A stretch of DNA of 35,921 bases from an uncultured Muribaculaceae bacterium (lineage in GTDB: Bacteria > Bacillota_I > Bacilli_A > RF39 > UBA660). Of this stretch, positions 1 to 35,921 are shown in pieces. The notes below the pieces were generated by a model, which was given only the letters and a program-made list of their open reading frames with translations, had not been told where the DNA came from and did no database searches. The position numbers were made by a program, and so were the translations under genes. The stretch spans positions 18,034-53,954 of the forward strand of contig CAYJEP010000001.1 in the NCBI GenBank assembly GCA_964369555.1, written 5' to 3'. Within the stretch, counting starts at the first letter, position 1. The number at the start of each line of letters is the position of its first letter.

Positions 1-66
1 TGGATTTGTTGCTTCTGGATTTGTTGCTTCTGGATTTGTTGCTTCTGGATTTGTTGCTTCTGGATT
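1..66. repeat. Perfect 15-bp tandem repeat (tggatttgttgcttc x4 plus a partial fifth copy), continuing past the left window edge; coding on the minus strand (GAA GCA ACA AAT CCA = EATNP)
   Basis: Direct reading: units at 1-15, 16-30, 31-45 and 46-60 are identical. 61-66 repeats the first 6 nt, then diverges. The unit is in frame with the minus-strand ORF 1..1869. Confidence 0.95.
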
Positions 67-1869
67 GTGATTACTCACATTCCCTAATTCATTATTTTCC
101 CAATCTGTTTCTTCTTCAAAAACCAAGTTGTCCTCAACTGTGCTACTAGAATTATATTGTTCTTCTTTTCCACTTGAAATACTACTATTGAATTCTTTTC
201 CAAATTCAGTATTTTTAAACTGATCTCTAGTAACTACACGCGGAAACACTGCAGCCCCAGCAACAGTTAACAGTACAGCTCCAGCAAGAAACTTTTCATG
301 ATTCTTAGCAAAAAATTCCTTTATTTCACTCAAACTCCCCAATAGTAATTTATCACGTTTTGATTCATCAGCGTTTTTTTCTTTAATTATTTTTATTAGT
401 GAACGTTTTTGAGCTTCTTCTATTTGTTGTCTTAAAAGCATTGCTGTTTTAAAATTATTATTTATTTCAATTTGTTTTAGTTCTTCTTTAGTTTTAGCTT
501 TTATTGGAACAGGTATATCTCTTTCTTTTTCAGAAGTATTTATTTTTTGCTTTGTTGTGCTTATAACCGTTTTTAACTCTTCACTAAGATTATAACTCAG
601 AACTAATTTATGATAATTTAAATAGTCTAGTTTTTTACTAAGATCTGCTTTAATTAACTCTAATTCCATTTTTTTAACAAATTTAATTGCATTTAAACTG
701 TTATTTAGTTCTTCCCTTTCAGCTTTTACTTTTGCTTTTGTAGGTTTTAACTTCGAAGTCAGTTTAGAAAACATAGTTTGTTTACTTTTTGGAGTATTAA
801 TCAATGTAGCAAAACGTATTTTAGCCATATTAATTTTTACAATATCTTCATCTGTTAATTGGCCTTTGTAAGTTTCCCCGACATCATCAAGCCAACTAAT
901 TATTTGTTCCCCTGATTTTTCTATATCTTCATTACTTTCAATATTAGTTTTTAATCTTTTTTCTAATATTTTCATAGTATTATTTAATTGAGTGTTATTG
1001 ATGTCCTCTTGTGCTGCATATTCTTCGATTTTAGCATAAAATTCATCTACTACCGAATTATCAGTTACAACATCAAATTTCAAAAGTACAGATGCTGTAT
1101 CAATTTTAGATGTAAGTGATGCAATGCTAGAACTTAACTCTTTATCTATTTCTACTTTTTCTTCATCAGATAATCCTTCTATTTTCAATTGATCAGAAAT
1201 TATCTGATTAGCATTCTTAGAAAATTCAATTTCTGAAATCTCACCTTTTGCTAATTTTTGTTGTTGATTTTTAAGTAGCTCACTGAAATCATTATAATTT
1301 ATATTTTTAAAGTAAAGATCTGTAATCAATTTTTCTGTTTCTGGTTTTGGAGCTAACGATTTACTTTTTTCGTCTGAATAATCAGATAAAATTTCAGTAA
1401 GTTGATTTGCAACATTATCTAAGTCATTCATTCCTTTATTTTCAGCTGCCACATTTTGATTTAATTCATTTAATTTTTTTTGATTCTCAGTTATTTGTTT
1501 ATCAATTTCATCTATTCCAGTAGTGAATGATTCTATTAACGGTTGCATTTTACTTATCATTTCACTGTTTTTTTCTGATTCTTTGCTTAAATCACTCATT
1601 ATTTTTAAAAATGCTGCCAATTTAGCTTTAAAACCATCATTTGATGCTGTTAATCTATTTATATTTTCAGTTAAATTATTTTTTTCAGTTTCTTTAATAA
1701 TTTCACTATTGCTAATCGATAGTATACTCTTACGTTTTCCAGTATTCTTTGGTTTATTTATCTTGATAGGTGTTAAGACTACTTTTCTAGTTTTAGCGGT
1801 CATATCATCTATTGGTACAGTATTTAATAATTCAGTTACAACTTGCGGCGTTATTTCATTATTATTCAT
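1..1869 (-). CDS. Coiled-coil, single-pass membrane protein with a C-terminal (PEATN)n repeat tail; 3' end runs off the window (at least 623 codons)
   Basis: Manual triplet check of the minus strand: ATG at 1869, SD-like AGAGGAAAA upstream, in-frame TAG at 1876-1878, and no in-frame stop down to base 1. It is absent from the ORF track because it is edge-truncated. The protein has a long K/E/L/N/I-rich heptad-like region and one hydrophobic span FLAGAVLLTVAGAAVF (about 245-292). An S/E/N-rich tail follows, ending in PEATN repeats. No family recognised. Confidence 0.7.
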   Translation of the reverse strand, partial: MNNNEITPQVVTELLNTVPIDDMTAKTRKVVLTPIKINKPKNTGKRKSILSISNSEIIKETEKNNLTENINRLTASNDGFKAKLAAFLKIMSDLSKESEKNSEMISKMQPLIESFTTGIDEIDKQITENQKKLNELNQNVAAENKGMNDLDNVANQLTEILSDYSDEKSKSLAPKPETEKLITDLYFKNINYNDFSELLKNQQQKLAKGEISEIEFSKNANQIISDQLKIEGLSDEEKVEIDKELSSSIASLTSKIDTASVLLKFDVVTDNSVVDEFYAKIEEYAAQEDINNTQLNNTMKILEKRLKTNIESNEDIEKSGEQIISWLDDVGETYKGQLTDEDIVKINMAKIRFATLINTPKSKQTMFSKLTSKLKPTKAKVKAEREELNNSLNAIKFVKKMELELIKADLSKKLDYLNYHKLVLSYNLSEELKTVISTTKQKINTSEKERDIPVPIKAKTKEELKQIEINNNFKTAMLLRQQIEEAQKRSLIKIIKEKNADESKRDKLLLGSLSEIKEFFAKNHEKFLAGAVLLTVAGAAVFPRVVTRDQFKNTEFGKEFNSSISSGKEEQYNSSSTVEDNLVFEEETDWENNELGNVSNHNPEATNPEATNPEATNPEATNP

Positions 1870-1875
1870 TTTCCT

Positions 1876-3231
1876 CTACTCCTTTACGTTTCTATATTGC
1901 ATTTTATATTCATATTTTATTTTTTCTACATCTAGTATATCGCTTAAACTTCTCACATCATATTTAAGCTCATGAAAAGCTTCAAACAATTCTTCCTCTG
2001 TTACATATCCAGGTGTGATGGTTACCCATTCAGAGAATGTTGGATTGTCTGTATTTTCTTCTATACGATAGTATTTGTATACAGTACTTTTTGTTACTTC
2101 ATCTTTTAAAGCACCTGAAACAGGTTGTTCCGTATAATAGGTGTTTTCATTAGATGATGTTGTGGATTTACTAGGATAATAACTCTTATAAGTTTCTTTA
2201 TTGTACCATTGCCAAGTTTTATCAGTATAATTATAACCTTTTTTATTTTCACAAGTTATTTCTTGAAAACCAATGTCAGTTGGACAAGCACTTGTACTCC
2301 AATCAGTATACTCTTGACAAACTGTTCCCTCTGGAACTCCACCAGAATCTATACTATTACATACATGAATCACACCTCTGTAAATATAAAAATCATCTGT
2401 TCTATCATAACATGGAACTTCGCTTACAATTACTTCTACAACACCAGTTGCACCACAAGCGTATGCTTTTTTAGCTGTAGTTTGATATCTATACATATTA
2501 ACTTCTTCAATTGTTCTATAACTAGCTGATGCTGGTTTAGTTTCTGAAAAATTAGTTACTGAAGATTGACTTCCTTGATATGCATACCCAGCCGGTTGTA
2601 CTGAAACATATTGACCATTATTATAATAAACATTTTTTGTTTCATTTGTATACCACTTATAACCAGTTGATTCATCTTCCGTATAAGTATATCCTTCTTC
2701 AGGCGATGAAACATAATACTCATCTACTTCATTTATATCAGTTTCATCAGCTGGATAATAATACTTAGTCCCTTCGTTTAATTCAAAACCTTGGAATAAA
2801 AATCTAACATCTGATTCGCCTTCTATTAAATCATCCCCATCAGTCCATTCATCAAATTCTGTTGTTTCATCTTCACAAGATAAAATAGGTGTATAGTGAT
2901 AACTTCCATTGTCTAAATAACACACTTTTACCAACGTATCTTCATCACACGAACTATAAGCTGATTCTAATAATAAACCTTCTTCAACCAATTCGTTAGC
3001 AGTTACACTAACACATTCTCCAACATTTTCTGGTAATCTAGATGTATCTTCTGCATAATACTCCTTACCAGCTTCTAGCAAATCATCCTTTAAAGAACCA
3101 TTACCACAAAATCTTAGCAATAGTAAAATTACTACCACTATAACCACAATAAAAATCACACTTAAAAATAATTTTAACCATGGAAACTCTTTTTTTTCTA
3201 CTTCATATTCATAATCATCATAATTATCCAT
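1876..3231 (-). CDS. Hypothetical single-pass membrane protein with a Cys/Tyr-rich ectodomain (451 aa)
   Basis: ORF track; SD AGAGGTGG 5 nt before the ATG. An acidic N-terminus (MDNYDDYEYE) is followed by the TM segment LFLSVIFIVVIVVVILLLL. The roughly 400-aa region after it has 10 Cys and is very Tyr/Thr/Glu-rich. Its stop TAG is 6 nt from the start of the next gene. Confidence 0.75.
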   Translation of the reverse strand: MDNYDDYEYEVEKKEFPWLKLFLSVIFIVVIVVVILLLLRFCGNGSLKDDLLEAGKEYYAEDTSRLPENVGECVSVTANELVEEGLLLESAYSSCDEDTLVKVCYLDNGSYHYTPILSCEDETTEFDEWTDGDDLIEGESDVRFLFQGFELNEGTKYYYPADETDINEVDEYYVSSPEEGYTYTEDESTGYKWYTNETKNVYYNNGQYVSVQPAGYAYQGSQSSVTNFSETKPASASYRTIEEVNMYRYQTTAKKAYACGATGVVEVIVSEVPCYDRTDDFYIYRGVIHVCNSIDSGGVPEGTVCQEYTDWSTSACPTDIGFQEITCENKKGYNYTDKTWQWYNKETYKSYYPSKSTTSSNENTYYTEQPVSGALKDEVTKSTVYKYYRIEENTDNPTFSEWVTITPGYVTEEELFEAFHELKYDVRSLSDILDVEKIKYEYKMQYRNVKE

Positions 3232-3248
3232 AATCCACCTCTTTTATT

Positions 3249-3277
3249 ATAATATCATTTTTTGAGCTAATTTACAA
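3249..3277 (-). promoter_or_regulatory. Possible sigma-A-type promoter for the 451-aa gene (TTGTAA-17 nt-TGaTATTAT)
   Basis: Minus-strand reading: -35 TTGTAA (3277-3272), 17-nt spacer, TG-extended -10 TATTAT (3254-3249). The leader would be very short because the SD starts about 8 nt after the -10. AT-rich DNA gives many -10 look-alikes. Confidence 0.35.
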
Positions 3278-3289
3278 TATTTCCCAACT

Positions 3290-3315
3290 AAAAAACAGTA
3301 CATTTTATATACTGT
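3290..3315 (-). terminator. Rho-independent terminator after the HtrA-like gene
   Basis: Minus strand reads ACAGTA-(9-nt loop containing the TAA stop)-TACTGT followed by TTTTT. The first arm lies in the last codons of the CDS. Confidence 0.55.
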
Positions 3316-4378
3316 CTTCTAATATAACTTCAATATTAATGATTTTCCCATCGCGCTCTACTTCAAAAGTAATCTTATCGCCTATTTGATACTGGTATAA
3401 TTTATATTTTAAATGAGTTCCATCTACAATTTCAACACCATCTATTTTTAATATAACATCCTTATATTGTAATCCATAAGTTTCTGCTACAGAGCCTCTT
3501 TCTACACTAACAACCACAACTCCATTACTATAAATTTTATCTAATACAATTTTATTATAGTTAAGAGCATAATCATCGTTCGCATCAACGAAACTCACTC
3601 CTAGATAAGGTCTTTCTATAGCTTCACCTTCTTCTAATCTATCTATCACTGAAGTAGCCATTTCAATTGGAATAGCAAACCCCATACCTTCAATATCATC
3701 TTCTACAAGTTTTAAAGTATTAATACCAATTACTTCACCATTAATATTAACTAATGGCCCACCACTATTACCAGGATTTATAGCAGTATTAGTTTGTAAA
3801 ACATCCATTAAAAACGAACCACCATCACTAGATTCAACTTCAACTTGTCTATCTAAACCAGATATAATTCCTTTAGTAACAGTACCTCTATACTCTAAAG
3901 AAATTGGAGTTCCAACTGCAAATACAGTATCACCTATCTCAACTGCTGTACTATCGCCAAAACTAACCAATAATGGAACATATTCGCGACTAACCCTTAA
4001 AACAGCTAAATCTATCATTTCATCACTACCCATTAATGTAGCCTCAAATTTCTCACCATCATTATTTGAAACTTCTATTTTTCTTGAATCTTCAATAACA
4101 TGGTGGTTAGTAAGTAAATATGCATAATCATCATCGTATTTATAAGCAAATGCTGTTCCGATACTATCATAATTATAACCACTTGATTCAACTGTAAATA
4201 CAGCATCATAAACTTTATCAATTGATTCTGAGATAGTCTCATTTTCAGTTATATTAACATTGGTATTAACAGTTTCAGTTTCTTCTTCATTTATAACCTC
4301 ATAAAAATAAATAGTTCCATTTATCCCTACAAACAAACTAATTATTGTTACTAATATATGCGAAATTATATTTTTCAT
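3305..4378 (-). CDS. htrA: S1C (HtrA/DegP-like) serine protease with N-terminal TM anchor and C-terminal PDZ domain
   Basis: Catalytic triad contexts TNHHVI (His), DLAVLRV (Asp) and GNSGGPLVN (Ser). The C-terminal roughly 90 aa are PDZ-like, and an N-terminal hydrophobic anchor is present. I place the start at ATG 4378 (AAAGGAG SD 10 nt upstream) rather than the ORF-track GTG 4387, which sits 1 nt after the SD. Confidence 0.85.
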   Translation of the reverse strand: MKNIISHILVTIISLFVGINGTIYFYEVINEEETETVNTNVNITENETISESIDKVYDAVFTVESSGYNYDSIGTAFAYKYDDDYAYLLTNHHVIEDSRKIEVSNNDGEKFEATLMGSDEMIDLAVLRVSREYVPLLVSFGDSTAVEIGDTVFAVGTPISLEYRGTVTKGIISGLDRQVEVESSDGGSFLMDVLQTNTAINPGNSGGPLVNINGEVIGINTLKLVEDDIEGMGFAIPIEMATSVIDRLEEGEAIERPYLGVSFVDANDDYALNYNKIVLDKIYSNGVVVVSVERGSVAETYGLQYKDVILKIDGVEIVDGTHLKYKLYQYQIGDKITFEVERDGKIINIEVILEDSI

Positions 4379-5312
4379 CTTTATCACTCTCCTTTAACTC
4401 TCTAAAATTAGATGGTAAACCTAATTTCATTAAAATATCCTCAGTACTAACACTACTAATTTTATTTTCTAAATATTCTATTTCATACGAAAATTCGTTT
4501 AATAACTCTGTAAACAATCTATCCCACAACATAGACTTAAAAATAATCATAATAGCAAATATATCATTCTTGCCATATGAATATTCATCATTAACTCTCA
4601 TGATATCTAATCTTTTATGAGTTTCATTATCAGGAATTGACCTTTGAGTTCTATGATCATATAAAATATCTTCATGCGCACATAAATTTCTATAGTTAGA
4701 TAATATTTCTAAATAAATATCTAACTCCTCAGGTGTTAATTTATAAATATCTGCTATATTAATTTGATCTTCTATCTTTAAAATGGAATAAAGTTCTGAA
4801 ATTATTCCAAAAGATAAAACCTTTATAGAAACCCATAATGGAATATAACCATAACGCATAACATAATGCTTAGTCGCTCTGTGTTGTTTTGAATTTAAAC
4901 GAATTTGCCTCTTCATTTTATTAATAACATCACTAACATGATTTATTTTAAAAGATTCATTTCTAAAATTTTTAAAATTCAAATATTCTTTTTCTTTATA
5001 ACCATATTTTTTAGACAAGAAATAACTTATAACTGATTTCATGTTATTTTCTATTATTAAAATATACTTAAACATAATATTTCTTATTTTTCTATCAAAC
5101 CAAAAAATAGCATACAACTCACCAAAAGTCGCACCTTCAACAAATTTCTCATCACTACTGTTTTTCATCAGTAAATGCCTATAACCATTAACAAAAAAAT
5201 AATTCTCTTTTAATAAAATTTCTCTAGCCCAATCTTTATCATTGATAACTAGACCCCTAGCCTCTAAAATTGCAATTTGTTCATCAAGATTTTTAAACGT
5301 TTTATTTTTCAT
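4338..5312 (-). CDS. Abi_2 family (AbiD/AbiF-like) abortive-infection protein
   Basis: The N-terminal signature LDEQIAILEARGLVINDKDWAREILLKENYFFVNGYRHLL matches my recollection of the Abi_2 pattern (QI..L..RGL.I.D......L....YY...GY). Size is 324 aa; SD GGTGAG. The 3' end overlaps the htrA-like start by 41 nt. Confidence 0.7.
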   Translation of the reverse strand: MKNKTFKNLDEQIAILEARGLVINDKDWAREILLKENYFFVNGYRHLLMKNSSDEKFVEGATFGELYAIFWFDRKIRNIMFKYILIIENNMKSVISYFLSKKYGYKEKEYLNFKNFRNESFKINHVSDVINKMKRQIRLNSKQHRATKHYVMRYGYIPLWVSIKVLSFGIISELYSILKIEDQINIADIYKLTPEELDIYLEILSNYRNLCAHEDILYDHRTQRSIPDNETHKRLDIMRVNDEYSYGKNDIFAIMIIFKSMLWDRLFTELLNEFSYEIEYLENKISSVSTEDILMKLGLPSNFRELKESDKDEKYNFAYISNNN

Positions 5313-5383
5313 AACTCACCATGATAATTATATCATAACTTTCATTAAAAATATATGAAGAAAATATGATATTTTTGTGTAAC

Positions 5384-5403
5384 AAAAAACCACATTACTG
5401 TGG
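5384..5403 (-). terminator. Rho-independent terminator ending the Tad-like operon
   Basis: Minus strand reads TAA-G-CCACA-GTAA-TGTGG-TTTTTT immediately after the stop of the 173-aa gene. Confidence 0.6.
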
Positions 5404-5404
5404 C

Positions 5405-5926
5405 TTAAGTACAAGTGTTATCCGTTGTAAACTTGTATATACGATTAGTTTTAGTAAAAACAGGAAAATCTACTAGCTCTATTAATGGCAAATTTATATT
5501 CATATAAGTTAAGACCCCAAATTGATAATATTTAGTACAAACAGGCTGTCCTTCTGTATCAGTTTTCTCAATGGCATCTTGATCTAAATAAATACAATAT
5601 CTATGCGAACGTTCAATTTCAAGTTCTACTAAAGGCATTCCATCATAATGACTTGGACACTTTTCATTTTCGGTTGCACCACGATATCCAATACTTGTTA
5701 AATAAACTTGTATTTCTTCGTATGAACTATCCAAAATATTACCATTTGAACCTTTAGTATCATCCTTATAATTAAAACCTTCATATTTTTCAATAGAATA
5801 AACAATCCTATTATTTACCTTAAAAGCTTTATAATAACTTATGGTAGCCGCCAAAAAGGCAAAAACTATAAATATGAATAAAATAATAAAATTAAACATA
5901 AATGTATGCCCTATTGGTGATTTCAT
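5405..5926 (-). CDS. Hypothetical N-terminally anchored secreted protein, last gene of the Tad-like operon (TadE/pseudopilin-like by position and architecture only)
   Basis: ORF track; SD AGGAGAGG. The N-terminus MKSPIGHTFMFNFIILFIFIVFAFLAATISYY is a short polar leader followed by a hydrophobic helix. The ectodomain has 4 Cys. No family motif recognised. Confidence 0.65.
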   Translation of the reverse strand: MKSPIGHTFMFNFIILFIFIVFAFLAATISYYKAFKVNNRIVYSIEKYEGFNYKDDTKGSNGNILDSSYEEIQVYLTSIGYRGATENEKCPSHYDGMPLVELEIERSHRYCIYLDQDAIEKTDTEGQPVCTKYYQFGVLTYMNINLPLIELVDFPVFTKTNRIYKFTTDNTCT

Positions 5927-5949
5927 TAGTTACCTCTCCTATTCAAAAA

Positions 5950-6171
5950 TTAAGACCATTCCCCATCTTTGTAAGTGCTGTAAGTAGTATTATCATTAAC
6001 TATACATGAGTTTTTATCATCTGACAAATATCCACCTAAACTACCACACGCACCTTCTTTTTGAACATTTTCCATTGCTCCAGTTACTAAAGGTATAGCA
6101 ATAGCCGCAATTACCCCGATTAAGATAATTGTGATTACTGTCATATTTGCTTCTCCAGCTGCTTCTTTCAT
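5950..6171 (-). CDS. Flp-like small pilin candidate (73 aa), non-canonical
   Basis: Strong SD GAAGGAGG. The N-terminus MKEAAGEANMTVITIILIGVIAAIAIPLVTGA is a short charged leader ending in Gly, then a roughly 25-aa hydrophobic helix. A short C-terminal part has 2 Cys. The gene sits directly after the tadC-like gene and has its own promoter. Confidence 0.6.
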   Translation of the reverse strand: MKEAAGEANMTVITIILIGVIAAIAIPLVTGAMENVQKEGACGSLGGYLSDDKNSCIVNDNTTYSTYKDGEWS

Positions 6172-6200
6172 TTTACATTCCTCCTTCTATTTTCAATATT

Positions 6201-6230
6201 AGTATAACACATTTGAAATATTCTAGTCAA
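6201..6230 (-). promoter_or_regulatory. Internal sigma-A-type promoter in front of the pilin gene (TTGACT-18 nt-TGtTATACT)
   Basis: Minus strand: -35 TTGACT (6230-6225), 18-nt spacer, TG-extended -10 TATACT (6206-6201), about 30 nt upstream of the pilin ATG. Confidence 0.5.
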
Positions 6231-6233
6231 CTT

Positions 6234-7016
6234 TTAATAATTCATCATCATCATCATTGAGAATAACATAATCATCATTACTCCCCCACCAGTGGCAAAT
6301 AACATAATCATTGTCTTTCTTTCCATAGTTTCTAAACGCTCTGTATACTTTTGTTCTCTTGCTTTATTTTGTAAATTTGATACAGTTCTTGAAAACATCA
6401 ATAACTGCTCTTGTTTTTTTTCTTGGCTACCCAAACTTAGACGATATAATAATCTCATCATACGCATAGAATCTCTAACAGGATAAGTTCTTGCAAATTC
6501 CATATAAGGATCAACAGTCATATCCCCAGCTTCAATTCTAGCAACTAAAGCTCTTAAACCTGATTGAAATACATCAGGAGCATCCTCAATTGATCTAGAT
6601 AAAGCAACAGGGACTGTATAATGTTGTACTAAAATCTCTAAACTCTTTAAATAATAAGGTAGTAATAAATTAATTCTGTGCATATTCCTTTTATAATAAG
6701 ATCTTAAATTAGAATAACCTTGTTTAAATAAGAAAAATCCTACAATTATAGATAATAAGAAATACATGAATTGCATATCAGATATGAAAAAAATAAATAC
6801 CGCTACCATACCAATAAGTCCATCACGAACCCTCTTACCATACATTTTTTGAACATCTATATCCTCACCATAGCGAAGTTTTAATAAAAATTCATAGTCT
6901 TTTTCTTTAAGAAATCCAAACACAGGTTGAACATCTTTTATAAATTTTGACGGTTCGAAAAGCTTATTGTATATAACTAAAAATATAAGGATTGCTGCTA
7001 CTATAAAAAATACCAT
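6234..7016 (-). CDS. TadC-like (T2SS-F family) inner-membrane platform protein
   Basis: Topology is an N-terminal TM, a TM pair, a helical cytoplasmic domain and a C-terminal TM. The segment LRALVARIEAGDMTVDPYMEFA resembles the T2SS-F repeat. The start overlaps the upstream stop (TAATG). Assignment rests on position and topology; no HMM was run. Confidence 0.65.
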   Translation of the reverse strand: MVFFIVAAILIFLVIYNKLFEPSKFIKDVQPVFGFLKEKDYEFLLKLRYGEDIDVQKMYGKRVRDGLIGMVAVFIFFISDMQFMYFLLSIIVGFFLFKQGYSNLRSYYKRNMHRINLLLPYYLKSLEILVQHYTVPVALSRSIEDAPDVFQSGLRALVARIEAGDMTVDPYMEFARTYPVRDSMRMMRLLYRLSLGSQEKKQEQLLMFSRTVSNLQNKAREQKYTERLETMERKTMIMLFATGGGVMMIMLFSMMMMMNY

Positions 7017-7918
7017 TATTCCGCCCCCACATTCTCATTATAAAATTTCTCACCGTTTAATATAAAGTATGTATTCATTATAACTATACCGTGTAACATA
7101 AGTTGAATATACCATAATTTCAACATTTCTAAATACGTTTCAGTACCTAATAAAAACTGAACTAACATAATCATAAAATATAGTATTAAACCAAATTGAA
7201 TGAATTTTCTATGAAACACAGCTCTATCCATTCTATCTCGGTAAACACCCTCAACTAACATATCGATATCAAGAGACATATTTTCTAAAGAACCTGATGC
7301 ATCTCTCGCACCCTCATTAGTTATTTGTAAAAATATTTGATGCATATTTTTAACAATATAATAATCATATTTTTCGTTCATAAAAGTGATAGCCTCATTG
7401 ATTGTCCCATTTTTATAAGACATATCAATCATTGTTTTAATATCACTTAATAATGGTTCCTCTAATACTCCAGATTCATAAACACCCTCTAAAGACTTAA
7501 CAAAAGCTTGAGTAGTAGCAAATTCCATTATTGTATTTGTAGTATACACTTGAATTTGTTCAAATATAAATTCACTGTATAATCTTTTACATCTCAAATA
7601 AGATAAATACGGAATAATAGACACTGCTAATAATCCATACACAATACTCCAAACAATACTATAAAAATATAAATACGAAACTATAGCAGCGCCTAATGAA
7701 AACGCTAATATTTGAATCCCATATTGCCTAGGAGTGTACTCTTGACCCAACTCTTTTACTTTTTCTCTAACAACTTTAAAAGAGAACGGTGCATACTTTT
7801 CATATATCATTGCTGACTGAGAAGTAATATATTTATATACATTATCGCCTTTATAATTTCTATAAACAATTATAAATAATAAAATTACTGTGACTATTAT
7901 AAATATAAATGTTGTCAT
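7016..7918 (-). CDS. TadB-like (T2SS-F family) inner-membrane platform protein
   Basis: Same architecture as the TadC-like protein. The segment KNGTINEAITFMNEKY resembles the G.s..eAl motif. SD AGGAGGG; immediately downstream of the ATPase gene. Confidence 0.65.
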   Translation of the reverse strand: MTTFIFIIVTVILLFIIVYRNYKGDNVYKYITSQSAMIYEKYAPFSFKVVREKVKELGQEYTPRQYGIQILAFSLGAAIVSYLYFYSIVWSIVYGLLAVSIIPYLSYLRCKRLYSEFIFEQIQVYTTNTIMEFATTQAFVKSLEGVYESGVLEEPLLSDIKTMIDMSYKNGTINEAITFMNEKYDYYIVKNMHQIFLQITNEGARDASGSLENMSLDIDMLVEGVYRDRMDRAVFHRKFIQFGLILYFMIMLVQFLLGTETYLEMLKLWYIQLMLHGIVIMNTYFILNGEKFYNENVGAE

Positions 7919-7926
7919 TTGCCCTC

Positions 7927-9009
7927 CTATCCTTTACTTGCTGTTTCTTCTAATTCCGGTCTGAAAAATCCTTCAGGTAAACTTACACCTTGTCCTGACA
8001 TATATTCAATTAAATATCTACTAGGATTTTTTCTTACAACAGCACCTGTTGTAGCTTTTTTATAAATTGTATTACTAAGTGCCTCATTATCTTCAGTAAC
8101 AAAGAACTCAGTAACCTCTCCAATTTCCCTAATAAATCTTTTTGTCACAGGATCTTGATAACCTCTAACAAAAACACCTAGTTGAACATATCTATAAATT
8201 GATTTTAAGAACTGATCAATTTCTTGATTAGTTTCTAATAAACTATACATACGATTAGGAATTGAAGCAGCTTTATCAGCATGAATTGTTGATAAAATAT
8301 AATGTCCAGATGAAATTGAGTTACGAACTGCCATTACTGCTTCCGCACTACGAACCTCTGAAAGTAATATCCATTTAGGATTTTGACGCATACAAGCAAC
8401 TAATACATCAGAATATGAAACAACATTATTAGTTTTCATTGCTACAATATCACGATGTGGATATATTTTATCTAAATGAAGCTCTAATGTATCTTCAATA
8501 GTGATTAGTTTTTCATTTTCTTTAGTTTTAGAAGCTAAATACTTAACAAACTCAGTTTTACCTGAACCAGTCTCACCACACACAATAATATTACAATGCG
8601 CTAAAACAGCTTGTACTAAGAAATCATGGATTTCTAAAGTTATATATTTTTCAGATAAAATTTTGTTTTTTTCTAATCTTATTTTAGCAGGTGTTTTTCT
8701 TATAACACAAGAAATCCCATTAGTAGCTACAGAGTCATGAATAAAATTCATACGAAGTTCAGCACTCTCTGAATCTAGTAGAGGATGTGCTGAATTAAAA
8801 CTTTTTCCCATTACATTTGAACATTGAAAAGCTAGCTTTTCCATCATAGCATTATTAACATTAGGATTTTCAACTCTAAAAATTCCTCTTGATAAAGTTT
8901 TTAACCATAACTGTCCACCATTACTATAAGAAATATCAGTAACATCATCAACAACTAAATACTCTTTTAAAGGACCAAAATCAATTTGTGAAAATAAATT
9001 TTCTTGCAT
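7927..9009 (-). CDS. cpaF: TadA/CpaF-type secretion ATPase (T2SS-E/VirB11 superfamily)
   Basis: Walker A GETGSGKTE, Asp-box-like ITIEDTLEL, Walker B-like WILLSEVR and His-box STIHA. Size is 360 aa. The start overlaps the upstream stop (TAATG). Confidence 0.85.
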   Translation of the reverse strand: MQENLFSQIDFGPLKEYLVVDDVTDISYSNGGQLWLKTLSRGIFRVENPNVNNAMMEKLAFQCSNVMGKSFNSAHPLLDSESAELRMNFIHDSVATNGISCVIRKTPAKIRLEKNKILSEKYITLEIHDFLVQAVLAHCNIIVCGETGSGKTEFVKYLASKTKENEKLITIEDTLELHLDKIYPHRDIVAMKTNNVVSYSDVLVACMRQNPKWILLSEVRSAEAVMAVRNSISSGHYILSTIHADKAASIPNRMYSLLETNQEIDQFLKSIYRYVQLGVFVRGYQDPVTKRFIREIGEVTEFFVTEDNEALSNTIYKKATTGAVVRKNPSRYLIEYMSGQGVSLPEGFFRPELEETASKG

Positions 9010-9827
9010 TATTCAGTCTCATCTTCTTCTGTTTCATCTTCTGGAACATCAGGGTTTTCTTCACTTAAAGTAACAGTATTAGCATTGATAAATTCTACTA
9101 GTTCAGTTCTACCAATAACTAAATCACCTTCTGGCGGAGTTCCACCAATTGGCACTGGAAATAATTCAACTCCTAAAGAACGTAAATATTCACTCTTTTT
9201 AAGTAAAATGAATGTTTCTTCATCAACAGCAATCAAGAATGAATCTGGATTTCTATCTTCATCAGTATTTTCAAATACATCATTACCACTACTATCTTTA
9301 ACAGCTAAAATTTCAACATTACCTAATAATTTACCAATCATTACTTTTCCAATTTCGTCATTAGCTTTCATGTAAATATCAATTATATCACCAGGTTTTA
9401 ATGAATTTCCATAAGTTGAATCTAATGTAACAGCTAACGAATAAGGTCTTTCACCTTGCTCTAATTCAGCAAATTCTGAACCAGGTATTTCACTTTCATC
9501 AATTATTGTATCAGAGTAAAACATACTTCCTGCAGGTATAACAGTATTAATATTACTATAACTACCTATTAAAGCACTACTATTTCTAATTACATTACTA
9601 GTAACTGCAACGCTAGGAACCTCAATAAATTCTATCATCTCAGCAGTAATCAATTGTCTTGGTTGGATTGTTTCTGTTGCAACAGGAATTCTAATTGGTT
9701 CTACTTGACTATTAATTGTAGAAGTATATCCCCAAAATAATACCCCTATAATAACTAAAACTCCTATAACTGTAACTGTGTTTTTGTTTGTAAAAAATTT
9801 TTTTAATGAAACCATTATATTATTCAT
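9009..9827 (-). CDS. CpaB/RcpC-like SAF-domain pilus assembly protein
   Basis: An N-terminal TM (VTVIGVLVIIGVLFWGY) is followed by a SAF-like segment IPVATETIQPRQLITAEMIEFIEVP. The C-terminal tail is acidic (PEDETEEDETE). The gene sits directly upstream of the ATPase, as in Tad loci. Confidence 0.6.
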   Translation of the reverse strand: MNNIMVSLKKFFTNKNTVTVIGVLVIIGVLFWGYTSTINSQVEPIRIPVATETIQPRQLITAEMIEFIEVPSVAVTSNVIRNSSALIGSYSNINTVIPAGSMFYSDTIIDESEIPGSEFAELEQGERPYSLAVTLDSTYGNSLKPGDIIDIYMKANDEIGKVMIGKLLGNVEILAVKDSSGNDVFENTDEDRNPDSFLIAVDEETFILLKKSEYLRSLGVELFPVPIGGTPPEGDLVIGRTELVEFINANTVTLSEENPDVPEDETEEDETE

Positions 9828-9844
9828 AAAATCTCCCTTTCCTT

Positions 9845-10246
9845 CTAATATGGCGTTTCTAATATCGCATCTAATTGATTAGATATTTCAAATTCAAGTA
9901 TATCACCTGTAATTGATGTATTTTCAGTACTACTTACTTTAACACTCACCTTAGGTGGATATTCATTAACATCATAAATATCTATCTTGTAAGTTTGTGA
10001 TAATAAAGAACTCTCTGCAAATCTTCTTAAAAAATTCTCAACGAATTTTTCACGATCGATTCTCACTTCTCCACTTTCTCTATAATAAGCTAAATCAACA
10101 GCATCATACATAGCGCCTTCCGTAGCTTCTTTTAATAAGTGATAATTATGTTCATCAGTATTTGTAACACTTTGAAAAAACATTATAAAAAATATGGAAA
10201 CTATTCCTACTATAGTAATAGCAATTCCCCAAAATGACTCTTTCAA
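9845..10246 (-). CDS. Hypothetical N-terminally anchored small protein (133 aa), pseudopilin/TadE-like by architecture only; TTG start
   Basis: ORF track. The start codon is TTG at 10246 with a strong SD (TAAGGAGGTAAAGA-TTG). The N-terminus is MKESFWGIAITIVGIVSIFFIMFF. Confidence 0.65.
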   Translation of the reverse strand: MKESFWGIAITIVGIVSIFFIMFFQSVTNTDEHNYHLLKEATEGAMYDAVDLAYYRESGEVRIDREKFVENFLRRFAESSLLSQTYKIDIYDVNEYPPKVSVKVSSTENTSITGDILEFEISNQLDAILETPY

Positions 10247-10257
10247 TCTTTACCTCC

Positions 10258-10896
10258 TTAGTTATATATATTATCCCTCTTATTGATTCTATATATTGAA
10301 ATTCCAGCTATCAATATAATTAATAATAAAGGAATATAATAGTAATTTAATAAAAGCTCTAAAGCTAAATCCCAGATACTATCTTCTTCTTCTACCTCTG
10401 GAATAACTATCACATCATCAGGCTCTAGATAATCTTTTATATTTTGTACAAATTCATCATACCTAAGTGTGTGTGTAGACCATCTATTACACAATGAATA
10501 ATTTGGAATTGTTTCACAAAGTGGATCTTTATAATACTCATTGTAAGTAGGTAAATTAACCCAAATAGTAGAAAGTAATTGACCTTCGCAATCACTATTA
10601 TCAGAATAAACCTTAAACCCAACACTAGTATCATCTTGATATCCAGATATAACAATCTCACTCTTACTAAAATAATAAGTTTGGTTAGTCTCTGAATCTA
10701 ATATGTATGTATCAGGAGTTAAATTGGCTAAAGAAATGTTGAAAACAATATTATCATCAGATTCAATATAATCATATCGATAAGTAATATTAGAAGCAAT
10801 TTCACGTAACTCTGCTAATTCTTTATAACTACAAAAACTAGCATTCACTTTACTGTATGGTATTAATAACAAAACTAATAGCAATATCTTTTTCAT
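10258..10896 (-). CDS. Hypothetical type-I membrane protein (signal peptide, 4-Cys ectodomain, C-terminal TM)
   Basis: Signal peptide MKKILLLVLLLIPYSKVNA; C-terminal TM IPLLLIILIAGISIY followed by basic residues; SD AGGAGG. Confidence 0.7.
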   Translation of the reverse strand: MKKILLLVLLLIPYSKVNASFCSYKELAELREIASNITYRYDYIESDDNIVFNISLANLTPDTYILDSETNQTYYFSKSEIVISGYQDDTSVGFKVYSDNSDCEGQLLSTIWVNLPTYNEYYKDPLCETIPNYSLCNRWSTHTLRYDEFVQNIKDYLEPDDVIVIPEVEEEDSIWDLALELLLNYYYIPLLLIILIAGISIYRINKRDNIYN

Positions 10897-10922
10897 ACTT
10901 TCCTCCTTTATTATAGCATAAA

Positions 10923-12479
10923 TTATTTTAAAGTGTAATAATATATTTCATTTTTCACATTAAAGATAAGTTTAATATTAGTTGCATTTTTAATTTCATC
11001 AATAACTTCTACATATATAGAACCATTAATTGAATTAAGTAAAGTAAAATCACTAAACTCTTTTACTACACCATCAATTGTATATTCAATAACACCAAAA
11101 TTTTCTATAAAATTAAATAAATTGTAAGTTTTTTGGATAGTCATTTCTTCGTATTCAAAAGTTCCATCTATTCTGATAACTACTTCGTCATAGTTTCTAT
11201 TAGGTTTTGGATATATATATTTAATAAAACTATAACACTCATCTATACAATCTTCATAAGGAATCTTGAAATAATCTTCTATTTGATATGAATCTATTTT
11301 AATATCATAATCTTTTATATAATAATTCAAAATATTAATTTCCTCACCAAGATTTTTAGCAACAACTAGTTCACTTTCAAAAACTTTCAAGTATTCTATT
11401 TCAACTAATAAATTATTAGATTTAGAAGGATTAATTTTATTTGTAAATTTGAAAGTGATATCTCTATCTACTAATTCCTTAGGAATTTCATATACCAATA
11501 CTCTATTTTCATACTCAACTATATCAGTTTCATTTTTATAAATTTCTCCAAATTCAATAATTTTGTCATTGTAATTTGTAGTAGGAGTATAACTATAACT
11601 ACCTATAGAAATTAAAGCCGTAGCTATATCTAAATTTCCACGCAAATTAACATCTAAGATTAGATAATAATAATCTTCATTTATTATTCTACCTTCATAA
11701 TCATCTTTAATTAAATAAGCATTTTCAATTTTTAAAGAAACACCATTTAGCGCAAAATACTCATTCATTTTAAATTCTTTATTAGGAGTAATTAAAAAAC
11801 TTAAAGAAACACCAATAATTACTAAAAGTGTAATTGAAATAAGCAAAATACTAAACAACTTGTTTTCTTGATATGCATACTTCATTTTTCTTAGAAAATA
11901 ATTAAACTTTCTTTTAGATACATTTGTATCTAATTTTAAATCTACTTCAAACTCTTCCCTATCAGCCTCACTAATATTAAGTTGATTTAAATCATCACCA
12001 AATCCAAACTTCTTAATATCAAACCCGACTGACCTAACAAATAAAACCACAGTAGATACAACATTTACCCAAAAAGCAATGAATAAAAAATCCCTAATCA
12101 ATCTAACAGTTCTTATATCTAAAATTTGTTCTGATAGTGTTACTAAATTTATATTGACAATTTGTAACATAACAAATAAGAAAATAAGAGAAGATAAGGT
12201 AAAAATATAAAACATAATAGGCTTTTTCTTAAATAGTAATACAAATAAAATAATTCCTAAAACCAACATAGATACTATAGGTAACCATAATACCACGCCA
12301 TACATTAAAGTACCTTGTAAATCTTGACCAATAACACCAACTACAGTACTAGTATAGTCGTTATAAAAACTCAAAATTATATTTGTTCTATAAAGTAAGT
12401 AAAGGGAAATCAAAGTTAATATAATATGAAAGACACGGAAAAATTTAATAAAAAATGCATACGGCTTTCTTAAAATCAT
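10923..12479 (-). CDS. Hypothetical polytopic membrane protein with a large beta-rich C-terminal ectodomain (518 aa); first gene of the Tad-like operon
   Basis: ORF track; SD GGGAGGG. About 4-5 N-terminal TM helices are followed by a charged loop and another TM (LFSILLISITLLVIIGVSLSF). A roughly 290-aa Y/I/E/N-rich domain follows. No family recognised with confidence. Confidence 0.75.
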   Translation of the reverse strand: MILRKPYAFFIKFFRVFHIILTLISLYLLYRTNIILSFYNDYTSTVVGVIGQDLQGTLMYGVVLWLPIVSMLVLGIILFVLLFKKKPIMFYIFTLSSLIFLFVMLQIVNINLVTLSEQILDIRTVRLIRDFLFIAFWVNVVSTVVLFVRSVGFDIKKFGFGDDLNQLNISEADREEFEVDLKLDTNVSKRKFNYFLRKMKYAYQENKLFSILLISITLLVIIGVSLSFLITPNKEFKMNEYFALNGVSLKIENAYLIKDDYEGRIINEDYYYLILDVNLRGNLDIATALISIGSYSYTPTTNYNDKIIEFGEIYKNETDIVEYENRVLVYEIPKELVDRDITFKFTNKINPSKSNNLLVEIEYLKVFESELVVAKNLGEEINILNYYIKDYDIKIDSYQIEDYFKIPYEDCIDECYSFIKYIYPKPNRNYDEVVIRIDGTFEYEEMTIQKTYNLFNFIENFGVIEYTIDGVVKEFSDFTLLNSINGSIYVEVIDEIKNATNIKLIFNVKNEIYYYTLK

Positions 12480-12507
12480 AATCTACCCTCCCTATATTCT
12501 ATAAATA

Positions 12508-12536
12508 ATTATACAATATTTTGTTTATTTATACAA
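12508..12536 (-). promoter_or_regulatory. Sigma-A-type promoter of the Tad-like operon (TTGTAT-17 nt-TATAAT)
   Basis: Minus strand: -35 TTGTAT (12536-12531), 17-nt spacer, -10 TATAAT (12513-12508), 29 nt upstream of ATG 12479. Confidence 0.5.
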
Positions 12537-12555
12537 TCCTTCAAAAAAAAATATT

Positions 12556-13914
12556 TTAGGAACTCCAAAATATTTTATTAAATTTATATAATTCATATAT
12601 GTCAAACTTACTAACAACCTCATAAGGAGAGTGCATGGATAAAATAACAACTCCACAATCAACTACTTCAACACCCTTATTTGCTAAAACATAAGCTATA
12701 GTACCCCCGCCACCAACATCTGATTTACCAAGTTTGGAAAATTGATATTTAATATTATTATTCTCTAGTAGTCCTCTAATAAAACCTAAGTATTCAGCAT
12801 TCGCATCACTACCATTACTTTTCCCAAATGAACCTGTATATTTAGTAAAAGCTACTCCATAACTTAATAAACCAGTGTTGTTTTTTTCAAAAACAGAATC
12901 AAAATTAGGATCATAGGCAGCTTCAACATCACTGGATAACATTTTTGAATTATAAAATATTTTATCTATTAAATTGATTTTATTTATATTCATTTTATTT
13001 AAAATTTCTGAAATAAAAAAATTAAAAATATTTGATTCCATTCCTGTATTACCCACACTACCAACTTCCTCTTTATCAGATAAAATACAAACAGCAGTTT
13101 TTTTTAAATTAGTAACATCTATTAAAGAAGCAATCGATGCATAAGCACACACCCTATCATCTTGACCATATCCAGCTATCATGCTTTCATCTAATCCTAA
13201 ACTTCTAGTTTCAAATGATGGTATTAATTCAAGTTCCGCACTGTTAAAGTCTTGCTCTTTAATACCATATTTTTTATTTAATATTTTTAAAACATTCAAT
13301 TTAATACTTTCATCTTTGATGTTACCAACAATTACATTTAAATGCTCACCTTCGATACCTTCTTTTAAAGTTTTAGACATTTGGTCTTTAGCTAAATGTG
13401 GCAATAAATCACTAATAGTAAAAATAGGATCTTCCTTATCATCTCCAATACTAACATCTATTAAAGAACCATCAGCTTTAACTATAACACCTTCTAAACA
13501 TAAAGGAATAGTAGTCCATTGATATTTCTTTATCCCACCGTAGTAATCTGTTTTAAAATAAGCAAATCCACCATCCTCATAAAGAGGATTTGATTTTAAA
13601 TCAAGTCTTGGAGAATCAATATGTGACCCAATAATATTTAGTCCTTCTTCTATATTTTCGCCAATAATAGCTATATATAAACACTTACCTTTATTATTAA
13701 AATATACCCTATCCCCAACACTTACTTTATCTAATTTTTCTAAATCAACAAAATTGTTTTCTATTAATAATTCGATAGTATTGTTAACGAATTTTCTTTC
13801 TGTTTTAGATTTATTTAAAAACTTCATATATTTATCTGCATAATCATTAATTTTACTAACTTCAGTATTATTTATAAAACCAGATTCTTTTTTTATTTCT
13901 AATTCATCTTTCAT
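12556..13914 (-). CDS. M18-family aminopeptidase
   Basis: GSHIDSPRLDLK motif, 452 aa, overall M18 (aspartyl/aminopeptidase 1) layout from memory. Confidence 0.8.
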   Translation of the reverse strand: MKDELEIKKESGFINNTEVSKINDYADKYMKFLNKSKTERKFVNNTIELLIENNFVDLEKLDKVSVGDRVYFNNKGKCLYIAIIGENIEEGLNIIGSHIDSPRLDLKSNPLYEDGGFAYFKTDYYGGIKKYQWTTIPLCLEGVIVKADGSLIDVSIGDDKEDPIFTISDLLPHLAKDQMSKTLKEGIEGEHLNVIVGNIKDESIKLNVLKILNKKYGIKEQDFNSAELELIPSFETRSLGLDESMIAGYGQDDRVCAYASIASLIDVTNLKKTAVCILSDKEEVGSVGNTGMESNIFNFFISEILNKMNINKINLIDKIFYNSKMLSSDVEAAYDPNFDSVFEKNNTGLLSYGVAFTKYTGSFGKSNGSDANAEYLGFIRGLLENNNIKYQFSKLGKSDVGGGGTIAYVLANKGVEVVDCGVVILSMHSPYEVVSKFDIYELYKFNKIFWSS

Positions 13915-13957
13915 ATAATCACCTTAATTTATTTTGTGTTTAATTATATGTTTTATA

Positions 13958-13982
13958 CTAAAAAACTGACCATTAGGTCAGT
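13958..13982 (-). terminator. Rho-independent terminator after prmC
   Basis: Minus strand reads ACTGACC-TAAT-GGTCAGT-TTTTT. The first arm and loop contain the last codons and the TAA stop. Confidence 0.6.
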
Positions 13983-14671
13983 ATAAATACATATCTATCT
14001 TTATTAGATAAATCTTTTTTGATTATAACTTCACAATCAAAATATTTTAAAGCCATATTTTTAATATCAGAAGCTTGTTTATAACCAATTTCAAAAGCTA
14101 TTATCCCATTTTTTTTCAAATGATTTTTAGCTGTTTTAATTATTTCATAATAGCAATATAAACCATTGTCTAAAGCATATAAAGCTAAATGAGGTTCATT
14201 ATTTTTAACAATATCTTCTATCTCTTCATCATATGAAATATAAGGAGGATTACTAATAATACAATCATATTGTTTATTTAAATTAGTTAGTAAATCACTT
14301 TTAATAAAATTCACTGAAACATTATTTAATAAAGCATTTTCTTTTGCTACTTCTAAAGCTTCTTCTGATATATCCACAGCATCAACTTCACAATTTAATA
14401 ATTTCTTTAAAGTTATAGCAATGCACCCAGAACCAGTTCCAACATCTACAACACTTAAATTATCCTTATTCTTTAATAATTTAACAGTTTCTTCTACTAA
14501 ACCCTCTGTTTCAAATCTTGGAATTAATACATTTTTATTTACTTTAAAAATATTCCCATAAAAATCAACTTCACCAACTATATATTGAACTGGAACTCCT
14601 TGATTAAATAATTTAATTCCTTCTTCTAAATCACTATCTTTTAAATATTTTTTCAAATAATCTAAAGACAT
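13973..14671 (-). CDS. prmC: Release-factor glutamine N5-methyltransferase PrmC/HemK (short, 232 aa)
   Basis: NPPY catalytic motif and SAM-binding VVDVGTGSGCI. TAATG overlap with the prfA stop, as in many Firmicutes. Confidence 0.85.
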   Translation of the reverse strand: MSLDYLKKYLKDSDLEEGIKLFNQGVPVQYIVGEVDFYGNIFKVNKNVLIPRFETEGLVEETVKLLKNKDNLSVVDVGTGSGCIAITLKKLLNCEVDAVDISEEALEVAKENALLNNVSVNFIKSDLLTNLNKQYDCIISNPPYISYDEEIEDIVKNNEPHLALYALDNGLYCYYEIIKTAKNHLKKNGIIAFEIGYKQASDIKNMALKYFDCEVIIKKDLSNKDRYVFILT

Positions 14672-15726
14672 TACTCACCACGTAATTTTCGATTTTGATC
14701 TTCTGTAATTAAAGCTTCGATAACTTTATCGATATCACCTTGCATAACTCTATCTAATGTATTTAAAGTAAATCCAATCCTGTGATCTGTTACCCTATTT
14801 TGTGGATAATTATATGTTCTTATTTTTTCAGATCTATCACCAGTACCAATTTTATTTCTTCTTTCAGCACCTAATTCTTTTTCTTGTTCTTGAATTTTTA
14901 AATCATATAATCTTGCTTGCAATATTTTAATAGCTTTATCTTTATTTTTAATTTGACTACGTTCTGATTGTGAATAAACTACAAGCCCTGTTGGAATATG
15001 AGTAAGTCTAACAGCTGAATCCGTTGTATTAACTCCTTGACCACCACAACCACTACTTCTAGTAACGTCAATTCTAACTTCATTCATATCAAGATCCGTT
15101 TCTACCGCTTCAGCTTCAGGCATAACTAAAACTGTTGCTGTAGAAGTATGAACTCTACCTTGTGTTTCAGTATTTGGAACCCTTTGAACTCTATGAGCAC
15201 CAGATTCATATTTCATTTTAGAATAAACATTTTCTCCTCTAATAATCGCACTTATTAAAGTAAATCCACCAGCTTCAGATTTTTCTTCGTCCATAATTTC
15301 TAATTTAAAACCTTCACGTTCACAATATCTTTTATACATATCGAATAAATCACCAGCAAAAATATTAGCTTCATCTCCACCAGCTGCACCTCTAATTTCA
15401 ATGATAATATCTTTACCATCATTAGGATCTTTTGGTAGTAATAAAATTTCTATTTCACTCTCAAGAATAGTTTTTCTTTCCTCTAATTCTAGTAATTCCT
15501 CTTTAGCAAATTCTGCCATTTCTGGATCTTTACTCATTTCTTTAGCAGCTTCAATATCACTTACTATACTTTTATATTCTTGATATTTATCGTAAGAATC
15601 TTTTAAAGATGATTGTTCCTTAGATAAAGCTAAAGTTTTTTTAATATCTGATAAAGTTTCAGGTTTGATTAACTCTTCTGTTAATTCATTATATTTAGCT
15701 TCAATAGCCGTTAATCTCTCTATCAA
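14671..15726 (-). CDS. prfA: Peptide chain release factor 1
   Basis: GGQ motif ([10 protein letters not shown]) and RF1-type [18 protein letters not shown] place the start at TTG 15726 (GGAGGG SD 6 nt upstream). The ORF-track ATG 15747 has no SD, and the SD would fall inside that extension. Confidence 0.9.
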
Positions 15727-15788
15727 AATAATCCCTCCTTTTAACATTATACATTATACATATTTTTAATACATTTTACAACTTATTA

Positions 15789-15817
15789 TTGCTTTTTTAA
15801 TAATATTCCCTTATAAT
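15789..15817 (+). promoter_or_regulatory. Sigma-A-type promoter for the ferredoxin gene (TTGCTT-17 nt-TATAAT)
   Basis: Plus strand: -35 TTGCTT (15789-15794), 17-nt spacer, -10 TATAAT (15812-15817), 18 nt before the ATG with the SD GGAGGG between them. Confidence 0.45.
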
Positions 15818-15834
15818 TACAACGGAGGGAAATT

Positions 15835-16014
15835 ATGAACGCAAGAATAATAGAAGAAAACTGCATCGGTTGTGGTGTGTGTGAAAGTATTGCAGAACCA
15901 ACTATTCAAATAGATGGTGTGGCACAAATCAAAGAAGAAGTTACAGAATCAAATATTGAAATAATAAAAGAAGCTGCTGAAGCGTGCCCAACTGGTGCGA
16001 TTATAGTAGAATAA
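15835..16014 (+). CDS. Small 4Fe-4S ferredoxin (59 aa), below the ORF-track size cutoff
   Basis: Manual translation: MNARIIEENCIGCGVCESIAEPTIQIDGVAQIKEEVTESNIEIIKEAAEACPTGAIIVE*. It has a CxxCxxC...CP cluster motif and the SD ACGGAGGGA. Confidence 0.75.
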   Translation: MNARIIEENCIGCGVCESIAEPTIQIDGVAQIKEEVTESNIEIIKEAAEACPTGAIIVE

Positions 16015-16038
16015 AAGACATAGAAATATGCCTTTTTT
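16015..16038. terminator. Possible bidirectional terminator between the ferredoxin gene and rluB
   Basis: AAGACATA-gaaa-TATGCCTT (7 of 8 pairs) followed by T-run 16033-16038 on the plus strand and preceded by an A-run. Weak stem. Confidence 0.35.
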
Positions 16039-16729
16039 ATTTTAAACTATATAATTTTTTTACTTCTTTAATACTTAAATGTCTAGATTCTCCTGGTTTT
16101 AAAGATTCAAGAGTTAAGAAAGCAATCTGTTCTCTTTTTAATTTAACAACTTCATATCCTAGTTCTTGAAACATATTTTTAACTTGATGATTCTTACCTT
16201 CATGAATAGTTATTTCAACAACACTCTTATTTGTTTTTTTATCTATTTTTTTTAATTTAGTTTTACAAGGCGCTGTTTTAAAACCATTAATATAAATACC
16301 TTTTTCTAATTTGCGTAACTCTTCTTTTCTAATAATACCTTCTAACTTAGCAATATATAACTTATCCACATTATTTGATGGATGCGTTAAAATATTAGTT
16401 AACTCACCATCATTTGTTAATAATAACATCCCTGTTGTATCATAATCTAATCTACCAATTGGATATAATCTTTTATTAGTATTAATTAAATCCATTACAG
16501 TTGTTCTATTTTTATCATCACTAGTAGTAGTAACTACCCCTCTTGGTTTATTTAATAATATGTATTCTTTATCCTCTTTTGTTATTGTATTACCCTCAAC
16601 TGTAATCGCATCACTGTAAGAAACTTTAGTTCCTAATTCTGTTACTATAACATTATTTAAAATAAGCTCTTCAGCTTTTCTTCTAGAACAATACCCACTA
16701 TTGGCAATAACCTTATTTAATCTTTCCAT
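16037..16729 (-). CDS. rluB: Pseudouridine synthase, RsuA/RluB family, with S4 domain
   Basis: S4-like N-terminus MERLNKVIANSGYCSRRKAEELI and catalytic GRLDYDTTGLLLLTNDG-type motif (GRLDYDTTGMLLLTNDG). Confidence 0.8.
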   Translation of the reverse strand: MERLNKVIANSGYCSRRKAEELILNNVIVTELGTKVSYSDAITVEGNTITKEDKEYILLNKPRGVVTTTSDDKNRTTVMDLINTNKRLYPIGRLDYDTTGMLLLTNDGELTNILTHPSNNVDKLYIAKLEGIIRKEELRKLEKGIYINGFKTAPCKTKLKKIDKKTNKSVVEITIHEGKNHQVKNMFQELGYEVVKLKREQIAFLTLESLKPGESRHLSIKEVKKLYSLK

Positions 16730-16760
16730 TTAAATCACCTGCACTAATTATAAACAAATA

Positions 16761-16792
16761 AAAAAAATAAAGCAAGTTATTTTATTTGCTTT
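16761..16792 (-). terminator. Rho-independent terminator after the HAD hydrolase gene
   Basis: Minus strand reads AAAGCAA-(10-nt loop containing the stop)-TTGCTTT-A-TTTTTTT. Confidence 0.6.
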
Positions 16793-17340
16793 ATCTCGTT
16801 TTTATCAACAAAATAAACTTCTTCTGATATTTTCATCATTGGAGTATCCATCATTGAATCTGTATAAAACTTTTTTATCTTAACATTTGGATAATATTTA
16901 TTCAATAAATCAACTTTATTTTTACCTAAACAAACATATTTTAAATCTTTAGTTTTTAAATCAAACTCTGAACATAAAATATTATCAGTATTAATCATAT
17001 GCCTTATATAATCAAATAAAAAACTTGGACATCCCGTAATTATAATATCATCTTTTTTAATCATATCTAAGAACTCAGGTTTTAATTTATGTTTATTTTT
17101 CTTCCAAAACTCTTCAATATAAACTTCATATTTTTCAACATCAATTACTCGTGTCATAAATTTTTCTATATATTTTTCTAAAACAACTATATCTAGTTTG
17201 TTTTTTTTATACTTTCTTAGTAAATTAACAGCTGCAGGTAAATAAATTAACAGTTTAAGATCTTTAGAAATACAAAAAAGAAAAAAATCTACTATACTTT
17301 CCCCATTATATATTGTGTTATCAAAATCATATGCATTCAT
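16777..17340 (-). CDS. HAD-superfamily hydrolase (HAD-IB-like)
   Basis: N-terminal DxD motif (AYDFDNTIY); 187 aa; SD GAGGTGG. Confidence 0.6.
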   Translation of the reverse strand: MNAYDFDNTIYNGESIVDFFLFCISKDLKLLIYLPAAVNLLRKYKKNKLDIVVLEKYIEKFMTRVIDVEKYEVYIEEFWKKNKHKLKPEFLDMIKKDDIIITGCPSFLFDYIRHMINTDNILCSEFDLKTKDLKYVCLGKNKVDLLNKYYPNVKIKKFYTDSMMDTPMMKISEEVYFVDKNEIKQIK

Positions 17341-17368
17341 ATCATCACCACCTCAATTATACCACACT

Positions 17369-18298
17369 TTATTTATTTTGCTTTAATTCACTTATAGTCA
17401 CTAACTGATATCCTTCATCTATTAACTTTGGAATGATTTTAAGTAATGCATTATATGTAGATTCATATGTATCGTGAAATAAAACTATATCATAGTTTTC
17501 GACTTCATTGATAATATTAGTGTAAAGAATTTCACTATCTTTAATCTTCCAATCACTACTGTCCACTGTCCACATAACAATTTCTAAAGGTGAATTTTCT
17601 TTTAATATATTATTTAAAGAACCATAAGTAGGTCTTAAATAGTTCAATTGATAATTATATTTTTCTAAAAATAAATCACTTGATTTATTTATTTGTAGCA
17701 ACATTTCTTCTTTACTAAGTCTAGTTAACCATTTATGATCATAAGTATGATTCCCAATTTCATGACCATCATTAATCATTTCGTATATTAAATCTTCATA
17801 TTGATTTATTTTGTTTCCAACCATAAAAAAAGTGGCTTTACTGTTATATTCATTTAATAAATTAACTATACTTTCTGTATATTTACTAGGTCCATCATCA
17901 AATGTAAGCGCTATAACTTTATCATAAATAACTTCAGAAACAGTATAATCTACATCATATACTTTACCTAAATCAGAATCCATAATAGCGTTATCAAGTA
18001 AAAATACTTTCTCAATATCTTCTTTTCTCCCACTAATGTTTGTATGAGTATTCAAAACTAGACTATCTTTAGTATATAAATAGCTAATATTTAACTCATT
18101 TTTAAAAAATCCTTGTTCTTGAATTATAAAATTTTCATAAATGTTTCCTACATAACTTTTAATTTCCTCGTCTATAAAAATATTACCTGTAATAGGATAA
18201 GTAATTGAAATATTATATAAAGGTGTAGTTTCAGTTGAAAAATAGACATCTTTCTCACAACCAGTTAAAAAGATTATTAGTATTAAAAATATCTTCAT
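17369..18298 (-). CDS. Polysaccharide/peptidoglycan deacetylase (NodB domain) lipoprotein
   Basis: Lipobox LTGC after MKIFLILIIF. NodB motifs ALTFDDGPS and HTYDH are present. The ATG at 18298 is preferred over the ORF-track TTG at 18304. No SD is visible. Confidence 0.8.
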   Translation of the reverse strand: MKIFLILIIFLTGCEKDVYFSTETTPLYNISITYPITGNIFIDEEIKSYVGNIYENFIIQEQGFFKNELNISYLYTKDSLVLNTHTNISGRKEDIEKVFLLDNAIMDSDLGKVYDVDYTVSEVIYDKVIALTFDDGPSKYTESIVNLLNEYNSKATFFMVGNKINQYEDLIYEMINDGHEIGNHTYDHKWLTRLSKEEMLLQINKSSDLFLEKYNYQLNYLRPTYGSLNNILKENSPLEIVMWTVDSSDWKIKDSEILYTNIINEVENYDIVLFHDTYESTYNALLKIIPKLIDEGYQLVTISELKQNK

Positions 18299-18340
18299 AT
18301 TCAAATATATGTATTAGTTAGTAAAAGCATACACTTAAAT

Positions 18341-18739
18341 ATGAAGATAGAATACACTGATTTATTAGAAATTGAAGTTTTAAAAAAACAAAACGTAAAT
18401 ACACTTTTATTTATCATTACTTTATTAGTTTCTCTTTACTTAACATATAATGAACAGTTGCGTTTAGCAAAAAAAACCACAATTACTTCATTAAAATTTG
18501 ATCAAGCTGCTAATTTATTAAATAGAATTGTTGGGGTATTAATACTAATTAGTATTGTTTATGTATCTTATTTAGATTATAAAGTAGCCAAAATAAAAAA
18601 TGATGAAATTTCTTTATTTGAAAAAGAAATTATTGCCTCTATTCTAAACTTAGCTTCTGGCGTGATTATTTTATTAGTAGTTATTGAAGCTTTAAAAAGT
18701 GATAGTGAAACTGTTTCTTTAGAAAATCCTATTACTTAA
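18341..18739 (+). CDS. Hypothetical small membrane protein (132 aa, about 3 TM)
   Basis: ORF track only. Three hydrophobic spans, no SD, convergent 8-nt overlap with the next gene. Coding status uncertain. Confidence 0.45.
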   Translation: MKIEYTDLLEIEVLKKQNVNTLLFIITLLVSLYLTYNEQLRLAKKTTITSLKFDQAANLLNRIVGVLILISIVYVSYLDYKVAKIKNDEISLFEKEIIASILNLASGVIILLVVIEALKSDSETVSLENPIT

Positions 18740-19571
18740 GTCTAAATCTATAAGAAACATTATATAAAATTATTATAAATATTCCAGTAAAAGCAAATAC
18801 AACTCCCAGTACAAACCAATTGGTTAATAGATTAGTTATTAAAGGCGATAATAAATCTGTTGGCCCATTTAATTGTTCCATTATAATTTGATTTAACACC
18901 ACTTCTGAAGAACCTAATAAGACATATATAGTGCCACAAGCAAGTAAAGATATACCAATAAATTTAAGTGGTTTATATAGACTCTTATTTATAATTATAA
19001 ATAGTAAAATTATAACTGTAATACATATATAAAATACAAAATTATCATAATCAATTGTCAGTTCCCAATACTCTAGTAACTGTACGTTTCCAATTATATT
19101 AATATGTTCAGGCAATAAGGAAAGTACCTCATTATAAAATTGGTCAATATAAAAACTCAATTCCTCATTACTCATTGTGATATTCAAATGACTTTCACTA
19201 GACTCTAGCGCAACACTGTTTAATTTATTCAAGATTAAATCGTCATCTATATTTATTTCTGAATCATGAATTCTATCACTAAATATAGTTGCTAATATTT
19301 CATTAATTTCATCACTGTTCATAATATCTTCAACAATTAAATCAGGTACACCTTTTTGTAAAGCCACCTTGCTTAATTTATTTTTCAAAGTTATATTTTC
19401 ATCAGTCATTAAAATATAACTAGCATTTACATTTAAAATATCTCCATCTTCAATATAAGATGTTAAGTTTTTTTCTGTTATCAGATTTTTATTAGTTATT
19501 GAAAAAAATAACATTAAAAAAACTAAGATTAAACTTATACTAAGAATTATATTAGTTATTATTCTTATCAT
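18732..19571 (-). CDS. Hypothetical membrane protein (279 aa) downstream of spo0A
   Basis: ORF track; N-terminal TM, soluble middle domain, 3-4 C-terminal TMs; SD AGGAAGTG. Confidence 0.6.
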   Translation of the reverse strand: MIRIITNIILSISLILVFLMLFFSITNKNLITEKNLTSYIEDGDILNVNASYILMTDENITLKNKLSKVALQKGVPDLIVEDIMNSDEINEILATIFSDRIHDSEINIDDDLILNKLNSVALESSESHLNITMSNEELSFYIDQFYNEVLSLLPEHINIIGNVQLLEYWELTIDYDNFVFYICITVIILLFIIINKSLYKPLKFIGISLLACGTIYVLLGSSEVVLNQIIMEQLNGPTDLLSPLITNLLTNWFVLGVVFAFTGIFIIILYNVSYRFRLK

Positions 19572-19614
19572 ATTTCACTTCCTAGTTTTAATATATCACA
19601 ATTTACTATTTTTA

Positions 19615-20373
19615 TCAAACCCCAACTCTGTGGAAATCTAATCTTAATTTATCGGCTACTGTGACAATAAATTCAGAATTTGTTGGTTTAGATTTATCAA
19701 TATCCACGCTGTGACCAAATATATCTTCCATTAAATTAATATCTCCACGATTCCAGCTAACTTCAATTGCATGTCTAATAGCTCTTTCAACTCTTGATAC
19801 GGTAGTATCAAATTTTTTTGCTAATTCTGGATATAACTCTTTTGTTATTCCTCCAATTATAGCAGGGTTTTCAAACATTAAATAAACTGCTTCTCTTATA
19901 AACTGATATCCCTTTATATGTGCGGGAATTCCTAAATCATGTAATAACTTGCTAATAGAAGCCTGTAAGTTACTAGTGAAAAAATCAATACTTTTATTTT
20001 CAACTACTCTATTACATACATCATATATTTTCTTTTCTAAATCTTGTAAATCAAAAGGTTTTAAAATAAAGTAATCAACACCATATAAAGCTACTTCTCT
20101 TATAACCTCACTAGCATTATAACTAGTTTCAACTATAATTTTTTTATTTATTTTTGCTTTTTCTAATTCTTCTAAAACATACAATCCATCTTTGTTAGGC
20201 ATAATTAAATCTAATAAAACTAAATCTATTTCACTTTGTTTTTCAACAATTAATTTGAAGCCCTCTAAACCATCATAAGCTTCAAAAGCAATCACAATAT
20301 CCTTGTTTTTAAAATATTCCTTTACAGCATTAATTAGTTTAACATTATCATCAATCATTAGTATTTTTATCAT
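19615..20373 (-). CDS. spo0A: Sporulation master regulator Spo0A
   Basis: Receiver domain (IDDN, LLDLIMP) plus the Spo0A-specific C-terminal domain: HIKGYQFIREAV...ITKELYPELAKKFDTTVSRVERAIRHAIEVSWNRG. Confidence 0.95.
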   Translation of the reverse strand: MIKILMIDDNVKLINAVKEYFKNKDIVIAFEAYDGLEGFKLIVEKQSEIDLVLLDLIMPNKDGLYVLEELEKAKINKKIIVETSYNASEVIREVALYGVDYFILKPFDLQDLEKKIYDVCNRVVENKSIDFFTSNLQASISKLLHDLGIPAHIKGYQFIREAVYLMFENPAIIGGITKELYPELAKKFDTTVSRVERAIRHAIEVSWNRGDINLMEDIFGHSVDIDKSKPTNSEFIVTVADKLRLDFHRVGV

Positions 20374-20462
20374 ATTATCTCCTCTTATAAATATTTACAA
20401 CGGAAACAACATACTTCTTTTTTATTATATAATAAATTAATTTGTTTTTAAATAGCTATTTA

Positions 20463-20479
20463 TGTCTACATATGTCGAA
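20463..20479. promoter_or_regulatory. Tandem 0A-box-like motifs upstream of spo0A
   Basis: Consensus 0A box TGTCGAA at 20473-20479 and a 5/7 copy TGTCTAC at 20463-20469, with 10-nt start-to-start spacing. They lie 90-110 nt upstream of the spo0A ATG, inside or overlapping the end of tpiA. Confidence 0.4.
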
Positions 20480-21116
20480 TAATATCTAGCATTGAATTTG
20501 TTTTATTAAAATCACATGAAGCTTTTCCAACTAAAAATCCAGATAACCCATTTATTTTTTTTAGTTCTGAAATATTATTTTCATCAACACTACCACCATA
20601 TAAAACTGAAACATTATAGTTATTTTTGATATAATCAACGACTTTTTCTATTTCTTCATTAGTAGGTATTTTCCCACTACCAATAGCCCAAACCGGTTCA
20701 TAAGCAACAATAACATCTTCTTTTTTTAATATACTTAATTGATCTTTTAAAACTTCTAAAGTATCCTCACCATCATTTTCACCAACACATAAGATTGGTT
20801 TAATGTTATTATCAATTAATTGTTTTAGTTTTAATCTTAATACTTCATTATTTTCATTATAGTATTTTCTTCTCTCACTGTGTCCAATTATGCAGTAATT
20901 TACATTCATAGAGTTTAATTGTTCAGCACTTATATCACCTGTATAAGAACCATTTTTATAAATAGATACATCCTGAGATCCAAGTTCAAAACCATTAAAT
21001 TCATTCATATAAATATAGCTAGGAAAAACTATTAAACCTTCTTTTTCTACATTTTCTTTATAAATCTTAATTTCATCATAATTCATATTCATTTTTAAAT
21101 TTGCATATATTTTCAT
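20466..21116 (-). CDS. tpiA: Triosephosphate isomerase (compact, 216 aa)
   Basis: ANLKMN (Asn/Lys), IIGHSERR (His), YEPVWAIGSG (Glu) and YGGSV motifs. ATGA overlap with pgk. Confidence 0.9.
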   Translation of the reverse strand: MKIYANLKMNMNYDEIKIYKENVEKEGLIVFPSYIYMNEFNGFELGSQDVSIYKNGSYTGDISAEQLNSMNVNYCIIGHSERRKYYNENNEVLRLKLKQLIDNNIKPILCVGENDGEDTLEVLKDQLSILKKEDVIVAYEPVWAIGSGKIPTNEEIEKVVDYIKNNYNVSVLYGGSVDENNISELKKINGLSGFLVGKASCDFNKTNSMLDIIRHM

Positions 21117-22264
21117 TTAATAACCTCAATTCCAGGAAGTTTTTTTCCTTCCAGTAACTCTAAGCTAGCTCCTCCACCTGTTGAAATATGAGTAAATGAT
21201 TCTGTAAAACCAAATTTTTTGATTGCACTAGCAGTATCCCCACCACCAGCTATTTTTAAAGCATTAATATTTTTTAAAATATCACATATAGCAATAGTTC
21301 CTTTACTAAATTGTTCTTCTTCAAACAAACCAACTGGACCATTCCAAACTATTGTTTTACTAGTATCCAAAAATGATTTAAATAACTCTACAGTTTGCTT
21401 TCCTATATCTAAACCTTTTTCTTCTTTCTTAATATCTGTTATAAAAATTTCTCTACCGCTATCAGTAATAACATCAATAGGTAAAATAATTTTTTCTTTA
21501 TATTTTATTAACATTTCCTTACAAAAATCTAAACTATCTATATCAAGCAATGAACTACCTATTTCTAACTCACTAGCTTTTAAAAATGTAAAAGCCATAC
21601 CTCCACCAATTAGTAAATAATCAGCTTTAGTTACTAATGATTTAATTAATTCAATTTTATCATTTACTTTAGCGCCACCCAAAATAATTGTATACGGCCT
21701 ATTTGGATTTTCTATAACCGGTTTAAAACTAGATAATTCTTTTTCTATTAAAAATCCTATCCCACTTTCTAAATTAGTAGCAATACCAACATTTGAAGCA
21801 TGTTCTCTATGAGAAGTTCCAAAAGCATCATTAATATATATATCACCTAAGGTTGCCCAATATTCACCTAGTTCCTTATTATTTTTGCTTTCAGCTTTAT
21901 CATTTAAATCTTCAAAACGAGTATTTTCAATTAAAATAACATCACCAGGCACTAAATTATCCACAGCTTTTTCTAACTTTTCACCTCTAGTCTCATCAAT
22001 AAAAATTACATCTTTATTAAGTAATTCACTTAATCTTGAAGCAATTGGTCTTAAAGTTTTACTTTTATCTTCTAAAGTCTTTACTCTACCTAAATGACTT
22101 AGTAAAATTACTTTTGCTCCATTATCTAAAGCATAGTTAATAGTTTTTAAACTTTCCTTAATTCTATTATCATCACTAATAATGCCATCCTTAATAGGAA
22201 CATTAAAATCAACTCTAATAATTACTTTTTTATCATTCAATAAAAAATCTCTAATTGTTTTCAT
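21113..22264 (-). CDS. pgk: Phosphoglycerate kinase
   Basis: RVDFNVP N-terminal motif and typical Pgk length and layout. The start is placed at ATG 22264 (GGAG SD 8 nt upstream, MKTIRDFL...) rather than the ORF-track 22285. Confidence 0.95.
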   Translation of the reverse strand: MKTIRDFLLNDKKVIIRVDFNVPIKDGIISDDNRIKESLKTINYALDNGAKVILLSHLGRVKTLEDKSKTLRPIASRLSELLNKDVIFIDETRGEKLEKAVDNLVPGDVILIENTRFEDLNDKAESKNNKELGEYWATLGDIYINDAFGTSHREHASNVGIATNLESGIGFLIEKELSSFKPVIENPNRPYTIILGGAKVNDKIELIKSLVTKADYLLIGGGMAFTFLKASELEIGSSLLDIDSLDFCKEMLIKYKEKIILPIDVITDSGREIFITDIKKEEKGLDIGKQTVELFKSFLDTSKTIVWNGPVGLFEEEQFSKGTIAICDILKNINALKIAGGGDTASAIKKFGFTESFTHISTGGGASLELLEGKKLPGIEVIK

Positions 22265-22265
22265 A

Positions 22266-23324
22266 TTATTCTCCAAATCTATCATTAACTACATTAAAGT
22301 TATTAACTACTTCTTCACTTGTCAACACATCATCATATACCATAGCTGTATAAACATTTCCAGTTACATAAGTAGGCCAAGTACTACCACTAAATATCTC
22401 ATTGCTAAATATAGATAAAACTGCATCATTTCTTACAGCATCACCTTCTAATTTATACTCACCTAAATAATTATTATTTAAATAAAATTTTACATCTTTA
22501 GTAGTAGCATCATAAGTCATAGTTATAAAATACTTAGTTCCAATATTAATATCTGTTACGTTCCACTCCATTAATTGAGTATTTGTTCTAGTAAAAATTT
22601 TAATTTGAGCACTTTGATTTCTACCTATTCCCATACCAGACCAAGCAAATGCCCCAAACAAATTGCCTTTTTCAGGATTTTCTGTACTATCCATATCAAA
22701 ATAAATTTGTAAAGAAAAATCTTTAGTAGTACTCAATAAACCAGTACCAGCAACATCTGAAATAATACTAGGTATAACTACTTTATCATCAACTCCATCA
22801 AAATAAACACTACTTTTTTTCCACTCATCACCTTCAAAACCAACAGTCTCGCCGTTATTTCCAGATATACTTAAATCAGACCATATTCCATTTTTAGGCT
22901 CATTATATCCATCTAACAACATAACTAAGTTACTATTAATATATCCATCTGTTGTTATATCCAAGTTATAAAATTCATATGAATATGTTCCATCATTTTC
23001 TTTTACTACTTTAATAGTGTCAGTATCTAATGCTTCACTTTCAGTTTTTGGATTTATTAATTCACTAGTAATATATCCATCTTTCTCTAAATCAGAAATA
23101 TTTACAAAAACAGTTCCAACTTCATTCATTTCTTTTCTAACATCATCTTCAACACTAATATAATTTTCTACAGTAACATATAAATTATCTAAAAATCTTT
23201 CATATTCTTTTTCTTTATTACTTTCAAGCATACTACTAATACCTGCAAAAGACAAAACGCCTATAACTCCTATTATTGCTATAACAGCTATTAATTCAAC
23301 TAAAGTAAATCCCATTTTTTTCAT
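22266..23324 (-). CDS. Modular type IV pilin-like protein: prepilin N-terminal cleavage/methylation leader plus C-terminal LamG/ConA-like domain
   Basis: Class III signal MKKMG/FTLVELIAVIAIIGVIGV with Glu at +5. The C-terminal half has Laminin_G_3-like landmarks VYFDGVDDKVVIP and VYDDVLTSEEV. SD GGAGG. The stop is 1 nt from the pgk ATG. Confidence 0.75.
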   Translation of the reverse strand: MKKMGFTLVELIAVIAIIGVIGVLSFAGISSMLESNKEKEYERFLDNLYVTVENYISVEDDVRKEMNEVGTVFVNISDLEKDGYITSELINPKTESEALDTDTIKVVKENDGTYSYEFYNLDITTDGYINSNLVMLLDGYNEPKNGIWSDLSISGNNGETVGFEGDEWKKSSVYFDGVDDKVVIPSIISDVAGTGLLSTTKDFSLQIYFDMDSTENPEKGNLFGAFAWSGMGIGRNQSAQIKIFTRTNTQLMEWNVTDINIGTKYFITMTYDATTKDVKFYLNNNYLGEYKLEGDAVRNDAVLSIFSNEIFSGSTWPTYVTGNVYTAMVYDDVLTSEEVVNNFNVVNDRFGE

Positions 23325-23347
23325 CTTAGACCTCCAATTATATATTA

Positions 23348-23356
23348 ATTATAGCA
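23348..23356 (-). promoter_or_regulatory. Extended -10 element (TGcTATAAT) upstream of the pilin-LamG gene
   Basis: Minus-strand TGCTATAAT lies 12 nt upstream of the GGAGG SD. The -35 is poor (TAGCTT at 17 nt). Confidence 0.4.
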
Positions 23357-23503
23357 TATCAAAATATGAAAAGCTATATTCTTAATAAATGTATTTTTAT
23401 ATTAAATCCATACTATTAAAGTAAACATTATGCTTACATAAATTATTTTGTAAAATATTTTATTAGCTTATAAGCATGATATCTTATTTTTAAGGAGGGT
23501 TCT

Positions 23504-23710
23504 ATGTATTTTAAAAGACTAAAAGATTTAAGAATTGATAATGACTTTTTACAAAAAGACATAGCCGATTTCTTAGGAATATCACAACAATACTATTCAC
23601 AATACGAACTTGGAAACTACACTATTCCTGTTGAATTATTAATAAAATTAGCAAGTAAATATAATGTATCAACTGATTATATTTTAGGGCTTAAAGATAT
23701 AAAAAAATGA
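23504..23710 (+). CDS. XRE-family helix-turn-helix transcriptional regulator (68 aa)
   Basis: HTH_3 pattern LKDLRIDNDFLQKDIADFLGISQQYYSQYELGNYTIPVELLIKLASKYNVSTDYILG; SD AAGGAGGG. Confidence 0.8.
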   Translation: MYFKRLKDLRIDNDFLQKDIADFLGISQQYYSQYELGNYTIPVELLIKLASKYNVSTDYILGLKDIKK

Positions 23711-23733
23711 CACTTTTAATTTAGTGTCTTTTT
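23709..23733. terminator. Bidirectional rho-independent terminator between the XRE gene and mbl
   Basis: GACACT-(8-nt loop)-AGTGTC, flanked by A7 upstream and T5 downstream. Confidence 0.6.
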
Positions 23734-24715
23734 ATAATAAATGAAGATTATCTAATAATATACCCGTTCCTTCTGCAACACAAGTTAAAGGACTTTCAGC
23801 TATATAAACAGGGACTTTTAATTCATGAGAAAATAATTTATCAAACCCATCAATCAAAGCGCCTCCACCAGTAATAACAATTCCTTTATCTATGATGTCT
23901 GCTGATAATTCTGGGGGTGTTTGCTCTAAAATATTTTTAGCATTTTGTATTATTACATAAACACTTTCCCTTAAAGCTTCTTCTATCTCTTCAGAATTTA
24001 CTGTTACAGTATGAGGTAATCCAGTTACTAAATCTCTGCCTCTTACTTGCATCTTTTCTTTTTTATTGCCTGAGTAAACAGTACCTACATTAATTTTAAT
24101 ATCCTCAGCAGTTCTGTCACCTATTAATAATTTATATTTGTCCTTAATGTACTTAATTATATCGGCATCAAAAACATTCCCTGCAATTTTTATTGAAGCA
24201 CTTTTAACTATGCCACCTAAAGACAAAACAGCTATATCAGTAGTCCCACCACCAATATCTATTACCATATTGCCACTTGGTCTTGATATATCCATACCAG
24301 CTCCAACAGCAGCTACTTTTGGTTCTTCTTCCAAAAATACCTTTTTAGCTCCTGTCCTCTCCGCTGCCTCTTTAATAGCGTTTTTCTCAACTTGAGTTAT
24401 ATTTTATGGGAAACATATAATGATTCTTGGTCTTGATAAACTACTTTTCCCATTTACTTTTTTAATAAAGTGGTTTAACATAACCTCAGTCAGTTCAAAA
24501 TCTGCTATTACACCATCTTTCATAGGACGTATTGCTATAACTGAACCTGGCGTTCTACCAAGCATCTCTCTTGCACTGCTTCCAACAGCGAGAGGTCTTT
24601 TTGTTTCAGCATCTATCGCAACAACAGAAGGCTCATTTAAAACTACGCCTTGTCCTTTTATATAAATTAAAACATTAGCTGTTCCTAAATCTATTCCTAT
24701 ATCTTTTACAAACAC
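23732..24715 (-). pseudogene. mbl: MreB/Mbl actin-like rod-shape protein interrupted by one in-frame TAA (24404-24406)
   Basis: ORF-track pieces 24404..24715 and 23732..24334 are in the same frame (24715-24334 = 381 = 127x3). Reading through gives ...[68 protein letters not shown]..., a continuous MreB sequence of about 326 aa. The gene is adjacent to spoIIID, as mbl/mreB is in Bacillus and Clostridioides. Confidence 0.85.
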
Positions 24716-24750
24716 TTAATCACCATCTTTTCTATTTTAATTATAACATA

Positions 24751-25014
24751 TCATTTTTCTTTTTTAACATTTTTTAAATATTTATTCCTTGTGGATAAAC
24801 CACCTCTTAAATGTCTAATATTTGTGTGATATTTTAAAATTTCATCCACTTGTTTATATTTTTTTTCATCTATTTCTTTTAATCTTTCATGCAAATCCTT
24901 ATGAACTGTGCTTTTAGATACATTAAAGACTTTTGCTATCTCTCTTACTGTTTCATTTGTCTTTATAATATAATCAGCTTCATGAATAACTCTTTTCATT
25001 ATATCTTTATTCAT
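24751..25014 (-). CDS. spoIIID: Stage III sporulation protein D (mother-cell transcription factor)
   Basis: TVREIAKVFNVSKSTVHKDLHERL...ILKYHTNIRHLRGG closely matches my recollection of B. subtilis SpoIIID. 87 aa. Confidence 0.9.
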   Translation of the reverse strand: MNKDIMKRVIHEADYIIKTNETVREIAKVFNVSKSTVHKDLHERLKEIDEKKYKQVDEILKYHTNIRHLRGGLSTRNKYLKNVKKEK

Positions 25015-25060
25015 ATATACACCTCTATTAAATTATATAAAAATGTATATATTTTAGACC

Positions 25061-25082
25061 AAAAAAGAGTATTACAACTCTT
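25061..25082 (-). terminator. Rho-independent terminator after the SpoIIQ-like gene
   Basis: Minus strand reads AAGAGT-TGTAAT-ACTCTT-TTTT. The first arm and loop cover the last codons and the TAA. Confidence 0.55.
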
Positions 25083-25698
25083 CTATTTTTTTATCATAAC
25101 AATTTTCAGGATTAATATTCACACCGTTTAGAATCACTTCAAAATGTAGATGATTTCCTAAGGAAGATGAAATATTAGCTAATCCACTTTTCCCTATAAC
25201 TTGTCCTCTAATAACAGTATCACCAACAACAACATTAGTTTCACTTAAACTCTGATACACTGTAACCAAACCATTGTCATGAGTAATTTCAATTACTTTT
25301 CCAGTTAATGTATTCTCTGTTATATTAGATACATTGCCCGCTAATACAGAAACAACGTCAAAGATTTCTTCACTACTATAATCAGTACCCGTATTTGGAA
25401 TATATGTACCTTCATAATAGATTAAAGAGTTTTTTTGATTTTCTTCTTCTCCTAGATAATCATAAAAATTTCTTGCTATTGATACATTATTCGCAACATA
25501 CGGGCGCATAATAGTATCATATACTGCTACCACAGGAAAATCGGTATCTATAATAGTGTCATCAACATACTTAAAATCATCAATGTCTTTTAAAGGTTTA
25601 GTTATATAATTTATTAAATAAATACATCCAACCAAAGTCAAAACTCCTAATCCATATAAGCTATATACTACCCAATTTTTTAAACGCATATTTTTCAT
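25072..25698 (-). CDS. spoIIQ: Membrane-anchored M23/LytM-domain protein, SpoIIQ-like by synteny
   Basis: N-terminal TM (VVYSLYGLGVLTLVGCIYLI). The C-terminal LytM domain has GNHLHFEV (HxH). The gene lies immediately upstream of spoIIID-mbl, as spoIIQ does in Clostridioides difficile. Start placed at ATG 25698 (SD AGAGGTGA). The M23 call is firm (about 0.85); the SpoIIQ identity is an inference. Confidence 0.6.
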   Translation of the reverse strand: MKNMRLKNWVVYSLYGLGVLTLVGCIYLINYITKPLKDIDDFKYVDDTIIDTDFPVVAVYDTIMRPYVANNVSIARNFYDYLGEEENQKNSLIYYEGTYIPNTGTDYSSEEIFDVVSVLAGNVSNITENTLTGKVIEITHDNGLVTVYQSLSETNVVVGDTVIRGQVIGKSGLANISSSLGNHLHFEVILNGVNINPENCYDKKIEEL

Positions 25699-25745
25699 TT
25701 TTTCACCTCTATATTCATTTTGGATAGATAAAAAAAAAATATACA

Positions 25746-26171
25746 TCAATTTGTATATTCTTCAATCATTTTTATTCTTTTTAAATGTCTTTCCTCATTT
25801 GAAAATGAAGTGTTTAAAAATTTATCTACTATATTTAAATCACTTGTTTCACTTCCTAGAGCTATCACATTAGCGTCGTTGTGAAGTCTTGATAAATAAG
25901 CTTCTTCTACATTACTAACATGTGCACATCTAATACCTTTAACTTTATTAGCAGCTATACTTACTCCTATACCTGTTCCGCATATTAAAATACCAAAATC
26001 TACTTCACCAGATTTAACTATTTCTCCTAACTTAAAAGCAAATATAGGATAATCACTAGTTTCTTCTTTACTACCTAAGTCTATAACCTCATATCCTTTA
26101 TCAAATAGAAATTCTTTAACCTTGTTTTTTAAAATATATCCCTTGTGATCATTTGCTATTCCAATTTTCAT
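25746..26171 (-). CDS. rpiB: Ribose-5-phosphate isomerase B
   Basis: MKIGIANDH... start, CGTGIG motif, about 141 aa. ATG 26171 with SD GAGGA is preferred over the ORF-track GTG 26183. Confidence 0.9.
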   Translation of the reverse strand: MKIGIANDHKGYILKNKVKEFLFDKGYEVIDLGSKEETSDYPIFAFKLGEIVKSGEVDFGILICGTGIGVSIAANKVKGIRCAHVSNVEEAYLSRLHNDANVIALGSETSDLNIVDKFLNTSFSNEERHLKRIKMIEEYTN

Positions 26172-26172
26172 A

Positions 26173-26796
26173 TTATTCCTCACTTGTTAATTTTATTACT
26201 TCATTAAGTACATCTTGATATTTAGTTAATAAAGTTTCATTCTCGTTTACTAAAAACTCTTCAATAGAAATATCATTTTTTTCAACTATAATCTTACCAT
26301 CAATAAGCTTTATAGTTTCGCCTTTAATTATACCTTCTTCTTTTTTAAATAGTTCTAAAACTTCTTTAGCATTTACTTTCACAAGTTCACTGATTTCATT
26401 AAAATCATAATTAAAATCATATTCTTGATTATAGTTATAAACATAAATATTAGCAAAAGCTCTATCTTTAAAAAGAGATCCATCTTTTAAAATCTTGTCC
26501 ATTTGAAAATTCACAACTGAACAAAATAAAGCTTTTTCATGTTCTATTTTAGTACCTAATTCTTCATAAATTTCTCTACCAAAAGCTTCTTTTATACTTT
26601 CGGATGCAGCTACGTGCCCAGATGCAGTTGTATATAAAGTCCCGCGATCTGCTCTTCTTTGAAATATTATATTTCCTTTATTATCATATAACCAACAATG
26701 AACAGTTTTGTGCCATAATCCTTTTTCATGAACTACTTTTCTATCTTCTGTTCCTATATAATTACCAAATTCATCATAAATATCTAATAATTCCAT
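26173..26796 (-). CDS. NUDIX hydrolase
   Basis: Nudix box GHVAASESIKEAFGREIYEELG. The start is ambiguous between ATG 26808 (no SD) and ATG 26796 (GGAGGG 4-5 nt upstream); the latter was chosen. Confidence 0.75.
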   Translation of the reverse strand: MELLDIYDEFGNYIGTEDRKVVHEKGLWHKTVHCWLYDNKGNIIFQRRADRGTLYTTASGHVAASESIKEAFGREIYEELGTKIEHEKALFCSVVNFQMDKILKDGSLFKDRAFANIYVYNYNQEYDFNYDFNEISELVKVNAKEVLELFKKEEGIIKGETIKLIDGKIIVEKNDISIEEFLVNENETLLTKYQDVLNEVIKLTSEE

Positions 26797-26843
26797 AATA
26801 CCCTCCATATTAATGATAACATTTTTTTATTAAAAAAAAAAGC

Positions 26844-27056
26844 TTATTCAGCTTCTTTAGATAAACCATATTTACGATTAAATTTCTCAACTCTACCAGT
26901 TTTAGTAGCAGTCCCTTGTTTACCAGTATAAAATGGGTGACATTTATTACAAACTTCTAATTGTAATTCTGCAGTATTTGATTTAACAACAAATTCATTT
27001 CCACATGCACATTTTACAGTAGTATCAACATAATTAGGGTGAATTTCTTTTTTCAT
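26844..27056 (-). CDS. rpmE: 50S ribosomal protein L31 (Zn-ribbon type)
   Basis: MKKEIHPNY...CACGNEF...[12 protein letters not shown]. Start at ATG 27056 with SD GAAGGAG. The ORF-track start 27092 is an upstream extension. Confidence 0.95.
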
Positions 27057-27107
27057 ATTTTTTCTCCTTCCGCCATGACTAAAAAAAGCCATAGAAATTT
27101 CTTATCT

Positions 27108-27116
27108 ATTATAACA
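27108..27116 (-). promoter_or_regulatory. Extended -10 element (TGtTATAAT) upstream of rpmE
   Basis: Minus-strand TGTTATAAT lies about 52 nt upstream of the rpmE ATG, just downstream of the preceding terminator. No good -35. Confidence 0.4.
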
Positions 27117-27144
27117 GTAAAAAAAGGTAAAAATCAATACCTTT
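27117..27144 (-). terminator. Rho-independent terminator after the SGNH hydrolase gene
   Basis: Minus strand reads AAAGGTA-(8-nt loop)-TACCTTT-TTTT. The stop codon sits at the 5' arm. Confidence 0.6.
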
Positions 27145-27808
27145 ATTTAATTTTCTCAATAATTAACTCACTTATCTTTTCATATCCAATTTCATTCGGA
27201 ACCCCGTGTAAAGAAATATAACCTGTATTTTTGAACTCCTCATATAAATCTATGTATTCAATATTATACTCATTACATAAAACTATCATTTTATTATTTA
27301 TATAGTTATAAAATTCATCTAAGTATAGATCATTACTATAATTATAAAAGCCTATTATTACAATTTGTTCTTTACTGTATTTTCTTAAATAAGTAAATAA
27401 CTCTTCTATATCTAAGTAAACTTGTTCAAATCTATTATATAAATCATCTATCGAATAAGAATAATTAAAATCAAAATTAGTTAAAAAATCATTTCTTCCA
27501 ATTGAAATAGTAATTAAATCAGCTTTTATTAATAAGTTTTGCATTTTTTTAGTTTCTTCTAAATATACATCAATATTATTTTTAATATCATTAATTATAT
27601 CAGTGGTTCTTTTAGAATCATCACTGTAATTAACATATTTTTCTAAAGATTGATTTAAATAATCCTTAATATATTTATTATATCCAGATTCATCTGTAGC
27701 TAAATTATCACCTAATGATAAATAATAAACTTTATTATCAAGAAGGCCTAAATAAATTAAAAATATAGCTAATGATATAAAGAAAATAACTAGTATTTTT
27801 TTTAACAT
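27143..27808 (-). CDS. SGNH/GDSL-like hydrolase with N-terminal anchor or signal
   Basis: N-terminal hydrophobic segment, block I-like LSLGDNLA and block III-like ISIGRNDF. SD AGGAGGA. Confidence 0.65.
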   Translation of the reverse strand: MLKKILVIFFISLAIFLIYLGLLDNKVYYLSLGDNLATDESGYNKYIKDYLNQSLEKYVNYSDDSKRTTDIINDIKNNIDVYLEETKKMQNLLIKADLITISIGRNDFLTNFDFNYSYSIDDLYNRFEQVYLDIEELFTYLRKYSKEQIVIIGFYNYSNDLYLDEFYNYINNKMIVLCNEYNIEYIDLYEEFKNTGYISLHGVPNEIGYEKISELIIEKIK

Positions 27809-27849
27809 ATATCCTCCTAAAAAAATATATGTTTAACTTACTTAATTTA

Positions 27850-29085
27850 TTACTTTATATCAGCTCCTACTGCTTTTAATTTTCCTATGATATCATCATA
27901 TCCACGTAGTATGTGTTCAACTTCAGTGATTAAAGATGTCCCATCAGCTACAAGTGCAGCTAAAACTAAACAAGCACCAGCTCTTAAATCAGTAGCAACC
28001 ACTTCATTACCAATTAAATTACTTTTACCATTAATAGTTATAGTTTTATTGCTTATGACTATATCTGAACCCATCTTTTGTAAGTATTTCACATTTTGAA
28101 ATCTGTTTTCATAAATATTTTCTGTTAAGTTTGAAACACCATTTGCTTGAGTTAATAAAGTAGTAAATGGCTGTTGTAAATCAGTTGGAAATCCTGGGTA
28201 ATAATCAGTTTTTATATCTATAGCACTTAGATTACTTTTACTAATAGTAACATAGTCAAGACCAACTTCTAAATTAGCCCCCATCTTTTCTAAGCTTTCT
28301 AATAAGCTTCCTAAATGTTTAGTATTTATATTGTTAATTTTCAAATTATTTCCAACTAATGCTCCAGCAATGATGTAAGTTCCTGCTTCTATTCTATCAG
28401 GTATAACTTCAATTGTCGCTCCAGCTAATTTAGAAACCCCTATTACCTCAATAACATTATCAATAAATTTTATGTTTGCGCCCATATTGTTTAATAAATC
28501 AATTACATTAATAATTTCTGGTTCTTTAGCAGCATTATGAATAATTGTCTTTCCTTTTGCTTTAGCAGACACAAGTATAGCATTTATAGTTGCACCTACA
28601 CTAGGCATATCTAAATAAATATCATTTCCCACTAACTCTTCTGCTTTTACTGTAAAGAAATTTCCTTCTTCATTAATATTCGCACTTAAAGATTCAAAAG
28701 CCTTTAAAGTTTGGTCTATCGGTCTTGCTCCTATAGAACAACCACCTGGGAAAAACATTTCAACAAACTTATATTTTCCAAGTAAAGCCGACATAAAATA
28801 GTATGAAGCTCTAAGTTTACTTGAAATACTTTCAGGTATTTTTTTATTTTTCATATTTTTACAATTTATTGTAATAATACCATTTTCTTTTTCTACTAAT
28901 ACATCTAAAAATTCTAAAATTTCAACTAAGGAATCAATATCCGAAATATTAGGAACATTTTTAATCACAACTTCTTCATCTGATAATAAAGCAGCTGGTA
29001 TTAAAGCAACAGCACTATTTTTAGCGCCACTAATATTTATAACACCTTGTAATTCTTTATTTCCTTTTATAATTATATTTTTCAT
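27850..29085 (-). CDS. murA: UDP-N-acetylglucosamine 1-carboxyvinyltransferase
   Basis: ISGAKNSA N-terminal motif and active-site PGGCSIGARPID. Start at ATG 29085 (SD GGAGGAA), which avoids overlap with fba. Confidence 0.9.
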   Translation of the reverse strand: MKNIIIKGNKELQGVINISGAKNSAVALIPAALLSDEEVVIKNVPNISDIDSLVEILEFLDVLVEKENGIITINCKNMKNKKIPESISSKLRASYYFMSALLGKYKFVEMFFPGGCSIGARPIDQTLKAFESLSANINEEGNFFTVKAEELVGNDIYLDMPSVGATINAILVSAKAKGKTIIHNAAKEPEIINVIDLLNNMGANIKFIDNVIEVIGVSKLAGATIEVIPDRIEAGTYIIAGALVGNNLKINNINTKHLGSLLESLEKMGANLEVGLDYVTISKSNLSAIDIKTDYYPGFPTDLQQPFTTLLTQANGVSNLTENIYENRFQNVKYLQKMGSDIVISNKTITINGKSNLIGNEVVATDLRAGACLVLAALVADGTSLITEVEHILRGYDDIIGKLKAVGADIK

Positions 29086-29095
29086 ATTTCCTCCG

Positions 29096-29947
29096 TTATG
29101 CTTTATTATTTGAACCAAATAATAAAATCTTTTCCATAAGTAGTTTTTTTACTGATGACTCTCCACTTTTAATAACTTTTCTTGGGTCATAAGCTTTATC
29201 ATCTTCTTTTAAGAATCTTCTAACATCTTGTGCCCAAACTATTTGTAGTTCAGTATTCATATTAATTTTACAAATTCCATTTTCAATAGATTTCCTCATT
29301 AATATATCTGGAATACCAGAACCACCGTGTAGTACTAAAGGAATATTTACTAATTCTTTAATAGTATTCATTCTATCAAAATCTAATTTCGGTTCACCTT
29401 TATATATTCCATGAACACTTCCTAAAGCAGGAGTTAAGATTTTAACATTAGTTTCTTTTACCATCAAAACAGCATCTTCCACTTTCGCATACGCTAGTTC
29501 GTTAGCAAATCCATCTTCTTCGCCACCAACTGCTCCAACTTCTGTTTCCACTGAAACATTGAACTTGTTTGCATATTCTATAACTTCTTTTGTTACTTTA
29601 ATATTATCTTCTAAAATAGATTTTGAAGCATCAATCATAACTGAACTAAATCCAGCATCAATAGCTTTTTTACAAGAATCAAAACTACTACCATGGTCTA
29701 AATGTAATGCGACTGGAACAGTTATTTTTAAATCTTTAAGTAACCCATTAACCATTCCTACTACAACATTATATCCACCCATATATTTAACCGCACCCTC
29801 ACTGACACCTAAAATAACTGGAGATTTCATTTCTTCAGACACTTCTAAAATATATTTTGCCCATTCTAAATTATTAATATTAAAATGACCTACTGCATAT
29901 TTTTCATCCATTGCTTTATTAAGCATTTTATTCATATTTTCTAACAT
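29096..29947 (-). CDS. fba: Class II fructose-1,6-bisphosphate aldolase
   Basis: KYAVGHFNINNLEW, HLDHG and LHGGSG motifs; 283 aa. Confidence 0.9.
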   Translation of the reverse strand: MLENMNKMLNKAMDEKYAVGHFNINNLEWAKYILEVSEEMKSPVILGVSEGAVKYMGGYNVVVGMVNGLLKDLKITVPVALHLDHGSSFDSCKKAIDAGFSSVMIDASKSILEDNIKVTKEVIEYANKFNVSVETEVGAVGGEEDGFANELAYAKVEDAVLMVKETNVKILTPALGSVHGIYKGEPKLDFDRMNTIKELVNIPLVLHGGSGIPDILMRKSIENGICKINMNTELQIVWAQDVRRFLKEDDKAYDPRKVIKSGESSVKKLLMEKILLFGSNNKA

Positions 29948-29992
29948 ATCATCACCATTTTCAATTATACATTGTTTTTATATAAAAAACAA

Positions 29993-30511
29993 CTAGAACA
30001 AATAGTAAAAAGCTAGCAATATCAAAGTAATCCCCCCAATAATAGTTGCGGTTTTCCCAAAAAATTTATTTAGTCTATTTCCTAATCTTAAACCTAAAAA
30101 TGTGAACATTATACTACTAATTGATATTATAAATGAACTATATATATAATTATCAAAAATGTTACTTATCCCTATTGAAAAACTGTCGATACTAACAGCA
30201 AGTCCAAAAAACATCATACCTATTATATCTAATTTTTTTAAATTTTCATCAGTTTTAAAGCTCTCATATATCATTTGTATACCAACCAACAGTAAAATTG
30301 TAAAGACAATAATAATAGGTGAAAAGGGAATGTAATCCATTATCAAATCACCTAAAAAATAACCAAAAATAGGCATAAAAAAATGATAAATACCAACTAT
30401 AAAAGATAATATAATGCTATCTTTTTTAGATATGTTCATAGTTCCATAAGCCATAGAAAGTGAAAAAGCATCCATGCTTAAACTAATAGCTATTAAAATA
30501 GTTGTTAACAT
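29993..30511 (-). CDS. MntP/YtaF-family (DUF204) membrane protein, putative manganese exporter
   Basis: Duplicated DAFS/DSFS motifs (SMDAFSLSMAYG and SIDSFSIGIS); 6 TM; 172 aa. Confidence 0.65.
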   Translation of the reverse strand: MLTTILIAISLSMDAFSLSMAYGTMNISKKDSIILSFIVGIYHFFMPIFGYFLGDLIMDYIPFSPIIIVFTILLLVGIQMIYESFKTDENLKKLDIIGMMFFGLAVSIDSFSIGISNIFDNYIYSSFIISISSIMFTFLGLRLGNRLNKFFGKTATIIGGITLILLAFYYLF

Positions 30512-30540
30512 ATGTCCTCCTTTTTAAAAGTATGAAAAAG

Positions 30541-31191
30541 CTATTTAGAAAAGTCTATAATAGCTTTATTTATTTTATTTAAATGATTATTACACTGACT
30601 AAATGGTTTACTTCCAATAAATCCTCTATAAGCTCCTAAAGGAGATGGATGAGAAGATTCAATAATGAAATTATTACTACTTATTATTTTTTTCTTACTC
30701 TGAGCATGATTGCCCCATAAAATAAAAATAATATTTTCTTTTTCACTTAATATTTTTATTACAGAATCGGTAAAAGTTTCCCAACCCTTGTTTTTATGTG
30801 ATAAAGGTGTATCTTTTAAAACTGTTAGAACAGTATTAAGTAATAAAACACCTTGCTTTGCCCAACCAGTTAAATCACTGTTATCACGTTTAATGTTTAA
30901 ATCACTCTCTAATTCTTTAAATATATTTTTTAAAGATGGTGGATTCTTTATATTATTATATACAGAAAACGCTAGTCCATGTGCTTCATCTATCCCGTGA
31001 TAAGGATCTTGCCCTAAGATAACCACCTTAACATCATCAAAATCTGTCAACTTAAAAGCATTGAAAATATCACTGTACTGTGGATAACACTCTTTGTTTT
31101 TATATTCACTATTAATAAAATTCATTAACTCTATAAAATATTCTTTTTGATACTCTTCATTTAATAATTTATCCCATTTATTACCTATCAT
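30541..31191 (-). CDS. ung: Uracil-DNA glycosylase (family 1)
   Basis: GQDPYH water-activating loop and HPSPL motif. Confidence 0.9.
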   Translation of the reverse strand: MIGNKWDKLLNEEYQKEYFIELMNFINSEYKNKECYPQYSDIFNAFKLTDFDDVKVVILGQDPYHGIDEAHGLAFSVYNNIKNPPSLKNIFKELESDLNIKRDNSDLTGWAKQGVLLLNTVLTVLKDTPLSHKNKGWETFTDSVIKILSEKENIIFILWGNHAQSKKKIISSNNFIIESSHPSPLGAYRGFIGSKPFSQCNNHLNKINKAIIDFSK

Positions 31192-31210
31192 TCAAATCAC
31201 CCATCCCATT

Positions 31211-32488
31211 TTAACACTTTTTATCATATTTATTCAACTCATCTATAACATCTTTTTTTAATTTCATTAAGCAATAAATATTAATAATCGCTAATATAGC
31301 AGTAAATATATTAACTACTCTCCATATATGTGAAGCATTTATAATTGAACCTATAAAAATAATTAGAATGCTTATAATCTTTAAAATAGTTGTTTTCTTA
31401 CCATATAAGCTTTTAAAATTTGTCTCACCGTCATAATAACCTGTTAGGATAGTTGAAAAAGCAAATAAAATAATAACTACTAACAAGATAATTTGGCCTA
31501 TAACACCCAAGTGGTAGGAAAAAGATGCCTGCGCTAATTCAATTCCGTTTATATTATGAACACTGCTATTACTTGATATTATAACAATACCAGTTGCTAA
31601 ACAAATAAAAATAGTCGTAATATAAGTACTTAAAATTTGAACAAAACCTTGACGAGCAGGATAATCAACTTTGATAGTCGAAGCTGCAATAGCGCCTGTT
31701 CCAAGACCAGCTTCATTTGAAAATATTCCACGTTGTACTCCTATTATCATAGATGAAAACACACCAAATCCAAGAGCTTTAAAATTAAAAGCTTCATTTA
31801 CTATGTTTGATAACAAACTAGGAATTATATTTAAACTATTCATTATTATAAAAAAAGCTGTTATCACATATATCATAATCATCATGGGAACAATCAAAGA
31901 TATCGCACTAGAAATTTTTTTTATTCCACCTGAAATAATCAATAAAGAAATAAAACTTATAATTATTCCTAATACTAAAGGTGATATATTTAAATAACTA
32001 TTAATAGAAGTAGTAATAGTATTAGATTGAATACTCAGTGTACCTATTATGTAACTTATCAACATAATAAATGCATAAATCCTACTTAGTTTAATATTCT
32101 TCAAACCATTTTTTATATAATAAGTTGGACCACCTTTATAAATATTTTCCGCATCATATTCTTGATATTTTACTCCTAAGACTACTTCTGCAAAAGTATT
32201 AGAACATGAAATAATACCGATTATAACAATCCAAAAAATACTTCCTACCCCACCAAGAGTAATTGCAATAGAAGTTCCGGCTATTGATCCTACTCCTATT
32301 CTCCCGCCTAAAACTAATAATAGGGAATCAATCAAAGACATATTGTTGTTACTCTTGTAAAATAGATTTCTAAAGATATCCTTAAATCTAAACTGAACAA
32401 ATTTTAACTTAACACTAAAATAAATACCTGAATAAACTATCATAATTAAAGCAGTAGCCCACAAAACACTCTCTATTATTTTAAACAT
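31211..32488 (-). CDS. Alanine/glycine:cation symporter (AGCS family)
   Basis: GIFSNEAGLGTG signature; polytopic; 425 aa. Confidence 0.8.
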   Translation of the reverse strand: MFKIIESVLWATALIMIVYSGIYFSVKLKFVQFRFKDIFRNLFYKSNNNMSLIDSLLLVLGGRIGVGSIAGTSIAITLGGVGSIFWIVIIGIISCSNTFAEVVLGVKYQEYDAENIYKGGPTYYIKNGLKNIKLSRIYAFIMLISYIIGTLSIQSNTITTSINSYLNISPLVLGIIISFISLLIISGGIKKISSAISLIVPMMIMIYVITAFFIIMNSLNIIPSLLSNIVNEAFNFKALGFGVFSSMIIGVQRGIFSNEAGLGTGAIAASTIKVDYPARQGFVQILSTYITTIFICLATGIVIISSNSSVHNINGIELAQASFSYHLGVIGQIILLVVIILFAFSTILTGYYDGETNFKSLYGKKTTILKIISILIIFIGSIINASHIWRVVNIFTAILAIINIYCLMKLKKDVIDELNKYDKKC

Positions 32489-32518
32489 AAATCACCTTTT
32501 AAATTATATTCAAAACAA

Positions 32519-32545
32519 TAAAAAAAAAGCTATAAATTATTAGCT
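32519..32545 (-). terminator. Possible terminator after ksgA
   Basis: Minus strand reads AGCTA-(8-nt loop)-TAGCT followed by T8. The stem is short (5 bp). Confidence 0.4.
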
Positions 32546-33354
32546 ATTTCAATGAAAATATCAATACTAAGTTGCTCAGCTCTAACAGTTAAATCAAAAT
32601 TATGTTTTTTTAATATTTCTTCAATTACTTCTAAGTTATAACCCTTTAAATTATTTTTTATAGTCTTTCTTTTTTGAACAAAACTATCTTTAACTAATTT
32701 AAAAAATAAATTTTCATCTTTTAATTCTTTGTGGTCTTTTTTTCTAAATTCAACTACAATACTGTCTACATTTGGTACAGGTAAAAATACATTTCTACTA
32801 ACATCTATTAATTTATTAACATCAAAATAATAACTTAAAAATATTGATAAAGAATTATATTCTTTAGTTCCTGGAACTGCTTTAAATCTATTGCCAACTT
32901 CTTTTTGAACCATAATAGCAATCTTATCTACTGGTAATTTATCCTCTATAATTTTCATTATTATCGGAGTTGTTATATAGTAAGGTAAATTAGCTACTAC
33001 ATATAATTTTTTATATTCATATTTTTTAATATCTTCTAACACATTAGCTTCCAAGAAATCTTCAAATTTGATTTCAACATTATCAAATTCCTTTAAAGTT
33101 TCATTTAAAATATTACTTAAAGTAGTATCAATTTCATAGCACAATAAGTTTTTTGATACAGACGCTAAGTGATATGATAAAGATCCAGCTCCTGGCCCGA
33201 TTTCAATCACTAATGTTTCATCATCAATTTTAGATTTTTCTACAATACTCTTGATAATATTTTCATCAACAATAAAATTTTGTCCAAATTTCTTTTTAAA
33301 ATAAAACTCGTTATTTTCTAATAGTTGTTTCATTTTTTTAGGTGAATATTCCAT
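32530..33354 (-). CDS. rsmA: 16S rRNA (adenine1518/1519-N6)-dimethyltransferase
   Basis: FGQNF, EIGPGAGSL and NLPYYITTPI motifs. Confidence 0.9.
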   Translation of the reverse strand: MEYSPKKMKQLLENNEFYFKKKFGQNFIVDENIIKSIVEKSKIDDETLVIEIGPGAGSLSYHLASVSKNLLCYEIDTTLSNILNETLKEFDNVEIKFEDFLEANVLEDIKKYEYKKLYVVANLPYYITTPIIMKIIEDKLPVDKIAIMVQKEVGNRFKAVPGTKEYNSLSIFLSYYFDVNKLIDVSRNVFLPVPNVDSIVVEFRKKDHKELKDENLFFKLVKDSFVQKRKTIKNNLKGYNLEVIEEILKKHNFDLTVRAEQLSIDIFIEIANNL

Positions 33355-33376
33355 ATTTTACTCCTTAAAAAAGGCT

Positions 33377-34075
33377 TTAGAAGCCCCATCTTTGTACACT
33401 GTAACTAACACTTACTTTGTTAGTGATTTTATATATTTCAGGATCTTTTTCAGTTGTATAAGCAACATCAAAGTGAATTATCCCATTACTGAAATTTTTT
33501 CTCATATCATATCCTGTATCAAGTACTATTCCCATAAATGTTCCGGCATTAGAACTAGTTACTTTAACAATAGTTCCACAAGGAAACTCATCTGTTTCTG
33601 CAGCTAATACTCTAACTTCTCCAAACTCTTCATCGTTGTAGTAAATACCATCTGTAATTATATTATACCAACCTGGATCTGATGTATCACAAAATGTATA
33701 TCCTCTTCCATCACAAGTACTGCAATCTGGTCCATATCCTGTCATAATACCAGTATACTCACCAACCTTGCCTGTCCCGACAATTATCTCTTCTGAAACA
33801 GTAGGTTCAAGAATTATTTCTTCGCCTAATTCATTTACGTAAACTAATCCATTTATTCCTTCTTGCTCAACTCTAGTTACATTAATAGGCATATCACTAT
33901 CATATGTAGTAATTGAATCATAAGAAACAACCTTAGTAACAGAAGTAACTAAATCATTAAGTCCATTACCATAAGCCTCTTTACTAGAAACCTCTACATC
34001 ATATCCAGTTGTTAATAAAGTAATAGACGCAACAACAGAGATAACAGTTACAATAGGCACTAAAAAAGTTTTCAT
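33377..34075 (-). CDS. Secreted G5-like plus 3D (RlpA/MltA-like) domain protein, YabE-like by position
   Basis: N-terminal signal or anchor. A G5-like segment (VTRVEQEGINGLVYV) is followed by a C-terminal 3D-like segment (FPCGTIVKV...GIVLDTGYDM...IHFDV). The gene lies between tatD and ksgA, as yabE does in B. subtilis. Confidence 0.6.
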   Translation of the reverse strand: MKTFLVPIVTVISVVASITLLTTGYDVEVSSKEAYGNGLNDLVTSVTKVVSYDSITTYDSDMPINVTRVEQEGINGLVYVNELGEEIILEPTVSEEIIVGTGKVGEYTGIMTGYGPDCSTCDGRGYTFCDTSDPGWYNIITDGIYYNDEEFGEVRVLAAETDEFPCGTIVKVTSSNAGTFMGIVLDTGYDMRKNFSNGIIHFDVAYTTEKDPEIYKITNKVSVSYSVQRWGF

Positions 34076-34103
34076 TAATCACCTCTTAATAAAAATAATT
34101 TTA

Positions 34104-34853
34104 TCATAAATGCACTGGTAAGTCAAATTGGGAAATAGCATTTTGATTGGTAATTTTTAACACTTCTTCTATAGAAACACCTTTTATTTGAGCTATTTTC
34201 TCTGCTATATAAACTAAATATGACGGGTTATTTTGTTTACCTCTAAAAGGTTCTGGAGTTAAGAAGGGACTATCTGTTTCTAATAAAATATGCTTTAAAT
34301 CAATCTCTTTTATTAGCTCAATTAATTTAACATTATTTTTAAATGTAATAGGACCATCTATTCCAAATTTACAACCAAGTTTAATAAATTTATAAGCCAT
34401 CTCTAAACTAGAACTATAACAGTGTAGACTAATTTTTAAATCAGAATAATCTTTTAATATATCATATGTATCACTTATCGCATCGCGACTATGAATAACT
34501 ACAGGCAAATTAAATTTTCTAGCTATATCTAATTGTTTAATGAAGTGTTTTTTTTGAAGATTTTTATCAACATCATAGTAATAATCAAGTCCAATTTCTC
34601 CTACTGCTACTACCTTTTTATGTTTAAGTAAACTTTCTAATTTATCATAAAAGTTATCAGATATATTACCTACTTCATTAGGATGAACACCTATAGTTCC
34701 AAAAACACATTCATATTTTTCACACAACTCAATTACTTCATCAATATCAGTATGACTCGTACCACTAACAATCATATATCCTTTAAAATTTTTAATTACT
34801 TCATCTATATTTTCATAATATTCCTTAAAAATATGACAATGTGTATCAATCAT
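34104..34853 (-). CDS. tatD: TatD-family metal-dependent DNase/hydrolase
   Basis: MIDTHCHI start motif. ATG 34853 with GGAGG SD 5 nt upstream. The ORF-track start 34865 is a TTG inside the SD region. Confidence 0.85.
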   Translation of the reverse strand: MIDTHCHIFKEYYENIDEVIKNFKGYMIVSGTSHTDIDEVIELCEKYECVFGTIGVHPNEVGNISDNFYDKLESLLKHKKVVAVGEIGLDYYYDVDKNLQKKHFIKQLDIARKFNLPVVIHSRDAISDTYDILKDYSDLKISLHCYSSSLEMAYKFIKLGCKFGIDGPITFKNNVKLIELIKEIDLKHILLETDSPFLTPEPFRGKQNNPSYLVYIAEKIAQIKGVSIEEVLKITNQNAISQFDLPVHL

Positions 34854-34873
34854 AAATACCTCCAAATAAAAAA

Positions 34874-35029
34874 CTACTTCCGAATAGTTTTATAATTTCT
34901 AAATAAAATTGCCGCAAAAATTAAATAGATTAAATCCAAAAACTGAAAATCATTTATTAAAGACCCTACCGCAAGAATAACTGGTAAAAACACTAAAACA
35001 TTTACTGCCAAGTTACTTTTCCTGTCCAT
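34874..35029 (-). CDS. Possible small membrane protein (51 aa), below the ORF-track cutoff
   Basis: Manual translation: MDRKSNLAVNVLVFLPVILAVGSLINDFQFLDLIYLIFAAILFRNYKTIRK*. SD AAGGGAG 6 nt upstream. Two hydrophobic spans. It would head the tatD transcription unit. Confidence 0.4.
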   Translation of the reverse strand: MDRKSNLAVNVLVFLPVILAVGSLINDFQFLDLIYLIFAAILFRNYKTIRK

Positions 35030-35126
35030 ATAATCTCCCTTTAGTTTTGCTTCCTATTAAACTATATCATAAATATATTTTTTTTAATACTTATTTAATA
35101 TACAAATTTCTACAATTTACGATATT

Positions 35127-35657
35127 TTACAGATTAGATAAACTAGTCTCTATTATTTTAGCCCCTATTTTAATAGCCTTGAACTCTAAATCACTTATAT
35201 CGTTATCACTTATTATTCCAATAATTCCCGCACAATCACCATTAACTACAATAGGACTAACTGTATAACAAACATTTATAACTTCACCATCAATTATTGT
35301 AATATCCTTTTTATATTTTTCTAAAATATTTTCTCTTCTTTTAATCTTGGTTTGTATTTCATCACTTATTTCTTTTTTTAAATAACCTTTTTTTATATTT
35401 CCAGTTGCAGCCACTATTATATCATTATCTGCAATAAATACACTTTTTTTACAAATTTCATATATAGCATCAGATATATTTTGAGCATAATCATTTATAT
35501 TTTTAATTAAAGAGTGCTTTTTTAATATTATAGAATCATTCTCTACAAATATTTCTAAATTTTCCCCATCTTTTATTCTTAAGCTTTTCCTTATTTCCTT
35601 AGGAATAACAATTCTTCCTAATTCATCTATTCTTCTTACTATACCAGTCGCTTTCAT
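35127..35657 (-). CDS. spoVT: Stage V sporulation protein T (AbrB-family forespore regulator)
   Basis: MKATGIVRRIDELGRIVIPKEIRKSLRIKDGENLEIF is nearly identical to my recollection of the B. subtilis SpoVT N-terminus. The C-terminal GAF-like part contains YTVSPIVVNGDCAGII. Confidence 0.92.
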   Translation of the reverse strand: MKATGIVRRIDELGRIVIPKEIRKSLRIKDGENLEIFVENDSIILKKHSLIKNINDYAQNISDAIYEICKKSVFIADNDIIVAATGNIKKGYLKKEISDEIQTKIKRRENILEKYKKDITIIDGEVINVCYTVSPIVVNGDCAGIIGIISDNDISDLEFKAIKIGAKIIETSLSNL

Positions 35658-35678
35658 TTTTACCTCTCTTTCTTAATA

Positions 35679-35707
35679 TAATATGGTTATTTTTAAATCT
35701 TTTATAC
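35679..35707 (-). promoter_or_regulatory. Sigma-G/F-type forespore promoter upstream of spoVT (GTATA-17 nt-CATATTA)
   Basis: Minus strand: GTATA (35707-35703), 17-nt spacer, CATATTA (35685-35679), 22 nt before the ATG. It resembles the sigma-G consensus GhATA-N17/18-CATnnTA. spoVT is sigma-G dependent in B. subtilis. Confidence 0.5.
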
Positions 35708-35770
35708 AACTGCTATTATTGTAATTATGAAATTTTTGTGACAAAATAACTAATATAGGAGGTGTGATTT

Positions 35771-35921
35771 ATGGATAATAATGTAATTCAAGATGTACAA
35801 AGAAGCGACAAGGATTGGGTAGTAACTTTAATCTTATCAATTTTCTTAGGTACTATTGGAGTTCACAGATTTTACGTTGGTAAAACTGGAACAGGAATTT
35901 TAACGATATTGACGTTAGGTG
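35771..35921 (+). CDS. TM2-domain membrane protein, 5' part only (runs off the window)
   Basis: Manual translation: MDNNVIQDVQRSDKDWVVTLILSIFLGTIGVHRFYVGKTGTGILTILTLG... It has the GxxGxHRFYxG TM2 signature and the SD TAGGAGGTG. Confidence 0.7.
   Translation, partial: MDNNVIQDVQRSDKDWVVTLILSIFLGTIGVHRFYVGKTGTGILTILTLG

Follow-up and report, generated by a model that had tools for sequence, protein, structure and literature searches.

A chromosomal operon of uncultured gut Bacilli encoding a putative thin-pilus machine distantly related to Tad/Flp systems

Tad/Flp systems are type IVc pilus systems, represented by the tad locus of Aggregatibacter and the cpa locus of Caulobacter, with monoderm versions in Bifidobacterium breve and the Clostridia. 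A plasmid-borne module containing a 'CpaF/VirB11 family' ATPase is found as genes 36-41 of pLS20, with equivalents on pHTbeta (E. faecium), pXO1 (B. anthracis) and a Priestia koreensis plasmid; the pLS20 and pHTbeta versions lie inside conjugation operons, and the pLS20 genes have been catalogued as 'unknown' conjugation-operon genes (PMC8557374). In addition, Miller et al. (Nat Commun 2022) predicted a 'secretion-related' operon of 8-9 genes in Roseburia, Ruminococcus and Eubacterium, and their language-model classifier labelled clostridial operons of DUF5411, CpaF and PilC/GspF genes as belonging to secretion systems (PMC9523054).

The operon compared here with these systems is chromosomal and lies within a 36-kb window (35,921 nucleotides, the whole stretch of DNA that was analysed), the host of which is plausibly a spore former, as had been proposed, with Spo0A and SpoVT both encoded in the window. 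Its features are as follows.

12508..12536, minus strand: operon promoter TTGTAT-17-TATAAT, read in the sequence, followed by the leader AGAATAtAGGGAGG carrying a ribosome-binding site
12479 to 5405, minus strand: operon span, nine intact co-directional ORFs, with the promoter upstream and the terminator downstream
10923..12479, minus strand: gene 1, 518 aa, lineage-specific polytopic membrane protein (AlphaFold2 model, family conservation)
10258..10896, minus strand: gene 2, 212 aa, signal peptide, four-Cys ectodomain and C-terminal TM anchor (sequence)
9845..10246, minus strand: gene 3, 133 aa, DUF5411 protein (Pfam), pLS20 gene 36 equivalent
9009..9827, minus strand: gene 4, 272 aa, CpaB/RcpC-type protein (Pfam RcpC)
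7927..9009, minus strand: gene 5, 360 aa, secretion ATPase of the Gram-positive 'CpaF/VirB11 family' clade (Pfam T2SSE, neighbour-joining tree)
7016..7918, minus strand: gene 6, 300 aa, platform protein, remote TadB/TadC (T2SSF) homologue, pLS20 gene 38 equivalent (hhalign, BLASTP)
6234..7016, minus strand: gene 7, 260 aa, second platform protein, gene 6 paralogue, pLS20 gene 39 equivalent (hhalign, BLASTP)
6201..6230, minus strand: internal pilin promoter TTGACT-18-TATACT, 10/12 consensus matches, with an upstream TG forming an extended -10
5950..6171, minus strand: gene 8, 73 aa, Flp-sized pilin candidate (family conservation, Cys pattern)
5405..5926, minus strand: gene 9, 173 aa, minor-pilin-like protein, pLS20 gene 40 equivalent (N-termini, shared motif, hhalign)
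5387..5406, minus strand: intrinsic terminator, hairpin AAGCCACA-GTAA-TGTGGTTT followed by TTTGTT (sequence scan)

The nine minus-strand genes were arranged exactly as in the initial annotation, with stop and start codons overlapping by one base at 9009 and 7016, and the G+C content of the operon did not differ from that of its flanks. The hairpin and T-run terminator was likewise located, at 5406-5387, with terminator-like sites numbering 5 compared with 1.4 expected. A consensus scan for promoter-like hexamer pairs returned 56 against 53.7 expected, and because such pairs occur at chance level in this AT-rich DNA, a consensus match alone is no proof of a promoter. Real support for the two predicted promoters comes from conservation across species: the -35/-10 pair of the promoter proposed at 12536-12508 is kept upstream of gene 1, together with the leader AGAATAAAGG, in 12 of the 14 related species examined, and the extended -10 (TGTGtTATAaT/TATACT) of the proposed pilin promoter is kept in all 18 related species examined.

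The motifs GETGSGKTE, ITIEDTLEL, WILLSEVR and STIHA were all located in the gene 5 product, which possesses a Walker A motif, an Asp box, a Walker B motif and a His box. Its earlier description as a TadA/CpaF-type ATPase holds in that it belongs to the T2SSE family (Pfam, 101 bits), but a strict TadA/CpaF identity was rejected, since VirB11 was the top match in NCBIfam and tree analysis placed it outside TadA. Every NCBIfam match was far under its cutoff, including VirB11 (119 bits, cutoff 250) and ComGA (83 bits, cutoff 300), and scores against PDB entries were nearly equal for CpaF (67 bits), VirB11 (63 bits) and FlaI (60 bits). In a small neighbour-joining tree of 13 sequences, built without archaeal or PilB outgroups, gene 5 clustered with the 'VirB11-like' ATPases of Gram-positive conjugative plasmids (pLS20 gene 37, pHTbeta and pXO1) at 98% bootstrap, outside both TadA/CpaF and VirB11, with the split from VirB11 at 94.5%; identity to the plasmid ATPases is, however, only ~30%. 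Amongst related species the identity of gene 5 ranged from 75 to 87%, and with the closest relative, in which the flanks are shared, it reached 85% (RF1 between the same two genomes, 84%), so that by this measure gene 5 is as conserved as RF1. A VirB/D4 T4SS is resembled in the top NCBIfam match and in the contiguity of the module with T4SS genes in relatives, but the cutoff and the tree separate gene 5 from VirB11, and T4SS genes are absent from the window. VirB11 is not known to operate alongside T2SSF platforms, CpaB or small pilins.

Genes 6 and 7, annotated as TadB/TadC platform proteins, both failed Pfam T2SSF (PF00482), as did their detectable distant relatives, and neither had a sequence match in the PDB. 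Profile-profile comparison nonetheless placed them as remote homologues: against a canonical TadB/C profile built from only four sequences, hhalign probabilities were 95.8% for gene 6 (E 7.7e-9; reversed control 0.3%) and 89.7% for gene 7 (E 1.9e-6), with reversed-sequence controls for these comparisons below 1%. Gene 7 matched the gene 6 family at 96.7% (E 4.6e-10), and BLASTP aligned gene 6 with a Priestia 'T2SS F family' protein (E 5e-8) and gene 7 with the neighbour of that protein (E 4e-12). The profile comparisons show the two to be paralogues and remote TadB/TadC homologues; an AlphaFold2 model of gene 6 was of low quality (pLDDT 55). The initial annotation had held that a VirB11/T4SS-clustering ATPase together with T2SSF failure would speak against a Tad-related system; the results agree with this in the letter, but not in substance.

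The assignment of gene 4 as a CpaB/SAF-like protein was confirmed by Pfam RcpC (33.3 bits, above the cutoff of 28.8), with TIGR03177 CpaB scoring 42 bits, below its cutoff of 71; besides its SAF and RcpC domains the protein has a TM helix at the N-terminus and a tail of acidic character, and it shares 26% identity (E 5e-22) with the SAF protein of the Priestia plasmid. Four products, those of 518, 212, 133 and 173 aa, had been considered to lack a nameable family, which remains true of the first two (genes 1 and 2), neither of which matched Pfam or NCBIfam. The 133-aa product (gene 3), however, is a DUF5411 protein (Pfam, E 1.2e-53, 181 bits; hhalign probability 95.3% against the plasmid DUF5411-like set) in which an MKE-x-x-W-G leader and one TM helix at the N-terminus accompany a small globular domain. 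The 173-aa product (gene 9) is weakly DUF4320-like, with an hhalign probability of only 56% (E 1e-4) against the plasmid set; a shared IEKYEGYN / IERNGGLT motif was also noted. Gene 9 combines a TM helix, preceded by an MK-x-x-IG leader, with a globular domain containing four cysteines, of which C90 and C111 are conserved in the family, and one or two paralogues of it occur in relatives.

The small pilin-like gene, gene 8, stands as a candidate with its own conserved promoter and a strong ribosome-binding site (GGAGG). Its hydrophobic N-terminus, MKEAAGEANMTVITIILIGV..., is invariant over residues 1-18 in the family, whilst the short C-terminus forms a hypervariable knob predicted to be disulfide-bonded. 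Even cysteine counts had been noted for the pilin (2), the 173-aa protein (4) and the 212-aa protein (4), correctly so, and these cysteines are conserved in their families, the pilin family having an even count in 67 of 68 members and gene 2 having invariant C22, C103, C127 and C136. Three protein classes have in common a leader of the form MKE..G with a TM helix after it. Being acidic or neutral and having no E+5/Y+6, the pilin leader makes processing by a prepilin peptidase doubtful.

Gene 1, modelled with AlphaFold2 at a pLDDT of 87.7 from an 85-sequence alignment, is predicted to comprise a bundle of four TM helices, a disordered, acidic linker in the cytoplasm that contains a conserved D-x-EE-x-E motif, one further TM helix (the fifth) and, outside the cell, two beta-sandwich domains of Ig-like type; the best Foldseek matches, 5bxg (CD630_09570) and 4r4g (YcdA), are both beta-sandwiches. 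No homologue of gene 1 was present in the plasmid modules compared. Genes 1 and 2 (in 71 and 70 of 83 loci, respectively) are lineage-specific and would serve as membrane and ectodomain accessories, gene 2 being the accessory ectodomain protein.

Likeness to Tad/Flp systems thus extends to a single operon with one T2SSE-family ATPase, two single-domain TadB/TadC-like platform paralogues, a CpaB/RcpC protein, a pilin in the range of ~50-70 aa and additional pilin-like proteins. The operon differs in that its ATPase falls outside the TadA/CpaF clade, its platform proteins fail PF00482, its pilin has neither the G/XXXXEY Flp motif nor a match to Flp_Fap (PF04964), and genes 1, 2 and DUF5411 are added. 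Pfam and NCBIfam searches of the operon proteins detected no Flp, TadE (PF07811), TadZ or A24 peptidase (TadV) signature, and the reported lack of ParA-like and A24-like proteins among the nine extends to the whole window; a secretin is also lacking, as expected in a monoderm. Nothing shows that the proteins of no named family replace TadZ or TadV, as had been suggested. Compared with the plasmid modules, the order DUF5411, ATPase, platform, platform, DUF4320-like and small single-TM proteins is alike, and pXO1 and the Priestia plasmid have SAF/CpaB between DUF5411 and the ATPase, as here; these two, however, include a ParA-like ATPase together with a TadV-like peptidase, whereas the present operon has neither and adds genes 1 and 2. 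The operon of Miller et al., compared by description only, shares the CpaF-type ATPase, a PilC/GspF-like membrane protein, DUF5411, 8-9 genes with the remainder unannotated, and an origin in gut Firmicutes, but is from Clostridia, includes an internalin-like protein and is a computational prediction without mechanism. The system, regarded at first as possibly undescribed, is not a canonical Tad locus, yet it was partly anticipated by these kindred operons (PMC9523054) and by pLS20 genes 36-41 (PMC8557374).

When gene order was examined in related genomes, the nine families were found to be collinear across 83 species-level genomes; the ATPase is present in at least 524 genomes, and conservation of the operon extends to hundreds of uncultured gut Bacilli. 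In relatives and on plasmids, genes for large surface proteins lie within the module or adjoin it. Most related gut Bacilli, like pLS20 and pHTbeta, have the module linked to a T4SS of the conjugation type, which is missing at this locus, a context invisible from the window alone.

A Tad-related type IV filament machine with a non-canonical parts list, as initially proposed, is supported by the homologies of the parts, and conservation, synteny and promoter conservation are likewise evident on comparison of sequences. We assign a probability of about 0.62 to a reading in which the operon belongs to a Gram-positive branch of the Tad/VirB11-type type IV filament machines, as a chromosomal copy standing on its own, and makes an adhesion or contact pilus. 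A hexameric gene 5 ATPase would act on a heterodimeric platform of genes 6 and 7, driving the gene 8 pilin from the membrane into a thin filament that gene 9 and the DUF5411 protein may prime or cap, and for which gene 4 may form a ring guiding it through the wall. Pilin could be produced in excess because its gene has its own strong promoter.

Somewhat improbable, but the best of the alternatives, is that the module forms no autonomous pilus but belongs, as an accessory sub-assembly, to a Gram-positive conjugative T4SS, in which it would act in forming mating pairs or in assembling the channel, with the T4SS genes of the present genome encoded elsewhere or the module left as a remnant after their loss. 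The closest homologues outside the clade all lie within conjugation operons (pLS20 genes 36-41, pHTbeta), VirB11 is the best NCBIfam match of gene 5, and in most relatives a longer operon runs on into VirB6-like, VirB3-like and VirB4-type genes (VirB4-type ATPase in 35 of 41 related loci) and cell-wall hydrolase genes, a linkage which suggests that the module might not function by itself. However, the module is intact without T4SS genes in several lineages (the present one, L005, Ca. Faecisoma L001-3 and CAG:878 L017/18), the nine ORFs and the two promoters are undamaged and show strong conservation, and the versions of pXO1 and the Priestia plasmid, with CpaB and their two further Tad-like components, constitute a Tad-like locus in its own right.

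A competence pilus for DNA uptake is unlikely: natural transformation of Micrococcus luteus, which is reported to depend on Tad-like Flp pili (PMC4322843), offers a monoderm precedent, the module adjoins DNA-transfer machinery in relatives and is kept in small gut-bacterial genomes where gene acquisition could matter, but ComEA, ComEC and DprA genes are absent from the window and the loci examined, the ComGA score is low, and nothing ties the pilin to DNA binding. Protein secretion through the wall by a T2SS-like pseudopilus is highly improbable, for whilst homologous clostridial DUF5411/CpaF/PilC operons are classed as secretion genes (PMC9523054) and surface proteins neighbour the module elsewhere, the classifier label does not tell pili from secretion, the operon in the window encodes no candidate substrate, and the hypervariable, Cys-bonded pilin tip better suits an exposed fibre.

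The stand-alone pilus reading would make the operon a thin-pilus machine, a distant cousin of Tad/Flp, with a core common to pLS20-type transfer operons. From the genes we infer filament assembly, pilin processing and filament role, and for the gut Bacilli that carry it the filament would most likely serve adhesion or cell-to-cell contact.

The window was found to carry nine co-directional ORFs on the minus strand, running from 12479 down to 5405, in the number, orientation and sizes given by the initial annotation. Two junctions within this operon are one-base overlaps (at 9009 and 7016), the remaining gaps measure 8 to 62 nt, and the G+C content does not change relative to the surroundings. 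The operon is flanked upstream by housekeeping genes encoding an M18 aminopeptidase, PrmC and RF1, and downstream by genes for an Abi_2 protein and HtrA. TTGTAT-17-TATAAT sits 5′ of gene 1, and a hairpin with a T-run lies 3′ of gene 9. Promoter-like hexamers were present in this AT-rich window at chance frequency (56 found against 53.7 expected), hence conservation across species was used as the test instead. The -35/-10 pair of gene 1, together with its AGAATAAAGG leader, recurred upstream in 12 of 14 related species examined, and an extended -10 (TGTGtTATAaT) in the gap 5′ of the pilin gene was found in all 18 species examined, making credible both the main and the internal pilin promoter that had been proposed. 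Cross-species conservation of the gene 1 leader was stronger than a ribosome-binding site alone would need, and this leader may be a regulatory element. A tRNA scan and an Rfam scan of the window gave no match.

Features of the window outside the nine ORFs
12480-12507: 5′ leader of gene 1, from -10 box to start codon (TTAGAATAAAGGTGG), with an equivalent in 12 of 14 relatives examined
4338-5312: Abi_2 (abortive-infection-like) gene, directly past the operon terminator
23732-24715, minus strand: MreB gene split in two ORFs
19615-20373: Spo0A gene (Spo0A_C, 137 bits)
35127-35657: SpoVT gene
1876-3231 (451 aa), 18732-19571 (279 aa), 22266-23324 (352 aa) and 33377-34075 (232 aa): four ORFs without a Pfam match at the thresholds used

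The end of the Abi_2 gene overlaps the predicted start of HtrA by approximately 50 nt, and the gene is kept at the equivalent position in the related locus L005, with 72% identity. The first MreB ORF (24404-24715, 103 aa) covers MreB positions 2-101 and the second (23732-24334, 200 aa) positions 127-323, with about 25 residues missing between them; a frameshift or an assembly error could account for the split, or the gene could be a pseudogene. The presence of both Spo0A and SpoVT suggests that the lineage still sporulates, and the spore former claimed in the initial annotation is accordingly plausible. The host of these two genes is a low-GC, small-genome ‘Tenericutes-like’ gut Bacillus, and a match to the spore-coat protein YutH was seen on a related contig.

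Close relatives of the gene 5 ATPase number in the thousands in gut metagenomes, and the protein occurs in at least 524 species-representative genomes, labelled as uncultured Bacilli, ‘Tenericutes’, Acholeplasma sp. CAG:878 or Ca. Faecisoma. Across the 83 loci fetched from related genomes, the nine families occurred in the same order wherever the contig permitted, with conservation differing between genes.

Operon genes (minus strand) and identity of the relatives' families to the window protein, in the fetched loci
Gene 5 (360 aa), ATPase: 75-86%
Gene 6 (300 aa), platform protein 1: 61-84%
Gene 7 (260 aa), platform protein 2: 52-75%
Gene 3 (133 aa), DUF5411 protein: 51-77%
Gene 4 (272 aa), CpaB-like protein: 39-64%
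Gene 8 (73 aa), candidate pilin: 41-77%
Genes 1 (518 aa), 2 (212 aa) and 9 (173 aa), accessories and candidate minor pilin: 24-51%

The nearest relatives (loci L004-L006) have the same RF1-PrmC flank, and L005 also the Abi_2-HtrA flank. Between the window and a close relative, RF1 was 84% identical and the ATPase 85%. Common flanks and an identity like that of RF1 indicate that the operon is vertically inherited, under constraint comparable to that on a translation factor, and contradict its being a recent insertion.

Gene 5 matched T2SSE (PF00437) with 101 bits (cutoff 24.9), and its Walker A, Asp box, Walker B and His box could be read directly in the sequence. Every NCBIfam score was far under its cutoff: the top match was VirB11 (TIGR02788), with 119 bits against 250, such that gene 5 is not a VirB11 equivalog as would be found in a VirB/D4 T4SS, followed by the TadA-family model TIGR03819 (94 bits, cutoff 373), TrbB (93), ComGA (NF041000; 83 bits, cutoff 300) and FlaI (83). 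Comparison with PDB sequences produced a practical tie between CpaF (67 bits), VirB11 (63) and FlaI (60). In a small neighbour-joining tree of 13 sequences, the gut-clade ATPases grouped with those of Gram-positive plasmids (98% bootstrap), whilst TadA/CpaF was separate and monophyletic (100%) and VirB11 was likewise separate (94.5%). The TadA/CpaF type initially assigned to gene 5 was thus not upheld, TIGR03819 being under its cutoff and the tree placing the protein outside that clade.

A tblastn search of 72,556 plasmids with the ATPase also returned Gram-positive plasmids at the top (30-33% identity, E 1e-38 to 2e-48), including the Enterococcus faecium pHTbeta type, the Bacillus pLS20 family, pXO1, pXO2, Listeria plasmids and a plasmid of Priestia koreensis, with NCBI naming these ATPases ‘CpaF/VirB11 family’. 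The gene order on the Priestia plasmid is an Ig-like surface protein, DUF5411, a SAF protein, a ParA-like protein (weak AAA_31/CbiA match) and the ATPase, then a ‘T2SS F family’ protein and another membrane protein, with a DUF4320 protein last. The pXO1 neighbourhood comprises DUF4320, CpaB, an AAA ATPase, the ATPase in question and a membrane protein. On pLS20 and pHTbeta, the ATPase gene follows those for an adhesin and for a single-TM protein of 126-140 aa; after it come genes for two membrane proteins of ~250-270 aa, one protein of 120 aa and single-TM proteins of 47-50 aa, and next VirB2-like, VirD4 and VirB6-like genes. The window resembles this plasmid module in the clade of its ATPase (shared with pLS20 gene 37, pHTbeta, pXO1 and Priestia), in a DUF5411 gene upstream of the ATPase and in two homologous platform genes directly 3′ of it, but the T4SS linkage of the pLS20 type (VirB4, VirB6, VirD4) is missing.

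Genes 6 and 7 had been described as platform proteins of TadB/TadC topology. The curated T2SSF model (PF00482) matched neither at E ≤ 1 and none of nine distant relatives; a search of 1.84 billion representative proteins with gene 6 yielded just 228 relatives, and the full-length distant members lacked a T2SSF match. The ‘T2SS F family’ protein of Priestia, a homologue of gene 6 (BLASTP E 5e-8), itself scored 24.2 bits against the PF00482 cutoff of 25.2, and gene 7 matched the neighbour of that protein (E 4e-12). Alignments were then widened with plasmid and distant homologues, including pLS20, pHTbeta and pXO1 proteins, and set against canonical TadB/TadC, a profile of only four sequences from Rhizobium and Ralstonia Tad loci. 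With hhalign, the gene 6 family matched this profile at a probability of 95.8% (E 7.7e-9, 245 columns) and the gene 7 family at 89.7% (E 1.9e-6), the two families matched one another at 96.7% (E 4.6e-10), and reversed-sequence controls gave 0.3-0.5%. These scores and controls identify genes 6 and 7 as paralogues and remote TadB/TadC-homologous, T2SSF-type platforms despite their failing the curated model; the original assignment holds as remote homology and fails as a PF00482 match. The paralogy was visible only after the plasmid and distant homologues had been added, as narrow alignments of the two matched in the N-terminal TM helix alone. PDB profile searches with gene 6, gene 7 and the widened gene 6 family returned nothing relevant, and an AlphaFold2 model of gene 6 from a shallow alignment (sequences 76-82% identical) reached a pLDDT of 55, unusable for a fold search.

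The CpaB/SAF-like protein was confirmed in gene 4, which scored 33.3 bits with PF16976 (RcpC/CpaB; cutoff 28.8) and 42 bits with TIGR03177 (cutoff 71); a PDB sequence search with its profile found nothing relevant. Gene 3, previously thought to match no family, is a full-length DUF5411 protein (PF17424, 181 bits), and its family matched the plasmid DUF5411 set at 95.3% by hhalign. No Pfam or NCBIfam match at E ≤ 1, T2SSF, Flp_Fap and TadE included, was obtained for genes 1, 2, 6, 7, 8 and 9, in keeping with the earlier view that the products of genes 1, 2 and 9 belong to no nameable family.

Pilins characteristically combine a conserved core with a variable surface. The gene 8 family exhibits this pattern, with an invariant N-terminus (MKEAAGEAN[M/L]TV..I.LI), variability past approximately residue 33, and 2, 4 or 6 Cys in 67 of 68 members. 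Gene 8 is alike to the Flp pilins (G/XXXXEY) in size and architecture, but PF04964 (Flp) did not match it, and in its N-terminus (MKEAAG/EANMTV) the expected E at +5 and Y at +6 are replaced by T and V, and the leader is not basic. PF07811 (TadE/TadF) had no match in the operon; gene 9 (leader MK..IG) and gene 3 (leader MKESFWG), each with a TM helix after the leader, are comparable to the TadE/TadF pseudopilins in this architecture only. The gene 9 family matched a DUF4320-like set weakly (hhalign 56%, E 1e-4), with a common motif (IEKYEGYN / IERNGGLT), and the small TM proteins of operon and plasmids are alike in architecture only. One close relative encodes a different protein in place of gene 9:

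L004 12489-14885: 798-aa polytopic membrane protein, directly after the pilin gene

By eye this protein looks like a YfhO-type glycosyltransferase, which raises the possibility of pilin glycosylation.

Two canonical Tad components, which the initial annotation had noted to be lacking among the nine ORFs, were absent from operon and window alike. An A24 prepilin peptidase (TadV/CpaA) was found neither in the window nor in ~160 related gut-Bacilli loci, searched by phmmer with a Priestia TadV-like protein and with the GxGDxK motif, and the operon and window encode no second P-loop protein that could represent a ParA/MinD-like TadZ/CpaE. TadV-like proteins were seen on plasmids:

L084 4428-4946 and L168 16270-16815: polytopic TadV-like proteins of ~172-181 aa, on the Priestia plasmid and pXO1

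Both are annotated as hypothetical. The Priestia copy, without a Pfam match at E ≤ 0.1, contains the motif SPGDTK and resembles an aspartic prepilin peptidase of TadV type; by phmmer it is matched by the pXO1 copy (E 5e-8). Gene 1 was considered as a cryptic prepilin peptidase and rejected, since D130 is the one conserved residue of its TM region and neither a GxGD motif nor a match to a peptidase-like fold was seen. Similarly, a TadZ identity for a 333-aa protein encoded downstream in relatives was rejected as far as homology can be detected (hhalign ~1%); by eye, the N-terminal region of this protein looks receiver-like, and it retrieved nothing relevant in a PDB sequence search.

AlphaFold2 modelled gene 1 confidently from a diverse 85-sequence alignment (pLDDT 87.7), as a bundle of four TM helices, an acidic cytoplasmic linker that is disordered and contains the most conserved residues (D173, E175, E176 and E178), a fifth TM helix and a pair of beta-sandwich ectodomains. 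The only Foldseek matches were beta-sandwich proteins of a generic Firmicute kind, 5bxg (E 4e-5) and YcdA 4r4g (E 4e-4), and nothing Tad-like or peptidase-like. The product of gene 2 has a signal peptide, is anchored at its C-terminus and contains four Cys that are invariant. The plasmid modules compared have no counterpart of gene 1 or gene 2.

The loci of many relatives are longer than that of the window, both between genes 2 and 3 and past gene 9:

L024 4378-8721: genes for a 158-aa lipoprotein-like protein and a 1,284-aa protein, between genes 2 and 3
L024 14206-20922 and L089 10001-20633: extended loci, Tad-like and T4SS genes

The lipoprotein-like gene has full-length homologues in three loci, and the gene of ~1,284 aa, without a family match, gave tblastn matches, often partial, in 49 of 83 loci; its product may be a giant surface protein of the system. 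In approximately 63 of the 83 loci, gene 9 is succeeded by another gene 9 paralogue, by the 333-aa protein, which is well conserved, and by a VirB2-like protein of ~119 aa with two TM helices. Further 3′ lie two VirB6/TrbL-like proteins, a PrgI/VirB3-like protein and a 594-aa VirB4-type ATPase (P-loop_TraG 47 bits, AAA_10 45 bits), L089 also having an M23 wall hydrolase downstream. This chromosomal super-cluster, seen in most relatives, has weak matches to Mycoplasma ICE proteins. None of the additional genes of these longer loci occurs in the window. An initial scan of metagenomes for the VirB6-like protein retrieved no relatives.

The main rival explanation is that the module is an accessory of a T4SS only. 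Its linkage to such genes is frequent, as metagenome loci with at least 8 kb of downstream sequence (n=41) encoded a VirB4-type protein in 35 cases and a VirB6-like protein in 38. Against this, no downstream T4SS-type genes (VirB4, VirB6, VirD4) are present in the window, and the Tad-like module occurs without T4SS genes in the window lineage, L005, Ca. Faecisoma (L001-3) and CAG:878 (L017/18). Two other rivals, DNA uptake and protein secretion, are weaker; DNA uptake in the guise of a ComG competence pilus is countered by the low ComGA score and the lack of a ComGC-type leader (G/FTLxE).

The operon is best read as a chromosomal system standing on its own, one of a Gram-positive family of Tad/VirB11-related filaments whose core is common to conjugation operons, and we infer that it makes a thin pilus with which cells adhere or make contact. 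Prior literature touches this family without explaining it. In the pLS20 family, gene 37 has been termed a ‘putative VirB11’ and genes 36 and 38-41 ‘unknown’ (PMC8557374); a DUF5411/CpaF/PilC system has been predicted in Clostridia (PMC9523054); and divergent ‘no-Flp’ tad-like loci of Clostridia and a tad-like operon of B. anthracis have been noted (PMC3244431). A preprint proposing VirB2-like pili for Gram-positive T4SS (10.64898/2025.12.18.695078) bears on the 119-aa genes of the relatives, not on the Tad-like module. Literature searches gave no description of a Tad-like module in Gram-positive conjugation and no paper on DUF4320, and papers on pELF and on lactococcal conjugation were uninformative. 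A bolder form of this reading, to which we give roughly one chance in five, is that these systems constitute a third, monoderm-specific branch of Tad/VirB11 filament machines, with a tiny disulfide-bonded pilin and without a dedicated A24 peptidase or TadZ, and ancestrally the contact or retraction pilus of Gram-positive conjugation (pLS20 genes 36-41, pHTbeta).

If so, an unrecognised type IV-like pilus would be built by hundreds of species of gut Bacilli, and by Gram-positive plasmids that have been studied closely, standing alongside the recently proposed VirB2-like one. Carriers of the plasmid module, such as pLS20 hosts, provide a test bed that can be grown and manipulated genetically. 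Should the module build a pilus, it would be a second filament type for Gram-positive conjugation and a new target against transfer. The operon also shows that an entire branch of type IV filament systems escapes the curated T2SSF, Flp and TadE models. Human and animal guts harbour its carriers in abundance, as uncultured Bacilli with small genomes, and at least 524 species-level genomes among them keep this predicted surface-filament machine as tightly as release factor 1.
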